IMG/VR virus record: IMGVR_UViG_3300028601_000030
Span: 15,601 to 79,600 of that record
DNA from: a virus
Taxonomy: Duplodnaviria; Caudoviricetes
Strand: one strand, 5' to 3'
Length of the DNA: 64,000 bases
The translations under genes were made by a program, and so were the position numbers. Each line of letters starts with the position of its first letter. Position 1 is the first letter of the stretch. Shown piece after piece: positions 1 to 64,000 of this stretch. The notes under the pieces were generated by a model, which saw only the letters and a program-made list of their open reading frames with translations, ran no database searches and had not been told where the DNA came from.

Positions 1-204
1 AAGGCAATCATCACTGGACGTAAAGAAGGTGTGAGTGTCAAGAAATCGTATGATGTTGAAAATTCCGGTACAGCTACTTTCGACATTAGCCCTGTGTTTC
101 TGGCATACATTCTAAAACTGACAAACAACATGGCAATTGGAGAACACAGTGCCTTGTTTGAAGACAACGACAAGTTTATCCACCTCGTACAACTTCCGGT
201 ATAA
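1..204 (+). CDS. 3' end of a gene truncated by the window edge; possibly a sliding clamp (beta-clamp-like)
   Basis: Open frame from base 1 to TAA 202-204 (KAIITGRKEG...FDISPVFLAYILKLT...VQLPV). The beta-clamp call rests on weak resemblance and on the adjacent polymerase and clamp loader. Confidence 0.35.
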   Translation, partial: KAIITGRKEGVSVKKSYDVENSGTATFDISPVFLAYILKLTNNMAIGEHSALFEDNDKFIHLVQLPV

Positions 205-206
205 TT

Positions 207-3200
207 ATGGCTAAGATTCACAATTTCTTTTCCAAGAGTAAAGATGCTGTTCCTATGGAATGCGCTAAATGCGGCATGTTCAACGGCTGTAAAAACGGAC
301 GTATGAAACCAGCTGGTCTAGGAGAAAAGAAAATATTGGTTATCACTGACTCCCCTGACGCTCAAGCTGATTTGAAAGGAACAATTGCTGAAAGTTCCCA
401 ATACAAATTCCTGCATACAGAATTGCGTAAGTTGGGACTTAACCTCTATAAGGACTGCTGGACTGTTCCGGCAGTCCGTTGTTATTCAGAACGTACACCA
501 CAAAAAGCACAAGCGATGCACTGTAAACCAGAGCTTGAAGAAGATTTCAAGTCACTTCAACCGAAACATGTATTTACATTTGGCAATATTTCATTGGGCA
601 CAATCACAGATAAGTATTATTCTGGTATTATCAGTGAGAATTGTATGGGAGATTCAATTCCCATTAAAGAATTTGGATTTTATCTTCATCCGTTTTTAGA
701 TGTCCCTCAAATTCAAGCAACAAAGAAAAACAAGAATTACCAATCTTATGTCAAACGGCAATTACACAAGGCGATTGAGTTTGCAAAGTCTGGAAGAGGA
801 TTTATAAACTACACATACGATGATCCTAAAAATGTAGAATTCCTGCTTGATGCTAAATCAGTTCTGGACAAACTTGGCGAATTGATGGATGAAAAAGAGA
901 TTGCCCTTGACTACGAAACAACAGGCATAAAGCCCCATCGTGACGGACACAAGATAACTGTTGTTGGATTGTCTACTGATGATAGCGCATACGCTTTCCC
1001 ACTTGACTATCAAGAGTATTGGAACGTTGATGATTGGAATGATATTAACGATGCTTTGGCAGACCTCATAGAAGCAAAGAAACCAAAGATGATTGTGCAT
1101 AACAAAGTGTTCGAAAATCTTTGGTCTCGTTTTATATTGGAAGTTGATTCATTCATGGACGAATGTACCATGATTCGTCAACATGTGTTAGATCATCGGC
1201 GCAAAACAAAATCCCTGAAGTACCAGATATTCCGACGTTGGGGAATTTGGGGATACGATGCTTCGATGGATAGGTATATTAAAGCTCCAGATTCCAACTC
1301 AATGAACAAAATGGACGAAGCTCCGTTAGACGATCAATTGTTGTATGTTGGACTTGATGCGTACATGACGATGAAACTTCATCGCGAACAGGAGAAAGAG
1401 TTTGCTGGGAAGAAAAATCTGCAACAGGCAAATAAGTTTTTCCAAGAATCGTCAAATTCTATGACAGTTCTGCAAGAATCTGGTTTAAATGTAGATGAAA
1501 AATATTACCAAGAAATAGAAAAAGAATTAACTCGTACAATCACTGGGTTAGAAAAATCAATCTCAGCAAACGAAGAAGCCCAACGCTTTCGTAAACTGTA
1601 TAAGAAAAAGTTTGACCACAATTCACCGATGAATCTCAAGAGGTTGTTGTTTGATCAAATGGGATTAGAGTCGGTGAAAGACACAGCCAAAGGTGGGCAA
1701 GCTGTTGATGCTGAAGTTTTGAAAGAACTGGACATTCCTATTGGTAATTATATCCTTGATTTACGTAAGTATCTCAAACTCAGGGACACGTACCTTTCAC
1801 AGTTTAAACGTGAAGTTGTTGATGGACATATTCATCCATTCTTTTATCTGACAACAGTTACCAGTTATAGGTCCTGTATAGCTGGATATGAAAAAGTAAT
1901 GGTTGTTCGTGATTTTGAATCTGAACCTGAAGGAATACCAATAAAAGATGTTAAAGTTGGTGATTTAGTTTATTGCTTTGATGATAAATTAAACCCTCAG
2001 ATAAAAAAGGTTTTGTGGCAAGGTAAGACTGGTCATAGAGAAATTATACGAGTGCATTATTACCGCAAGGGTAAACGTTATTATTTTGATTGTACTCCTG
2101 AACACAAGGTACGATTGATTGATGGGTCGTATATAGAAGCTCAAAATTTAAAACCAAATGATCATGTACTAGCTTGCAGTAGAACTGGAGATTATATAAA
2201 TTTTACTGGTCACTTAAAACATGGGCATGGGTTTAAAGAGCATCGCTTTATCTATGAACAATTGGTAGGTGATTTAAATTCTGATGAAGTAATACACCAT
2301 AAAAATTGGAATCACTTTGATCATCGTCCAGAAAACTTACAAAAAACAACCAGATCGGAACACAGTAAAATTCACGCATCTGTTTTGTCAAATCTTCCGG
2401 AACGTAAAGAACTAGCTCGGCAGTCGATGTTAAAACGTTGGGAAAACAATGAATTTTCTCCCAGATTTGGGGAAGACAACAATTCGTATGTTTTTATCAT
2501 CCGTTTTGCTTGCCTGCGAAAACTTGCTGAAAATCACGGCAAACTCAAACTGGCTGCTGAATCTATTCCTATGGATTTTGCTACATTTAAAAATAAAATT
2601 TCTGACTACGGTTTAGATTGGAAAACGATAAAACTCAGATATGACAAAAACGGGAAATATATTTCTAAAGCAAGATTGCAGAACTTGTCTCATTTAGGAA
2701 GGAGTAAAGTACAACGAATTTTAGGACACAATTATTATAAGTTATTAGAATTGTATAAATTCTACGGATTAGATTTAAAACGAAAATGGTCAAATCAATT
2801 TGGAGAATTTGTTCCAGGCAATCACAGAATAACCGGTATAGAGCATTTGCATACAAGTGTTGATGTGTATGATATTGAGGTAGAAGATCATCACAATTTC
2901 TTTGTAAATGAGATTTGTGTGCATAATTCAAGTGCAGACCCAAATTTCCAGAACATACCCAAGCGGGACAAAGAAGCAAAGAACTCTATTCGTTCTGGAA
3001 TCGTGCCTTCAAAAGGCAACAAGCTTTGTGAGATTGACTTCTCTGGTATGGAAGTTTCTACTTCAGCTACGTATCACTGTGACCCGAATTTTATCAATTA
3101 CCTACTTGATGATTCAGCCGACATGCACAGGGATAATGGCTGTGACATTTGGATGCTTGAACAAGATGAAATGACTCCAGAGATTCGTTTCTTTGTCAAG

Positions 3201-3797
3201 AATGGTTGGACATTTCCTCAGTTTTATGGTGATTGGTATGATTCATGTGGTCGTGCATTGTGGAAAAGCTCATTGCATTTGAACACGGCTGCTGGTATCA
3301 CACTTGAAGAACATTTGAAAGGCAAGGGAATCTATAGCCAAAATGAGTTTTTGGAACATTGCAAGTCTGCTGAAAACATTATGTGGCATGAACGCTTCAA
3401 GGTTTACACTGAGTGGAAAGAATCCATCAATGATTTTTATCTGAAAAATGGATATGTTGAAACACACATGGGATTTCGTTTCACAGGTATGATGGACAGA
3501 AAGCAAACTGCAAACTTTCCTATTCAAGGTACAGCGTTTCATCTTCTCCTGTTCTGCATAAACTTGATGATTAAAGAGAAGCAGAAACGTAAGTGGAAAT
3601 CACGTTTCATTGGACAAGTGCATGATAGTTGCATCATCGACCTTGTCCCAGAAGAACAAGATGAAATATTTGAGGTGTTCGATTATCATGTCCAGCACAC
3701 CATCCCCGAAACATTTAAATGGGCGAATGTTCCGTTTCGCATAGACAAAGAAGTGTCTCCTATCGACGGAACATTTGCACAATTGGAGGAATTATAA
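207..3797 (+). CDS. Family A DNA polymerase with N-terminal uracil-DNA-glycosylase-like domain, 3'-5' exonuclease domain and an intein
   Basis: N-terminal CAKC..GC plus UDG family-4-like segment. Exonuclease motif ALDYETTG. Polymerase motifs RS/SSADPNFQNIP, EIDFSGME, NFPIQGTA, QVHDS. Confidence 0.95.
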   Translation: MAKIHNFFSKSKDAVPMECAKCGMFNGCKNGRMKPAGLGEKKILVITDSPDAQADLKGTIAESSQYKFLHTELRKLGLNLYKDCWTVPAVRCYSERTPQKAQAMHCKPELEEDFKSLQPKHVFTFGNISLGTITDKYYSGIISENCMGDSIPIKEFGFYLHPFLDVPQIQATKKNKNYQSYVKRQLHKAIEFAKSGRGFINYTYDDPKNVEFLLDAKSVLDKLGELMDEKEIALDYETTGIKPHRDGHKITVVGLSTDDSAYAFPLDYQEYWNVDDWNDINDALADLIEAKKPKMIVHNKVFENLWSRFILEVDSFMDECTMIRQHVLDHRRKTKSLKYQIFRRWGIWGYDASMDRYIKAPDSNSMNKMDEAPLDDQLLYVGLDAYMTMKLHREQEKEFAGKKNLQQANKFFQESSNSMTVLQESGLNVDEKYYQEIEKELTRTITGLEKSISANEEAQRFRKLYKKKFDHNSPMNLKRLLFDQMGLESVKDTAKGGQAVDAEVLKELDIPIGNYILDLRKYLKLRDTYLSQFKREVVDGHIHPFFYLTTVTSYRSCIAGYEKVMVVRDFESEPEGIPIKDVKVGDLVYCFDDKLNPQIKKVLWQGKTGHREIIRVHYYRKGKRYYFDCTPEHKVRLIDGSYIEAQNLKPNDHVLACSRTGDYINFTGHLKHGHGFKEHRFIYEQLVGDLNSDEVIHHKNWNHFDHRPENLQKTTRSEHSKIHASVLSNLPERKELARQSMLKRWENNEFSPRFGEDNNSYVFIIRFACLRKLAENHGKLKLAAESIPMDFATFKNKISDYGLDWKTIKLRYDKNGKYISKARLQNLSHLGRSKVQRILGHNYYKLLELYKFYGLDLKRKWSNQFGEFVPGNHRITGIEHLHTSVDVYDIEVEDHHNFFVNEICVHNSSADPNFQNIPKRDKEAKNSIRSGIVPSKGNKLCEIDFSGMEVSTSATYHCDPNFINYLLDDSADMHRDNGCDIWMLEQDEMTPEIRFFVKNGWTFPQFYGDWYDSCGRALWKSSLHLNTAAGITLEEHLKGKGIYSQNEFLEHCKSAENIMWHERFKVYTEWKESINDFYLKNGYVETHMGFRFTGMMDRKQTANFPIQGTAFHLLLFCINLMIKEKQKRKWKSRFIGQVHDSCIIDLVPEEQDEIFEVFDYHVQHTIPETFKWANVPFRIDKEVSPIDGTFAQLEEL
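1875..2927 (+). mobile_element. Intein (351 aa) with HNH homing endonuclease in the DNA polymerase
   Basis: Starts CIAGYEKV at 1875 and ends FVNEICVHN before Ser at 2928. Block B CTPEHKV. Internal HNH motif EHRFIYEQ..IHHKNWNHFDHRPENL...EH. Confidence 0.93.
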
Positions 3798-4240
3798 TGC
3801 CTGATAGCAAATTACTGAACCTTCACTTGGCTGCCGCTATTGGTGGCCTTTCCTGTGTGTATGCTCGTCAACCCAAAGAACACACAAGGGTTGCACGTTT
3901 ATGTGGACAAATAATCAAAATACTTTATACCAAAGCAAACGTTCAGTTGCCAATGGTAGATGATTTTATTATGCTCAAGGCGCATTCAATTCTTCCAGAA
4001 ATTGAAGACAAATGCAACAAAGCCGTTGAGCGTACTGGAAAATCGGCTGATGTTGTTTTGTTGGCTCTGGTTTGTTTTTGTGTAGAGGAATTGCCCAACA
4101 ATCGCAAAATGAATGACGCTCTTTTTAAATTATTGGAGTGCTTCGAAAAACAGGAGGTGTTTGAAATTTCTACCGTTGAAACTGTAGAAGATATTTGGAA
4201 TTATTTGGTGGAAGCTATTTACGCAGAAAAAGGAGAATAG
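3797..4240 (+). CDS. Hypothetical protein (147 aa)
   Basis: ATG 3797 overlaps the polymerase stop, with GGAGG upstream. Confidence 0.7.
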   Translation: MPDSKLLNLHLAAAIGGLSCVYARQPKEHTRVARLCGQIIKILYTKANVQLPMVDDFIMLKAHSILPEIEDKCNKAVERTGKSADVVLLALVCFCVEELPNNRKMNDALFKLLECFEKQEVFEISTVETVEDIWNYLVEAIYAEKGE

Positions 4241-4242
4241 GT

Positions 4243-5166
4243 ATGTCTGAACCACTGCACATTAAGTATCGTCCTAAGAAACTCGAAGATGTAGCTGGCA
4301 ACAAAGGTGCCGTTGCTACAGTGAAATCTTTCTTGGAAAGAGAATTGATTGACATGCCTCATTCATGGTTGTTCTCTGGTCCTTCGGGTACAGGCAAAAC
4401 AACCATTGCTCGAATCGTTGCCCATGAACTAGGTTGTTCCGACATTGACTTCATTGAATACAATTCTGGTTCAATGCGAGGTGTTGATTCAATACGGGAT
4501 ATTGAGCAGAAATCAAAACTTTCTCCGATGAAGGGTAAAGTTAAAGTTTACTTATTTGATGAAGTCCATAATTGGACGGCGGCGGCTCAGGAAGCTTCTT
4601 TGAAATTGTTGGAAGATGCCCCTAAAAATGTGTTTTTCTTTCTCGCTACAACGAACCCCGAAAAGCTACGTAAGGCAGTGCGTACTCGTTGTACGGACAT
4701 CGCTGTAAAGGCACTAAATACGAAGGACATATCTGCTTTAATCAGGCGTATCTGTGAAGAAGAAGGCATAGGTGATATGCCTAAAGAAGTGATTCAAAAG
4801 ATTGCTTCAAGTTGTGATGGTTCTCCTCGCGAAGCTGTTAAAATGCTTGACGCCGTTATTGACATTGAAGAGCTTGATGAAGCTCTCGAAGCAATCAGCG
4901 CCGTCTATACTGCCGAAACAGAAATCATTGACCTATGCCGGGCATTGACGCAGGGGCATTCTTGGAACAAAATTTCTCCGATACTCAAGAATTTAGAAGG
5001 TGACCCTGAAAACGCACGTAGAGCAATTCTTGGGTATTTTACAAAGGTGTTGTTAGATAAAGGTGATTTACGTATTGCTGAAATGATGGAGCAATTCGAA
5101 TCAAATTATTATGACACAGGCAAGGCTGGTCTGGTTTTGTCTTGTTTTGCGGCAACTCAAGTTTAG
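4243..5166 (+). CDS. Clamp-loader AAA+ ATPase (DnaX/RFC-like)
   Basis: KYRPKKLEDVAGN, Walker A GPSGTGKT, Walker B LFDEVH, LKLLEDAP, and an RTRC motif. Confidence 0.9.
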   Translation: MSEPLHIKYRPKKLEDVAGNKGAVATVKSFLERELIDMPHSWLFSGPSGTGKTTIARIVAHELGCSDIDFIEYNSGSMRGVDSIRDIEQKSKLSPMKGKVKVYLFDEVHNWTAAAQEASLKLLEDAPKNVFFFLATTNPEKLRKAVRTRCTDIAVKALNTKDISALIRRICEEEGIGDMPKEVIQKIASSCDGSPREAVKMLDAVIDIEELDEALEAISAVYTAETEIIDLCRALTQGHSWNKISPILKNLEGDPENARRAILGYFTKVLLDKGDLRIAEMMEQFESNYYDTGKAGLVLSCFAATQV

Positions 5167-5174
5167 GAGTTATC

Positions 5175-5774
5175 ATGTACAAATTCCCGAAAGCAAAATT
5201 TGCTGACGAAAACACTGTGGTTGAACAAATTGACCACTTGTATTCTGAAATAGAGGAATGTCTGCAAGCTTTAGATGAACAAAGTAAGGATCTATTTCAT
5301 CTTGCGGAAGAAATATTTGATGTTTCCCATTCGGCAGAAACAGCCCTCCGCATAATTGAGAGCTTAGAAGGTCCTGAATTTTTACGCAATGTCAAATATT
5401 TCGTAATTGCGAAGAATGCGGATCGTGGTTATTATCCTTCATGGGAAGTAGAACAAAAGCCGTCTTTGGATATAGATTTGACTGCGATTGAAAATGAGCA
5501 AAGAGTATTTGCCGGAATGCTGAAAGTAGTTATGGAGGAAATGTTTTCTTTCCTCCTTGAGAAAAATGCAAAGTATGGCAATTCTTGTTTAGAGCCTTTG
5601 CGGGTTTTTAGTAAATCTCCCACTGATGAACAAATCAATGTGCGTATGGATGACAAGCTAAGTCGTATTGCACAAGACCGGGTAGGTGATGATGAAGACC
5701 CTGAGTTGGATCTTCTTGGATATCTGCTGATTAAAAAAGTTTGGTCTAAACTGAACGGTGCTTACCATGGCTAA
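5175..5774 (+). CDS. MazG-like helical domain fused to a DUF1599 (nucleotide-modification-associated)-like domain
   Basis: N-half QIDHLYSEIEE..EEIFD..HS..KNADRGYY. C-half EKNAKYGNS...RMDDKLSRI...DLLGY. Family assignment from remembered motifs. Confidence 0.55.
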   Translation: MYKFPKAKFADENTVVEQIDHLYSEIEECLQALDEQSKDLFHLAEEIFDVSHSAETALRIIESLEGPEFLRNVKYFVIAKNADRGYYPSWEVEQKPSLDIDLTAIENEQRVFAGMLKVVMEEMFSFLLEKNAKYGNSCLEPLRVFSKSPTDEQINVRMDDKLSRIAQDRVGDDEDPELDLLGYLLIKKVWSKLNGAYHG

Positions 5775-6288
5775 AAGACGAGACCCAGATGCTCCGACAA
5801 ATAAGATTCGCAGGCATCTGCACAAACACAAGAGAATAACTAGGGAAGAGATTGCAGCTTATGGATGGAAGACACAACCCGGTTTAGCAATTTCTTATTT
5901 GCGTTATAATGGATATAAACTGCCATTACGAATTACTCCTGAAGGTCGATATTGGGAAATGACCGGCTTTGAAAAGAAGCAGGTACAGCAAGGCGAAGAC
6001 CTTGGTCCAGAACTAGAGCGACACACAATCAATTGCCAAAACTGTGGGGTAACTTTTGTAGTTGGTGTATGGCCAGGAGACAAACCGAACAAGCATCAAT
6101 TTTGTTCGGGGTGCAGGTCTCATCCTATTGAAGGAAAAAGAGAAAAATATGTTCCTTCAAAAACTCCACCAACAATGCAATCTTTAAATATTTTGCCTTC
6201 TTCAGAAGTATATATCTATAAACCAGGTGATGATGGTTTTGATGAAATAGCTGCACAATGTACGCATATTTCGGAGATACAATATTAA
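5767..6288 (+). CDS. Hypothetical protein with a possible HTH and a CxxC..CxxC zinc finger
   Basis: Basic N-terminus; CQNC and CSGC motifs. Confidence 0.6.
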   Translation: MAKRRDPDAPTNKIRRHLHKHKRITREEIAAYGWKTQPGLAISYLRYNGYKLPLRITPEGRYWEMTGFEKKQVQQGEDLGPELERHTINCQNCGVTFVVGVWPGDKPNKHQFCSGCRSHPIEGKREKYVPSKTPPTMQSLNILPSSEVYIYKPGDDGFDEIAAQCTHISEIQY

Positions 6289-6360
6289 AAATATTTGTCT
6301 TGTTTTTTCTGTCGATTACATATAAGATATACGCACAAACAATCAGTATTGGGGGAGAAA

Positions 6361-6921
6361 ATGACAAAGCATTTTGACAATGATTATCCGTCACACACAT
6401 TTGATGGTAAGGAGGTGAACGAAGATGAAATAAACTTTGAAGAGGATTTATCTATTGACCAGTACGGCCTTGATTACGAGTGGATACGGCAAGCAAAGCT
6501 CATGCAGAAATACGCAGTTCTTTATGCGGATCTGTCCGCTGAAAAAGAAGAAGCAAAAGAATGGGTGCAGAGAGTTGATGCTGAGATTGACTTGGATGTA
6601 AGGTCAAATTATGAATCTTATGGATTCGAAACCAAACCTACTGAAGGGGCGATTAAATCCATAATCGCTAACGACAAGAAGCACCTTAAAGCCCAGAAAG
6701 AACTCATTGAAGTATCAAGACAGGTTCTTATTGTACAAGGTGCGAAGACTTCTATGGAACATAAGAAATCTGCTCTGGAGAGATTGTCTTCCCTGTATTT
6801 ATCAGGATACTGGGCTGATCCTAGAATTACAAAAGAAGCCAAAGACCATTACGAGGACGATATGCAATTTGCTCATAGGCAGTATTTAGCAAACAACGAA
6901 AGGATTAAGAAAAATGGCTAA
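6361..6921 (+). CDS. UvsY-like recombination mediator (putative)
   Basis: Helical protein (LSIDQYGLDYEWIRQ...TEGAIKSII..D...) directly before SSB and RecA. Confidence 0.55.
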   Translation: MTKHFDNDYPSHTFDGKEVNEDEINFEEDLSIDQYGLDYEWIRQAKLMQKYAVLYADLSAEKEEAKEWVQRVDAEIDLDVRSNYESYGFETKPTEGAIKSIIANDKKHLKAQKELIEVSRQVLIVQGAKTSMEHKKSALERLSSLYLSGYWADPRITKEAKDHYEDDMQFAHRQYLANNERIKKNG

Positions 6922-7975
6922 GAAATCACGTTTCCGTTCAATGAAAGGTAACCCCACCGAAGACATGATTCGCCGCACTGAAGAATCAAAGAAGCGCGAA
7001 GGCGGAACAAACAAGTGGAATGACTACTTGAAAGATGATTTTGATGGTGAGAAATTCATCGCAAAGGAAGGTGAACATCTTCTTGATATTATTCCTTATA
7101 TCACTGGCACACAAGACCCGAAATTGGGTGAAGGCGAACGTGCGTATATGCTGGATGTGTACGTTCACCAGAAAGTAGGTATAAACGAAGATTCTGTATT
7201 GTGTCCTGCTTCAAACTATCGTGGTAAGAAGTGCCCGATTTGTGAACACCAAGCAAAGATGAAAAAAGCTGGCATCTTCTCTGAGGATGAAGTGAAAGCA
7301 CTCAACCCCAAACGTCGCGCTCTGTACAATGTCGTTTGCTACGACACAGCGGAAACCGAAGCAAAAGGTGTTCTTGTTTGGGAAGCTTCATATCATTTGA
7401 CAGAAAAAGAAATACTCCCGATTGCACGTAATCGTCGTGGTGGAGGATACATTCCGTTTGCTGACCCCGACAAAGGCAAATCTATCTCTTTCTTCCGTGA
7501 AGGTGCTGGTGCCGCTACGCGCTACAAAGGTTACACACTGCTCGACCGTGAAGAAGAAATTTCCGATGAAATTCTCGATGCCGCTTATTGCCTCGATGAA
7601 TTGCTCGATATAAAGAGCTATGAGGAAATTGAAGAACTGTTCCGTCCTACTGCACCTGAACTTGATGGCTCTGATACACCTGACCATGATAAAGACGAAG
7701 AAGAAGATCATGAGTATGAGCGTTCCCGTTCTCGTAAGCGTTCTAGTGCAAAGAAGGAAGACGAAGAAAAAGAAAAGCCTTCGAAGATAAGCCGCCGTTC
7801 TGCTCGCAAGGAAGAAAGTGAGGAAGAAGATGAGACGGAAAAACCGACCTTCGACAAAGACGATGAAATTCCTGACTACGGTCAAGAAGCGCCAGACGGG
7901 GAAGAAGAGGAAAATGAAGAAGAGGAAGAAGAAAAATCTCGAAGAAGCTCCTCACGTAGAAGTCGCCGCAAGTGA
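6914..7975 (+). CDS. Single-stranded DNA-binding protein (gp32-like) with long charged tail
   Basis: VYVHQ..CPA...CPICE zinc site, PKRRALYNV, long acidic/basic C-terminus. Confidence 0.75.
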   Translation: MAKKSRFRSMKGNPTEDMIRRTEESKKREGGTNKWNDYLKDDFDGEKFIAKEGEHLLDIIPYITGTQDPKLGEGERAYMLDVYVHQKVGINEDSVLCPASNYRGKKCPICEHQAKMKKAGIFSEDEVKALNPKRRALYNVVCYDTAETEAKGVLVWEASYHLTEKEILPIARNRRGGGYIPFADPDKGKSISFFREGAGAATRYKGYTLLDREEEISDEILDAAYCLDELLDIKSYEEIEELFRPTAPELDGSDTPDHDKDEEEDHEYERSRSRKRSSAKKEDEEKEKPSKISRRSARKEESEEEDETEKPTFDKDDEIPDYGQEAPDGEEEENEEEEEEKSRRSSSRRSRRK

Positions 7976-7994
7976 TTGAACATATCTAAAATAG

Positions 7995-8024
7995 AGCAGA
8001 GGAGAGCTTTCTCCTCTGCTTTTC
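7995..8024 (+). terminator. Rho-independent terminator after SSB
   Basis: Stem AGCAGAGGAG/CTCCTCTGCT followed by T residues. Confidence 0.65.
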
Positions 8025-8127
8025 TATATCAGCACACATTTTACAAATAAAAATCAAATACACCGCGCGAGAATAGCGGGAATCGTTATTTCTTGTAGCC
8101 CACTTGCTCGATAGAAAGGTTTGCTCT

Positions 8128-10506
8128 ATGTTGAATCGTAGATCAAAAGGCGAAAATGATGCAGCAGTGGAAAACATTCAGAAAACTGAAAAGAAAATTC
8201 CTAAAGTTGCAGATAATTATGTATCGGTCGATAAAGACACTCTGCTTGTATCCACAGGCTCTACTCTACTTGATCTTGCTATTTCTGGTGGACGTGTTCG
8301 GGGTGGGGGAATCCCTGGTGGAATCATGTGCGAAATCTTTGGACAAAGTTCCGCCGGAAAATGTATTACAGGCAATACGCAAATATTAACGGATAAAGGG
8401 CAATATGCCATCGAAGACTTCTCTTCTGGGGAAGAGGGGTTTGTCGAACATCGGATGAAAATAGTTTCCGATTCTGGTATTGAAGATACTTCTCATTTCT
8501 ATGAAGAGGAATCTTCTGAAGTTATCCAAATAACAAATACTCTTGGTATGGATATAACTGGAACTCCAGAACATCCTATACTTTGTTATTGTGCTGGTGG
8601 TATATCTTTTAAAAAATTATCGGATATCCATATCGGTGATTTGACTTGTATCCCCAGAGAATTAGGAATTTTCCCAAAAGATAATTTCTATATTGCTTTT
8701 AAAGATCCAACAAGACAAACATCTGCAACGAGGACATTGGTGAATATTCCGGAAAAACTTACCCCAGAACTTTCTAGGCTACTTGGATACCTAGTAGCTA
8801 ACGGTTGTGGAAAGGATAATCTTATTGGGTTTTCATCGAAAAATAAGAAAATTCGAAAAGATGTAATATCCATTTGTTCTTCATTAGGAGTAGAATGCGG
8901 AAAACTAGAAAAGGGCAAAGATTTTGGTATTAAAGGAAGAGTTTTTCGAAATTTTATTGACTACTTGAATGGAGAACCTTTCCAAAAATCCAGAACAAAG
9001 AAAATACCAGTATCTGTTTTACAATCGAATAGAGAATGTCAACGCCAATTCCTTCTTGGTTTATTCGACTGTGATTCTTGGTATGATTATAACTGCACGT
9101 TTGAATATTATACGGCAAGTAAAATGTTAGCCGTACAAGTACAAACGATGCTCCAAAATTTTGGTATTTTATCTGTGCATGGTGAGAAATATTTGGAAGA
9201 ATATGAGCATACTTACCATTCTATTAAAATACCAGCGTGGGGGGTAGAAAAATTCTATGAGCTGTTCCCAGATTCCATTAAATATGAATGGCATAAAAGG
9301 GAATTTCAAAAGGATTTTAATCGACTACCAATTAATAATGAGCTTCGTAATTTAGTAGATTCTATAAGAAAGGAGTTGGGGGTAAAAAATAACGGTGCCT
9401 TTCTTTATAAAGGACTTAGTGGTCGTTTTCAATTATTAAAAGGTGTTCCAGATCAGTTTTCCAAACAATCGGATAATTACAATGCAAGACATCTTCCAAT
9501 CATTTTAAAAAATGCAAAAAAATTACCACAAGTAGATTCCGTAAAAAGTTTAATAAATTTTGTTACTCAACTTATTCCTTATTTCTTATCACCTGTAACA
9601 AAGGTTAAAGTAAAAAAAGAACCAACAATGGTTTACGATTTTACGATACCAGAAACACATAAATTCTTTAGTAATGGGTATATTTCTCATAACACAGCAA
9701 TCCTTACAGAAATAGCTGCATCTATTCAAGATAGAAAAGGTGATGTTTTCTTTGTTGATCCTGAAGCCCGCATAGATAAAGAGTACAGCAAGATTTACGG
9801 GTTTGAAATGAACAAAAATAATTATGCCCGTTGTGACACTGTTACCGAGACATTCGACCTTCTTGAAAAATGGGCACCTGAGAATCCAAACAAAATCAAT
9901 TTGTTTGCGGCGGATTCAATAGCAGCTCTTTCTACTGATATGGAGATGGGAGAAGGTGACAAGCGTGGACAAAGAAAAGCAAAAGAATTGTCCGAAGGTT
10001 GCCGGAAGACTGCTCGGCTTATTGCTCACAATAATAAGCTTGTCATTTTTACCAACCAAGAACGTGACGGAGAATATGGTAAAACAACCCCCGGCGGTCA
10101 TGCCATCCCGTATCACTGTTCGCTCAGGATGCGAGTCTCACGGAAGGGCAGAATCGAAAAGAAAAAGACGATTGCTTCAGGAAAGGCTGTCACTAAGACA
10201 ATCGGCATTGAGTCGGAGGTGCTGATTAGAAAATCTACCGTTGATGATGAATACAGAACAGCCCCTATTTTCATAATCTTTGGTGTAGGTATTGATGATG
10301 TCCGTGCAAATCTTCAGTACGTAAAAGACATGGAGAAGCTTACCAAATATTGGTGTGTTGACACTGAATATGTTTCCATGGACAAAGCTATCACGTACAT
10401 TGAAGACAACGATCTGGAAGAAGAATTACGTGAACGTGTGATTGATATTTGGGAAGAAGTTGAAGCCAAATTTACTATGGAACGCAAAAAGAAAAAGAGG
10501 TTTTGA
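8128..10506 (+). CDS. recA: RecA/UvsX recombinase with intein
   Basis: STGSTLLDLAISGG, Walker A GQSSAGK|T split by the intein, FVDPEARID, DSIAAL, IFTNQER, PGGHAIPYHCSLR. Confidence 0.92.
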   Translation: MLNRRSKGENDAAVENIQKTEKKIPKVADNYVSVDKDTLLVSTGSTLLDLAISGGRVRGGGIPGGIMCEIFGQSSAGKCITGNTQILTDKGQYAIEDFSSGEEGFVEHRMKIVSDSGIEDTSHFYEEESSEVIQITNTLGMDITGTPEHPILCYCAGGISFKKLSDIHIGDLTCIPRELGIFPKDNFYIAFKDPTRQTSATRTLVNIPEKLTPELSRLLGYLVANGCGKDNLIGFSSKNKKIRKDVISICSSLGVECGKLEKGKDFGIKGRVFRNFIDYLNGEPFQKSRTKKIPVSVLQSNRECQRQFLLGLFDCDSWYDYNCTFEYYTASKMLAVQVQTMLQNFGILSVHGEKYLEEYEHTYHSIKIPAWGVEKFYELFPDSIKYEWHKREFQKDFNRLPINNELRNLVDSIRKELGVKNNGAFLYKGLSGRFQLLKGVPDQFSKQSDNYNARHLPIILKNAKKLPQVDSVKSLINFVTQLIPYFLSPVTKVKVKKEPTMVYDFTIPETHKFFSNGYISHNTAILTEIAASIQDRKGDVFFVDPEARIDKEYSKIYGFEMNKNNYARCDTVTETFDLLEKWAPENPNKINLFAADSIAALSTDMEMGEGDKRGQRKAKELSEGCRKTARLIAHNNKLVIFTNQERDGEYGKTTPGGHAIPYHCSLRMRVSRKGRIEKKKTIASGKAVTKTIGIESEVLIRKSTVDDEYRTAPIFIIFGVGIDDVRANLQYVKDMEKLTKYWCVDTEYVSMDKAITYIEDNDLEEELRERVIDIWEEVEAKFTMERKKKKRF
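8362..9693 (+). mobile_element. Intein (444 aa) with LAGLIDADG endonuclease in the RecA P-loop
   Basis: CITGNTQIL start, GTPEHP block B, LLGYLVANG and FLLGLFDCDS LAGLIDADG blocks, FFSNGYISHN|T end. Confidence 0.93.
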
Positions 10507-10507
10507 T

Positions 10508-11110
10508 ATGGAAGTTGTTACTCCTAAAATCTACATGCGTACACCAAATGTATTCTTTGAAAGAATGCTTGATCGCTTAGAAACAGCGGCACGGATTTGT
10601 TATAAGAGTGAAGATAAAATTGCCGATGGTACTGCTGAAAGTCTCATAGGCAAAATCATTCGTCTTGGACATGAATCTGTTCTGGAACATGAGTGTATTT
10701 CAGTACGAGTAGTTTGTGACCGTGGGATATCCCATGAAATTGTACGCCACAGGATTGCTTCGTACTCTCAGGAATCTACCCGCTATTGTGATTACGGTAA
10801 ATTTGGCATGCAAATCATTCATCCGCCCGGATTATGTGATGAACAACTCCGACGTAGAGAAGAACTTTTCTGGGCTGTTCAACGTGTATATGATGCGGAA
10901 CGTGATGAAGGTATTTCCCCGCAGATTGCACGTGGTGTACTTCCACATGCGTTAAAGACAGAGATTGTCATGACTTTGAATTTGCGTTCTTGGAGACATT
11001 TTCTTAAATTACGCACAGACAGTGGAGCACATCCACAAATTCGGGAGCTTGCAGAAGGAATGAAAACGATGTTCCAGAAAAAGATACCGCTTGTTTTTGA
11101 TGAAGTATAA
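10508..11110 (+). CDS. thyX: FAD-dependent thymidylate synthase
   Basis: GHESVLEH, ThyX motif RHRIASYSQES, ARGVLP, NLRSWRHFLKLR, AHPQIR. Confidence 0.95.
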   Translation: MEVVTPKIYMRTPNVFFERMLDRLETAARICYKSEDKIADGTAESLIGKIIRLGHESVLEHECISVRVVCDRGISHEIVRHRIASYSQESTRYCDYGKFGMQIIHPPGLCDEQLRRREELFWAVQRVYDAERDEGISPQIARGVLPHALKTEIVMTLNLRSWRHFLKLRTDSGAHPQIRELAEGMKTMFQKKIPLVFDEV

Positions 11111-11118
11111 ATAAAAAA

Positions 11119-11163
11119 GGTCGGCCACCCAGGAGAAGTGTGATACGGGGGAAGTGGCCGACC
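11119..11163. terminator. GC-rich hairpin between thyX and the next operon
   Basis: 10-bp stem GGTCGGCCAC/GTGGCCGACC, 25-nt loop, A-runs on both sides. Confidence 0.45.
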
Positions 11164-11225
11164 AAAATCAAAACATGGCTATTCATATATAGCGCAATGT
11201 TCTTTATTGAACAAGGAGAAATATC

Positions 11226-11426
11226 ATGTCCGAGAAAAATAACATTGAATTTTCTGTGTCCATGACAAAAACGATTCAGGAAAAGCAGTTTGAACCTATG
11301 GTTATTTCTGCTTCCATGAAAATGGAAATACCCGAAGATCATGACATACAAGAAGAAGTTGATAGGGCTTTAGATTTTCTGGAAGAAACTATTGAAAAGA
11401 AATTCAAAAGTCGTGGGGTTATGTAA
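11226..11426 (+). CDS. Hypothetical protein (66 aa)
   Basis: AGGAG RBS; stop overlaps the next ATG. Confidence 0.7.
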   Translation: MSEKNNIEFSVSMTKTIQEKQFEPMVISASMKMEIPEDHDIQEEVDRALDFLEETIEKKFKSRGVM

Positions 11427-12292
11427 TGAAGACAATTGCCCTTATTGACGCAAATGGTATAGGTGCGAAGTCCGCTTTTGCATTGCAGGATTTAGCAATG
11501 AACGAAGTACCGACAGGCGTTGTTTATGGGTTTCTTCGTGAAATACTGACTATTGGTATTGCATTGAGAACCAACAGATTGATGTTTTGTTGGGACTCCA
11601 GACGTTCTTTGCGTAGAGATTTGTTTCCTGGTTATAAAGAAAAGCGCACAGACAAACGCACTAAATGGGAAAAAGAAGTTTGGAAAGTTGCTTACGACCA
11701 ATACGATATTCTTCGGGAAAAGGTTTTGCCTTCAATTGGGTGGCGAAATCAATTTCATTTTGATGGTTATGAAGCTGACGATATAATGCACCAAGCAGCA
11801 AAACAATTGCACCAAGAAGGACATGATCCTGTAATTGTTTCTTCTGACGAAGATATGTACCAATCACTTGTTTGGGCCGACATTTACAATCCAACGAAAA
11901 AGAGTTTTTTCCTTCCTGAAGATTTTGAAAAGAAATATGGAATAACCCCAGATAAATGGCATCTGGTAAAAGCTATTGGGGGATGCACTTCTGACACTGT
12001 TCCTGGTGTAGAAAACGTTGGAGAAAAAACTGCAATTGCTTATCTCAAAGGTGAATTGAAACGCACAACAAAAAAGTTCCAAAGCATCAAGCAAGCAGAA
12101 TCGAACGGCACTCTTGAACTATACAAGAGGTTGGTAACTCTTCCATTTGAAGGTTTTCCTGCGCTTAAATTCCAAGGTGATGTATTTGACGTTGATAATT
12201 TTGTAGCCAATTGTGAAGGCTATGAACTTCATTCCCTGCTTTCCAGAAAAAGTTATGCTCGCTGGGAAGATTTTCTTTACGGAGTATTTTAA
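11426..12292 (+). CDS. 5'-3' exonuclease / flap endonuclease (RNase H-like)
   Basis: LIDANG, CWDS..SLRRDLFPGYK, YEADD, SSDEDMYQ, GCTSDTVPGVENVGEKTA (helix-hairpin-helix). Confidence 0.9.
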   Translation: MKTIALIDANGIGAKSAFALQDLAMNEVPTGVVYGFLREILTIGIALRTNRLMFCWDSRRSLRRDLFPGYKEKRTDKRTKWEKEVWKVAYDQYDILREKVLPSIGWRNQFHFDGYEADDIMHQAAKQLHQEGHDPVIVSSDEDMYQSLVWADIYNPTKKSFFLPEDFEKKYGITPDKWHLVKAIGGCTSDTVPGVENVGEKTAIAYLKGELKRTTKKFQSIKQAESNGTLELYKRLVTLPFEGFPALKFQGDVFDVDNFVANCEGYELHSLLSRKSYARWEDFLYGVF

Positions 12293-12483
12293 TGCTACCT
12301 CCATTGATTGTAGTAGACCCGGAACATGTTGATGAAAACGGTGCCCCTGTTGAAGGAGCTACCATTTACCTAAACCACATAAAAGTACACCCTTCCCAAG
12401 AAAAGAAAGTATTTCAAGGGCTTAAAGGAATGTACCCAAACCAAGAGTTTTGTGTAGAGAGGCGACATGGCAAATTGCGTTAG
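12292..12483 (+). CDS. Hypothetical protein (63 aa)
   Basis: ATG overlaps the exonuclease stop. Confidence 0.55.
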   Translation: MLPPLIVVDPEHVDENGAPVEGATIYLNHIKVHPSQEKKVFQGLKGMYPNQEFCVERRHGKLR

Positions 12484-12597
12484 CTGTGTATATGAGGAAT
12501 GGGAACGAACTGTAAATTGCAGATATAGGTGGTGGCGGTATAAACCGAAAAGATGGATTAGCTAAACCTTGCCCATGTTTCACTGAAAGGACTTGAT

Positions 12598-13149
12598 ATG
12601 GCATTGATGCGAAGAACGGCAAATGGAGTTTTTGTTGGACTTGATTTGTCCCTGACAGGAACAGGAGTTGTGGTGTTAGACAACGAATGTTCCGTACTTT
12701 GCGCGGAAACACTGAAAAACAAGCTCAGGGGAATGGAAAGGCTTGCATACTTGCGGGAAGAAATCCACTCTGTGGTTCGTAAATATCCTTCGGCTGTGTA
12801 TTGTATTGAAGGGTATGCAATGGGCAGTCGTTCAGGACAAGCTTTCTCTATAGGTGAATTGGGAGGAGTTATCAAGCTTCTTCTCCACACAGAAAACATC
12901 ATTCCGCACCTTGTGCCTCCTACAAGGCTAAAGAAATTTATTGTTGGTGGAGGTCGTGCAGAAAAAGATATGATCCTCATGAAAGTATTTCAGCGTTGGG
13001 GATGGGAAGCGAAAGATAATAACCAAGCTGACGCATATGGCTTAGCCAGAATTGCTTATGGTCTTACAAATCCAGATGGTCATAACAAAGCGCAAATTGA
13101 AGTTTTGAATGATATTTTGAATCCTCCCGAACCAAAAAAGAAAAAATAA
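12598..13149 (+). CDS. ruvC: RuvC-like Holliday junction resolvase
   Basis: GLDLSLTGTG, IEGY, PTRLKKFI.GGGRAEK, DNNQADA acidic motifs. Confidence 0.85.
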   Translation: MALMRRTANGVFVGLDLSLTGTGVVVLDNECSVLCAETLKNKLRGMERLAYLREEIHSVVRKYPSAVYCIEGYAMGSRSGQAFSIGELGGVIKLLLHTENIIPHLVPPTRLKKFIVGGGRAEKDMILMKVFQRWGWEAKDNNQADAYGLARIAYGLTNPDGHNKAQIEVLNDILNPPEPKKKK

Positions 13150-13159
13150 GGAGAAACCA

Positions 13160-14536
13160 ATGAAGATGGAATTTCAACCAATACTCGAAGACCTAATAAA
13201 ACTGTCCAATACTTCAAGCACAAACGCAAAGAAAGACATGCTTGCCAGCATGATGAAGTGCAAGAACTTTCGCACAGTGCTTGAACTAGCCCTTGATTCC
13301 CGCAAGCACTTCAACATAAAAGAACTTCCAAAACCAAAGACAGGGATATTTGCAAAGAAAGCAGATATATCAATTCAGGATGTATTTGATTTTCTGGAAG
13401 AACTTGCAAAAACTCCTGGAACTTCACAAGCTGAAAAACAACAACTTGCGAATTGGGCAAATCAGTTTGTAGGTGGATATGAGGTTGTGTGCCGTATCGT
13501 CAAAAAAGATTTGCGTTGTGGCGTTAAAGGCAAACTGGTGAATGCTGTAGCTGAGAAATATTTCCCTGATTTTTCTATTTTTGAATGGCCGTATATGCGT
13601 TGCCGTTCTTACACAGAAAAGAATCTGAAGAATATCCGCTATCCTGCGTATGCACAGCTCAAGGCTAATGGTTCGCATATTGATGTGATAAAAGATTCTG
13701 ATGGAAATATCACATTTCATTCACGGGCAGGTAATGAATATGACTTTCTTGGGCTGCTTGACAAAGCAACCGAAGAATTGTTTGGTGCTGTTGACGGTGT
13801 GTTTATTGGGGAAGCTCTGGTGGTTGATGATTTTGGTGAACCTTTAGACAGAAAAACCGGTAACGGGATAATCACAAAGGCGCTCAAGGGAACAATCACC
13901 AAAGCAGAAGTCAAGCGCATACGCATTCAGCTATGGGAATATGTCTCCTACGGCTATTTCTTCGCTCAAACAGAGGATAAACTTGTCTACAGAGATTCAT
14001 TTGAAAATGTCCTAGCCCATACAAAAGGCAATCCAATATATTCTCCCATCGAACATCGGATTGTAAACAACTTTGAAGAGGTTATGGTATATTACAAAGA
14101 GGTGAAAGAACGTAAGCTGGAAGGATTAGTTCTTAAAAACTTTTCTGGTGTATTTGAAAGCACACAAACCGGTTCAAAAAATCAGATGAAGGTAAAGTCT
14201 GTTCTTGGTGAAGAATACGAAGCCGAGTTTACAATCACTGGATTTGAATTTGGTGAAAAAGGCACACGATTTGAGAATGGTCTTGGTGCTTTGCATTACA
14301 CTTCAAAGTGTGGTAAAATTCAAGGTAAAGTAGGGTCTGGTTTTTCTCATGCGGAGCGCGACAATCTGACGGAAGAAGATGTAGTTGGGAAAATTGCAAC
14401 CTTGCGCTTCGATGAATTGATAAAAGATAAACACGCGGATTCTGTTTTCCGCTTGTATGCTCCTCGCTTTATTGAGTTTCGTAGAGACAAAGAAGAAGCG
14501 GATTCACTTGAATATGTAATGGAGATGGCTCAATGA
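13160..14536 (+). CDS. ATP-dependent DNA ligase
   Basis: AQLKANG (motif I), FIGEAL, EGLVLK, MKVK, OB domain GKVGSGF, LYAPRFIEFRRDK. Confidence 0.92.
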   Translation: MKMEFQPILEDLIKLSNTSSTNAKKDMLASMMKCKNFRTVLELALDSRKHFNIKELPKPKTGIFAKKADISIQDVFDFLEELAKTPGTSQAEKQQLANWANQFVGGYEVVCRIVKKDLRCGVKGKLVNAVAEKYFPDFSIFEWPYMRCRSYTEKNLKNIRYPAYAQLKANGSHIDVIKDSDGNITFHSRAGNEYDFLGLLDKATEELFGAVDGVFIGEALVVDDFGEPLDRKTGNGIITKALKGTITKAEVKRIRIQLWEYVSYGYFFAQTEDKLVYRDSFENVLAHTKGNPIYSPIEHRIVNNFEEVMVYYKEVKERKLEGLVLKNFSGVFESTQTGSKNQMKVKSVLGEEYEAEFTITGFEFGEKGTRFENGLGALHYTSKCGKIQGKVGSGFSHAERDNLTEEDVVGKIATLRFDELIKDKHADSVFRLYAPRFIEFRRDKEEADSLEYVMEMAQ

Positions 14537-15609
14537 TTAAAAATTTAACCATTGAAAACTTCCAGTCCCACAAACACACATCATTGGATTTTCATCCTGG
14601 GGTAAATGTTATTCTTGGATTGTCTGATGTTGGTAAATCTTCAATACTTCGTGCGCTTAATTGGGTAGCGTTTAACAATCCGTCTGGTGATTTTTTCCGT
14701 TCAGACTTCACGAAGAAAGACACAAAGGTTTCTGTCACGTTTGATTCCGAGGACACAGTTGTTCGTAGACGAGGCAAGGACAATTGTTATCTGGTAAATG
14801 ACCAGAAATTTAAAGCTCTTGGTACGAAAGTACCTGAAGAGGTGTCCGATTTGTTCAACATGGACGATGTGAATATGCAGCCTCAATGGCAGTCCTATTT
14901 CATGTTAGACCAGTCAAGTGGGCAAGTTGCACGTTCGTTAAATGCTATTTCTGGTTTGGAAGACATGGACTTGTCCATGAAAGCTATCAATTCTAAGATA
15001 AAAGATTCCAATACTGAAGTCAGTAACTTGGCTGAAGATATAAAAGAATGTGAGGAAGAAATTGAAGCTTTGTCTTGGATTGATGCCGCAAAGACAGAAC
15101 TACAGGACATCAGCTCAATTCATGATAAGATAGCTGAGAAGCGACAAGAACAAGGATCGCTCGCGTCCTTACTCACACGTTACGAGACCTTGCAAATCGA
15201 ATTGAAAACTCTTCCAGACTTCTCGGCTCTACCAACAATCAAAGAACTACTTCAACTCGATGAACACATTGAATCGTTGGTGGACGGCGCGGATAAATTG
15301 CAAGTATTGGTGGGCAAAGAAGCAACTCTACAGGAGCAGTTATCTGAATTGGATTTTGTTCCAAAAGCTAAACAAGACTTAGAAGTTTGTCAGCAAATGC
15401 ACCAACAAATCTTGGCTGATATTGAATCTCGTTCTTGTCTGGTTAAAAAGTTGTCCGAGCTAAACGACATTCAAAAATCATTGGATGATGTGCAAAAACA
15501 TACCGACGATTGCAGAAAAGCAGTCAAAAAATGTCACAGTGAAATTGATGTTTGTCCTACATGTAATCGTGAATGGGACAGCACTTGCGATGTAGGAGGT
15601 GCAGTATGA
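14533..15609 (+). CDS. sbcC: SbcC/Rad50-like ATPase, N-terminal half (Walker A, coiled coil, zinc hook)
   Basis: IENFQSH, GLSDVGKSS, Q-loop QPQW; coiled coil ends at CPTC. Confidence 0.85.
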   Translation: MIKNLTIENFQSHKHTSLDFHPGVNVILGLSDVGKSSILRALNWVAFNNPSGDFFRSDFTKKDTKVSVTFDSEDTVVRRRGKDNCYLVNDQKFKALGTKVPEEVSDLFNMDDVNMQPQWQSYFMLDQSSGQVARSLNAISGLEDMDLSMKAINSKIKDSNTEVSNLAEDIKECEEEIEALSWIDAAKTELQDISSIHDKIAEKRQEQGSLASLLTRYETLQIELKTLPDFSALPTIKELLQLDEHIESLVDGADKLQVLVGKEATLQEQLSELDFVPKAKQDLEVCQQMHQQILADIESRSCLVKKLSELNDIQKSLDDVQKHTDDCRKAVKKCHSEIDVCPTCNREWDSTCDVGGAV

Positions 15610-16487
15610 AATTTGTAGTTACTTCAGACTGGCACATAAAGAAAGAAAACCCAGAATATCGGGTAGATAATTATCTGGAAACTGCCCTGAAAAAAGTCCA
15701 ATTCATTATCGACCATGCAAACAAAAATGATGCTCGTGTCCTGATTGCTGGTGACATATTTGATTCACCGAGAGTTGGATTCTATGTTCTTAATCGTTTA
15801 ATGGAAATACTACGCACAGCGAATGAACCGCCGATTGTGTGTTATGGCAATCATGACACAACCTTCCACTCAGCAGATTTGACAAAGACTCCGTATCATA
15901 ATCTGCTTGTGAGCGGTACAGTTGTTGAAGGTGCTGATTTAGGTGACGTTGTTATTCATCCTGTAGGTTGGGAATGTACTGATGTTTCTCCTATAGAGAA
16001 CGAGGTGAATATTCTTCTTGGACATATTCCAACATTTGAAAGCACTGTTCCCTTCTGGAGTGAAAATGGCAAAACTCCTACAACGCTTAAACGAGCATTT
16101 CCTGGATTTGATTATTACATCGTTGGTGACATCCATACTCCTTTTGTGAAAAAGAATGTTATCAACCCAGGCAGTTTGTTACGTTCAGGAATCGACCAGT
16201 ACGACTATGAACCTCGTATTTATGAGCTTTGCACAGACAAAGGAACAATCAACGAGGTTAAAATACCCATTGAACCCGCAGCCAGTGTATTCGATACTCC
16301 GAAAAAAACAATGGCTGATACTCGCGATGTTAAAGCCCTGAATGAATTTATCGCAACATTGCAATCTGATCAAAAAGAAAAGCCCAATTTCAAAAACACT
16401 TTATCATCAGTGGTAAAACAATCTGAAGCTCCTGAACCTGTAGTAAAAATCATTTCTGATATTTTGGAGGAAGTTTATGGAAGATAA
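15606..16487 (+). CDS. sbcD: SbcD/Mre11-like metallophosphoesterase nuclease
   Basis: TSDWH, AGDIFD, YGNHD, LGH, GDIH, NPGSL. ATG at 15606 overlaps the upstream TGA. Confidence 0.9.
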   Translation: MKFVVTSDWHIKKENPEYRVDNYLETALKKVQFIIDHANKNDARVLIAGDIFDSPRVGFYVLNRLMEILRTANEPPIVCYGNHDTTFHSADLTKTPYHNLLVSGTVVEGADLGDVVIHPVGWECTDVSPIENEVNILLGHIPTFESTVPFWSENGKTPTTLKRAFPGFDYYIVGDIHTPFVKKNVINPGSLLRSGIDQYDYEPRIYELCTDKGTINEVKIPIEPAASVFDTPKKTMADTRDVKALNEFIATLQSDQKEKPNFKNTLSSVVKQSEAPEPVVKIISDILEEVYGR

Positions 16488-16722
16488 AATCGCAAAACTC
16501 AAGCAGGCAAAAAAGAAGTTGGAAGAATCACAACACAAAGAGATTGTTCTGAAAACCAAGATTGAGCAAGTGATTGAGCAATTAGATGACCTTGGGCACA
16601 CGGTGGTTTCAGCAAAGAAGGCCATAAAGGAGTTTGATAAATCCGTACAAGAACTCGAAGAAGAATTGGAGGAGAAAATCACTGAGTTTGAAAATAATTA
16701 TGGTGAATTTTTCGAGGAGTAA
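16477..16722 (+). CDS. Coiled-coil protein, possible middle fragment of the split Rad50
   Basis: 81 aa with heptad pattern, between SbcD and the SbcC C-half. Confidence 0.6.
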   Translation: MEDKIAKLKQAKKKLEESQHKEIVLKTKIEQVIEQLDDLGHTVVSAKKAIKEFDKSVQELEEELEEKITEFENNYGEFFEE

Positions 16723-16725
16723 TGT

Positions 16726-17334
16726 ATGGATGCTAAATTAAAAAAGTGGGATACTATTCTTACTGAAAAGAAAGTACGCCGCGATGTAAAAACAGATATG
16801 CTTAAAAGCAAGCGGGAAGAATACGAGGAAGAAATGGTATATCTGGAACATCTACAGATTGCCCGCTCTTTGATTCAACGCGCTTCTGTTCTCACGCAAG
16901 AAAAGCTCAGTCACCATATAGGTGAATTGGTGACACTGGCTATGCAATCTGTGTTCGATGATCCTTATTCTTTTGCGGCAAACTTTGTCAATCGTAGAAA
17001 CACCACAGAATGTGATTTAGTTTTCACAAAAAATGGAAAGGAATATAAACCACTTGATTCTTGTGGTTATGGGGCAGCCGATGTTTCTTCCTTTGCCCTT
17101 CGTATAACTTTTTGGTCACTTGGTAATAAACGTCCAACAATTACTTGGGATGAACCTTTTAGACAGCTTGATTCAAAGAGGATTACGTATGCAGCAGAAA
17201 TTGTAAAAAGGTTGTCGGAAGATTTGGGGATTCAATTGATTATTGTTACCCACGAAAAAGAATTGACGGCTTGTGCGGATAAAATTTTCAGTGTTTCTAT
17301 GTCCGATGGAGTTTCCAAAGTAATCACAATTTAA
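16726..17334 (+). CDS. sbcC: SbcC/Rad50-like ATPase, C-terminal half (signature, Walker B, H-loop)
   Basis: LDSCGYG signature-like motif, ITWDEPFRQLD, IIVTHE, ADKIF. Confidence 0.85.
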   Translation: MDAKLKKWDTILTEKKVRRDVKTDMLKSKREEYEEEMVYLEHLQIARSLIQRASVLTQEKLSHHIGELVTLAMQSVFDDPYSFAANFVNRRNTTECDLVFTKNGKEYKPLDSCGYGAADVSSFALRITFWSLGNKRPTITWDEPFRQLDSKRITYAAEIVKRLSEDLGIQLIIVTHEKELTACADKIFSVSMSDGVSKVITI

Positions 17335-17356
17335 ATATCTTGCACTCTACACAATG

Positions 17357-17402
17357 ATGCCCAGAGATTAAGTATATCAGCACTCGCTTATTCTCTGGGC
17401 AT
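17357..17402. terminator. Hairpin between the convergent replication and morphogenesis operons
   Basis: ATGCCCAGAGATTAAG / CTTATTCTCTGGGCAT inverted repeat with one mismatch. A third partial copy ATGCCCAGA lies near 17517. Confidence 0.65.
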
Positions 17403-17536
17403 TTTAGCTCCGAAGCAAACAGAACGCAAAATTTCTAATTCTTTGTTAAATCTTGCGCGAATGAAATCTTCCCTTCGATAGATATAAATAGCCGCCTTCT
17501 CTTCTCCACTTTCTTAATGCCCAGAATAAACAGTTA

Positions 17537-17929
17537 TCAATTTAATTTCTTGTTAAAGCTACTCTTGCCTGCCCAAAGAACAGCAAGGAAATAACGTGTA
17601 GCCATAAAAGTTCGTTTTGTCCGATGCTTATCTCCAACTGTATATATTTTTCGAAGCATGTTATAAAGGAAAACTATATCCGCGACTATCTTATCCCACA
17701 TTGTACCGCCTACCCAATACATAAAATCATGGATATTCGCGGCCTCCGTCATGTCCAGACCAAAAAAATGGTCTGGAATAAGCCATTTAATAAAACGGTT
17801 AAACAGACCATGCTCAGAACCCATGCCATTACATAGCTTCTTTTTTGTTTCTTCTGGTAAATGCCAATAATCTTTGTGGGCGATTAGTCCATCATCGGCT
17901 ATTTTCAGATTCCTTATCAGAGATGGCAT
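17537..17929 (-). CDS. Lysis-module protein with HDxxY motif (DUF1353/phospholipase A2-like, tentative)
   Basis: CNGMG...IPD...ANIHDFMY...KIVADIVFLYNM; last gene of the lysis cluster. Confidence 0.45.
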   Translation of the reverse strand: MPSLIRNLKIADDGLIAHKDYWHLPEETKKKLCNGMGSEHGLFNRFIKWLIPDHFFGLDMTEAANIHDFMYWVGGTMWDKIVADIVFLYNMLRKIYTVGDKHRTKRTFMATRYFLAVLWAGKSSFNKKLN

Positions 17930-18065
17930 CTTCTATGTGTCCTTTCCCAGCAGCATCACGATCAATACGCAATTTAACCAAATCACCAAGAATACTAAAT
18001 GCTACTCCGGTATTACATCCAGACAAAAGCACAAGAAGTAAAACAGCCACAACCAATCTTTTCAT
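17892..18065 (-). CDS. Small lipoprotein, spanin-like candidate
   Basis: MKRLVVAVLLLVLLSGC lipobox; GGAGG RBS before ATG 18065. Confidence 0.65.
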   Translation of the reverse strand: MKRLVVAVLLLVLLSGCNTGVAFSILGDLVKLRIDRDAAGKGHIEDAISDKESENSR

Positions 18066-18078
18066 TTTCCTTCCTCCG

Positions 18079-18249
18079 TTACTGTACAGGGCCATCGTTT
18101 CCAAGAACTACAATCCCGTGCTGATTTTGCTGGGCAAACCGTACAGCGCGAATATGGGCATCTCGACCAGGTTTCCCGTGGCACTGATTGCAATTCTTCC
18201 AGCGACAAATTCCGTAAGCTGCTGCAATAGGACATTTTTTAGATTCCAT
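18079..18249 (-). CDS. Small Cys-rich protein (56 aa; not in ORF track)
   Basis: MESKKCPIAAAYGICRWKNCNQCHGK...; ATG 4 nt after the holin stop, fills the gap. Confidence 0.5.
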   Translation of the reverse strand: MESKKCPIAAAYGICRWKNCNQCHGKPGRDAHIRAVRFAQQNQHGIVVLGNDGPVQ

Positions 18250-18252
18250 TTT

Positions 18253-18654
18253 TCAATCAGTTTTCTTTGAATGATTGGTATAAAAATTATCTTGTTCCCG
18301 TCGTAGAGAAAAACAACCATCTATTTTCTTTTGTAGTATGGTTATGCTTTTTTCTCGTTCTCTGCAAACGGCATGTTGTTCTTTGCATTGCTGTTCTAAA
18401 GCGTCAATGCGATCTTCATGACTTTCATATTTGGTAAAAAGCAATTTTATCTGGTCCACTAATTCTTCTATTTTGTGGACAAGCGTGACGATCTCAGACT
18501 TTTCCATTTCTTCTTGTTTTCGAGCAATGTCTTGTTTCTGTTCCATAATAATATAGAACATCTTGTACATTATCCAAAAACTAAGCAGAAAAAATAAAGG
18601 TAAAATTGGTGTTCCCGGAGCCATAAGATATTTCCACAAACTCATAAAGTCCAT
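18253..18654 (-). CDS. Putative holin (one N-terminal TM helix plus coiled coil)
   Basis: Hydrophobic ILPLFFLLSFWIMYKMFYII; immediately downstream of the endolysin. Confidence 0.55.
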   Translation of the reverse strand: MDFMSLWKYLMAPGTPILPLFFLLSFWIMYKMFYIIMEQKQDIARKQEEMEKSEIVTLVHKIEELVDQIKLLFTKYESHEDRIDALEQQCKEQHAVCREREKSITILQKKIDGCFSLRREQDNFYTNHSKKTD

Positions 18655-18662
18655 AAAACCAC

Positions 18663-19082
18663 CTAAATCAATTCAAAGTGCGGAAAATCATCAAATTCAT
18701 TGTCGGAAGTTTTCCAATCTTTGTTCCAGTCACCTCCCCAACGAACACTTCTAGTCATTTTACCTTCTGACTTGAGTTTTGCAGCTATGCCAAGAACAAA
18801 GCCTGCATTTAAGTGAAAACGGTCGCGATCTTCCCAATCTTCTTGAGAAAATGGATACGGGATTAAATCTACGGCTTCGGACGGAACAGGGTTATGTTTA
18901 GAACCGCCAGCACGAACCTTTGTCTTGCCAGCTTTAAACAATTCTTCTTGTCGCGCACTAGAGCGATAACCTTCAATAAGAGATATGTTGATATGCTTAA
19001 TGACTTCATTCATCAGCACACGAAGTTCTGGGTGCAGAGAAGCAAGGACTTGTTTTGATCGTGAGCCGAAGTAATAAGACAT
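18663..19082 (-). CDS. Endolysin, peptidase M15 (L-Ala-D-Glu peptidase, T5-like)
   Basis: EGYRS..RQ, SKH....AVD zinc motif, WGGDW, DFPHFEL. Confidence 0.9.
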   Translation of the reverse strand: MSYYFGSRSKQVLASLHPELRVLMNEVIKHINISLIEGYRSSARQEELFKAGKTKVRAGGSKHNPVPSEAVDLIPYPFSQEDWEDRDRFHLNAGFVLGIAAKLKSEGKMTRSVRWGGDWNKDWKTSDNEFDDFPHFELI

Positions 19083-19109
19083 GTTTTCCTCCTATTGGAT
19101 ATTTGTGCA

Positions 19110-19138
19110 AAAGTAGCATATCATTTGGTTTTAGACAA
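19110..19138 (-). promoter_or_regulatory. Sigma70-like promoter for the lysis cassette
   Basis: TTGTCT-N17-TACTTT with extended TG, upstream of GGAGG and the endolysin ATG. Confidence 0.5.
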
Positions 19139-19142
19139 TTCT

Positions 19143-19370
19143 TTAAACTTCATGTTCAGTATACGGGAGGTTAGGAGCTTCGCCTTGTATTCTACCTGTT
19201 TGAATGAATGCTTTATTGCCTACCGCAACACTCGTACCTTTAACAATTGCTGTGCCTCCCCCAGGAAAAGAAACAAAGCTTGTCCCATCAGCTAAGTGGG
19301 AAGATACTGTAGCAACCAATACTGGATCTTTTGGCAAAAGCTTTTCAAACTGTTTCCATATATTACTCAT
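19143..19370 (-). CDS. Small tail tip protein
   Basis: MSNIWKQFEKLLPKDP...G...GRIQGEAPNLP; end of the tail operon. Confidence 0.65.
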   Translation of the reverse strand: MSNIWKQFEKLLPKDPVLVATVSSHLADGTSFVSFPGGGTAIVKGTSVAVGNKAFIQTGRIQGEAPNLPYTEHEV

Positions 19371-19373
19371 GGT

Positions 19374-21629
19374 CTAACTCCCGAGATACTTCATAACGGA
19401 AATATCTTGATAAACTCCAGGACGCTGGGAACTAACAGCAACCGACTGCACTTGCCCTCTCCAAGTTACTCCTAAATCAGTAACAGAAATAAGCATTCCT
19501 GGAATAAGTAATCCTGGATTATCGAACAACGGAGCTTGGATATTTACAATCTCTCGCGTTCCACTGTCCGCCAATATCTTCGCGCCTAATTGTTGTGCTG
19601 CGTAAACATCAGTTATAAGTGGGTCTGTTACCATCTGCGGTTGTTCAGAACCATCTGTACCAGTACGTTTTATCAAACAAGACACACCTTGATTCTGGCC
19701 ACTAACGTACACACCATTGTATTGTACTTGAGAATTATGGGTTACACCTTTATTTTGATAGCTTGGCAAGGAAGCATCAATTATAGCTCCTCCCCAATCC
19801 CAAGGCAAAGTGGCATATCTTGGAAGTAAACTGATAATCGTAGTGTTCGGTGCGCTCTGCACAATTCCCCCGGCAGCCGCGGCAATCGTCACCAATTCTT
19901 GTATTGGTGTTTTATCCGTCACGCTGTAGACATTTGCTGGAACTAACCAGTCATTCAACTGCCAATCTACAGTAAAACCTGTGTTCAAAATCGCTTCTTC
20001 CGCGAGCTGTACCGCTTGTCTTTGACTCGATTGTACGTAACTCTTAGGTCTTACGTAAGGAGCAGCAAGCTGTGCGCTAGGACTGCGGCCTGAGATTGAA
20101 TAAGTGCGCTGTCCGAACGCTCTACTCTCGCCATAGTCTTCAATTATGAATCGCCACTTGTTTCCATTGATTGTGGCTTCTACTTCAACCGGTGAGCCAG
20201 AAGGCACTACAAGGTCGAGGTCTTCTCGTCTTCTTAAATTTGCTTTGAATCCCCAACACCAATTATCTAATGAACCTTCAATGCTCATGCTTTGAATTGG
20301 TATAAGGGCGCTATCTGAAACTCTCCGCAGAGTGACGGTATTCATAATTATGTAATAACTCCTTATATCAGCTTTTGGTGTAGGTTTTATGTAATCATCA
20401 TCTGGGTTATAATCGTACTTGTCTTGAGGACCGGTTCTGTATCCATCATAGCAAACTTCATCGTAATTTGAAGTCTTATCTTCGAAGTACAATGGAAATT
20501 CCAGCATTCCCCGACTTGTCACATTCAGCGTTGCACCTATGCTACCACGCATTTCAATTTTGGTGTTGTCTTTACCTATTGGTCTATAACCAAACATTCC
20601 ACCTGAAGGGAATGAATAATACCGATTCTCTGGTGCAGGACTTATTGATAGTGGTTCAGGTAATCTTATGTACTCCTGTGGATTTATTTCAAATGCAACC
20701 TCAGAGAAATATTGACTTGGTACTTGGTCTTTTTCAGAATCCCAGACAAATACAACTTCACCATAAGCTGTTTCCCAAGTACGTTCACACCATTTAGGAA
20801 ACCAATTAGGACCACTATATATTGGTATCTCTCTATCTTTTGGGTCTGGGTGGGAATAAGCAAACACGTTCTTTATATCGTGTAAGGCTTTGAATTGGTC
20901 CCAAGGTACAACTTTTCCGAAATCTTTAAATTCAGGTGCTGTGTATCCATGGGAAATGTCATGGGCCAATTCTTTAACAAACTTATCCCAAAGAATATGT
21001 TTCTCTAAATCCTTTGTTGCTGGTGAGGTATATCCAGTTGCAACATTACTTTCGTATTGGTTAATTAAATCTTGGAAAGATGCAATCGTTTCACGATCTT
21101 GTTTTGGAATGAAATCCCACAAACTGCTGAAGTGTCGGAATAGATCATCCATCGCACCCCAAGGAATAATCTTCTCTTTTGCATTATTTATTGGAGCACT
21201 ATTTGAAGGAGCACTTATTTGAGGATCAAGCAGGTTAAATTTATTCCAAGGGGCTTTAACCTCATTCTTGTTTGGTTGGCGAACAAACCATGACGGTGCA
21301 AGCTCAGATTCAATGCCCGTGAAGCCAGATATACCTAACGTTATGTTTACGTTGGTTTCCCCAAGGAGAAGTGAATCCGTAAGCTCTGCGGCATTTCCTT
21401 CTATCGTCCCTAACGCTTCGGCAACCCAAGGAATGAGTAAAAGTTCTGGTGTGCTTGCTGATACTGTGATGCTATCGACAACATGCCATGACGTAGAATC
21501 CAGAACGGCTTCGTTTCCAGTGACATTGATTGCCACCGGATATGAAAACCACCCAAGCAGAAGGATTATATCAAATTCTGTAGGGGTAGCCGATACTGGA
21601 TCTTTTGTTATGGTTTGTCGGCTAAACAT
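19374..21629 (-). CDS. Tail tip / baseplate hub-like protein
   Basis: C-terminal hub-like region (SIEGSLDNWCWGF, ISGRSPSAQL, YNGVYVSGQ, PGLLIPG). Confidence 0.7.
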   Translation of the reverse strand: MFSRQTITKDPVSATPTEFDIILLLGWFSYPVAINVTGNEAVLDSTSWHVVDSITVSASTPELLLIPWVAEALGTIEGNAAELTDSLLLGETNVNITLGISGFTGIESELAPSWFVRQPNKNEVKAPWNKFNLLDPQISAPSNSAPINNAKEKIIPWGAMDDLFRHFSSLWDFIPKQDRETIASFQDLINQYESNVATGYTSPATKDLEKHILWDKFVKELAHDISHGYTAPEFKDFGKVVPWDQFKALHDIKNVFAYSHPDPKDREIPIYSGPNWFPKWCERTWETAYGEVVFVWDSEKDQVPSQYFSEVAFEINPQEYIRLPEPLSISPAPENRYYSFPSGGMFGYRPIGKDNTKIEMRGSIGATLNVTSRGMLEFPLYFEDKTSNYDEVCYDGYRTGPQDKYDYNPDDDYIKPTPKADIRSYYIIMNTVTLRRVSDSALIPIQSMSIEGSLDNWCWGFKANLRRREDLDLVVPSGSPVEVEATINGNKWRFIIEDYGESRAFGQRTYSISGRSPSAQLAAPYVRPKSYVQSSQRQAVQLAEEAILNTGFTVDWQLNDWLVPANVYSVTDKTPIQELVTIAAAAGGIVQSAPNTTIISLLPRYATLPWDWGGAIIDASLPSYQNKGVTHNSQVQYNGVYVSGQNQGVSCLIKRTGTDGSEQPQMVTDPLITDVYAAQQLGAKILADSGTREIVNIQAPLFDNPGLLIPGMLISVTDLGVTWRGQVQSVAVSSQRPGVYQDISVMKYLGS

Positions 21630-21640
21630 TCTTTATCCCA

Positions 21641-21802
21641 TTAAATAGGTTCTACTTTTGAACCTTTTTGACCAACCCATACATTTTTGTCTCTGGTATT
21701 ATCCGTACACACATATAACTCCCCACCTTCTAGGTCTTGCCATAGATAGGGAGTTACTGGTGGATTTACATAAATATTTGGTGGTCTATTTGCAGTTATC
21801 AT
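21641..21802 (-). CDS. Stand-alone tail adaptor-like domain, copy 3 (53 aa; not in ORF track)
   Basis: MITANRPPNIYVNPPVTPYLWQDLEGGELYVCTDNTRDKNVWVGQKG matches the NP..W....GE..C...T..N.W.G motif of its neighbours. Confidence 0.75.
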   Translation of the reverse strand: MITANRPPNIYVNPPVTPYLWQDLEGGELYVCTDNTRDKNVWVGQKGSKVEPI

Positions 21803-21821
21803 AATTTATACCTTTATACCT

Positions 21822-22649
21822 TTATATATTGTCTGCACGTTCATGAACATAAATCTTGTCTGAACCATTATCACAACTGATCAGGTTTGTTCCATCGAAA
21901 GTCAATCCTGATGGATATGATGATGGTGATGAAAAGGATGTTAAAATGTTTTGGGAAACACCATCATGAACATAAATCTTTTTTGAATCATAATCACAAC
22001 TGATCAGGTTTGTTCCATCGAAAGTTAAACCATATGGATATCGTGATGGTGATGAAAATGATGTCAAAATGGTTGAAGATATTCCATCATGAACATAAAT
22101 CTTTTTTGAATCACTATCACAACTGATCAGGTTTGTTCCATCGAAAGTTAAACCTCTTGGATATCGTGATGGTGTTGAAAATGATGTTAAAATTGAACTG
22201 GAAACACCATCATGAACATAAATCTTTTCTGAACCATTCTCACAACTGATCAGGTTTGTTCCATCGAAAGTTAAACCTCTTGGATATCGTGATGGTGTTG
22301 AAAATGATGTTAAAATTGAACTGGAAACACCATCATGAACATAAATCTTTTCTGAATTATAATCACAACTGATCAGGTTTGTTCCATCGAAAGCTAGTCC
22401 TGATGGATTTGATGATGGTGATGAAAATGATGCCATAATCTGCCCATGAGGCAAAGAATAATACCGTACCATTGTACCTAATTGACCAACCCACACATTA
22501 AAATCTGGAGTGAGGTCAGTACAAATAAAAATTTCCCCGGTAGACAAATTCAGCCATGTTTTGCCAATTCTACCGGGGTTTACTGTAAGCGTTGGATTCT
22601 CTTTGTATATGTAATCGAAACCAGAAAAAGGTCTTATTTGATCAATCAT
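21822..22649 (-). CDS. Adaptor domain plus five 41-aa beta-propeller repeats (paralog C); putative receptor-binding protein
   Basis: 5 x SxPSxxPxGLTFDGTNLISCDxxSxKIYVHDG. Confidence 0.8.
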   Translation of the reverse strand: MIDQIRPFSGFDYIYKENPTLTVNPGRIGKTWLNLSTGEIFICTDLTPDFNVWVGQLGTMVRYYSLPHGQIMASFSSPSSNPSGLAFDGTNLISCDYNSEKIYVHDGVSSSILTSFSTPSRYPRGLTFDGTNLISCENGSEKIYVHDGVSSSILTSFSTPSRYPRGLTFDGTNLISCDSDSKKIYVHDGISSTILTSFSSPSRYPYGLTFDGTNLISCDYDSKKIYVHDGVSQNILTSFSSPSSYPSGLTFDGTNLISCDNGSDKIYVHERADNI

Positions 22650-22661
22650 GGGAAACTCCTA

Positions 22662-22877
22662 CTAAGAAACACTTGTACCGAAATTACCTTTCCATACATT
22701 AGCATTCCTTGTATTGTCTAGGCAAACAAATATCTCACCAGTTAAAGTGTTTAGCCAGGTAGCATATAAAGATGATGGATTGATATCTATAGTTGGAAGA
22801 CCAGCATATACATAATCATACCGGTCTGCCCATGTATGCACTATTTCTTGTTCTGGTATATTTCCTATATAATTCAT
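22662..22877 (-). CDS. Stand-alone tail adaptor-like domain, copy 2
   Basis: PTIDINP...WLNTLTGEIFVCLDNT..ANVWKG. Confidence 0.8.
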   Translation of the reverse strand: MNYIGNIPEQEIVHTWADRYDYVYAGLPTIDINPSSLYATWLNTLTGEIFVCLDNTRNANVWKGNFGTSVS

Positions 22878-22887
22878 AAATCACCTT

Positions 22888-23775
22888 CTATGAAGGGGTA
22901 AATTCAAACGGAGCGTAAGTGGATACTTGCCCATCTATCCTAGCATGAACATAAATCCTTTTTGAATCATAATCACAACTGATCAGGTTTGTTCCATCGA
23001 AAGCTAAACCTATTGGAGTTGTTGATGGTGATGAAAATGATGTTAAAATGTTTTGGGAAACACCATCATGAACATAAATCTTGTCTGAATTATAATCACA
23101 ACTGATAAGGTTTGTTCCATCGAAAGTTAGTCCATATGTATATGTTGATGGTGTTGAAAATGATGTCAAAATGTTTTGGGAAACACCATCATGAACATAA
23201 ATCATGTCTGCACTATTATCACAACTGATCAGGTTTGTTCCATCGAAAGTTAAACCTATTGGATTTGATGATGGTGAAGGAAATGAAGTCAAAATTGTTG
23301 AAGAAACACCATCATGAACATAAATCATGTCTGAATAAATATCACAACTGATCAGGTTTGTTCCATCGAAAGTCAAACCTGTTGGACGTGATGATGGTGA
23401 TGGAAAAGATGTTAAAATGTTTTGGGAAACACCATCATGAACATAAATCCTTTTTGAATTATAATCACAACTGATCAGGTTTGTTCCATCGAAAGTTAAA
23501 CCTCTTGGATATGTTGATGGTGAAGCAAAGCTTCTTTCAATGGCTTCTTGTGGCATTGAATACACTGCAATCAAAGTTCTGTAAGTACCTTTCCAGATAT
23601 TTGCACCCAATGTATTATCTAGGCAAACAAATATCTCACCAGTTAAAGTGTTCAACCATGTCATGTTGAGAATGGGCGGATTTACATCTATAGTGGGATT
23701 ATCCGTAAAAATGTAATTATGCGGCAATCGCTGCGACATATTTACCATTCTGTAATTTTGTTTGCCTAGATACAT
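22888..23775 (-). CDS. Adaptor domain plus five 41-aa propeller repeats (paralog B)
   Basis: Same architecture as 21822-22649. Confidence 0.8.
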   Translation of the reverse strand: MYLGKQNYRMVNMSQRLPHNYIFTDNPTIDVNPPILNMTWLNTLTGEIFVCLDNTLGANIWKGTYRTLIAVYSMPQEAIERSFASPSTYPRGLTFDGTNLISCDYNSKRIYVHDGVSQNILTSFPSPSSRPTGLTFDGTNLISCDIYSDMIYVHDGVSSTILTSFPSPSSNPIGLTFDGTNLISCDNSADMIYVHDGVSQNILTSFSTPSTYTYGLTFDGTNLISCDYNSDKIYVHDGVSQNILTSFSSPSTTPIGLAFDGTNLISCDYDSKRIYVHARIDGQVSTYAPFEFTPS

Positions 23776-23957
23776 TATGAAACCTCCCCATCAATATATT
23801 TCCATACGACATTGGTTGGGTTATTATTTACACAAGTAAATAATGCACCTGTTTCCGTATTCAACCAGATAAACGGTATAAATGGAGGAATATCTTCATG
23901 CGTTGGATTTCTAGTCGCTGCATAGTGGCAGATATTTTGAGCTTCTTGTTTAAGCAT
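23775..23957 (-). CDS. Stand-alone tail adaptor-like domain, copy 1
   Basis: NPTHED..PFIWLNTETGALFTCVNNNP.NVVW; ATG 23957 overlaps the upstream TAA. Confidence 0.75.
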   Translation of the reverse strand: MLKQEAQNICHYAATRNPTHEDIPPFIPFIWLNTETGALFTCVNNNPTNVVWKYIDGEVS

Positions 23958-24832
23958 TATCCCACCGTTGATATATAAGAACGCCAATAAGGAACAACTT
24001 GCCCATCCTCCCTTGCATGAACATAAATCTTGTCTGAAGCACTATCACAACTGATCAGGTTTGTTCCATCGAAAGCTAGTCCTGATGGATTTGATGATGG
24101 TGATGAAAATGATGTTAAAATTGAACTGGAAACACCATCATGAACATAAATCTTGTCTGAACCACTATCACAACTGATCAGGTTTGTTCCATCGAAAGTT
24201 AAACCTCTTGGAGATGATGATGGTGTTGAAAATGATGTTAAAATGTTTTGGGAAACACCATCATGAACATAAATCCTGTCTGAACCCGGGTCACAACTGA
24301 TCAGGTTTGTTCCATCGAAAGCTAGTCCTGTTGGAGATGCGGATGGTGATGAAAATGATGTTAAAATGTTTTGGGAAACACCATCATGAACATAAATCCT
24401 GTCTGAACCCAGGTCACAACTGATCAGGTTTGTTCCATCGAAAGTTAAACCTGATGGATATGATGATGGTGATGGAAAGGATGTTAAAATGGTTGAAGAA
24501 ACACCATCATGAACATAAATCCTGTCTGAACCACTATCACAACTGATCAGGTTTGTTCCATCGAAAGTTAGTCCATATGGAAAAGTTGATGGTGAAGGAA
24601 ATGATGTTACTACAGAGTATTTAGGTAAGGAATATGCCATGATAATGGTCTTATACGAACCTCTCCAAGAATTTGCATCTATGGTATTTTTAGTGCAGAC
24701 AAACAATTCTCCTGTGGTAATGTTCATCCAAGTTGCGTACTGCTTTCTTGGATTTACATCAATTGTAGGATTACCCTTACTCACATAATCGAACTGTGGA
24801 CCTTCCATTATATGTTGTTGCATGAGGCCCAT
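23957..24832 (-). CDS. Adaptor domain plus five 41-aa propeller repeats (paralog A)
   Basis: Same architecture as 21822-22649. Confidence 0.8.
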   Translation of the reverse strand: MGLMQQHIMEGPQFDYVSKGNPTIDVNPRKQYATWMNITTGELFVCTKNTIDANSWRGSYKTIIMAYSLPKYSVVTSFPSPSTFPYGLTFDGTNLISCDSGSDRIYVHDGVSSTILTSFPSPSSYPSGLTFDGTNLISCDLGSDRIYVHDGVSQNILTSFSSPSASPTGLAFDGTNLISCDPGSDRIYVHDGVSQNILTSFSTPSSSPRGLTFDGTNLISCDSGSDKIYVHDGVSSSILTSFSSPSSNPSGLAFDGTNLISCDSASDKIYVHAREDGQVVPYWRSYISTVG

Positions 24833-25143
24833 CAGCTCATCTCCATATAACTGATAAGATATTCAACACCAGCATCCACAGAACAAAGCTCTTTTATCGT
24901 ATCTCCAGCATTCAATACTTGTTTGCCGCTCAACAACGGTAGAGTAGAACCTTCAGGTAATGGTACATTCTTCACCAAATAAGTATCAGATGGTGTAAGT
25001 TGCACATCAATATTCACCTGGTACCCAGCAACATTCGCTACAGTGAAACCGATAATAACCCACTGAACACCATCTGGAACAGTAGCTATAGTTGAGCCTG
25101 CAGATGTTCCGGTTGCTACTATTCGATCAAAAGAGTTAGCCAT
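24832..25143 (-). CDS. Small tail-associated protein (103 aa)
   Basis: Beta-rich; follows ...VIALG of the upstream tail gene. Confidence 0.7.
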   Translation of the reverse strand: MANSFDRIVATGTSAGSTIATVPDGVQWVIIGFTVANVAGYQVNIDVQLTPSDTYLVKNVPLPEGSTLPLLSGKQVLNAGDTIKELCSVDAGVEYLISYMEMS

Positions 25144-25153
25144 TTATATTCTC

Positions 25154-26446
25154 CTATCCAAGAGCAATAACCATTGCCACGATGTCTGCATTGGTTGCTA
25201 CAGAACTTCCCGGCACAACTACAGCAGAAAGGTCTGTGATGTTCGGTTCATTGGGTTCTGAATAAATATCAGTCAAGCTTGTATCGCTCAACGATGACGC
25301 ATAGATGTTGATTCCCGCTAAATTTAACACGCAGAAATCACTTTCACCATTGATTTTGTACCCTAACGCTAAGTTGTTAGTGGGAGTCGTTGTTTTAATG
25401 CTTGCTGTGAGAGGCGTTTCCGCAACACCATTCACAACCAGATTTAAATCTGTTCCATCATAACGCAATGCTACATGGTATTCAGTAGAAGCAGAAATTG
25501 CTTTGGTGATAGTTTGCTCAGTGTCTGTATCATCAAGCACAGCAACTACAAGGTTTCCTGTAGCTGTGAGTTTCATGTGCAGATAACCATCAGTATCAAG
25601 TCCTGATTGATTACTGAGGAAAACACCATCTGCAAGGGTGTCGGCTGTTTCCATCCAAAACGTTAAAGTGAATGGAGCAGAATGATCTAATCCAAAATCG
25701 GTCAAGGTGACTTTACTGCTTGTTCCATTTAATTGAACACCATCACCAGCAACTCCGTCTTTCTTCCAGCGCAGACAATCGACACACACGGCATCTTGGT
25801 ATCCTGATGCGTTTCTCCACACATCGTTGAAAAACATGTCACTTTTAAATGTTTGTCCTGTGGGAACTGGTGTGTCTGGTTCTGTATGAGTAGTGGTATA
25901 TTGCCCTATAGCGATGAACTCTACTTGTTGGCCAGCAGTAAGCCCTGTATTGAAAACAACCGTTGCTCCATCAACTGCGGAATATTCAGACTCAGCAACC
26001 AATTTACCATCTACATAAACTTCAAGTGAACCACGAATATATATGTGGTCAAAAGTAGTTTGGCCTTCTGTAGCAATCTGGTAACCACGATTGAAGGTGA
26101 CATTACCTTGGTTTATTACAAACCCAGCTATGTGGTCAAGTGCTGCGGCTGTTGCTGTGTTGAAGATGGTCTTTGAACCAGCTGCCCAAGGAACTTTAAG
26201 ATCATTGTTGGAACTAGCAAGTATGGTATCTCTGGTAAGTGTGGTTGAAGTGCCTACGATTATCTGACCATAACCAATTTCCCAATTATCTAAACCTTCA
26301 CAGCAGTAATAGCACCACTCACCGTCACCGATACCTTCTACAAATGTTCTTTCAAGAGGATCAGTTGTTCCTTCAAGAACATAATCAGAAGAACCTTCGG
26401 TAGTGGTTGCTTCACGAACTCTGTCACCGTATTTCAGTAAGGCCAT
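25154..26446 (-). CDS. Tail fibre-like protein with C-terminal LamG/ConA-like domain
   Basis: N-terminal GDRVREATTT.G...WEIG.G...LTR..ILASSN; C-terminal FTLTFW..EYHVALRYDG...VVNG. Confidence 0.65.
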   Translation of the reverse strand: MALLKYGDRVREATTTEGSSDYVLEGTTDPLERTFVEGIGDGEWCYYCCEGLDNWEIGYGQIIVGTSTTLTRDTILASSNNDLKVPWAAGSKTIFNTATAAALDHIAGFVINQGNVTFNRGYQIATEGQTTFDHIYIRGSLEVYVDGKLVAESEYSAVDGATVVFNTGLTAGQQVEFIAIGQYTTTHTEPDTPVPTGQTFKSDMFFNDVWRNASGYQDAVCVDCLRWKKDGVAGDGVQLNGTSSKVTLTDFGLDHSAPFTLTFWMETADTLADGVFLSNQSGLDTDGYLHMKLTATGNLVVAVLDDTDTEQTITKAISASTEYHVALRYDGTDLNLVVNGVAETPLTASIKTTTPTNNLALGYKINGESDFCVLNLAGINIYASSLSDTSLTDIYSEPNEPNITDLSAVVVPGSSVATNADIVAMVIALG

Positions 26447-26455
26447 GATCTATCC

Positions 26456-26875
26456 TTAATTGAAGGTGAACTTAACAGCACCAGGATTAAACTCTGGAGC
26501 AGGGGCACCATTGGGCACATTCTTATTTGACGCTAAAGGAGAAAATATCAAAAGATTTCCACCATTTGCTAAATCAGCATCAAACAATCCCCAACCAACG
26601 ATTGTTCCCCAATCTTCTTGAGGAGTTGGGAAAATGATCGAAAACAGATTGTAAAATTCACCATTACCGTCAACAGGTTCTGTCCAATGGGTGTTTGACG
26701 GTCCGTAAGCAACCCTACCATACGATGCCGCTGGACACTCAATGCCACCTGTTCCATCGTCAGCAGTAGGCAATGTTGTGAATAAACCCATGTACAAAGT
26801 AGTTGGTTTAGTAAAGGCCGCATCTCGGAACAAGTGATTCCCAAGTTGCTGTTCTAAGTAGTCGGTCATACCCAT
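26456..26875 (-). CDS. Virion structural protein (tail)
   Basis: MTDYLE...LYMGLFT..P...GG.E...SYGR...IIFPT..WGTI..WGLFDA...GNLL. Confidence 0.7.
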   Translation of the reverse strand: MGMTDYLEQQLGNHLFRDAAFTKPTTLYMGLFTTLPTADDGTGGIECPAASYGRVAYGPSNTHWTEPVDGNGEFYNLFSIIFPTPQEDWGTIVGWGLFDADLANGGNLLIFSPLASNKNVPNGAPAPEFNPGAVKFTFN

Positions 26876-26887
26876 ATCGAAAACTCC

Positions 26888-27697
26888 TTAATTCTCTGGA
26901 GGGAAGCCCTGATCTGACACTTGAAATACTCTAGCATGAACTAGGGCATTTAAAAAGCCTGTTTTTCTGTCGTCAAATACAGTCACAATGTGTGGTTCAT
27001 CTATACGTTGCACTAGTAAACGTTTAAATGCAGCTACTCCATAGCGATCAGTTATCATACTTGCGATATATTTGCCGTTGGTACTGTTGCGAATTTCTAC
27101 GCGCCTTTGCACATAAGTGCTATCAAGAACAGTTTTTATGGTCAGTTTGTGTGGATAGTCTGGAAATATGCCAGGTACAATTATTTCTTCTGGGCTATGC
27201 ATTTGTGTGTGTTCTGGCAGTCCTGTCACAGAAGTAGGTATTTCAGTGTAAACAGTGTCTGGTAATTTTCTCCAACGAATAGCAAAATCATACTCACCTG
27301 TTCCGTTTTGCACTCGCGCAGTTAATGTGTATGTTCCTGGAGCGAGTGTTATTTGTGTTCTTTCTGGGACACCATTATGGACGGAATAACACACCCCTGT
27401 TCCATCTAAGAACAAATCAATATAATCATCTGCATCTGCATCAAATTCATACGCGGCTTCTTCAGTTATGGTTAAAGTGTATTCAATGACCATAACTAAA
27501 TTAGTGGAGATATTTATTCCAAAACCAACATTTTGTCCGCTTGACCATTGACCGAACAAAGTATTAAATGGACGCCTACCAAGTTCAACCGTTCCCGCAT
27601 CTGATAAAACTGTGTCCATTTCAGACGGCAATTGAATATTGCGCCCTAAAGCAGTAATAGCAGTAGCTACATCGTATACGGTCATTGTCACAGACAT
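26888..27697 (-). CDS. Tail protein with PA14-like segment
   Basis: YEFDADADDYIDLFLDG..ITLAPGTYTL; ATG 27697 overlaps the upstream stop. Confidence 0.55.
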   Translation of the reverse strand: MSVTMTVYDVATAITALGRNIQLPSEMDTVLSDAGTVELGRRPFNTLFGQWSSGQNVGFGINISTNLVMVIEYTLTITEEAAYEFDADADDYIDLFLDGTGVCYSVHNGVPERTQITLAPGTYTLTARVQNGTGEYDFAIRWRKLPDTVYTEIPTSVTGLPEHTQMHSPEEIIVPGIFPDYPHKLTIKTVLDSTYVQRRVEIRNSTNGKYIASMITDRYGVAAFKRLLVQRIDEPHIVTVFDDRKTGFLNALVHARVFQVSDQGFPPEN

Positions 27698-28629
27698 TAC
27701 CAAGGTCCTGTTATGTCAAAGAAAACTACACCTTCATCATCAGATTCATTATCTGAATCATAGTGAACACACAAATAAGATTTGCCTGTTTCAGGGTCAA
27801 CATGTACATCCTGATGATTCATTGGTTTGTATGCGAGCGGTTGGTACATACCCCGCAATTTACCACGTACTAATTTTAAACCCTTTTCTGTAGCTGTGTC
27901 ACAAGCTACATAGCATGGAGAAAGATAAAAACCTAATCCGGTATTCGCGCTTTCTAGGCTAGAGAAATATCGCTCATTCCCCATTATGTGGGCTCCGCCA
28001 ACAGACACAATATGTCCATTAGGTGCAAATTCACCACTTGCAGAACGGTGAAACTCTAAACCATATGTACCAGCACCAACAGCATTTGTATAATGCAGGC
28101 CTAATGTTTCATCGTCATCTGGTAGAGAATTTGAGTCAGCATGTCCAGAAAAGAAACTGTTGTAAGGGTCATTGGGCATTATCGAATGAAATTCACCAAA
28201 ACCATGAATTATATTTCCATAGTATCCTTCCAAAATCACATAGCATGTTTTTTCGTCGGCAAGGACTATCCAGTTTGCAGAATCTACCGTGGTGTGTTGC
28301 TTGCCGAAATAATCTTCTCCCCATTGACCAATCATGTCTCCGTCAACAAGAGCTAAAGATTCCCCAGCGTACATATAAGCAACATCAGGATCGTCCATAT
28401 TATCATTGACTTGGTATACCTGACGAGCGTCACCAGTCAATGAGCGAAATGCAGCGTAGTTATTCGCTTCTTCGAATATTTCTTCCCAACCAGCACCAGC
28501 TATAGTTGTATCCCCAAGCGTCCAACCAGTGACAAGGCATTTACGCAATAGATCTGCCATCGAGCCGCGTTTACTGTTTGGATGTGCTGGGGCTCCAGTC
28601 AAACCAGAATGAAAATACTTGACTCCCAT
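27697..28629 (-). CDS. Tail tip protein
   Basis: HSGLTGAP...DLLRKCLVTG...GWE...RGKLRGMY...DITGPW. Confidence 0.7.
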   Translation of the reverse strand: MGVKYFHSGLTGAPAHPNSKRGSMADLLRKCLVTGWTLGDTTIAGAGWEEIFEEANNYAAFRSLTGDARQVYQVNDNMDDPDVAYMYAGESLALVDGDMIGQWGEDYFGKQHTTVDSANWIVLADEKTCYVILEGYYGNIIHGFGEFHSIMPNDPYNSFFSGHADSNSLPDDDETLGLHYTNAVGAGTYGLEFHRSASGEFAPNGHIVSVGGAHIMGNERYFSSLESANTGLGFYLSPCYVACDTATEKGLKLVRGKLRGMYQPLAYKPMNHQDVHVDPETGKSYLCVHYDSDNESDDEGVVFFDITGPW

Positions 28630-30719
28630 CAGTTCGCATCTCCTCGTATTTGCAGTACGAAGTTATCAGTAGGATTAGTAACTTCACCTTGCATTGTAGT
28701 TCTTGCAATCCAAACCGGATAGTTTGCTGCTGAAGTATCAAATCGGATGTTGTTTCCTGTTGCCCAACCAGAACCCCAACCATTAGGATCAATCGTAAAA
28801 TACGGAGCACCTGTAGCCGGATTTATTGGGGCTATTGGATTCGCAATGTTGTATTCTCCAATAATACCGAATGTTTCGCCAATAACTTGAATTGAGGAAG
28901 AACTGGTGAATTTCAAACACCATCTTTGATTCGCTGAACCTTCATTGGTGATAATAAACGGATAGTTTACTGTGTCATATTTTGCTGAAGTGCTGCTACC
29001 TGAAATAGAATCTCGCCACACACTATCCCATGTTTTCTGATGGAACAAACGTGTCACACGTCCAGCAAGGTCGCCAAGAATAAGTGCCGTAGAAAGCTGT
29101 GTGCCTGTCGCAGGGTAGTTGTGTGTTATTGGGCCTACGGAAGTCAAATACCCGTTGATTTGGGCTTCAGAAAGCAGGAGCATATCTTCTATTCGATGAT
29201 TCACCATCACATTCTCAGCATTGCCATTTGTATAACTATTCAATTGGGAACCATTTACTACAGTCAATGTTCCAGCAACAAGATCAATTGTGTAAATAGA
29301 ACGATCATCAGGAATGATATTTCCTTCATAATCATACACATCAGCAATGGATAATCTGTCTCTGCTCAAAGTTATTACTTGGCTGTCAGAAAATGGCCCA
29401 GTTCCAATTGCTTCTGATAGTGTATGATGAAGAACAACCACATCACCAGATTTAAAAATAGGTACCCGACCATCAGAAGGCAGTCTAATTGGTTCAATAC
29501 CAATAAGAGTAGAATCAAGTGGAAGAGTCCTTATACCTACGCAGTTATACATCGCAGTCTCAGGCATGAGACCAATAGGCTCCCAGATAACACCACCTTC
29601 TTGAATCATATCTACTGCGTACCAAGGTTCTTCTTCGTTGCCTTCTGCAAGTCGCCAACGTCCAATATCTAAGCGCACAACACCAGTTGTTGAATTGATA
29701 GTGCCCCGCATCGAAGGAAGATAACCAGACCCATCAAAAACTATTTTATCCTGATTATTTGCAAGTGCGGATAGTTGTGAGCCGTCGAGCATTGATCCAC
29801 GAACACTGAAAGAACCTGCAAGTAGCGGGGCAGAAGGAGTACGAAACACATACGAACTAGGAGGATTGCCTTGAAATCTAGCTAAACCACCAAGAATAGA
29901 AACCTTCGGACTTGTTATCTGGTCATATTGCCCAATAACGACCTCACCAGTTTTATAGTTTATGCTTCCCTTGTCCACACCAGCACCGGTTTCTGGGTCA
30001 AAATCGGTGACTACCCTGCCGTTACGATCATAATATATATCACTATCAAAAGAAAAAATTACACTGCCAGGAACCAGTTTTTGCGTTGAATGCGGGGTAA
30101 GGCTGAACTTTACTGGCAAAGAATTAAAATCTTTAGTCACTGTTCCTGCAATAAAATCACTATCATCTACGTATGTCGCAATCACTATATCCGGGTTAGG
30201 ATCTGTGCCTGATATTGTAGTAGATTGAGTAACCGTGGTGGTCGATTGCTCTTGTATATACGTTGGTTCATTGTTGTATGTAGCTGCAATCCCGCCTGCT
30301 GCATCTGTTTCTGGAGAAGAAGGCAACTGAGCCGGAGGTTTTTCTGTAGGTCCGCCAGACTCAAGCGCAAGGTACACGGATGCAGCCTTCTCCGCAATAT
30401 ATGCAGCCAATTCATCACTACCTGCTGCTAAATACCTGTCACGCAGTTCTATCAATCTATCATAATCCAGCTGTACTACATAATGGTCTACCTCTCTTCT
30501 TCTGCTCTCTTCCCACGCCGCCGATTCTTCTTCGGCAGTATTATATCCACACGTATAATAAGCAGATGCAAACCTGTGTATGAACACAAAACCATCTTGT
30601 TCAGGCCGCCCATCATCAACCTCTTGTTGTATATATCGACGATACTCGCCATTTACGTCATATCTAACCACTTCCATGTATTTTGGGTTTATTGGCGCAT
30701 ATCCGGGTGCTGCTGACAT
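28629..30719 (-). CDS. Large tail tip / baseplate protein (C-terminal part)
   Basis: LIGIEPIRLPSDGRVPIF, ITNEGS..QRW.L.FTSS, APINPATGAPYF, GWG.GW, LQIRGDAN. Confidence 0.75.
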   Translation of the reverse strand: MSAAPGYAPINPKYMEVVRYDVNGEYRRYIQQEVDDGRPEQDGFVFIHRFASAYYTCGYNTAEEESAAWEESRRREVDHYVVQLDYDRLIELRDRYLAAGSDELAAYIAEKAASVYLALESGGPTEKPPAQLPSSPETDAAGGIAATYNNEPTYIQEQSTTTVTQSTTISGTDPNPDIVIATYVDDSDFIAGTVTKDFNSLPVKFSLTPHSTQKLVPGSVIFSFDSDIYYDRNGRVVTDFDPETGAGVDKGSINYKTGEVVIGQYDQITSPKVSILGGLARFQGNPPSSYVFRTPSAPLLAGSFSVRGSMLDGSQLSALANNQDKIVFDGSGYLPSMRGTINSTTGVVRLDIGRWRLAEGNEEEPWYAVDMIQEGGVIWEPIGLMPETAMYNCVGIRTLPLDSTLIGIEPIRLPSDGRVPIFKSGDVVVLHHTLSEAIGTGPFSDSQVITLSRDRLSIADVYDYEGNIIPDDRSIYTIDLVAGTLTVVNGSQLNSYTNGNAENVMVNHRIEDMLLLSEAQINGYLTSVGPITHNYPATGTQLSTALILGDLAGRVTRLFHQKTWDSVWRDSISGSSTSAKYDTVNYPFIITNEGSANQRWCLKFTSSSSIQVIGETFGIIGEYNIANPIAPINPATGAPYFTIDPNGWGSGWATGNNIRFDTSAANYPVWIARTTMQGEVTNPTDNFVLQIRGDAN

Positions 30720-30731
30720 TATATTTCTCCT

Positions 30732-32717
30732 TTATGCGTTCGGGTTCCGAACCCAATCGGTGCTGATTTTGGTTTCCGTCCATGTTTGTTCATAATTATA
30801 TACGCCTGTCGGGTCTAGCGTGACCGCGCGTGTAACATAATCCACTACACCGACGGTTTCACCGGTGGATGTGTTGGTCAGCACCCCGTACATATCATCT
30901 CTGGCTTTCATTTTTACGAGGTTTTTGAGGCTGCCTTGCGGCCCGGCGGAAATCGTGCGTTCTACATACCATTCAATCTCTACACTGCCGGGGCGAATGC
31001 TTGTAGTTTCATCTCCCAGCGTGAAGCTGGTGACACTCGAAAAGGCTTCGTATTTGGTGGAGTTTTTCTCAGCTGATACGGTGAAAACAGTATCTGATGA
31101 TGGAAAAACGTTAGGCTCAAAGAGGATTATGCCGTTGGTATAAGCTATTGCCCCTGTGCCATCGCCAGCAAGTTCATATGTGGTAGTGGTATCGTCAGCC
31201 AGTAAATCGGTGCCCCATTCAACCGTGACGGTTCCCGGTTTTATGTCACCTTCGCCTAAATCCATCACGTATTCTATAGAGGTTGTGTCAGATGAAGGTG
31301 CAAGATCTTTCACATCATCGAACTTACCCCATTTGACGATAATTGAACTGCCGACGTCGGGCAAGGCGCCGAGGGTAAGAACCAGTGAGCCTGTCCAGTA
31401 ATCTATGGTACCGGAGCCGGTATTTTCTAAATCGGGAACTAGCTTGCCGTGACCATCGTCACGGATTCTGTACCACTTGCCTTGTGCCATGTAGTCTATA
31501 ATAAGGCTATTAGGTGCTGGGTATGGATCTATGAGTGATGGCACGTAATTGTAAGCGCGATTTGCCAGTTTAATATAAATTTCTTTAGTAACACTTGAGT
31601 TGGCTATTACCGCGCCGAGGTTTACGCTTATCTGTGCACTAAACGCCACAGTATCTGGTGGAGTAATACTTATCAAACCTTGTGCGTAGTCAACAAATCC
31701 AGAATATCCTCCATTTGTAGCATCTTCTCCAACTATCAAAGAGCCATTCAAATCGGAAAATTCTGCCATCGTTGTTCCAGATTTAACAATTTTTACGCTC
31801 ACTGTTCCTCTAGCAATAGCTCTAGGGCAATGCGCTGAAGTAAAAGTTCCAGAAGACATGGCAACGGTTGTCGAATACCGATGATGAAGATCCAAAATCA
31901 CTGAAGTATCCCCACCAACCATTTGGTCCACAAATGCAGTTTCTTGGCGCGACACAGGAACTAATTGGTTGTAGATACTATCTACTTGGACATGAAATTC
32001 ACCTTGATTCACTGTTTGTGTAACGTTTGAAACACCGTAATATTTTGCTGAATCTGTAACCACTGTTGCATGGATTCTGGAATCCGCTTTAGTTGCATAC
32101 GGGGTTGCTTCCAATCCAGGAAAATCATAAAGTAGTGCCGCGGAAAGTTCTACAGTTAGCCTAGAAACAGTAAAACTGCCATAGCTTGGCAAAACAAACT
32201 CAACCTCAGTTTGTGCAATATCAATTATTCGAACATATTGGTAATTACCGGTATTATAATTTTTTATAACAACCGTATCGTTAATTTCTGGAGCTTCCGT
32301 TCCAGGAGGGGCAAATAGGGCGACTGCTCTTTGTCCTTTAAGTTGATCATTAAGAGGGCGCCAAATCAATTCATGTGCTATGGACAAATAAGATTCTACT
32401 TTGTCCCGGGCATCTTGACGAATATCAGTAAAGTCCCTACGAGAAAACATGGTTACATAAACATTATCATCGTCAGGGGGGTCTGTAACAATGACATGGG
32501 CGCCGTAATACATGTCAGAATTTGCAGTTATTACTGCGGGAAATGCTTTCCGAAGAGAAACACGACCGTAGGTTCGATCTAGTCTGGAAATGTCAGAGAA
32601 CAGATTATTTAACTCACCAGAAACAACCTCTTGTCCGGTCATTGCTCCGCCGCCATCATAGAAATCTGTCAATCTCTCAGAGGCGAGCAGTTTTATATCC
32701 GTTTTTTTAATAGCCAT
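30732..32717 (-). CDS. Large tail tip / baseplate protein (N-terminal part)
   Basis: DIKLLASERLTD..DGGG..TG...GELNNLFSDISRLDRTYGRVSLRKAF. Confidence 0.75.
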   Translation of the reverse strand: MAIKKTDIKLLASERLTDFYDGGGAMTGQEVVSGELNNLFSDISRLDRTYGRVSLRKAFPAVITANSDMYYGAHVIVTDPPDDDNVYVTMFSRRDFTDIRQDARDKVESYLSIAHELIWRPLNDQLKGQRAVALFAPPGTEAPEINDTVVIKNYNTGNYQYVRIIDIAQTEVEFVLPSYGSFTVSRLTVELSAALLYDFPGLEATPYATKADSRIHATVVTDSAKYYGVSNVTQTVNQGEFHVQVDSIYNQLVPVSRQETAFVDQMVGGDTSVILDLHHRYSTTVAMSSGTFTSAHCPRAIARGTVSVKIVKSGTTMAEFSDLNGSLIVGEDATNGGYSGFVDYAQGLISITPPDTVAFSAQISVNLGAVIANSSVTKEIYIKLANRAYNYVPSLIDPYPAPNSLIIDYMAQGKWYRIRDDGHGKLVPDLENTGSGTIDYWTGSLVLTLGALPDVGSSIIVKWGKFDDVKDLAPSSDTTSIEYVMDLGEGDIKPGTVTVEWGTDLLADDTTTTYELAGDGTGAIAYTNGIILFEPNVFPSSDTVFTVSAEKNSTKYEAFSSVTSFTLGDETTSIRPGSVEIEWYVERTISAGPQGSLKNLVKMKARDDMYGVLTNTSTGETVGVVDYVTRAVTLDPTGVYNYEQTWTETKISTDWVRNPNA

Positions 32718-32720
32718 AAT

Positions 32721-33098
32721 TTACTCCAAAACCATTAAGTATAAAGACAAGGTGTAATAAAAATCAGCATCTGGATCACTATTGTCTGCAACAGGATTTG
32801 CGTTGTATCTATCACCAGTAAAAACAACATTAAAAGAACGCCCGTCATTTAAGACGAGCGTCATTTGTAAACCTGGTGTGTCCGCTTTGGCTTTCACCAA
32901 ATCTACGACTGATTTTTTAACGTAACCGAAAGTATCTCCGCCGATAAGTGTTATAAGTCTTCCTGTCAGCTGTGCGTCTTCTTGTACGGCAACTGCACCA
33001 TCAGACATTATATCAACTTGCTGGGCTACGGGAGTCCAAGCATATTCATCAATCCATAAAAGATCAGAGGTCAATGAAATTCCATCCAGTGTAATCAT
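32721..33098 (-). CDS. Distal tail / tail tip protein
   Basis: First gene after the tape measure; LLWIDEYAWTPVAQ..GRLITL. Confidence 0.65.
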   Translation of the reverse strand: MITLDGISLTSDLLWIDEYAWTPVAQQVDIMSDGAVAVQEDAQLTGRLITLIGGDTFGYVKKSVVDLVKAKADTPGLQMTLVLNDGRSFNVVFTGDRYNANPVADNSDPDADFYYTLSLYLMVLE

Positions 33099-33101
33099 CT
33101 G

Positions 33102-36100
33102 TTACCCCGCAAATCCCTGCTGTTTCTGCAACATGGCCATCAAATTTTTGGCGTCTTCTTCTGTGAAATTACCAACAACCTGTTGACCTCCAGACTGTAT
33201 ATTAACTGAAACACTGCGCCTTGTTCCTTCATCATTGCGTTTATTATCGGACAAAGCTTTTTCAATTCTATTGAGAACCTTTGTTAAAGCACCATCGTCT
33301 TTATCATAACGAACAACCTGTCCTCCTGTCGAGAAATTTGTTTTTGGCACAGGAGCGGATGCTGGAGCAGGTACAACCGAAGCTCCCTGCAACGCTGATT
33401 TTATTGCCTGTCCAGCGGCAGATAATGGTTCATTTATACCTTTCATAAACCCAGAACCAAAATTCTGTGTCCAAGACCTTGCAGATTCATTGCGTATGAA
33501 CCACTCACCAGGACGAGCAAGTACCGGAATAGAATCAATTGTGGATTCACCTGGTAATTGGCCGCCACGAGCCATCTTAGTTGTATTGTCCTTTTTTGTG
33601 CCAAATGGATCATACCAATTGTGACTAATTCCACCTTGAGTTGCGTCAGCTATAGACTTTAGTGCTTCGAGCATTTGCTGGTTAAATGATTCTACACCTT
33701 CCAAACGTTTTGCATTTTCGGCCTCAATCCACTCTAATGCTTTTTCGTGGGCAATTCTGGCACGTTCTTCTTCTTCTTCCGCCTGCTCAATCTTCATTTC
33801 ATTTAATTCTAAAAGATTGCCTTTTTCAATATCCAATCTATCTGTGATAGCTTGGGATTCAAGAGACAACATTTCTTGGACATCAAGAAGACCTTCCAAA
33901 CGCTCTTGTGCAAGCTCCCGTTCTTCTTGTTTCTGTGCATCAGTAAGTTCACCAGCAGCTTCCAAAAATTGTAAATGCTGCGCGTCTGCTAAACGTTGGG
34001 CAGAAATCTGTGCTTTTATTTCTGCACTTTCCTTTTTTATTTCTTCTAATCTTGAAGCATCTTCTGGAGCAAATCCATAATCTTCAATATTTTTGCCCGC
34101 TTCTTGTAGGCGTTCAATCTCACCTACAGCCGCGTTAATGGCGTCAGTATTCGCCTGCTCTTTCTCTAGTCGGGCGGCATTCTCTTTTTCTTGATTAAGG
34201 ATACGTTGCTGGTTGATTTGTTCCTGAACTGCTGATTTAGCTTTTTGTAAGTTTTGGAGGTCTTCTTGCCCCAAATACGTATATTCTTCTCGAATCTGAT
34301 TTAATTTGCGTTGGGCAGCTTCTACATCTGAGTAGTGAGAAATTTCCATTGAATCCAAAGCACGAATGTCTTTGGTATATTGCAATTTCTCTCTGATTGC
34401 ATTTGCAGCTTCTCTCCACTTATCAGCTAAATCCTTCCAAAGCGGAGCCCACGCAGCGGAGCCGCGAAGCATAGCATCCTTAAAACCCTGCGTCTTTTTC
34501 TGAGCTGCATCAAGTTTCAACGCCCACTGAGCAACTTCATCGCCAGCCAATGCGGCATTTTCGGCTATAGCCTCAATAAATAAGTTTCCTTGAGAACCTA
34601 AACTTGCGGCCTTTGCGCCAACTTCAACTAGCGCATTCCCAACCTCATTATATAAACCAGTAATAAAGTTTGCTGCGGCTGCTGCAACTCTTTCACGTTT
34701 ACTAGCAGCCTTTTCTTCCGCTTTACTTTCTTCCTCAATTTGCGCCAAACGTTCCTCATGTGCTTCTTTTGCGATCTGTTTGCGCTTTGCTGCTGCTTGT
34801 TCAGCCTGAATGTGATACTCAGCTTCCGCTTGGAGCATTTTCTCTTTAGCGGCTTTTATATCTTCAACACTTGCATTTTCGAGTGCGGATATCTCATTGT
34901 AATACGCTCGTGCTTGATTAAGGCGCATTTGAAGGTATTTGGTCTCAATCTCTAATTTCTCTTTTTCATATTCTTCTTTGGAAACGCTACCTTGAATATT
35001 GCGGGTTTCAAGTCGAGCAAGCTCCCGTTTTTCAGCGTTATCAATGATGGTCATTTCCAAATCATACGAGGCTTCAATGTCTTTGGTGCGCTGTTGTATC
35101 AGCTTCTTTTCTGTCGTATATATGGATTTTTTCTTATCTTCAATTTGAGCAACCAACTTCATAACAACGTCGGTATGGTCTCCTTCTAAAGCCATCTTGT
35201 CTCGCAAGTTGTCCTGGAGATCCGACAGTTCTCTACGGTATTGGGCTTGACGCCGTTCCAATATAGCTTCGCCAACTTCTTCTATATCAGTTACCGCTTC
35301 ATAGTTCAGCTCTTTTAACGCTTCTTTTTGGCGTTCTGCAATCTCACGTTCCTTGTCGGCGTATTCCTCTTCAATCTCAACCTTTCTTTGTAGGTGATTT
35401 TGAAGCAACTTCGCTTTCGCTAGCAGAGTTTGACGGTAAATTTCTGTATCTTGTCTACCGGTCTCTACAAGCGTATCCAAAGTCTCATTCAGATATTTTA
35501 AACGTTCTTGGTAAGCCTTGTTTTCTTCCGCAATAGCTTGTGCTTTGCCATCACCGAATATCTCAGCTATCTGTGCCTGTATTTCATATTCGTCCGCTTT
35601 TAATTCAATCAGTCTCTTTTCAACTTCGAGCAGGGCTTTTGTGGTGCGGATAACTTCTTGTTTAGTTTCCCGTACCTTTTCTTCCGCTTTATTTACTGCT
35701 TGAGTGGCAGACAGAAGTTCTTGCTCGGAAACTTTCCGCTTGGCCAAAGAAGCTAAATTAGCCTTTGCATTTTTTGCCTCAATTTCTGCGGTACGTAGAG
35801 CTACCGCAGCTTTTTCCTTGTCCACCTCGGCTTCTTCGATCTTGGTTGCTAAAGTCTCTTTGCGGGTCTTGAGGGAAGTCTTTTCCGCTTCCTGAGTTTC
35901 CCTCTCCCGCGCAATTATCTCTTTTAGCTGTGCAACGTATTCTCTAGTAGCGGGTAAGTTGTCTCCGAAGACTTCAGCAAAATCAAACGCTTCCCCAAGG
36001 TTTTCAATCTGCATGATTTGCAGGGCAATTTCCTTGAGCTTCGCATTGTACTTGGAAGTAGCTTCACCAAGATTTCTTCTGCGTTCTGCGGCGAGTTCTT

Positions 36101-38729
36101 CCTCATCCCCAGCAGCTTTTACTGATTCTGCGTGAAGTTTCACGGAACGCGCACTTTGCACTAATTCTTGGCTGAGAAGTTTTACCTTTTCTGTAGTAGC
36201 TTCTACAGCTTCTTCAATTTTAGACTTTTGGATTTTTTCTAAAACCTTCGCAAGAGCCTCGCCGCTATCGGAAGCATTATAAATCTCAGTAGTCCACTTT
36301 GGATAAGCATCAGCCAACTTGTTTACAAGGTCGAGCCTTTCTGCGGCAGTTCCATTAAACTTCTTTGTCTGTGCGATTTCTGCATCTAAAGCGGAAGCTA
36401 CTTTTAAGGCATCTGCTTTTAACTGGGTGTAATTTTTAATGGTTTTTTCTGTAGCTTTATGGTGCTTGTACATCAGCCCCAAAAGAATTGTAATACCAGC
36501 AATTGCCATACCCCACGGATTTGCAAGAATAGCCACATTCATTGCAAGTATCCTGGCAGTGGCAGCTTTTGTTGCCGCTCCAAATGCGGCCATCGCTGCA
36601 CTAGCTTTTACCATTGAAGCCCCAATTTGCAGAGCGATAAATGCCGCGGCTGCGGAAGTAAGTCCAACAAACCATCTAGCTGCGGGAAGTCCTACCAAAT
36701 CTGTCAAGCGATCTAGCGTGTACCGAACAGTGTTGCCGAAAACACGAAGAACACCATTTAATCCTGCATCCCCCATTGCAAGTGCAAGGTTTGCTGCCTT
36801 ATCACCTATCTGCTTGTATATGATTCCAAGACCTTCAACCTGAATAGCTGCATTTTCTGCGGCGGTTCCTTGGAGCTGTACAGCGAGCTGCATTTTTTCG
36901 AAAGCTTCAACACCTTGGGTAGCAAGCGCAGAAGCAGCAGTTGCCCCACGCAAACCAAACAGTTCGAATGCTGTATCAGCATCTGTCACGACATACTGGA
37001 GATTCTTAATGACAGTCTGCATGTCATTAGCACGAAGGTCAAAATCTTCAACGCTTAAACCAGCTTCCCGAATTGCTTTTTTCATCTTGTCTGTAGGAGA
37101 TACCAACTCTTTAAAGACCCTACGCAAGCCAGTAGCAATGGAACTCGCTCTCATACCTGTATTTGCAAGTACCATCATACTTGCAGAAGTGTCTTTGAGC
37201 GACACGCCTGCCCTAGCAGCAATTGGTCCAAGATAGTTCATCGCTGTTTGGATTTTGTCTACAGTCAGCTTTGAATTATTGACTGCATTGGTGAAAATAT
37301 CCGCAGCATCCGAAGCATTTATATTCTCATCCTTGAACACACGAAGGGCGGAAGTGACAAGTTCTACCGAAGTGTTCATGGTAGAAAGTGTACCAGTTGC
37401 AAGATTCGCAACGCCCTCAATCGCACCAATAGTTTCTAGTGCAGAGAAACCAGATTGACCGAGAAGTTTCATACCTTCTGCAATCTCACCAGCAGAGAAT
37501 TTGGTTATGCCTGCTACTTCGCGAATCTTCGCATCGAGCAGCCCCATTTCTTCTGTAGTTGCTCTGGTAATTGCTTCAAGGTCTTTTAGTGCTTGGGAAA
37601 ATTGGATGTTCGTGGTGAAGGCTTTCATTGCGGTGCCAAGGGCCGCAGCAGTAGTAGCTGCCGCTACGGTGTAAGCAACGAAAGATTTTAACTTGTTTCC
37701 AATAAATTGTATTGCGCGTCCGAAACGCCCGGATTCTTCTTGAGTGCGCTTAAACCCTGCAGAGAGAACACCTAAACGCCTCCCAGCTTCCTCACTTGAT
37801 ACTCCAAGAGTGCGCAAACCTTCACTTGTTAGTGCTTTAAACTTTCCATTTACAACAGAAAGATCACCAGATAGTATTTTCTGAGAAGCAAGCACTGGAT
37901 CAATTGAAGCTACATGTTTTCGATATGCTTTAGTTGCGGTGTCTACATTTCCGGTTTGTGCCTTTAAAGCAATCCTGGAATTTTTTGTAGCTGTTGCTGT
38001 CTGGTCTAAGGCTTTTGACCATATTGCAACTTCTTTTGAGCCATAACCAAATTGTTTTCCTAGTGACTGAACAGCATCACTATAAACATAAGAAATTTTG
38101 GCATTTTTATCCAAAACTTTTTTATAATCAGTCTGAACATTATTCAGTTTACGTAGGGCTTCAGCTTGTTTTTTGTTCATGCCTAAAGCACGTTCACCAG
38201 CCGCAGTTACCGGAACAAGAACATCACCAACTTTTTTGATATCTTTAGAAGTGAGTGCTGCTTGAGCACCTAAAGCATCGAAATTTTTGGTAAAAGTACC
38301 AACTTTATTTCCAGTGGCTACAAGTTGTGCAGCAGTGCCCATAACGGCATTTTCCCACTTTGTTGCTTCTTTTGTGGCACGTTTGTGGGCTAATTCTGTT
38401 TTACCTAATTTTTGGTAGTAATCGTTGTATAGGGTAGAAACACCCTTAATTTCAGAAGCAAATTTACCTTGTGCAGCAGCAGCCTTGCTCGTAGCGTCTG
38501 CTTGCTTAGTAAATTCTTTGGCGGCCTTGCCAGTTGTTTTGGCAAGGCCGTCCAATTCCTTCTGCATCTTGGAAAGTTGCGTGGCGGCAGCGGACTTGTT
38601 CATCTTGTCCATCTCTACCGCCAAATTCTTGGTCAGATTGGCGAGGTTTTTGAAGCTCGTATTTAGGGCATTAAACACCGATTTGGTGTTGTTTACCATG
38701 CTGACGGACATTCTTAAATCTGCGGCCAT
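33102..38729 (-). CDS. Tape measure protein (1875 aa)
   Basis: Ala-rich coiled coil; TP901-type core (FSQALKDLEAIT...TKFSAGEIAEGM..LGQSG); position after the chaperones. Confidence 0.95.
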   Translation of the reverse strand: MAADLRMSVSMVNNTKSVFNALNTSFKNLANLTKNLAVEMDKMNKSAAATQLSKMQKELDGLAKTTGKAAKEFTKQADATSKAAAAQGKFASEIKGVSTLYNDYYQKLGKTELAHKRATKEATKWENAVMGTAAQLVATGNKVGTFTKNFDALGAQAALTSKDIKKVGDVLVPVTAAGERALGMNKKQAEALRKLNNVQTDYKKVLDKNAKISYVYSDAVQSLGKQFGYGSKEVAIWSKALDQTATATKNSRIALKAQTGNVDTATKAYRKHVASIDPVLASQKILSGDLSVVNGKFKALTSEGLRTLGVSSEEAGRRLGVLSAGFKRTQEESGRFGRAIQFIGNKLKSFVAYTVAAATTAAALGTAMKAFTTNIQFSQALKDLEAITRATTEEMGLLDAKIREVAGITKFSAGEIAEGMKLLGQSGFSALETIGAIEGVANLATGTLSTMNTSVELVTSALRVFKDENINASDAADIFTNAVNNSKLTVDKIQTAMNYLGPIAARAGVSLKDTSASMMVLANTGMRASSIATGLRRVFKELVSPTDKMKKAIREAGLSVEDFDLRANDMQTVIKNLQYVVTDADTAFELFGLRGATAASALATQGVEAFEKMQLAVQLQGTAAENAAIQVEGLGIIYKQIGDKAANLALAMGDAGLNGVLRVFGNTVRYTLDRLTDLVGLPAARWFVGLTSAAAAFIALQIGASMVKASAAMAAFGAATKAATARILAMNVAILANPWGMAIAGITILLGLMYKHHKATEKTIKNYTQLKADALKVASALDAEIAQTKKFNGTAAERLDLVNKLADAYPKWTTEIYNASDSGEALAKVLEKIQKSKIEEAVEATTEKVKLLSQELVQSARSVKLHAESVKAAGDEEELAAERRRNLGEATSKYNAKLKEIALQIMQIENLGEAFDFAEVFGDNLPATREYVAQLKEIIARERETQEAEKTSLKTRKETLATKIEEAEVDKEKAAVALRTAEIEAKNAKANLASLAKRKVSEQELLSATQAVNKAEEKVRETKQEVIRTTKALLEVEKRLIELKADEYEIQAQIAEIFGDGKAQAIAEENKAYQERLKYLNETLDTLVETGRQDTEIYRQTLLAKAKLLQNHLQRKVEIEEEYADKEREIAERQKEALKELNYEAVTDIEEVGEAILERRQAQYRRELSDLQDNLRDKMALEGDHTDVVMKLVAQIEDKKKSIYTTEKKLIQQRTKDIEASYDLEMTIIDNAEKRELARLETRNIQGSVSKEEYEKEKLEIETKYLQMRLNQARAYYNEISALENASVEDIKAAKEKMLQAEAEYHIQAEQAAAKRKQIAKEAHEERLAQIEEESKAEEKAASKRERVAAAAANFITGLYNEVGNALVEVGAKAASLGSQGNLFIEAIAENAALAGDEVAQWALKLDAAQKKTQGFKDAMLRGSAAWAPLWKDLADKWREAANAIREKLQYTKDIRALDSMEISHYSDVEAAQRKLNQIREEYTYLGQEDLQNLQKAKSAVQEQINQQRILNQEKENAARLEKEQANTDAINAAVGEIERLQEAGKNIEDYGFAPEDASRLEEIKKESAEIKAQISAQRLADAQHLQFLEAAGELTDAQKQEERELAQERLEGLLDVQEMLSLESQAITDRLDIEKGNLLELNEMKIEQAEEEEERARIAHEKALEWIEAENAKRLEGVESFNQQMLEALKSIADATQGGISHNWYDPFGTKKDNTTKMARGGQLPGESTIDSIPVLARPGEWFIRNESARSWTQNFGSGFMKGINEPLSAAGQAIKSALQGASVVPAPASAPVPKTNFSTGGQVVRYDKDDGALTKVLNRIEKALSDNKRNDEGTRRSVSVNIQSGGQQVVGNFTEEDAKNLMAMLQKQQGFAG

Positions 38730-38731
38730 GA

Positions 38732-39465
38732 TTATTTCCTTTGCTCAGACTGCCATTTTTTATGCTTACCCATCATTTTTTGGGTCATTTCTTCCTTCTC
38801 TTCAGGAGATATATTAGCATAATCGTCAGGGTTTCCAAATAACGGAACTTCTTTATTCATGTTTTGGGAGGTATTTATTTGCGGGTCTTTGCTCGCAGCT
38901 TCTTTAGAAACATCTATACCGTGCATTGCGGCCTCAATTTCAAGATCATCATTTCGCAATTTGGTTAGTGTTTTGTATAGCGTTTCAAATTGGCTTCGAG
39001 TTACACCTCCCTCTAAAAAACCAAGAGTATAAAAATGCTCTACTCTGTAGGTTGAGTTTTTGATTATTGTGCAGATTGCCTCGTCTGTGGAAACATATTC
39101 TTTACTTTCCCCACGAGGCTCTGGAAGTTTTTTACTGAACCGGTAAAGTTCATATCAAAGATCAGTTCCAGAAGTTCTGTAAACTGTTCATTGTCAATGT
39201 CAGACATTTCTGGACGATTAGCTTCCTTAGTGACCATCTGCAATACTGTGGAAATGTTTTCTTTCAGCACATCGAAGATGGTTAAAACTACAGTGGTTGT
39301 TTCAGAATCATCCGAGTCATCAGTGATGCCAGAAATTTTTTCGGCAACATCAGAAATAGTGTCAAACAGTTTAAACTCGTCCGCCATAGAAAGCGGATAG
39401 ATGGTATAGGTGTGAAGTTCTTCGATTCCCAACTCAATGGTTTTGATTTTTGGATTAAGGCCCAT
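38732..39465 (-). CDS. Tail assembly chaperone gpGT-like, made by -1 frameshift
   Basis: The -1 frame is open from A AAA AAC (39133-39127) through KLPEPRGESKEY...LRNDDLEIEAAMHG to TAA 38732. Confidence 0.8.
39064..39465 (-). CDS. Tail assembly chaperone gpG-like
   Basis: 133 aa between the major tail protein and the tape measure. Confidence 0.85.
   Translation of the reverse strand: MGLNPKIKTIELGIEELHTYTIYPLSMADEFKLFDTISDVAEKISGITDDSDDSETTTVVLTIFDVLKENISTVLQMVTKEANRPEMSDIDNEQFTELLELIFDMNFTGSVKNFQSLVGKVKNMFPQTRQSAQ
39127..39133 (-). promoter_or_regulatory. Programmed -1 ribosomal frameshift heptamer A AAA AAC
   Basis: In-phase X XXY YYZ at GTA AAA AAC near the end of gpG. Confidence 0.8.
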
Positions 39466-39492
39466 TTTCTATTCTCCTAGAAGATTGAAGTT

Positions 39493-39512
39493 GGGGAGGC
39501 GAAAGCCTCCCC
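39493..39512. terminator. GC-rich hairpin after the major tail protein
   Basis: GGGGAGGC-GAAA-GCCTCCCC; weak U-tract. Confidence 0.5.
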
Positions 39513-39549
39513 ATACTATGTAACACGATCAATCAAAATAAATTGATCG

Positions 39550-40461
39550 CTAGTCGAAGGATATAATCCCCAATGGCTGCGCGTCCCAAGCGGCATTACC
39601 GCCGGATACCTCAGCGTCAGCACGTTTCGCTTCGAATGTCAGCGGAACGGCCGCAGCATCTTCTGCCTGAAGATCAATCTCAGTGGTTGCAACAGCGTTT
39701 GCACGGGGGAAGATGATGTACATGTGGTTTACACCATTGGGATATGTGTAAACTGCTTCCATACGCACGAACTTCGGTGCCGCGATACTACCGAGACCAA
39801 TAGATCCAGTATGATTGTCTGCAAAGTTACTGGACAGATTCACTACGGAGAAACGCACAATGTCGCCTGCTGCATGAGTTCCTGTAACAAAGCTGGCTGC
39901 GAGAGTCAGAGCATCGTTGATGCCATCGAAGCTGAAACCTTCTGTAGTACTAATACCAACTGCCGCATCATTCTTCATAGTGCCAAGAGAATCATGACGT
40001 ACATCGTATGCAGTATCAGAGGTAAACTCTACAGTGTACGTACCAGCTTCAATGTAATCCTGGCTTGCAACAGTGATTTTTGTCTGGTCTACAACAAGAT
40101 CGCCATTTACACTGACTACAACGTGGGCACCAGATACAGACATTGTTCCTGCACCTTCACTCGGGTCAAGACCACGAGCAATTGCCAGGTTCTTCGGCGA
40201 AAGCTCTTTGAAAGCACATTCAAGACTCGCTGTTTCACGAAGAGGTACGGTCATGTCTTCCAACAGCGGGAAACCAGACTCAAGTTTCCAGTAAGACACT
40301 TCACCAGTGTACTTGGTGTTTGCGAGAGCCCCAATTGACTGATCTGCGGTAAGGACTGAACCTACCTGAGAAATGTTTGTTGCTGAATTACCGACACGAA
40401 TCTGAGCCAGCCCCAGGGCGACTGTGCTGGTATCCTTAGTTACTGGACCTGTTCTTCCCAT
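39550..40461 (-). CDS. Major tail (tube) protein
   Basis: ALGLAQIRVG...ASLECAFKELSPKNL...VPLTFEA; canonical position. Confidence 0.8.
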   Translation of the reverse strand: MGRTGPVTKDTSTVALGLAQIRVGNSATNISQVGSVLTADQSIGALANTKYTGEVSYWKLESGFPLLEDMTVPLRETASLECAFKELSPKNLAIARGLDPSEGAGTMSVSGAHVVVSVNGDLVVDQTKITVASQDYIEAGTYTVEFTSDTAYDVRHDSLGTMKNDAAVGISTTEGFSFDGINDALTLAASFVTGTHAAGDIVRFSVVNLSSNFADNHTGSIGLGSIAAPKFVRMEAVYTYPNGVNHMYIIFPRANAVATTEIDLQAEDAAAVPLTFEAKRADAEVSGGNAAWDAQPLGIISFD

Positions 40462-40464
40462 AAT

Positions 40465-40683
40465 TTACTCCTTTTTCTTGGTTAAGTCTAACACGGTTAC
40501 GTGGTCACAACTTCTTCGGAGACATTTCAGATAAATCTTACCTCCCCCGACTACTTCCATATCAACTATCGGCTGTTCTTTGTGAGAGCGTCCAAAACGA
40601 AAAACGTAATTATCACCACTCTTTTTGTATATCAGCTTCTTGCCACATTGTTCACAATGAATAAACACTATTTTGCTCCCCAA
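40465..40683 (-). CDS. Small zinc-ribbon protein (Com-like, tentative)
   Basis: CEQCGKKL ... KCLRRSC. Confidence 0.55.
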   Translation of the reverse strand: MGSKIVFIHCEQCGKKLIYKKSGDNYVFRFGRSHKEQPIVDMEVVGGGKIYLKCLRRSCDHVTVLDLTKKKE

Positions 40684-41132
40684 TTCAAGAGAAAAGGAAG
40701 AATTTTGAGATTTATTCCTTCCGTGTACAAAGCAAAATTCATATCATCCAGTACCTGAACCACAGCTACAAACTGCTGCGTCCAAGATGAATCATAACAA
40801 GCTACACGCTTTTTACAGTCTGTGTGGGAAAAATCTACCAGTTTTTCGTAAACAATGTCCCTAAATTCAGCAAGTTTATATCCGTCAGTATCCCCAGAAG
40901 AAAACAGGTAGATATGAAAATACTTAGTGCTGAGTGTTCCCCGTACAGAATTTCTGGGAACTACACACATCCAACGGTCGATCTTGTTCCCTTCTGCATC
41001 TGTAGGCTGCTTATCAATAAATTCAAAATAAAGAGGAATACCCCCAACCGTTTTGAACTCGTCAATAAAGAACTTCCGCACAGAGCGCAGAATCGTAGCA
41101 TCGCTTAGGGTTGGATCAAGCATCAGGATCAC
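40668..41132 (-). CDS. Tail terminator-like protein
   Basis: Position in the neck module; 154 aa. Confidence 0.55.
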   Translation of the reverse strand: MILMLDPTLSDATILRSVRKFFIDEFKTVGGIPLYFEFIDKQPTDAEGNKIDRWMCVVPRNSVRGTLSTKYFHIYLFSSGDTDGYKLAEFRDIVYEKLVDFSHTDCKKRVACYDSSWTQQFVAVVQVLDDMNFALYTEGINLKILPFLLNWGAK

Positions 41133-41331
41133 TCAGCTCCTTTTCCAAATCTACCAGCAATTTATGGAACTTCTGAAAAGTCTCCAAAATCTTTGCGTCT
41201 TCCGGTTTATTTGCATCCAGGTCTAACTCGGTCACATTCAGACCACCGATCAAATTACGAACCTCACTGTACGGAAGCTCAAACAGTATGTGGATGTCTT
41301 TTGGCACAACTTGTACTATTCTCATAATCAA
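41116..41331 (-). CDS. Hypothetical protein (71 aa)
   Basis: Overlapping start/stop within the operon. Confidence 0.6.
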   Translation of the reverse strand: MIMRIVQVVPKDIHILFELPYSEVRNLIGGLNVTELDLDANKPEDAKILETFQKFHKLLVDLEKELSDPDA

Positions 41332-42152
41332 ATCTTATCATTAAATTCTCGGACGTATTCCTGGATAGTAGCTTCATCCAGCCCAGCGGCGCGTAAACCA
41401 TCAATAAAATTCTTCTTGTCTTCTGTGGCAAAGGATGATTCACTTTCGCGCACACTAAACCCACCGGCAGTAGCTTGGGACATTTCCCCAAGAGATACGG
41501 AAGCGGAAGCAATCCTCCCTGCACCAGAACGCGCTTCTCTGGTAGCTTCACTCAAGTTATCTTCCACTTCATCTGCTACCCGATACATAAAATATTTTGC
41601 TGCGGATGGTGCAAACTGAGAAGCAAAATCTGCCATCGCCGTTAAAATTAGAGGTCTAGGTTTGTCACTATGCCAACCAAATTCAAGAGCGGCTGTATAC
41701 CCCGCTACAGAAACCTGCTCACCTGTAGTATAAAAACCGTTACTGCCCATGACCACTTTTGCAGTTTTCTTGCCTTGATCAATGCCTACAATGCTACCGC
41801 GTTGACTTCCGTATCTGCGATTGAGCACTTTAATAGATTCCATCAAAGTGCCTGTTAATATATGATCTCCGTATTCTGCTCCAGCGGCAGCCTTTGCTTT
41901 AGCATAATATTTTGAATATGTGCGAGTTTGGTATCCTGGAAGATTTTCTCCTCCCTTTTCAATTGATTTTCGCACGTGCGCCGCAGCTACAGCAGCCATA
42001 TTTTTAGAAAGCCAACCACCACCATCATCAGATAAATAAGCTACTTTTCTACCATATTTTTCAAGCGTCCGAGCGGTGACTTCAAGTTGAGGGAGCAAAT
42101 GCTCATCCCAACCCATAGCAAATAATCCTCTTGGAGTTCCTTTACCTGCCAT
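41328..42152 (-). CDS. Neck / tail completion protein (HK97 gp10-like)
   Basis: ILTGTLMESI, YTAALEFG, KPRPLI. Confidence 0.6.
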   Translation of the reverse strand: MAGKGTPRGLFAMGWDEHLLPQLEVTARTLEKYGRKVAYLSDDGGGWLSKNMAAVAAAHVRKSIEKGGENLPGYQTRTYSKYYAKAKAAAGAEYGDHILTGTLMESIKVLNRRYGSQRGSIVGIDQGKKTAKVVMGSNGFYTTGEQVSVAGYTAALEFGWHSDKPRPLILTAMADFASQFAPSAAKYFMYRVADEVEDNLSEATREARSGAGRIASASVSLGEMSQATAGGFSVRESESSFATEDKKNFIDGLRAAGLDEATIQEYVREFNDKI

Positions 42153-42766
42153 TACCGATCATCCTTATCCGCCATACAAACTAAAACATTGTCCAATTCG
42201 TAAGCATTGACTTGGAGAATCTTAAAATTACATCCATCAGAACATTGCCAACGATCACCTATTTTCGCTTTATAGATTGCTGGAATGTACAAAATCATGG
42301 TTCCTTGGGTATTTGACATGACACCTTCCATCATGGTATCGTCTTGAACCAAAGCTTTCTCAACAAAACATGCGCGTATATTTTCGGCTATAGGTTTCCA
42401 GGGAGATAAACGCTCGTAATTTTCGTCATATTGGGGATTATCAGAATACTCCAAAACACTACCGACAACATTGCATCGGTAGAACAGCGCAATATTCTCT
42501 ACAACGGCATTTTCAAAGGTTTCTGGTACAAGGTTTGTTACGAGGAAATATGTACCACTAAAACTAACAATGTCTCCCATTTGGACAGGGGAATCAGCGG
42601 CTATTGAACCTCTACGGGCAAACATTCGTATGAAAAGAGTAGATTGGTCTGGATATGAAGTAGGATCTATGAACAGACCGGTAGTTGCTGAACCGTCTGG
42701 ATGATGAAGGGTCATTGCTGTTCCGACTTCTTCAAGAACTTCCTTTATGTCGTTGGCAATGGTCAT
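42152..42766 (-). CDS. Head closure / head-tail adaptor
   Basis: Position; beta-rich; GDRW..FKILQV. Confidence 0.55.
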   Translation of the reverse strand: MTIANDIKEVLEEVGTAMTLHHPDGSATTGLFIDPTSYPDQSTLFIRMFARRGSIAADSPVQMGDIVSFSGTYFLVTNLVPETFENAVVENIALFYRCNVVGSVLEYSDNPQYDENYERLSPWKPIAENIRACFVEKALVQDDTMMEGVMSNTQGTMILYIPAIYKAKIGDRWQCSDGCNFKILQVNAYELDNVLVCMADKDDR

Positions 42767-42775
42767 AATTCATCC

Positions 42776-43216
42776 TTATCTGCGCGGAACGTCAACCCGA
42801 ATACCTACCGGGTCATATACAAAACTGTTTGTTATGTAGGTCATAAACCCTTCTTTGTCCATATCGCTCAGAACGCTATCCAAGAACAAAGACGGGTTAT
42901 CTTCTACAAACGCTTGGAACTTTGAATCTGCCTGCTCAATCATTGCGGACAGATGCTTGAAACGATGCTCAAGATGAATCTGTTTGTACTGAAATTTAAG
43001 TGCCGCAACGTTCATCAGCACATAAAGTATGTGGCGACGGCAACGCTCAATCGCCCAATACTGCTTGGTGTTATCTGTTATAGGGAAAGACCATCCCACC
43101 TCTGTCAAAGCTTGTTGTGCCGCAGACTCTAATGCAGGAACTTCGAGACTATCGGCTGTTCCAGACATCAAAGACTGTGTTTGACTAATTAAATCGTCCA
43201 GAGATGAGATGGCCAT
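42776..43216 (-). CDS. Head-tail connector
   Basis: Helical protein two genes after the capsid gene. Confidence 0.55.
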   Translation of the reverse strand: MAISSLDDLISQTQSLMSGTADSLEVPALESAAQQALTEVGWSFPITDNTKQYWAIERCRRHILYVLMNVAALKFQYKQIHLEHRFKHLSAMIEQADSKFQAFVEDNPSLFLDSVLSDMDKEGFMTYITNSFVYDPVGIRVDVPRR

Positions 43217-43222
43217 ATCTTA

Positions 43223-43528
43223 TTACCCTTTTTTCTGAGTGGTTCGCGCAGGGCGCTTCAACTCTTTCTTTTCGGCTCCAGCTTCTTCTTTCTCTTTGGC
43301 TTCAGCTTTTTCTTTGGCTTCCGCTTTTTCTAGCTCCTGCGGGTCAATGGTCTTTTCTTCAGGAACAACCTCCTTCTGGATCAGGAGAATAGAACTGTTC
43401 TTTTTGACCATTTTCTGAATCTCTTCAGGAAAGCTTTCAACGGGGCCACGAAAAACGTGGCCCCTTGAAAGAATGTCACCATTTCCCATTTTCAGGGTTC
43501 CCTTAAGTGTAACCTTAATGGATTGCAT
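43223..43528 (-). CDS. Hypothetical protein with Glu/Lys-rich tail
   Basis: GGAGG RBS; follows the capsid gene. Confidence 0.65.
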   Translation of the reverse strand: MQSIKVTLKGTLKMGNGDILSRGHVFRGPVESFPEEIQKMVKKNSSILLIQKEVVPEEKTIDPQELEKAEAKEKAEAKEKEEAGAEKKELKRPARTTQKKG

Positions 43529-43539
43529 GTGACCTCCTA

Positions 43540-44766
43540 TTAGCGTACTTTGAGACGGTAGATGGTGTCAGGATAGTACAGTACCGGCAGACCTTTGTCC
43601 TGTACACGAGTCCAAGTACCATCAGGATCCCACTCGTCTTTCTTATCAACATTCATACCCCACTGACGCTCAAGGCCGTAAGGTGCCTGCATGAACTCCG
43701 CAATCTTCATGCCATCGGCAGAAGTGTCAGAGAAAATCAAGAAGGTGTCATCGTCAATGAACTTCTTACGCATGATAACCTTGTCCTCACCTGCAATGTA
43801 ACTGTTGGTAGGAGCAGATGCTACAGTGATTGTATTGGTGCTTACATTCACTGCGGTGATTTTACGATCTTCCCAAGAGGAAGCTTCGCTCATGTCGATA
43901 AGGCGCAGAGTACCACCAACTTCAAAGTCAGCAGCATTGTCAACAACGATGTCAGTGGAAGAACCACCAGTTACGTTGCTGAGAAGCCAACCGGTAACTT
44001 CGAAAGTCTCATCGTACACCTGGATATTGCCAACGCCCAGCAGGGAGCCGATAACCTGTGACGGATTAGCAAACAGATCGCCATTGCCGAATGCAGACTT
44101 CTGAAGCAGAGCCTGGATGTCTTTGTCCAGAACCAGAAGCTTCAGCAGGTTGCTGTTGAGCATTGCGTACTTGGGAGTAACGCCTGCATCATCCTGGAGA
44201 GTAGTCTTCGCATCGAAAATATCCTCAACGGGATTCTTTTTTGTACCAGTATCCCACTGACGATCAGTACCGAGCGTTACCAGGTGACTTTCAGGAATGC
44301 CGTAGCTTACAGAAAGACGAGTACCGCCTTTTGCAAGGTAGCTAAATCCGCCCTGGGTTACCATCTGTGACATCATCCACTCACGGCGCCGGTCACAACG
44401 ATTGCGAAGTTTCTGCATACCACGAGCAAGTTGGCGCTCGGCAGTCAGATACTTAGCAGTAGTTCCTGGCTCACGGAGGTTGTTGAGGAATTCTTCGTCA
44501 AAGTACATCTTCTCTTTGAAGTATGCGGCTTTGGCACTTGCTTCACCAACACCATCGAGTCCGATTGCCGGAGCAGGGGCACCGGGAGCTACAAACGGAG
44601 TCATTCCCGCGCTGCCGTACTCAATTTCCCAGCGAATGTTGTCAGAATCGTAGTTCTGGCTGGGGAACATGTTCGAAAAGAACATGGTCGGCGCAGTGGG
44701 GAACTTACGAATCAATTTATTCAGCACCGTCAGTTTCAGTGCCGGAATACCTTCAGAACCTTTCAT
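43540..44766 (-). CDS. Major capsid protein (lambda gpE-like) with inserted beta-domain
   Basis: FFSNMFP, MTPFVAPGAPA, RRREWM, W...KNPVEDI, GLPVLYYPD. Confidence 0.88.
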   Translation of the reverse strand: MKGSEGIPALKLTVLNKLIRKFPTAPTMFFSNMFPSQNYDSDNIRWEIEYGSAGMTPFVAPGAPAPAIGLDGVGEASAKAAYFKEKMYFDEEFLNNLREPGTTAKYLTAERQLARGMQKLRNRCDRRREWMMSQMVTQGGFSYLAKGGTRLSVSYGIPESHLVTLGTDRQWDTGTKKNPVEDIFDAKTTLQDDAGVTPKYAMLNSNLLKLLVLDKDIQALLQKSAFGNGDLFANPSQVIGSLLGVGNIQVYDETFEVTGWLLSNVTGGSSTDIVVDNAADFEVGGTLRLIDMSEASSWEDRKITAVNVSTNTITVASAPTNSYIAGEDKVIMRKKFIDDDTFLIFSDTSADGMKIAEFMQAPYGLERQWGMNVDKKDEWDPDGTWTRVQDKGLPVLYYPDTIYRLKVR

Positions 44767-44797
44767 AATTCAATCTCCTTCTTTAGGTGGTTAGCAC

Positions 44798-45463
44798 TTA
44801 CTTGATGATGGTGTGAACACCGTCCTGGATAGCTCCAAGATCAGTAAGCGATTTCGCGGACATTCCAGTGAGGAATGCGGTATACAGAATACAATTGCCG
44901 AATACAACAGAAACGGGAACTGCATTATCAGTGCCAGCAGTGCCTGTGTTGATATCCTTGTCCAATACGCAAGAAGCCGCATAGAAAGGCGAAGCCGCAG
45001 CGGTCTTGTGGCTCAGAGCCGAACGGCTTGCAACCGTCATTAACGCACCAGAAACAGCATTGGTCACAGTAATAACAACCTGACCATTTGCCGGAGCAGC
45101 AATTTTCGTGATTGCGCCAAGATCCTGATATACAGGAGTGAGGTTGTTCAGGACAACTTCATCACCAACGCGAAATTTTGCGGCGTCAGCTTCCGACACA
45201 GTTACAGTAGTATCAGTGTCCCCTGCGTCAACAACAAGGCGGGAACGTGCCGCGTCAATGGCGTCAACAGACCCAGAATCTACGGGAACCGGTACAACCA
45301 GTTCATCTGCAACAGTTGTTGCCATTACCCGGCCGCGTTTCAGGTAGCCGAATCCGGCGTGGGCAGACTTGTCCTTAATCAGGGCAATTTCTGCACGAGA
45401 GTGAAAAAGCGGCGGGAGACCCGGGGTATATCCGGTGCGCTCGATGCCAGGTGCTTCATTCAT
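44798..45463 (-). CDS. Head decoration protein (gpD-like)
   Basis: Between protease and capsid; AGFGYLKRGRVMA, CVLDKDIN. Confidence 0.7.
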   Translation of the reverse strand: MNEAPGIERTGYTPGLPPLFHSRAEIALIKDKSAHAGFGYLKRGRVMATTVADELVVPVPVDSGSVDAIDAARSRLVVDAGDTDTTVTVSEADAAKFRVGDEVVLNNLTPVYQDLGAITKIAAPANGQVVITVTNAVSGALMTVASRSALSHKTAAASPFYAASCVLDKDINTGTAGTDNAVPVSVVFGNCILYTAFLTGMSAKSLTDLGAIQDGVHTIIK

Positions 45464-45490
45464 GATGTTACCTCCTTATCAGTTAAAAAT

Positions 45491-46045
45491 TTACTCGGAA
45501 TCTACGTCGCCGCACATACGAGCAAGTATAGCGTCTTCGTCTGAAGAAGCAGAACCAGTTTTTCCTTCAGGAGTCTTTGAATTTGCACCAACCCCCTGCA
45601 CAAGTGAGCCTGATTCAGCAAGTGTTTCTTCCCAATCCTTAACTTCAGCATCAACTTTCGCTGAATACGCATCGGAATCGAACTTGCCCTCGGCAGAAAT
45701 ATAATCTTCTTTGCGTACCTGGGCAGACACCTTACCATGCAAGCGTTCTGGTATTGAACTGTCGGAAAGAGCTTTCGTCAAGATGCTTTCAGCAGAAGCT
45801 TTAATTGCCTTCTCCTCAAAAGCAGTCACCTTGCGGTCAAGCTCTGCATTTTTCGCAGTCAACTCCCCAATCTGTGCTTCCAGCTCTTTGTTTTCCTTTT
45901 CTTTGGCGGCAATTTCGCCGTCTTTTGCTTCAATAGCTTTTTTGCTTTCGCCTGAAGCTTCAACTTTTCCCTGATTAACAAGTTCAGTAACCAGGTCGGG
46001 ACGACCAGCAACAAGCTGGTCTTTCGTCAACGCTTTGAAATCCAT
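45491..46045 (-). CDS. Nested in-frame scaffolding protein (Nu3-like, 184 aa)
   Basis: Internal GGAGG then ATG 46045 (MDFKALTKDQL...); coiled coil. Confidence 0.65.
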   Translation of the reverse strand: MDFKALTKDQLVAGRPDLVTELVNQGKVEASGESKKAIEAKDGEIAAKEKENKELEAQIGELTAKNAELDRKVTAFEEKAIKASAESILTKALSDSSIPERLHGKVSAQVRKEDYISAEGKFDSDAYSAKVDAEVKDWEETLAESGSLVQGVGANSKTPEGKTGSASSDEDAILARMCGDVDSE

Positions 46046-46885
46046 AATGCTTCCTCCGTCTTGGGTTTGGTTTGTTCCGACCAATTCCTGTAAAAGTTCT
46101 TCGTAAGAACCAAGTCTATCTGCCATTCCAGCTTCAACAGCTTCCTTTCCAATCAAGACACCGCCTTGACCAAAATCCTTCTCTACTGTTTTTACACTGA
46201 CCTGACGATTTGTTGCTACACTTTCTATAAAAACTGTTGCCAATTTATCCAATGTAGAAATAAGATCCGCTTTCCCTTCTTTCGTTTCTACGTCCATCCT
46301 TTTCTTAGGACTTGCAGTATTGGTAAATTCCAACGGAGCGTCTTCGTCTTTCTTCGAAATACCGGCTACTACACCAATGCTCCCAAGAGCCGCTGTAGCG
46401 TCAATCACAATTTCATCCGCAGCAGAAACAATCCAATACGCCGCTGATGCTGCCTGGTTCCCGACGTATGCAACCGTCTTAGTTTTGGAGTTCTTTACCA
46501 CATTCGCCATTTCATGAATACCAGAAGCCACCCCTCCTGGAGAATTGGCGTTTATCAGAATTGTGTTTATAGACGGATCTTCGTCTGCGGCTTGAAAATC
46601 TACGGCAAATTTTGAAAGAGCAGTTGCCCCAGACATTTCGGTCATGAGGTTGGCTTTAGGGAAAATCGGACCTTCGAGAGGAACAATCGCTACATCTTCG
46701 CGAACTGTAGCAGTCATCCCATCCTCGTATTTAGCTTCGAGTTTGGTTTTGAGTGCTTCAACATCACCTTCGTATGAGGCGATGGCGATCATTTGTCGGA
46801 GTCCTTCTTCAGTACACAACCAAGGTTGAGTGCAAAGGGCTTCCATTATCCGTGGATGAGAATTGAACTTTTTATTCATTGGCAT
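45491..46885 (-). CDS. Prohead protease S49 (lambda gpC-like) with C-terminal scaffold
   Basis: ANSPGG, AASAAYWIVS, GSIGV, GMAD. Confidence 0.9.
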   Translation of the reverse strand: MPMNKKFNSHPRIMEALCTQPWLCTEEGLRQMIAIASYEGDVEALKTKLEAKYEDGMTATVREDVAIVPLEGPIFPKANLMTEMSGATALSKFAVDFQAADEDPSINTILINANSPGGVASGIHEMANVVKNSKTKTVAYVGNQAASAAYWIVSAADEIVIDATAALGSIGVVAGISKKDEDAPLEFTNTASPKKRMDVETKEGKADLISTLDKLATVFIESVATNRQVSVKTVEKDFGQGGVLIGKEAVEAGMADRLGSYEELLQELVGTNQTQDGGSIMDFKALTKDQLVAGRPDLVTELVNQGKVEASGESKKAIEAKDGEIAAKEKENKELEAQIGELTAKNAELDRKVTAFEEKAIKASAESILTKALSDSSIPERLHGKVSAQVRKEDYISAEGKFDSDAYSAKVDAEVKDWEETLAESGSLVQGVGANSKTPEGKTGSASSDEDAILARMCGDVDSE

Positions 46886-46984
46886 CTCCTTACATATACC
46901 TAATAACAGAAAAAAGTTTAGGTGTAAAGTTTATTTTTCCATTCTTCTATCAAGCGTAGGCTTTTTCTTTGTGGATTGTTTGTC

Positions 46985-48607
46985 TTAAGGAGAAGCATCT
47001 TCATTTCCATCCACAGATTGATTTGAAGGATTTGGTACATTTTGTGGTTCTTGGGAACCGGCTGATTCTTCCGCGGCATCAATTTGTATCTGCAAGGGAG
47101 TTGGTGGATAAGTATCTTCCTCAGTTGAGAACATAAGGCGTTTCTTGGCATAAGAACCAAAACCAAGTTTCGTCGCAATATCCTCTTTAGGAATACCAAG
47201 ACTTTCAGAAACAGACCCATGTTTAACCCCCAGCAATGCCCTTGCTTTCGATTCGATGTCTGAAATTTCTGATACTGGGAACTCAAAATCAACCAATTTA
47301 TAATGCGGCATAGGCACTGTTTTAAAAACTGGCTCTTTATCTTTGAACGAAACAGCCTTGTGTACATTGTATTTTGGCTTCAATCGGCCTACTTTTTCTG
47401 CCAAAGTGAACATTCCACGGCAAAATTCATAGCGCAAGAAGCGGGAAAAATAAGCTTTTTGGTCTTGTATCCTGTCAGATTGAGGTCCACGATTTGTGGT
47501 AATTCCTGCCTTTGTGCCTCCCATTGTAGTTCCGTTTACCATATCTTCTGTTCTATTCAGTCCTGCAGTTACCATGTGCATAATATCTGTGTCTTGATTA
47601 GATATAGAACTTAGATTTGGATTGCGGCACTCTAAATCAATGCCTGGGGGAAGAACAATTGTTCCACCGGGAGTTTTCTTTGAAAACAGACCTGTTTCCG
47701 CTTTTTCTTCTTTGGTGAGTTTCAACCAGGTACGATATGCTTTGGAATCATTGATTTTTGCTACCCACAAGTAAGAACCGCTTGATTTCTTGTGGTCAAT
47801 CTCCCATCTCTTCAAGTCTTCGTAGTGATTGAGCCATACAAGTGTTGTTTTTACATGGGATACATTACGAGTAGTCAAAAACCCTCTGTCCCATGCAATC
47901 ACGAATGTACACAACCCTTTGAGCGGAGCATACTTACGGGAAGTTGATTTATTGTAAAATCCCTTCTTACTCTGCTTCTTCAGCATCTTTTCTGCTTCAG
48001 GAATCATTTCTGGGAAGTACGCCAGATTGATTGAAGGTAGATACATTTCAGCGCCTTCTGTCGGCTCAAAGCGATAGAACAGTGGGAAAGCTGATTTATT
48101 GGGATGGAAGAAAATACCAGAGTTATCTTTGCTTCCACCAGTAATAAGTGACGGATCAATAAAATCAATCTCCACAAAACCGTCTGGATGTACAGTCAAA
48201 GACAAGAACAGTTCGCCTTCAATCTCAGAACGAGCTACAAATTGCCCCATACGCACATAAAGAGCGTTTCTTGGATCGTCCCAAATCTCATCGAAATACT
48301 CACTGATGTCGTGTATCGGGGATTCAACAGCAAATCCATTGCCTGTCAAATTACCCATAAAATCGCGGACATGTGAGTTTATTTGCGGATTAGAAACGAA
48401 TTTATTCCAACATTCCTGTTGAAGCTTGCTGTAATTGCGTATTTCCTGGGACAGTTCACCAGAACCACCAATAACGAATCCATCTTCATCTACTGTTTGT
48501 TCTTGTCCACTCATCCAATTGATAGATGTCTGAGCAACCATGTGCAACTGTTCTTCCGTCAACTCATCTACCATCTGCTCCATGTTATTTGGATCGTTTG
48601 CCATCAA
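46985..48607 (-). CDS. Portal protein
   Basis: 540 aa between TerL and the protease; ARSEIEGELFL, VEIDFIDP. Confidence 0.8.
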   Translation of the reverse strand: MMANDPNNMEQMVDELTEEQLHMVAQTSINWMSGQEQTVDEDGFVIGGSGELSQEIRNYSKLQQECWNKFVSNPQINSHVRDFMGNLTGNGFAVESPIHDISEYFDEIWDDPRNALYVRMGQFVARSEIEGELFLSLTVHPDGFVEIDFIDPSLITGGSKDNSGIFFHPNKSAFPLFYRFEPTEGAEMYLPSINLAYFPEMIPEAEKMLKKQSKKGFYNKSTSRKYAPLKGLCTFVIAWDRGFLTTRNVSHVKTTLVWLNHYEDLKRWEIDHKKSSGSYLWVAKINDSKAYRTWLKLTKEEKAETGLFSKKTPGGTIVLPPGIDLECRNPNLSSISNQDTDIMHMVTAGLNRTEDMVNGTTMGGTKAGITTNRGPQSDRIQDQKAYFSRFLRYEFCRGMFTLAEKVGRLKPKYNVHKAVSFKDKEPVFKTVPMPHYKLVDFEFPVSEISDIESKARALLGVKHGSVSESLGIPKEDIATKLGFGSYAKKRLMFSTEEDTYPPTPLQIQIDAAEESAGSQEPQNVPNPSNQSVDGNEDASP

Positions 48608-50469
48608 TAATCTCCTATCGTCTTCTCACGGAACATTTCGCCGAAAATCATGGAACTTGAACGTTCACGAAAATCGTCAATGGCCAATTCACGTCCACCG
48701 TAAATAGCCCACGCCAACGAGAACACAGAATCGTCCTGCACCCCATATTTTTCATTCTTCTCTGGTGAACCATACCACTTTTTAACAGGATTATGGTCAA
48801 ATAGCAAGGTTTCTTCTTCGAGAAGATTGCTACTTTTTGCTCCAGGTATGCGGACTTCAGGAGTTTTGAACAATCCTTGTTGATACAAAGTATATAGCTC
48901 AGAAAAAGCGGCTTTCTGTCTATCATAAGAAGGTTGAATAGCCTCAAAGCGCATTTCTTTTTCCTCGCACCAAGAACCGAAGTCCCACATACCCCAACGC
49001 TCAGAACAGAAGGACTCCAATCCATCAAACTCGTCATGAAGTTTCTGGATATGGTGTTGTATTTCATTCAAGGTGCTGGATTCAATGTGAACTATATCAA
49101 TCAGGAAGTAAATATATTTCTTAACAGCAGAATCTTCCATATAAATTTCTGGATTGTTTTTGCTGTTAGGCAAACCCTTAGCAACCGCTGTGAGTATGGT
49201 TCTTGCTCCCTTGGTCAAATCCTGCTTCATTGGGTCAGCACGGTCAAGTCCTACGCAAATAGCAAAGTCTGTATTGTACATCTGTCCGAGCTTTTGTAGC
49301 TCGTCAAACGTACAGTGACGAGTATGCCCACTTTCAGTTGATAGTTGATATACACTTGAAAGTGGGTTAAGCGGAGACTTGATCTTCTCAACGTCGTTTT
49401 TCATGCCATTTATGCGCGAATAACCTAAATCTTCATCCATGCGCTCAATGGAATCTTCAAGCTTACCAACCTTCTGCAAAATGTTCACGACTTCAGAGTG
49501 CACACCGAGTGTGCCATGAACACCGATGTAGTGAGAGGCTTTCACCACCTCTTTTTTGAAGAACTTGCTACCAGCAACCTCCCAGATGTTTTTGAAATAC
49601 CGGTCAAATTCTGCTTGTGGGAATTTCTCACGATAAGAATCCAACTGCTCCTGGCTGTTATAAGGATGCCACATGTCTTTGTGGCTTCCTTCTGGGGAAC
49701 AGCGATAATGGAAAAACAAGTTGGGGTCTTTGTTCCTCGTGTAAGACTGGTAGAGCTTATACAGCACGTGGGATTTTTCTGATACGGTGGAGTCAATAAC
49801 ACCAAGGGCGTTGGGAATGTTACGAGTAGAACCGTCAAGCTGAACAAAGAACTTGGGGTTCTTCATGTCGAACATCTCCGAGAAAGTGTATCCGGTGATA
49901 TTCGACACGATACCAGAAAAAGATGAAATGGAGCGGATGAGAGAAACGGTCACACCTACCTTGTTCTGCAAACGAATCTCTTTCTCCTGGACATTCCGTT
50001 TGCCAACGATCCTCAGAAGGTTTGGTGAATTGAGAATGGTGTCACGCATGATGTCAAAGTGGACAAACTTGACCTGGTCTTTGCTATTTGCACCAAGCAT
50101 GATCTGTTGGCGTGGAAAATTGAAAAACTTCCACAATTGAATAAGGCAAGCAATCGCTGATTTGCCTTCACCACGAGGCCAACAAAAAACGATCAGTCTG
50201 TGTTTCAGCCGACCGTCTTTCATTTCCAATGCACGTTTCAAAACCTCACGCTGCTCACACCACATGTCCCAGAATGAACGACCTGTGATTTTTACTGGTT
50301 CACGGGACAGTTCACCGATAAGAACCCATGAGGGAATTGGTGAATCATTTTTGTACACGGGAATACGGACATTCTCCTCACACCAAGCACAAAAACCTTC
50401 ACCGCCGTCACGATAGCGTTCTATCTTGGTTCGTTTCGGTTTCTCTGCATCAGTCCTACGTTCCAACAT
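48604..50469 (-). CDS. terL: Terminase large subunit
   Basis: Walker A PRGEGKS, ANSKDQ, nuclease VGLDRA, terminal DDSVFSLAWA. Confidence 0.85.
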   Translation of the reverse strand: MLERRTDAEKPKRTKIERYRDGGEGFCAWCEENVRIPVYKNDSPIPSWVLIGELSREPVKITGRSFWDMWCEQREVLKRALEMKDGRLKHRLIVFCWPRGEGKSAIACLIQLWKFFNFPRQQIMLGANSKDQVKFVHFDIMRDTILNSPNLLRIVGKRNVQEKEIRLQNKVGVTVSLIRSISSFSGIVSNITGYTFSEMFDMKNPKFFVQLDGSTRNIPNALGVIDSTVSEKSHVLYKLYQSYTRNKDPNLFFHYRCSPEGSHKDMWHPYNSQEQLDSYREKFPQAEFDRYFKNIWEVAGSKFFKKEVVKASHYIGVHGTLGVHSEVVNILQKVGKLEDSIERMDEDLGYSRINGMKNDVEKIKSPLNPLSSVYQLSTESGHTRHCTFDELQKLGQMYNTDFAICVGLDRADPMKQDLTKGARTILTAVAKGLPNSKNNPEIYMEDSAVKKYIYFLIDIVHIESSTLNEIQHHIQKLHDEFDGLESFCSERWGMWDFGSWCEEKEMRFEAIQPSYDRQKAAFSELYTLYQQGLFKTPEVRIPGAKSSNLLEEETLLFDHNPVKKWYGSPEKNEKYGVQDDSVFSLAWAIYGGRELAIDDFRERSSSMIFGEMFREKTIGDY

Positions 50470-50471
50470 GC

Positions 50472-50984
50472 CTAGTTCTCCAACATTTCTTCATAATAAC
50501 CCAACTCACCTTTTTCTGGGTTGTGCGAAGGAGGAATGCCCCTACCCAGGTGATTGCCACCAACACCAATGTCCCTCAAGCAAGCTGAAATTTCCCGTAT
50601 GATCAAACGAATCTCTTTGAACACAGGGTGAGGTGCGAGACTGCCACGGTTCACCACCATCTTCGGAGCATCCAAAGCCACAATTTTCATCTCAATCAAC
50701 TGCGAATACAATGGTATAAGGTGCATACCAATCTTCAACATCTGCTCTTCTGAAACGGAATCAAACGATTTCAAAACGGTGTCAACCACATGTTTCTGGT
50801 AATTCTGCCGCAAAGTGCATTTCCCAGATTTATTATATGGGCAGTTATCAGCAATAGGACATTCTTCAGGATCGCAATTAGGTACAGCGTCCCAGGTAAC
50901 AAGATTCACATCGGAATCCTTCGCTTTCCCTTTGTGAATATTTATTCCCCCAATGCGTTCCTTACCGCGGGTTGTTAAATCCAT
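50472..50984 (-). CDS. terS: Terminase small subunit (by position)
   Basis: Directly upstream of terL; helical APHPVFKEIR segment. Confidence 0.6.
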   Translation of the reverse strand: MDLTTRGKERIGGINIHKGKAKDSDVNLVTWDAVPNCDPEECPIADNCPYNKSGKCTLRQNYQKHVVDTVLKSFDSVSEEQMLKIGMHLIPLYSQLIEMKIVALDAPKMVVNRGSLAPHPVFKEIRLIIREISACLRDIGVGGNHLGRGIPPSHNPEKGELGYYEEMLEN

Positions 50985-51089
50985 AACAATAATTCTCCTT
51001 TCAAGAACAAATAATGCTGTGGAGGAGGAGGATTGTCAAGGCTTTCAGCTGGTTTTCCCCAAAATAAGGGACTCGTGCGCGATTCTAAA

Positions 51090-51260
51090 GGGGGGAGGGG
51101 GGGGGGGTCTTTTCTGGTTGTATATTATTGGTATGGGTATTGATACTGGTACAGGTATGATGTGCGCGGGGAATGATTACTATTACTGGTACAGGTAAAA
51201 GACTCCCTGGTGCTGTTACTGGTACTGGTATTGGTGCTGTTACTGTTACTGGTACTACGA
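51090..51260. repeat. G6-A-G11 tract followed by iterated TACTGG(TA) motifs upstream of terS
   Basis: Poly-G 51090-51107; TACTGGTACAGGTA at 51144 and 51184; further TACTGGT copies at 51217-51256. Confidence 0.8.
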
Positions 51261-51372
51261 AAACATATGATAGTGGTATATGAATAAGAGAGGTGTTTTT
51301 CCTACGAAAAATATTGTGGTCGGGAACTAAAATCATGAGTAAGAGCTAACACTCACTAAAAAAGTCGAGTGC

Positions 51373-51401
51373 TTGACAAACTAATTCAGATGCGATATAC
51401 A
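51373..51401 (+). promoter_or_regulatory. Strong sigma70-type early promoter
   Basis: TTGACA-N17-TATACA. Confidence 0.85.
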
Positions 51402-51491
51402 GATATACAGCGCTTGTTTGTTGCGAATCACTGCGCAGCGCAGCAGACAAGCGAATCACTTAATCACTTGCGCAGTAGAGAGATTAGAGTC

Positions 51492-51995
51492 ATGAAAAAC
51501 TTATTTACAGACGAAAAATTAAACGAAGCAAAGATAGCATCTAAACAGCGCACTGCAAAAGCGAATGAGTTGAGTAATAAAACTGCGTTTAATTCGCTGA
51601 TCTACTCTAAACAGAAACAGAGCGTTAGCGAAACGGCGGTGCTTGACTTTGCGCTGATTATTGCAAGCGCGAATGCAACACAATTTCATCAATCACAGAT
51701 TCACGAACTTCTTAAGCTAGTTGATTGCAAGCGTAAGACTGTCGCGAAACATGTGCGCGATAAACAAAGCGTCTTCGCTGATTTGCTAAGCGTCGATGAA
51801 AAGAACATTTTTACTGTAGAGAATCAACAAGTGTTCTGTGACATTATGAACATGAGCGAATTTCAGCAGCAGTTGAACAAATACGCTGAAAAGCTCTACA
51901 CAGCATTCTATGACACAGAACACATGCAAGCTGTGCATGAAGAAGCTTTGAAAATGAATAAGAAAACAGCGCAGAAAAAAGCAGCTAACAGCTAA
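51492..51995 (+). CDS. Early protein of unknown function lacking Gly/Pro/Trp (167 aa)
   Basis: ATG 51492 after the promoter and a GAGA-type RBS. The track start at 51369 lies inside the promoter. Confidence 0.85.
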   Translation: MKNLFTDEKLNEAKIASKQRTAKANELSNKTAFNSLIYSKQKQSVSETAVLDFALIIASANATQFHQSQIHELLKLVDCKRKTVAKHVRDKQSVFADLLSVDEKNIFTVENQQVFCDIMNMSEFQQQLNKYAEKLYTAFYDTEHMQAVHEEALKMNKKTAQKKAANS

Positions 51996-52000
51996 GACGC

Positions 52001-52042
52001 ATAGCGCTCTACACTATAGCAGACGTGTAGAGCGCTATTTTT
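52001..52042 (+). terminator. Rho-independent terminator
   Basis: 14-bp perfect stem ATAGCGCTCTACAC/GTGTAGAGCGCTAT plus T-run. Confidence 0.8.
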
Positions 52043-52076
52043 AACATTAACAGTCTGCTAGAAAAGAGTATATAAC

Positions 52077-52259
52077 ATGACTTTACAAGTTAACGATGAA
52101 ACAAACTACAGTGCTGTACAATCGTTCTGCAAAGAGAACGAGAATCTTTTAATGTATAATGAAGATTTAGCTGAACTCTATGAAATATTCATAGACGACT
52201 ATCAAAATATTAGTTTTGAAGAATTTAAGTTTTTCATGCTGAACAAATATCTTAAATGA
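52077..52259 (+). CDS. Small acidic early protein lacking Gly/Pro/Trp (60 aa)
   Basis: AAGAG RBS; clean ORF. Confidence 0.75.
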   Translation: MTLQVNDETNYSAVQSFCKENENLLMYNEDLAELYEIFIDDYQNISFEEFKFFMLNKYLK

Positions 52260-52273
52260 CGATTTAAGCGACT

Positions 52274-52314
52274 TTTACAGCGTAGAACGATACTTTATGC
52301 GTCTACGCTGTAAA
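52274..52314. other. 13-bp perfect hairpin
   Basis: TTTACAGCGTAGA/TCTACGCTGTAAA. Confidence 0.8.
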
Positions 52315-52334
52315 GTCTCAACACAGAGCAAAGT

Positions 52335-52385
52335 AGAGCGCTAGAATTTGATTCTATGAATTGAGTTCTAGCGCTCTTTTTTTTT
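52335..52385 (+). terminator. Rho-independent terminator closing the island
   Basis: AGAGCGCTAGAA/TTCTAGCGCTCT stem followed by a long T-run. Confidence 0.85.
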
Positions 52386-52397
52386 GTTTTATGCAAG

Positions 52398-52533
52398 ATG
52401 CCTGGTTTGCGCCTGGTTGATGGATCGGACGGACGGAATGCCTGGTTTGTGCCTGGTTGATTGATCGGACGGACAGATGCCTGGTTTGTCCCTGGGTTTG
52501 CAGATGGTCGGAAGCTCCCAGGTTTGTGCCTGG
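52398..52533. repeat. About 40-bp tandem repeat array with eight CCWGG sites
   Basis: ATGCCTGGTTTGYGCCTGGTTGATKGATCGGACGGAC x2 plus degenerate copies; CCWGG at 52401, 52412, 52441, 52452, 52480, 52491, 52518 and 52529. Confidence 0.9.
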
Positions 52534-52537
52534 GTGA

Positions 52538-52699
52538 GACCAGATTAAACACTTGGTAGCCAACTCCTTCCCTATTCCTTTCCTTGACCAGATTACATAG
52601 TTGGTAGCCAACTCCTTCCCTATTCCTCGGAATAAGCCTAGATGAGACCATACAGTTGGTAGCTCCTAGGGCAGACGAGATTACACAGTTGGTAGCAAA
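52538..52699. repeat. Iterated GAC..GATTA....TTGGTAGC motif
   Basis: Four copies here, including a perfect 27-bp repeat at 52553 and 52601; a fifth copy at 53351-53378. Confidence 0.85.
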
Positions 52700-52824
52700 G
52701 TTTTTGTTGGTTTATATTATGGTATCTCAAGAGGGTCTGATATACTGTAGTCAAGTTAAAGATGAGCAGCAAAAGGTGTTTGTTGCTCGTTGGTTGTCTC
52801 AAACTCACAGGAGGTTAGGTTATT

Positions 52825-53028
52825 ATGAAAAAGGTTCAGATTCAGAAGTGCGGCACGAAATCTCGTATCTTGGTTGTTAACGGCAAGCAGGTAGGTGGCT
52901 TTTTCAACCTAGGCAACCCAAGCCATTACGACCTGCGTATTCAGGTCGGCACTCAGGTAGTTGGCTTTGTTGCTCCGAAGGTCGGCACAAAGTTTCGTCC
53001 ATACATTCTCAAATATAGGGTGGTGTAA
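52825..53028 (+). CDS. Hypothetical basic protein (67 aa)
   Basis: GGAGG upstream; extended -10 TGATATACT near 52738. Confidence 0.6.
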   Translation: MKKVQIQKCGTKSRILVVNGKQVGGFFNLGNPSHYDLRIQVGTQVVGFVAPKVGTKFRPYILKYRVV

Positions 53029-53030
53029 TT

Positions 53031-53114
53031 ATGTTGGTTGATATTCTAATAATGGTTGGTTGGGGATTTGTTTCCATCGGTCTGTGTTACTTGTTTAGGC
53101 CGAAGGATTACTAA
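53031..53114 (+). CDS. Putative 27-aa single-TM micropeptide
   Basis: MLVDILIMVGWGFVSIGLCYLFRPKDY; ATG 2 nt after the previous stop. Confidence 0.4.
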   Translation: MLVDILIMVGWGFVSIGLCYLFRPKDY

Positions 53115-54056
53115 ATAGGCAAAAGGCAGTCTAGGCCCTTCCGATGGTTGGAGCACAGCTTCATGCAGGAAGGTTGACTGTAACAAGAGGTTTCGGAGTT
53201 GATCGCCCGGAACCTCTTTTCTTGGTTCGGGGTTTCCTTTCCTTCTCCTGGTTTGTTCTCGGTTCATTCCACTGCAAGACACCAGGTTTGCTCCTGGTTC
53301 TTTCTTGTTCAGTGTACCTGGTAAACCTATCCTATTCCTATCCACAACCACAGACGAGATTACCTAGTTGGTAGCAAAATCGTGTCCATCCTTTGTTTTA
53401 GGTTAAGATTCGGGGGTTCTGTCTACGCTGAATCGGGACCAATCGTAACCTATGGTTATGGTTAAACGCAGTAGGAATCACAGTTCGCTCGTGAATGGTA
53501 AGTTGGACGGGATTTGGTGCCGTTCCACTCCTATGTGGTATGCGTTTTGTCGGATTTCGTGTATCGGGTTGGTATTAATCCCCTCCTTTTCTGTCCACTT
53601 TCTATTAGGTTCTATTCCTCGGCTTCTATTCTCTTACTTACTCTCTCGGAAAGTTCCTTACTACACGGAGAGTCCACTACACGGAGAGTTCTACTACTAC
53701 CTCGGATTGTTACTTCTATGGTTGGTCGGTTTCTTTCTACTATGGAAGTTTGTTTCTACAATGGTTGGTTGGTTGGTTGGTTTCTTTCTACAATGGATTT
53801 TTCTTGGCAATTCTCTGATTCTTCGGTGGTTTTTGATTTCTTGGTTTTTATTTCTTGGTTCTCCGAGTTCGGTCCATTTTCTCAATTTCGTGGTTGGTTA
53901 GTTTTTTTTTGGGAATTTCTTATTTATGGCTTTATTTTATTTTGTGGTTTTTTCTGCGGTTTATATACGGATGTGCTATACTCATAATATGTCGATACTT
54001 TATCTTGCGTGTACTTCTGCGCTTTCAGCTTTTATCTTAACAAGGGAGGTTCTATC

Positions 54057-54416
54057 ATGAGCAAAGCAAGAATTGGTTTAACATTCAATTCTGATCGGTT
54101 GCCTGGGAAGGTTGTTGAGTCGTGGTGGCAGGTTCACACTGACTATGACGGCACTGAGTACAAGTTGCAGACACGTCTTCGGGTTGGGTATACAACTACT
54201 GGCAAGTTATTTCGTAAGACGGATTTCATTTTGATCATTGGTTCTTTGGGTTGGGATTATTACAACATGGTTTCTGCTCATGTCTTGGAACATGGCACAC
54301 ATTTGATGGAAACTAATGTCGGTTGGGTTTGTCTTTCTTGTCTCACGTCTGACTGCATTAGGTACTCAGAGAAGACCGGCATTCGTGAATGCACACGTTG
54401 TGGGGCAGCTAAATAG
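54057..54416 (+). CDS. Hypothetical early protein with C-terminal CxxC..CxxC
   Basis: GGGAGG RBS; extended -10 TGCTATACT near 53974. Confidence 0.7.
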   Translation: MSKARIGLTFNSDRLPGKVVESWWQVHTDYDGTEYKLQTRLRVGYTTTGKLFRKTDFILIIGSLGWDYYNMVSAHVLEHGTHLMETNVGWVCLSCLTSDCIRYSEKTGIRECTRCGAAK

Positions 54417-54554
54417 GGAGGTTTCGTTTTAGAAATAGGGTATCATAATCGGCATGTGGCTGCTGGATTTGCTAAATGGTTCTTTTTGTCGGTAAATTCA
54501 GCAGTTGCTGGCTATTTTGTTCGTTTTTGGTCGTGAATTATTTTTAGGTTCAAA

Positions 54555-54583
54555 TTGCTATTTTTAGCTGGCTGTGATATGCT
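54555..54583 (+). promoter_or_regulatory. Early promoter
   Basis: TTGCTA-N17-TATGCT. Confidence 0.65.
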
Positions 54584-54679
54584 TATATGTAAGTTATCGT
54601 ATGCGCAGTTCAGCGTGTGCGGTTTGTCTCTCAAATTGAAAGGGTTAATTATGTACAAGGCTCACAGTAAGGAGGCATC

Positions 54680-54937
54680 ATGAAAGTTATAGGGTGCGGG
54701 TTTGATTTTCATTTTAAGGGCGAACATGTAGCGTTTCAGGTCGCATTTGACTTGAGACGGCACGATGTTCCTTTGTCGTATTATTTTCAAGAGTTGGAGT
54801 TCCAGATATTCGAGACGTTGCGCGAGAATCTTGGTGGTTCTGATGCGTTTTATCTGACCCGGACTGGCACAAGGTTTCGCATTCACTTTGGTGCAATGCG
54901 AATTTACTCGGAACCAATCACTATTTGGGAGGAATGA
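54680..54937 (+). CDS. Hypothetical protein
   Basis: AGGAGG RBS. Confidence 0.7.
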   Translation: MKVIGCGFDFHFKGEHVAFQVAFDLRRHDVPLSYYFQELEFQIFETLRENLGGSDAFYLTRTGTRFRIHFGAMRIYSEPITIWEE

Positions 54938-55353
54938 TTATGCCTACGGTGGAAGATGTTGTTGCATACTTGGAGAAGAATTACGATAAGGATCAATACA
55001 TAGCTGCTGATTTCTGGACGGATGAAGATGTGCATGAACTGGCTTGGGATGAAGGTATTCAGTTGAACACGGCGCAAGTTCATCTTGTGTTGGACAAAAT
55101 CCATCACAACATAGATGCTTTGGATGGATTGCAATACTCTGTGGTTATGCAAACAGGAGATTCTATGCTGTACACGGTAGAAGATATTTCGGAGAAGGAT
55201 TTTGCTGAAGCTTCGGCTATGTGTCTGCGAGGTGAGGAATTGTCACTGACGTTGGCTCTTTGCAAGGTTCTTTCGAAAAAACACGGCAGTGAATATGTGT
55301 TTGGTGAGCCGGATGTGTATTGCTTTGTGCCGAAGGAGTTTGTAAAGGAATGA
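54934..55353 (+). CDS. Hypothetical acidic protein
   Basis: Overlapping start; GGAGG. Confidence 0.7.
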   Translation: MIMPTVEDVVAYLEKNYDKDQYIAADFWTDEDVHELAWDEGIQLNTAQVHLVLDKIHHNIDALDGLQYSVVMQTGDSMLYTVEDISEKDFAEASAMCLRGEELSLTLALCKVLSKKHGSEYVFGEPDVYCFVPKEFVKE

Positions 55354-55655
55354 TGTTTCTCTATACGGATTTAAAAGTCGGTGACTTGGATTTGACATCT
55401 ACTGCGGTTTATCGGGAAAACGATGAAATATCCAAGGTGTTTGATGGGTTGATAGGGTCGGTAATCAACAAGAGTGGTGGCAAATTCGACTTCGGCATTG
55501 GCTTCTCTACGGAAAACAAGCAAAATTTTGTTCATGTGTTGGCACTAGATCCTTCGGATCACAATGAGGTGTTGGGTGAAGCTACCGTAGACATGATAGA
55601 TGTCAATGAATGGTTAAAACGTCTTGCAGATAGGAAAAACCATGATCGTATATGA
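55350..55655 (+). CDS. Hypothetical protein
   Basis: ATGA overlap with the upstream stop. Confidence 0.65.
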   Translation: MMFLYTDLKVGDLDLTSTAVYRENDEISKVFDGLIGSVINKSGGKFDFGIGFSTENKQNFVHVLALDPSDHNEVLGEATVDMIDVNEWLKRLADRKNHDRI

Positions 55656-55872
55656 TTTAGTTAAAGACGCGGAGATCGAGTTCCATAACGTAGGGGGTAC
55701 GCAAGCCTACGTTAGTAGGAGAATTAACGAGGAGCTCGTCAAAATGATGCGGGAAAGGGATTCAAATGTTATTGATGTGCGTCGTTATGAAAAAGAGATG
55801 GGTAGTTTACACTTCGGATTGTCATTTAATGGCAAGTATCAAGGAGATATTCTGTTTATAAGGAGGACGTAA
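55642..55872 (+). CDS. Hypothetical protein
   Basis: AGGA RBS; in operon. Confidence 0.6.
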   Translation: MIVYDLVKDAEIEFHNVGGTQAYVSRRINEELVKMMRERDSNVIDVRRYEKEMGSLHFGLSFNGKYQGDILFIRRT

Positions 55873-56127
55873 ATGGCTTTGCTTGAAAGACGGGAAAAAC
55901 AGAGAAAGCAATCCGAGATTGAATATCCTAGGGGAGGACACGTTGCGGATCCACCGGAAGATTGTCCATGGAGAAAGAAGTTTGAGCCAGGAGGTGCTTA
56001 CTGGACAGAAACTTGTTTCTGTGGATACTACTGTGATGAACAGTGTGGACAATTTCGGGCACATGTACACAAGCACAAGATGGCTAGAGCGGAAGCATTC
56101 AAACGGGAAAAAAGAGAGGAGAAGTAG
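55873..56127 (+). CDS. Hypothetical Cys-rich protein
   Basis: AGGAGG RBS; C..CFCGYYC...C. Confidence 0.7.
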   Translation: MALLERREKQRKQSEIEYPRGGHVADPPEDCPWRKKFEPGGAYWTETCFCGYYCDEQCGQFRAHVHKHKMARAEAFKREKREEK

Positions 56128-56128
56128 T

Positions 56129-56500
56129 ATGAAAAAGGTTGACATGCTTTGTTTTTGGTGTCGAGAAGTTAAAGGTGAAGCTGAAGTGGAAGACGGTTTT
56201 GGGGACGGTCCCGCATTCGCGGACTATATTCCCTGCGACCACTGTGCAATGAAGATGGTTAAAGGTATCACTTTGGTTGCTGTCGATGAAGAACCCCAGT
56301 TTGAAGGTCAAGACCCTTTCGGTACAGCTCGCTACCCAATAGGTTCATGGGCAGTTATTGATGAATCTTGGGTAAAAGATGTGTTCGAGGATGGTGAATT
56401 TAAAGATCATGTGTTGGAAAAACGCATCATGCTCATGGATAAAGAAGAACTGGAAGATCTCTTATTATCGGCGCGTGAGCGAACCTCACCGGTATCCTAA
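56129..56500 (+). CDS. Hypothetical protein with CxxC pairs
   Basis: GAGGAG RBS; CFWC and CDHC. Confidence 0.7.
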   Translation: MKKVDMLCFWCREVKGEAEVEDGFGDGPAFADYIPCDHCAMKMVKGITLVAVDEEPQFEGQDPFGTARYPIGSWAVIDESWVKDVFEDGEFKDHVLEKRIMLMDKEELEDLLLSARERTSPVS

Positions 56501-56558
56501 TGGTACAGTAAGATTTATCGGTAAAAGCTCAGGCCTCAATTTATTTTGAGGCTTTTGC

Positions 56559-56587
56559 TTGTGCTTATAAATCGGATACGATATGCT
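56559..56587 (+). promoter_or_regulatory. Early promoter
   Basis: TTGTGC-N17-TATGCT. Confidence 0.6.
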
Positions 56588-56658
56588 TCTAATTAAGCAC
56601 AACAGTGTATCGAGCGCACTTCAGCGATCGGTGCTAATCACTCAAACAGGAGGTAAAA

Positions 56659-56905
56659 ATGAGAAAAGGTATGACTTCGCTAGTCGGCACATCTAAAGGT
56701 ATTGTTCTCGCACAAAAAATTGGTTCATCCTACTATTAAAACTGACGACCATCTATCTTATGTCTTGATTGAGACGCCGGACGGTGAGTATGTCGTATGG
56801 CTGCACAATGCTGAACACGGCTCTATTCACGATGGCTTTTCAAATGGTCACTATTTTCAAACTTTGGTCGAAGCCTTTGCATTTTTCGACAAGGAAGGAC
56901 TGTAG
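56659..56905 (+). pseudogene. Small gene apparently frameshifted at an A6 run
   Basis: AGGAGG plus ATG 56659 gives only 26 aa; removing one A at 56714-56719 joins it to the 56702-56905 ORF. Confidence 0.5.
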
Positions 56906-56907
56906 TC

Positions 56908-57126
56908 ATGGAAAAATATCTTCCCCAATTTAATCGTAAGCGACACGGCAGTTTGTATGATCGTGGCGGAGCTGATTCTTATTATCGGCGCGTGAGCGAA
57001 CCTCACTGGTATCCTAATGGTACAGGAAATAAACCGAAAATCACAGACTTAACTGAAGATGAAATAGCGGAATACAATCAAGGCTATTTCGACAACGAAT
57101 CTGACGACTCTCATAAGGAATGGTGA
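56908..57126 (+). CDS. Hypothetical protein
   Basis: YDRGGADSYY, YNQGY motifs. Confidence 0.75.
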   Translation: MEKYLPQFNRKRHGSLYDRGGADSYYRRVSEPHWYPNGTGNKPKITDLTEDEIAEYNQGYFDNESDDSHKEW

Positions 57127-57131
57127 TAATC

Positions 57132-57383
57132 ATGAAATACTTGGAAGATCATTACTCAGGTGAAATAAAGGTTAAAGAATCTCCGTTGTGGTATCATGAG
57201 CAAGGTTTGATGCAAACTGCAACTGGTTATGGCAATAAGTTAAAAACTACGTTCATGGTATTTGTAGATGGGCGTTGGCGTCGAGTTTATTGTCGGATAT
57301 TCAGTAATATCGGCAGTTTATACATCATCTGGAAAAAGGAAGAATACATCATAAAATATGATCATACGTTGACAGGAGAATAA
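57132..57383 (+). CDS. Hypothetical protein
   Basis: TATGYG.KL.T...V..DGRWRRVY. Confidence 0.75.
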   Translation: MKYLEDHYSGEIKVKESPLWYHEQGLMQTATGYGNKLKTTFMVFVDGRWRRVYCRIFSNIGSLYIIWKKEEYIIKYDHTLTGE

Positions 57384-57385
57384 AC

Positions 57386-57613
57386 ATGGCTAGAACTGAC
57401 TTGGAAATACATGATGTTGAACGTAGGGAAGACTTAGAAGGTAGTGACCACAAATTTGCAGAATATTTAAGGCAACATAATTGGAACAGAAAGGCTGAGT
57501 TTATAGGCGATGCGTCATTATTTTTAAAACCCAATAAGGAACAAATCGCAATTGCGGTTTATGATAACAAGGAATGTACATACAAGGTTTACACACCAAA
57601 GGAGGCAAAATGA
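57386..57613 (+). CDS. Hypothetical protein
   Basis: AGGAG RBS. Confidence 0.7.
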   Translation: MARTDLEIHDVERREDLEGSDHKFAEYLRQHNWNRKAEFIGDASLFLKPNKEQIAIAVYDNKECTYKVYTPKEAK

Positions 57614-57921
57614 ACACATCATTTGAGGACATTCGGTCATTCTATGAATCAGCTTGCATGGATATGGCAAGTAATTCGGTAGATAACTACGAAGATGGGT
57701 TTTTTGACGAAAGTGCGGACATCATTGAAAAAGCAGGTTCTGATCGTTGTAGCAGGGTAGAAGCTGTGATGGATGATTTGTTTAATGATGTTGGAGTAGC
57801 AACTGACTTGATAGGAGATCAACTCAATGCGGCAGAAAACAAGGATGAAGTTCTTCAGAAGATGGTTGAAGCTGAATCCCCATATCGGGAAGTGGCTGAG
57901 CGTCTTATCTTTAAGGGGTAA
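57610..57921 (+). CDS. Hypothetical acidic protein
   Basis: GGAGG RBS; ATGA-type overlap. Confidence 0.7.
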   Translation: MNTSFEDIRSFYESACMDMASNSVDNYEDGFFDESADIIEKAGSDRCSRVEAVMDDLFNDVGVATDLIGDQLNAAENKDEVLQKMVEAESPYREVAERLIFKG

Positions 57922-57924
57922 ATT

Positions 57925-58314
57925 ATGGTTCTTTATTCAAACATTGCGTTGGAAGCGGAAACAACTTTCGTTTATGAGGGAAGTCGGTTACTTGAAATTC
58001 ACAACAACACAACTCTGGAAGGCAAGAAACTGCCGGATGTCTTTGTCTTCTTTGAAAAACGGAACAGGAAATCTATTGTCTCAATCTCGGATTTGGATGA
58101 AACAAAAGGCACACCAGATTTTGTCTTTGGTCTGTTCGTAGGCAGCGACTTCAAAGCAACCAAGGGCTGTCGTTTCGAAGGTCAGACGAAAACCAAAGAT
58201 GGTATCGTGAAACTTGGAATATTTAATCCTGATGGCGAAATTGAGGTTAATGGCAAACGCTTGGTAATTGTTCAAGGTCTCGGTTGGTTAGAAAAATCCG
58301 CTGAGGCGATATAA
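57925..58314 (+). CDS. Hypothetical protein
   Basis: In operon; AGGGG RBS. Confidence 0.65.
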   Translation: MVLYSNIALEAETTFVYEGSRLLEIHNNTTLEGKKLPDVFVFFEKRNRKSIVSISDLDETKGTPDFVFGLFVGSDFKATKGCRFEGQTKTKDGIVKLGIFNPDGEIEVNGKRLVIVQGLGWLEKSAEAI

Positions 58315-58332
58315 ATTTTTTATGGTATTAGC

Positions 58333-58361
58333 TTGCATCTGATATACAGATGCGCTATTCT
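58333..58361 (+). promoter_or_regulatory. Early promoter
   Basis: TTGCAT-N17-TATTCT; spacer shares CAGATGCG with the 51373 promoter. Confidence 0.7.
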
Positions 58362-58444
58362 TTACACGTAGCGCAAAGAGCGCATTTATTCAGTGAGCAT
58401 AATTGGTATGCTCGGTACACAATCTCAAGAAAAGGAGAAGGATT

Positions 58445-59083
58445 ATGACCACGACTCAGGCTAACGCAACAGCGACTACAAAGGCTAACGCATCTGCCCG
58501 TCGGAAATCAACTCGCACAGCGGCTGAGAAAGATACGGCGGCTACACAGACAACTGCAAAGAAAGCGGCTCCGAAGAAGGAAGCTCCGAAGAAGGATCTG
58601 AATCTTACGGTTTCTGAAGAAAAGCCGGAAGAAAAGTTCCAGTCAATGTGTGGATTTGAGTATGACCCCGCACCGGCAAGTTCTTGCAACCAGACTTGCA
58701 GTAAAGATAACCCAGACGCATACAAGGCATGTCTGGACAACTTCGAAAAGAATGGCAGCGCAAGGGTGAAAAAGGCTGCTACAAAGAAGAAGGCAACTCG
58801 TGGCAAGAATGTTTGGGGGCACTTGAATGGCTGTCAGGGATCATTGATTGATGATGTATTCTTGAACGGTGGAGCGCATACTCTTGAGGAAATTATGAAA
58901 GCTGCTGGCGCTACACGCGCTCGGACACTTTCGCATCTGAAACATCTTGTTGATGTTTGGAAAGTGGATCTTCGTATCACGGAAGACAAGAAATACTTTA
59001 TCACTGGTTATGGTTCTGAAGGTCTTGAAGGCAAAAAGACTAACGGTGTGAAGGTCAGTGAAGACGCTTCAGAAGAGAAATAG
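58445..59083 (+). CDS. Lys/Ala/Thr-rich protein with C-terminal winged-helix-like domain
   Basis: KKAAPKKEAPKK tracts; TLEEIMKAAGATRARTLSHLKHL. Confidence 0.65.
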   Translation: MTTTQANATATTKANASARRKSTRTAAEKDTAATQTTAKKAAPKKEAPKKDLNLTVSEEKPEEKFQSMCGFEYDPAPASSCNQTCSKDNPDAYKACLDNFEKNGSARVKKAATKKKATRGKNVWGHLNGCQGSLIDDVFLNGGAHTLEEIMKAAGATRARTLSHLKHLVDVWKVDLRITEDKKYFITGYGSEGLEGKKTNGVKVSEDASEEK

Positions 59084-59085
59084 CC

Positions 59086-59217
59086 ATGATTACTCTGGAA
59101 TTCAATGCTAGGCACAACTGCAAAGATGGCATTTCACAATCTGATATAATCTGCTGTGCAAAGGTGGCTGCACAGCAGATTGCAGAAGACTTCATAAAAG
59201 CCACTAAAGGAGATTGA
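59086..59217 (+). CDS. Small hypothetical protein (43 aa; not in ORF track)
   Basis: Fills the gap between two genes in the operon. Confidence 0.45.
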   Translation: MITLEFNARHNCKDGISQSDIICCAKVAAQQIAEDFIKATKGD

Positions 59218-59218
59218 A

Positions 59219-59890
59219 ATGGCAGAACAAAAGATACTGGACAGGCTGCAAAAGCTTCTCAGGCTTGCCGCTGATAATCCCGATTCCCCGGAATCACAGC
59301 TTGCTGGTGAACGTGCCGCGGAACTCATGGCTAAGTACAACGTCGGTCTGGAAGATGTCAAAGAAGATGGCACTATTGATTCTTCGAACATTCTGGAATC
59401 AGACGTTGTTTGCACGGTGAAACATCATCAGGCATGGGAGACTGATTTGGCTTCTGCATTGTGCGAGGCATTCGACTGTCAACGGATTTTGACTAATGCA
59501 GATAATGGTGCAAAGGTTAGACGGTTCATTGGTACGAAGTCTGATGTGGCTGTGTTGGTCAACTTCTACAAGTATCTTCGGCTTCGCATCGCAAAAGAGG
59601 CTGAGCATAAATATCGGCTACAGCGTGATCAGAAGATGTTTGGAATTGGCGTTGCTCGCGAACTTCGACCGAGACTGGTTGAAATGTATAAGCGAAAGCA
59701 GGAAGTTTCTTCGGAAGCTACAAACGCGCTCGTGGTCTGCAAGAAGGACGCAGTGGCAAACTTTCTGTCGTCTCAGTACCCCAGTATGAAAATGAAATCT
59801 TATTCAATGGGTTCTGGTTCGATGGCAGCTTATAGGGATGGTCTAGTTGTAGGCAAATCAATGTCAATCAATCAACAAGTAGGAGGATAA
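59219..59890 (+). CDS. DUF2786-containing protein
   Basis: KILDRLQKLLRLA...ESQLAGERAAELMAKYNV. Confidence 0.75.
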   Translation: MAEQKILDRLQKLLRLAADNPDSPESQLAGERAAELMAKYNVGLEDVKEDGTIDSSNILESDVVCTVKHHQAWETDLASALCEAFDCQRILTNADNGAKVRRFIGTKSDVAVLVNFYKYLRLRIAKEAEHKYRLQRDQKMFGIGVARELRPRLVEMYKRKQEVSSEATNALVVCKKDAVANFLSSQYPSMKMKSYSMGSGSMAAYRDGLVVGKSMSINQQVGG

Positions 59891-59892
59891 TC

Positions 59893-60783
59893 ATGACTGG
59901 TCAAGAAGAACTTCAGAAAATCCAAGAGATAGAAGAGGTGAAGGTTAAAATTCGTGAGAAGTTTCCCGAAGTAGTGTGGCCTGAGCCAATACTTGAACCG
60001 ATCTTCTTCGGAAGACTTGACAAAACATTGGTTGAGAATCGCAAGTTGGTTCTTGATGCAAATACCGGCGCACAATTTGACATCGTATCGGATCATTACG
60101 ATTTAATACCACATGAAGTTGCAACATACAATTTGCTCAAGGCTATTCCTGAAGAGTTTGGTGAGCCGGAGCTAAAATTTCACATGTGGCAAGACGGCGC
60201 GCGTTTCAGGGTAGAGGCGTACTTCCCCGATGTTGGGCAGTTCGATGTGAAAATAGGTGACCCTGTTCGTCCGCGCATCATTCAGACAAACTCACTTGAT
60301 AGGAGTCAGCACTACGGACTTGATTTCGGTGCTGAGGAACTTGTCTGTTCAAACGGTCTGATTGCTTTCAAGTCAAGAGTCAGCACTCGTAGGCGGCATA
60401 TCTTTGGTGCTGAGGAAGTCAGCTCCATTTCAGAAAATCTGAAGAAGGAAATGGAAAACTTCAGTGACCAAATGGATCTGTGGAAACAATGGGCGGAGAC
60501 AAGTGTTGGTGTTCTTGAAGAAATGGAAGTTGACTTGGAAAATCTTCCTTTCTCGGAAGCTGAACGTGACAAGGTTCTTCAACTGCCGTTGATGAATCAC
60601 AACAAGGAGGCTACACTCAGCAGTTTGCTGAAGAAAGGCACAGCTACAATTTGGGATATTAACTCCGCTTGTACGCAATATGCCCGACACGAAGTAAATT
60701 CAGCGCAACGGTCATTTGACTTGGAGCGCAAAATGGCACAATTCTCAAACAAACTTTGGGGGAAATACAAAGGTGTTGCATAG
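59893..60783 (+). CDS. DUF932/DUF945-like protein
   Basis: VSDHY..IPH, GDPV...NS.D....G...LVCSNGLI. Confidence 0.7.
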   Translation: MTGQEELQKIQEIEEVKVKIREKFPEVVWPEPILEPIFFGRLDKTLVENRKLVLDANTGAQFDIVSDHYDLIPHEVATYNLLKAIPEEFGEPELKFHMWQDGARFRVEAYFPDVGQFDVKIGDPVRPRIIQTNSLDRSQHYGLDFGAEELVCSNGLIAFKSRVSTRRRHIFGAEEVSSISENLKKEMENFSDQMDLWKQWAETSVGVLEEMEVDLENLPFSEAERDKVLQLPLMNHNKEATLSSLLKKGTATIWDINSACTQYARHEVNSAQRSFDLERKMAQFSNKLWGKYKGVA

Positions 60784-60829
60784 TCACGTAAACGAGGGGG
60801 AGCAATCCCCCTTTAAGGACATTGATTTT

Positions 60830-61213
60830 ATGATGGATCAACTCAAAAAATATTTAACAGCGGCTATCGCTCGCAAGGTCTATCACAAGAACTTGCGCTC
60901 GGTAACTGTATTCGACCGAAACGAAAAACCGAAATTCCATTTTATCTATGACATTGAATATGAACAGGATATCAAATGGTGGTACTTTGAACAGAGAGGT
61001 TGGACTGTGAAAGAACGGTCGAATATCGCGGAACTGGACACACTGCCCTTGCAGCCCGTATATGTGACAAGTGAGTTTTGGACATGTGACTGTATGGAAC
61101 ATTTTGTTCACCACAAAACTCTTTTCACTTGTCCTAGATGTAAACGTACTGTTGCGGATCATGAACAGTGTCTTGATACTCCCACTTACTTAAAAGGAGG
61201 CCCTAATGCCTGA
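60830..61213 (+). CDS. Hypothetical protein with CDC/CPRC
   Basis: ATG 60830 after hairpin GAGGGGG/CCCCCTT. Confidence 0.65.
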   Translation: MMDQLKKYLTAAIARKVYHKNLRSVTVFDRNEKPKFHFIYDIEYEQDIKWWYFEQRGWTVKERSNIAELDTLPLQPVYVTSEFWTCDCMEHFVHHKTLFTCPRCKRTVADHEQCLDTPTYLKGGPNA

Positions 61214-61571
61214 TAAAACTGATACAATCGTTGTGGAAGAAGTAGCTGTACGTTTGGCTTTGCTCAAAACTCAGGAACGTAGACTGAAAGAGGAAATAAA
61301 AGAAGCCCAACAGGAACTTCTCGATGCTGGCGTTGCTTGCAACCTACAAACAAAATACGGTAAATTGGCATACACTGTTCGGGAAAACTACGCTACGTCG
61401 GATCAAGCTGGTCTTATCAAGTTCATGGGACAGAAGGCATTTAATGCTCATGCGACTATCAGCAAAACTGGTGTTGAGAAAGCTATCGGTGACGTTGGCT
61501 TTCGTGACGCGCTTGATAAGGGTCTTATGCAGGTCAAAAACGTTTCTGAATATTTCATGCTGAAAAAGTAG
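61206..61571 (+). CDS. Hypothetical protein (121 aa)
   Basis: AGGAGG RBS; N-terminal coiled coil. Confidence 0.75.
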   Translation: MPDKTDTIVVEEVAVRLALLKTQERRLKEEIKEAQQELLDAGVACNLQTKYGKLAYTVRENYATSDQAGLIKFMGQKAFNAHATISKTGVEKAIGDVGFRDALDKGLMQVKNVSEYFMLKK

Positions 61572-61580
61572 CATAGACAC

Positions 61581-61640
61581 GACAGCACACAGTGCGGCTC
61601 GCTGCGGAATTTGCTCTGTGTGCTGTCTTTTTTCTTTTTT
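61581..61640 (+). terminator. Rho-independent terminator
   Basis: GACAGCACACAG/CTGTGTGCTGTC stem plus T-runs. Confidence 0.8.
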
Positions 61641-61704
61641 GTTACTCTGCTATGCTTTACATAATTTGAAACGCTCAGAAGCGAAATTACAGCATAGGTG
61701 ATTT

Positions 61705-63087
61705 ATGATTACATTGGAAGTATTAGACCCTGTATGGGTTAGAACTGACCACAAGGGCTTTCTGCACCTTAACAGTGCTTTGTCGTATGAACACAAATAC
61801 TGGAGAAAAATAGGTCACAGAAAAGAACAGGTCAGTGAGCGCCACTATATGATTGAGCAACGTGGCAAAGACGAATTTTATTTCTTATCAGGACTGCTTG
61901 ACCGAGCAGAAAGACATCTTGAACGTAATGATTTGGAATATGAAATCATTGATAATTTACCAGATGTAGAATTTGATGAACCGCATCTTGACGGTGTTAC
62001 CTTCATGAAACACCAAAAGAAACTGATTAAATGCGGAATTGAAATAGGTAGAGGGTTGATTGTAGCTCCTACTGGTACTGGTAAATCATACATTATCGCT
62101 GGGATATCATCTGCTTTCGTAAGATTAGATAAAATACTTTTCTTGGTACACACAACTGATTTGGTTGCACAGATGAAAGCGGACTTTGTTAAATTCTTCG
62201 GTGAAGAAAATGTCGGTGAATGGTCAGGTGCTCGGAAAAACATTAATACAATTACTGTGGCTACACACCAGTCATTCGTAAAAGTTTGCGACCAGCACGT
62301 AGATACGTTTGGTGTTGTGTTGATTGATGAAGGTCATCATGTATCAGACATAAACGGCAACTACGGCAAGATTCTTCAACGAAGTGCGGCACATACTAAA
62401 CTTGGATTCACTGCTACAAAAGGCGATCAGAACAAAACTCGTTGGGCGGCAGAAGCATTGCTTGGTCCTGTGATTGGTGAATACAAAATACAAGATGCCC
62501 AAAAGGACAACGTCCTAACAAAACCAGAAATACACATCTACACAGTCACAAGTGGTGTTGGGTATGAAAATGTCCTAGAAGATTATCCAGAAAAATATCA
62601 TTTTGGTATCATAGATAATTTCCCACGCAATAGGACGATTGCGAAAAAAGCTATAGAGTGCGCGAAGAAAGGGGAAACTACTCTGGTAACAATCAAGAAT
62701 ATTGAACATGGACACATTCTGCAGGAGTTGTTTGCTGATTATGGATATCATGTTCCGTTTGTTTATGGTGAATCGTCTTCGGCAGAACGTGATGCTGTTA
62801 AAAATGGACTGAAAGATGGTTCACTTAAACTAGCAATTACATCGGTAATTTTCGTCGAAGGTATTGATATACCGGTACTAAACACAGTTATCAATGCAGC
62901 CGCTGGACGTTCGTCTATTCAGACGGTTCAACGTATTGGTAGAGCTTTGCGTAAGGCAAAAGGAAAATCGGGTGCATTGCTTATTGACTTTTATGACAAA
63001 ACTATTGGTTCTCTTGAACGGCAATCAAAAGCACGAATCGACATCTACAAATCACGTGGCTGGAAAGTTATCAGAAAGAAGGGATGA
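61705..63087 (+). CDS. SF2 DExH helicase (UvsW/T5 D10-like)
   Basis: APTGTGKS, DEGHH, FTAT, EGIDIP, QRIGRALR. Confidence 0.92.
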   Translation: MITLEVLDPVWVRTDHKGFLHLNSALSYEHKYWRKIGHRKEQVSERHYMIEQRGKDEFYFLSGLLDRAERHLERNDLEYEIIDNLPDVEFDEPHLDGVTFMKHQKKLIKCGIEIGRGLIVAPTGTGKSYIIAGISSAFVRLDKILFLVHTTDLVAQMKADFVKFFGEENVGEWSGARKNINTITVATHQSFVKVCDQHVDTFGVVLIDEGHHVSDINGNYGKILQRSAAHTKLGFTATKGDQNKTRWAAEALLGPVIGEYKIQDAQKDNVLTKPEIHIYTVTSGVGYENVLEDYPEKYHFGIIDNFPRNRTIAKKAIECAKKGETTLVTIKNIEHGHILQELFADYGYHVPFVYGESSSAERDAVKNGLKDGSLKLAITSVIFVEGIDIPVLNTVINAAAGRSSIQTVQRIGRALRKAKGKSGALLIDFYDKTIGSLERQSKARIDIYKSRGWKVIRKKG

Positions 63088-63188
63088 TAGAAGTAACTGC
63101 TCGTTGGTTAAAATATGAACGCAGAATTACTGAACTTGAATATTCGGACTATATAAAGAATCGTTGGAAATTTGTTTAGGAGTTTGTT

Positions 63189-63470
63189 ATGAAAATATCA
63201 GGACAAACAGCAGAAGAGTATTTCGAGTACGAATGCAAGGATGAAAAGGCTAAAAAATTCTACGAAGAATTGATGGCCGAGAAAGATTCGGATTATTCTG
63301 AACTGCTGAAAATGGAAGTTGATAAAGAGACGGAACGTTTATCAGAACATCTTTACTTTGCTAGGGAATTAGTTTCAGCTATTCAAGAAAACATGGCCTA
63401 TGAAACAAATTTGCGTAAATTGAAATCCAATGTTCGCAACTTGATTGAGGAAAGCTACTTCGAGCTGTAA
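63189..63470 (+). CDS. Hypothetical acidic protein
   Basis: AGGAG RBS. Confidence 0.7.
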   Translation: MKISGQTAEEYFEYECKDEKAKKFYEELMAEKDSDYSELLKMEVDKETERLSEHLYFARELVSAIQENMAYETNLRKLKSNVRNLIEESYFEL

Positions 63471-63490
63471 GCCGTGGAAAGGATAGAGAA

Positions 63491-63733
63491 ATGACTACAG
63501 AAGAGGAATATTTTAAGTTCCTTGACTACTGCAACAAGCGTGATCTCGTATGCTTTGATCCAGTAAGGGTGACAAGGCTCAGAGTGATGCGCGACCAGCA
63601 AATTATTGAAGCCGACGGGGACTCATACAATGAAGCCCTAGACAACCTAAACATCAACCTACAAGTCCACCTGCGCAGCAAAATCGACGCGCTGTGTGAA
63701 GAGCTGGAAACACTGGAGGATATGGAGATATGA
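63491..63733 (+). CDS. Hypothetical protein
   Basis: GAAAGGA RBS. Confidence 0.65.
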   Translation: MTTEEEYFKFLDYCNKRDLVCFDPVRVTRLRVMRDQQIIEADGDSYNEALDNLNINLQVHLRSKIDALCEELETLEDMEI

Positions 63734-63891
63734 TAACTTCATGCAACCACAGTAACAATATTATTTGTGGTTCTTGCTTGATGAAGAACCACCAAGAAAA
63801 GCAGATGACTGAAAATGCTGAGAAGGTCGCTGAAAGTCTCCGACAATCACATGAGCAAGTGGAGGTGTACTACGATGATGACGGAAGATGA
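63730..63891 (+). CDS. Small hypothetical protein (53 aa)
   Basis: ATGA overlap with the upstream stop. Confidence 0.45.
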   Translation: MITSCNHSNNIICGSCLMKNHQEKQMTENAEKVAESLRQSHEQVEVYYDDDGR

Positions 63892-64000
63892 ATATTTCGA
63901 AAGTTTTGAGGATGCTTTAACGGAGTTAGACGCAGCATACCCATGCCCGGATATTGATTGTGAAGGAATTGTTGAATACGAAACAACGGGATACTGGCAA
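63875..64000 (+). CDS. Partial CDS running off the window
   Basis: GGAGG at 63861; open to the end. Confidence 0.5.
   Translation, partial: MMTEDEYFESFEDALTELDAAYPCPDIDCEGIVEYETTGYWQ

Follow-up and report, generated by a model that had tools for sequence, protein, structure and literature searches.

Organisation of the locus

The window analysed here is a 64,000-nt stretch of a 79.6-kb viral contig. Its leftward packaging and structural arm ends with a 170-aa gene on the minus strand (50472..50984), which occupies the small-terminase position directly upstream of the large terminase subunit gene (TerL; 48604–50469, matching phrog_9/phrog_2). This last gene had no family match of its own in Pfam or PHROGs, and homologs were found at the same position in genomes G001–G004. 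The adjoining left flank (51085..51324, unstranded) contained a G6-A-G11 tract (51090–51108), four GGTA/TACTGG-type repeats of family D5 (51130–51254) and the boundary motif AAATATTGTGGTCGGG (51309–51324), whose final G forms the last GG ahead of a self-contained transcription unit on the plus strand (51325..52400). This unit, delimited by its composition, is almost devoid of GG and CC dinucleotides and is referred to below as the island.

The island begins with a leader element, AAAGTCGAGTGCTT (51361–51374, plus strand), kept in seven clade-A islands and overlapped by a predicted sigma-70-like promoter (plus strand; TTGACA at 51373–51378, a 17-nt spacer and TATACA at 51396–51401). TTGACA-N17-TATACA was retained in G000 and L095 although an insertion separates the promoter from the leader motif, and we infer that it acts as the promoter. 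When the collection was scanned with the leader motif AAMAGTCGAGTGCTT for further islands or contig ends, the matches listed were chance matches only. ORF1 (51492..51995, plus strand) encodes a basic protein of 167 aa with a Lys-rich tail and without Gly, Pro or Trp, and its family comprised 20 representatives. Its AlphaFold model (pLDDT 81.7; > 90 for core residues 28–141) resembled a winged-helix-like DNA-binding fold. Nearly all top fold matches were winged-helix domains, the nearest being MarR/PadR, ORC/Cdc6 and JetB, at weak scores (Z 5–6.4, Foldseek E ≥ 0.1); a profile search placed no Pfam family above threshold, and the best PDB profile had an E-value of 0.4. A GCGC-rich hairpin followed by T5, read from the sequence 3′ of ORF1 (52001..52043, plus strand), is attenuator- or terminator-like; its stem consists of GC/CG steps only, and it was missing from the consensus terminator scan list. 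ORF2 (52077..52259, plus strand) encodes an acidic protein of 60 aa (net charge −8), also without Gly, Pro and Trp. It had no match in Pfam or PHROGs and an uninformative match in the Atlas, and small acidic final genes were seen again in other islands. Neither ORF gave a meaningful E-value against PHROGs or Pfam, and no homology to T5 A1, A2 or dmp emerged. A strong intrinsic terminator with a 20-bp stem and T9 closes the unit (52335..52386, plus strand), and the island ends 14 nt beyond it.

To the right lies a 1.6-kb non-coding zone dense in GG and CC (52398..54056, unstranded), which contained no credible genes and at least eight repeat families (D1–D4 and D6–D9). Among these were six copies of CCTGGTTTGnGCCTGGTTGAT, with eight CCWGG sites in 133 bp, five copies of GAyyAGATTAcAnAGTTGGTAGC iterons and TGGTTGG repeats. 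TTGGTAGC iterons and CCWGG arrays were also present to the right of the islands in L003, L006, L010, L018 and L021. A search of the island and its flanks against Rfam yielded no family and one sub-threshold chance match. A single near-match to a DnaA box fell in the repeat zone, and the window-wide count of such boxes (27 versus 19 ± 4 expected) indicated no enrichment. Beyond the zone, a rightward early arm of small genes (54057..63084, plus strand) leads on to the genes for replication and 7-deazaguanine modification.

Composition of the island and its conservation among relatives

The island comprises 1076 bp (A 389, T 282, G 211, C 194). It contained no CC and only two GG (51635 and 51638, in ACG GCG GTG), as claimed in the preliminary description, whose hand estimate of 60–75 expected occurrences was close to the value of approximately 76 obtained with a mononucleotide model (41 GG and 35 CC). 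The two longest GG/CC-free gaps of the entire contig (763 and 312 bp) both lie inside the island, and the third longest is 91 bp. Sliding 500-bp windows, the check proposed at that stage, gave an observed/expected (O/E) ratio for GG + CC of 0.98 ± 0.19 outside the island across the whole contig, with a minimum of 0.51; genome-wide ratios of 1.01 for GG and 0.97 for CC likewise showed no overall depletion. The boundaries were as sharp as first described, with 62 occurrences in the 400 bp to the left and 67 in the 500 bp to the right. GC stood at 2.05 times and CG at 1.31 times expectation. The G+C content of the island was 37.6% versus 41%, and AG/CT were slightly elevated.

The same composition was found independently in JGI, ENA and Logan assemblies, which excludes an assembly artefact. 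Strain L094 (99.4% identical) reads ACT GCG CTT ATC at the site of the two GG in the window, leaving no GG at all in its island. The suggestion that the constraint extends beyond the ORFs was also borne out: non-coding island DNA contained no GG or CC against 30 expected, codon junctions in ORF1 and ORF2 contained two against approximately 21, and the synonymous codons GCC, ACC, TCC, CGG and AGG, all used by TerL, were absent from the island. The rule holds in DNA that encodes no protein, across codon junctions and in the choice between synonymous codons, so the constraint operates at the DNA level rather than on amino acids, and an avoidance of Gly, Pro and Trp at the amino-acid or tRNA level is ruled out. 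The absence of these three residues from the island proteins is therefore a consequence of an operon without GG and CC.

Equivalent islands were identified in at least 12 related contigs. Relatives carried strict islands of their own, 0.9–1.5 kb in length, between terS and the early genes and not with normal GG/CC content; their terminases were 44%–71% identical and fell into at least three TerL clades, with an island in all eight members of clade A. Approximately 22% (20%–24%) of point substitutions in the island could create GG or CC. Pairs of islands nevertheless differed at 330–470 positions each, with not one GG or CC created (P = 1e-34 to 1e-53), showing that strong and long-lasting selection keeps the island without GG:CC steps on both strands. 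Searches of the phage collection with the DNA of the region and with TerL gave no match, so the lineage is considered uncultured.

Four genomes (L006, L097, L099 and G001) carried a paralog of an island protein with normal composition outside the island; those of ORF1 were found in L006, L097 and L099, and a recoded pair across genomes was observed between L018 and L021. The existence of such paralogs makes the island genes look recoded. A mutational origin, either by deaminase-like, CC-specific erosion of early-exposed DNA or by recent arrival of a cassette from a GG-poor source, would fit the slightly lower G+C content and the mild rise in AG/CT. However, GC and CG are enriched rather than eroded, the ORFs are intact, conserved Gly and Pro positions are substituted rather than retained, the boundaries are sharp, and the state persists over 27%–34% protein identity and several clades. 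This origin is thus disfavoured and appears highly improbable.

The exclusion had some exceptions. Some islands, such as that of L010, tolerate GGG/CCC at ribosome-binding sites. G002 and G004 lacked an island and encoded DpdA, and no gene co-varying with island presence was found. Other dinucleotide- or trinucleotide-free islands were considered in these two genomes, where only weak CCA/TGG-free stretches of about twice the expected maximum emerged, which were unconvincing. A dip in GG/CC in Acinetobacter phage HD01 was trivial, reflecting a low-complexity protein rich in Ala, Lys and Glu.

DNA modification and the possible role of the island

The contig encodes the preQ0 genes FolE (PF01227, 4e-46; with an intein), QueD (PF01242, 6e-33), QueE (radical SAM) and QueC (PF06508, 4e-21), as well as DpdA (12971–13843 of the contig, outside the window; phrog_887 match at L066:12971–13840, 8.7e-42). 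DpdA was also present in all four other long relatives. In all, 164 phage DpdA genes were recovered by tblastn. The identity of the contig's DpdA to cultured DpdAs did not exceed 43%. Within the five genomes, a sample too small for a pattern, those of G002 and G004 paired at 51% and that of G003 stood apart. Known DpdA contexts span 2–3 nt, namely GA in phage iggy (PMC10484667) and GA and GGC in CAjan (PMC7544227). Hosts possess defences against 7-deazaguanine DNA, and phages possess early inhibitors (bioRxiv 10.1101/2025.10.29.685425; PMC12191111).

On this basis, we favour, though at somewhat less than even odds, the view that the island is an immediate-early operon from which the phage excludes its own modification at GG, and that it may lie at a terminal repeat or leading end. 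GG would be the context in which DpdA exchanges guanine for a 7-deazaguanine derivative, much as GA or GGC serves other DpdAs, and the GG/CC-free sequence would be the sole part of the virion DNA without a modified base. The island would open the early arm as a self-contained transcription unit with its own putative promoter, genes for a basic protein of winged-helix-like, presumably DNA-binding fold and for a small acidic protein, and a strong predicted terminator. Free of modified bases, it could be transcribed by host RNA polymerase without delay. It would present no target to defences against 7-deazaguanine DNA, such as Dag glycosylases, END and type IV nucleases, and would offer no 2-nt PAM. 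The island probably lies at, or itself constitutes, the leading end or a terminal repeat, with a repeat-rich zone beyond it that recalls the T5 FST/SST border. Genes recruited into the island would lose Gly, Pro and Trp by recoding, with a normal paralog sometimes retained outside. Against this explanation, G002 and G004 encode DpdA yet have no island, no gene co-varies with island presence, and ORF1 looks, in its predicted structure, like a DNA-binding regulator rather than an inhibitor.

A partial analogue was found in phage iggy, in which the end-of-record region (GA-poor at 59.5–60.6 kb) contained 22 GA/TC against 101 expected (O/E 0.22), with the next lowest dinucleotide class at 0.73 and GG/CC enriched; this analogue is a single case, non-coding and depleted rather than motif-free. 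The mapped direct terminal repeat (DTR) of iggy is 1091 bp long, its exact position in the record not being stated. Among 12 cultured DpdA phages, no strict kilobase-scale islands were found.

The iggy region also bears on a second explanation, by which the island is a direct terminal repeat, re-synthesised during packaging and not reliably modified by a post-replicative DpdA. Removal of the context would avoid a repeat that is patchy or hemimodified, or that disturbs terminase cleavage, resection of the ends or annealing. The island (0.9–1.5 kb) is similar in length to the mapped DTR of iggy, whose record end is GA-depleted, and it adjoins terS. The boundary is conserved: a G-run immediately precedes the start of every island, AAATATTGTGGTCGGG is common to G000, L095, L003, L006, L099 and L010, and contig L096 begins 2 nt inside this boundary. 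However, seven contigs read through the boundary, and there is no clear reason why hemimodification should be harmful enough to purge all Gly, Pro and Trp codons. We regard this explanation as quite unlikely. The "DTRs" recorded in IMG/VR for G001 (144 bp) and G002 (99 bp) are assembly overlaps and uninformative on termini.

Bulky major-groove modifications are reported to inhibit bacterial RNA polymerase, chiefly at initiation. The island might be kept unmodified merely for speed, with defence uninvolved, if modified bases impede transcription or keep regulators from binding in the first operon. In line with this, the intergenic regions of the downstream early arm were mildly poor in GG/CC (O/E 0.76 versus 0.99 and 1.44 in the other arms) and contained GG/CC-free runs of 50–90 bp over promoter-like TGnTAT(A/G)CT sites. 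Yet a scan of ten large proteins revealed no phage RNA polymerase, which means that host RNA polymerase must read the GG-rich genes in any case and that modified DNA elsewhere must be a usable template. Moreover, only the promoter and template strand should matter, whereas both strands and all coding sequences are clean, and GG occurs inside the conserved upstream element of clade B. An effect on transcription alone thus seems decidedly unlikely, and a block to RNA polymerase elongation as the sole cause is disfavoured by the same scan of ten large proteins. The preliminary description had proposed, as one of two models, that the phage modifies G or C in a GG/CC context and that its first genes must stay readable by host RNA polymerase. 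The modification part of this model was strengthened by the preQ0 pathway, DpdA and the GA depletion in iggy; the readability part was weakened, since, on that scan of ten proteins, host RNA polymerase must read the GG-rich remainder of the genome.

The other model was a stealth leading end, free of PAMs or restriction sites independently of any modification. If only the first segment enters initially and its products neutralise host nucleases, then only targets inside that segment matter. The lack of CC and GG removes PAMs for type I-F (CC) and NGG-Cas9 systems on either strand, and symmetric two-strand avoidance of a 2-nt motif is what a PAM predicts. The architecture is T5-like, with a first early unit followed by the long non-coding repeat zone, and R-M, CRISPR and Ssp systems against T5-like phages are effective only on targets in the FST region (PMC10644984). 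The combination of small acidic proteins with an HTH-like protein also resembles anti-defence operons. On the other hand, GG/CC is not depleted genome-wide, the genes are related neither to the pre-early genes of T5 nor to any named family in Pfam or PHROGs, and DnaA boxes are not enriched. This explanation also leaves unaccounted for the avoidance by iggy, at its record end, of its own DpdA motif GA while GG/CC is enriched. A stealth end independent of modification is the main rival but remains unlikely. Neither model is proven, and both survive.

Returning to an operon kept free of the phage's own modification, we tentatively suggest a "safe-mode" boot cassette: a 1–1.5-kb terminal or immediate-early operon lacking the context of the phage's 7-deazaguanine modification (predicted to be GG). 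No other stretch of virion DNA would then be unmodified, devoid of PAMs and safe from immunity directed at modified bases. Copies of early genes would have entered it and been recoded to lack Gly, Pro and Trp, and the avoided dinucleotide would read out the specificity of DpdA directly from sequence.

Significance and comparison with known systems

The statement that no such module had been described agrees with our literature searches, in which no comparable GG/CC-free operon was found. To our knowledge, this would be the first case of a functional operon of several genes in which a dinucleotide is absolutely excluded and protein composition follows from that exclusion. Natural proteins of 150–200 aa without Gly, Pro and Trp, with normal paralogs as built-in controls, show the extent to which a DNA-level constraint overrides selection at the protein level, and the island suggests that the genes expressed first occupy a DNA-level "safe zone". 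If DpdA is indeed the link, genome sequence alone would suffice to tell which motif an uncultured modification enzyme recognises, and the island would represent a counter-strategy to recently described defences targeting modified phage DNA and a testable model of staged genome entry outside the T5 group. In practical terms, it could guide the design of expression cassettes that withstand defences, for the engineering of phages in laboratory strains, and it offers a natural data set on folds that tolerate the loss of Gly and Pro.

Among known systems, the Queuovirinae phages CAjan, iggy and 9g resemble the contig in their set of FolE, QueD, QueE, QueC and DpdA, and no strict kilobase-scale, motif-free coding island was found or has been described in them. 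The T5 FST is similar in that a long, repeat-rich stretch of non-coding DNA separates the unit expressed first from the early genes. In T5, a target has to lie in the FST for R-M, CRISPR or Ssp defences of the host to act on it, and the FST is therefore selected to be target-free (PMC10644984). However, the T5 FST spans approximately 10 kb within a mapped terminal repeat, carries the genes A1, A2 and dmp, is devoid of particular sites only and has DnaA boxes in its stop region, whereas the island unit spans 1–1.5 kb, has no homologous genes and no excess of DnaA boxes, and excludes an entire dinucleotide. A T5-like two-step entry is only putative here.

The acr-aca type anti-defence operons and the anti-defence leading regions of conjugative plasmids combine a strong early promoter, small acidic proteins, an HTH-type DNA-binding protein and a first-expressed position. 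The island unit has comparable putative parts at a position expected to be expressed first. No homology of its ORFs to named families was found in Pfam, PHROGs and the Atlas, and we know of no dinucleotide exclusion at acr-aca or plasmid leading-region loci. Finally, the island resembles restriction-site and PAM avoidance in phages, in which short DNA words recognised by defences are selectively removed. Known cases of such avoidance are statistical, genome-wide and partial, whereas the exclusion in the island is absolute, confined to approximately 1 kb and strong enough to reshape protein composition while the remaining genome is normal.

Extent and conservation of the GG/CC-free island

The island at window positions 51325-52400 (1076 bp, 37.6% G+C) contained no CC and only two GG dinucleotides, against 41 GG and 35 CC expected, bearing out the near-total absence reported in the preliminary description. 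Gaps free of GG and CC reached 763 and 312 bp inside the island, the two greatest lengths in the full viral contig of 79,600 bases; the third longest gap was 91 bp. The sliding-window analysis suggested in that description (500-bp windows, whole contig) gave an observed/expected ratio (O/E) for GG+CC of 0.98±0.19 outside the island, with a minimum of 0.51. The GG/CC-free state is a solid observation. It extended, as described, over ORFs, ribosome-binding sites and hairpin stems: the three non-coding parts held none versus approximately 30 expected, the codon junctions of ORF1 (167 aa) and ORF2 (60 aa) held two versus approximately 21, and stems and ribosome-binding sites were made of GC/CG and GA steps. 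The codons GCC, ACC, TCC, CGG and AGG, freely used by the adjacent terminase, were absent from the island ORFs. Because non-coding parts, codon junctions and synonymous codons all obey it, the exclusion is a rule at the level of DNA, not of amino acids. Strain L094, 99.4% identical to the studied contig, reads ACT GCG CTT ATC at the site of the two GGs and has no GG or CC over the 927 bp of island present on its contig; the two GGs are a strain-specific patch.

TerL relatives were encoded on 63 viral contigs. The GG/CC-free stretches in relatives spanned 0.9-1.5 kb upstream of terS (L003, 1462 bp; L006, 1357 bp; L018, 1146 bp; L021, 1056 bp; G003, 1114 bp; G001, 1050 + 310 + 149 bp; L095, 1081 bp; L097, 923 bp; L099, 1003 bp), and islands were cut off by the contig edge in L004, L050, L053, L094, L096 and L098. 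The island of contig L010 was leaky; all its exceptions were GGG/CCC runs, two of which each lay 9 nt 5' of the two ORF starts, the expected ribosome-binding-site position. A quickly built maximum-likelihood tree of TerL placed the islands in at least three clades (A, 8/8 assessable members; B, L018, L021 and G003; C, G001 and L053) with island-free lineages in between; the trait was clustered (0/500 shuffles as low), yet required approximately six changes. About 20-24% of all possible point substitutions create GG or CC, and none of the 330-470 aligned differences between island pairs did so (P 1e-34 to 1e-53 under neutrality). Sustained purifying selection thus acts on the island, which is neither an artefact nor a recent acquisition. 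A mutational origin is very improbable. The preliminary description had allowed for an artefact or for normal GG/CC content in relatives, and these diverged islands speak against both.

Other compositional anomalies were also seen. In the long relative G001 (L072), an unusual block of several kb at 33,100-37,400 lacked CG over 2094 bp, AAA/TTT over 1270 bp, and CCC/GGG, GCC/GGC and CGC/GCG over 3.6-4.3 kb. Three paralogous repeat genes at window 21400-24650 (contig 37000-40250) contained stretches of 300-560 bp without a GC dinucleotide.

Gene arrangement and island proteins

The island divides a leftward packaging/structural arm (terS-position gene, TerL, portal, protease, capsid and tail genes including an 1874-aa tape measure) from a rightward early arm (small early genes, then primase, DnaB-type helicase, DNA polymerase, clamp, clamp loader, ligase and UvsX-like recombinase), a gene order indicating that it is the opening unit of the early arm. 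Its sequence includes a sigma-70-like promoter (TTGACA-N17-TATACA), the two ORFs and a terminator (20-bp stem, then T9) 14 nt before the island end. The flanks were GG-rich, as previously noted: the left one has a G6AG11 tract together with TACTGG-type repeats and the motif AAATATTGTGGTCGGG, and the right one is a 1.6-kb non-coding stretch dense in GG/CC, made up of repeats that include CCTGG arrays and TTGGTAGC iterons. Neither the island region DNA nor TerL had a match in cultured phages.

In clade B, the 70 nt preceding the islands shared a conserved element (GGGAAAAA..TGGACAGGTC..ATCGCAT..TTTTGC..AGATA..GGGGG) whose final G-run starts the island and which is unlike the clade-A boundary motif. 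Cumulative GC skew was lowest where terS meets the island (window 48000-52000) and highest close to 16 kb; this pattern tracks gene orientation, but could also mark an origin beside the iteron zone. The next-longest GG/CC-free runs (window 53969-54044, 54570-54621, 56574-56630, 58324-58405 and 61532-61697) clustered in the early arm and covered promoter-like TGnTAT(A/G)CT elements as well as hairpin leaders of the form GCGC..TTCAGC. From small numbers, intergenic GG/CC O/E in the early arm was 0.76, and the other arms gave 0.99 and 1.44.

Gly, Pro and Trp were absent from all island proteins, except for one or two such residues in leaky islands. The ORF1 family was small: among 1.8 billion proteins, it had 20 representatives at the 50% identity level. 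Closer members lacked Gly/Pro/Trp, whereas distant members had normal composition (TTPLGS...AGLGLAEG versus NKTAFNS...ALIIASAN in island copies). Three genomes (L006, L097 and L099) carried both versions, the island copy and a normal copy just past the repeat zone. G001 had a different island protein with a normal-composition paralog approximately 7 kb along the early arm, and the small acidic island protein of L018 had a normal homolog outside the island of L021. Given these normal versions outside islands, the island genes appear to be duplicates of ordinary early genes that have been recoded. The predicted ORF1 structure (pLDDT 81.7, core >90) resembled DNA-binding domains of the winged-helix type (Z 5-6.4); the signal for this predicted fold is moderate, though consistent. 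Searches of profile libraries and a protein atlas yielded no informative relatives of ORF2. The recurring island make-up was a basic protein of 150-200 aa and a small acidic protein (net charge -6 to -10).

Modification genes and possible causes of the avoidance

Outside the window, the contig encoded QueD, QueE, FolE, QueC (preQ0 synthesis), an extra radical-SAM enzyme and the 7-deazaguanine DNA transglycosylase DpdA (phrog_887 match, 9e-42). Each of the other four long relatives (G001-G004) also carried DpdA, including two without an island (G002 and G004), and a gene-content comparison found no families specific to island-bearing genomes. FolE (GTP cyclohydrolase I; contig 9302-10933, L066) was split by a LAGLIDADG intein; its neighbours, the extra radical-SAM/SPASM enzyme (10933-11928) and QueC fused to a phosphatase/PNK-like domain (11995-12978), were missing from G001-G004 and hint at a further-tailored 7-deazaguanine.

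The rule holds on either strand and throughout the coding sequence, a pattern suggesting an agent by which double-stranded DNA is damaged or recognised wherever the site occurs. The island might avoid the phage's own modification context (predicted to be GG), leaving an unmodified first cassette that, being also PAM-less, would escape modification-directed and first-segment defences. Two sets of published findings fit. Glycosylases excising 7-deazaguanine are numerous in hosts, notably in Vibrio integrons, and phages counter END nucleases, sensors of hypermodified DNA, with inhibitors of their own (bioRxiv 10.1101/2025.10.29.685425; PMC12191111). In T5-like phages, defences are effective only on targets in the FST, the segment that enters first and that a repeat-rich non-coding zone follows (PMC10644984). 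We tentatively hold to this avoidance of self-modification, at somewhat below an even chance.

A PAM-free leading end independent of modification is rather unlikely. It appears distinctly unlikely that the island is an unmodifiable terminal repeat. These two readings and self-modification avoidance share a predicted terminal or leading-end position of the island. The preliminary description had also proposed that the first genes must stay readable by host RNA polymerase. No phage RNA polymerase was found among ten large proteins scanned; the host enzyme must therefore transcribe the GG-rich remainder of the genome, and a simple elongation block by modification is unlikely. Legibility to transcription or to a regulator is kept as an improbable reading, the clean coding sequence on both strands also weighing against it. 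To causes outside these five readings we give a slight chance.

Cultured phages and known systems

Published DpdA contexts span only 2-3 nt: GA in the cultured Pseudomonas phage iggy (PMC10484667), and GA and GGC in CAjan (PMC7544227); neither paper mentions motif-free regions. In iggy (MN029011), GA/TC reached its genome minimum at the record end (22 versus 101 expected over 830 bp; O/E 0.22 versus 0.79±0.14 for the genome), where no other dinucleotide class was strongly depleted and GG/CC was enriched (1.51). The DNA there is non-coding and carries G9 tracts and CCAGG/GGTAG repeats resembling the island flanks. We found no discussion of this GA/TC-poor zone (59500-60628 and 1-870; L092/L093) in PMC10484667. 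A 1091-bp DTR has been mapped in iggy. The word avoided near the record end is iggy's own DpdA motif, iggy being the sole phage here with a known motif. This single, weaker analogue is the best available support for GG as the putative context of this contig's DpdA. In Shewanella phage S0112 (MK675901), positions 21251-21850 (L341) held 22 versus 75 GA/TC per 600 bp within a 1.9-kb unannotated, repeat-rich zone, possibly a region of the iggy type.

Full-text literature searches turned up no account of a phage operon free of a dinucleotide, nor of phage paralogs recoded to lack Gly/Pro/Trp, in agreement with the earlier remark that no such module had been described. The T5 FST, DpdA modification, PAM/site avoidance and acr-aca operons each match one aspect of the island and differ in others. 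None of the 12 cultured DpdA phages examined had a strict kb-scale island, the likeness being the weaker, non-coding GA/TC-poor record end of iggy. The T5 FST is similar in the repeat-rich non-coding zone after the first segment, which here occupies 1.6 kb after the island.
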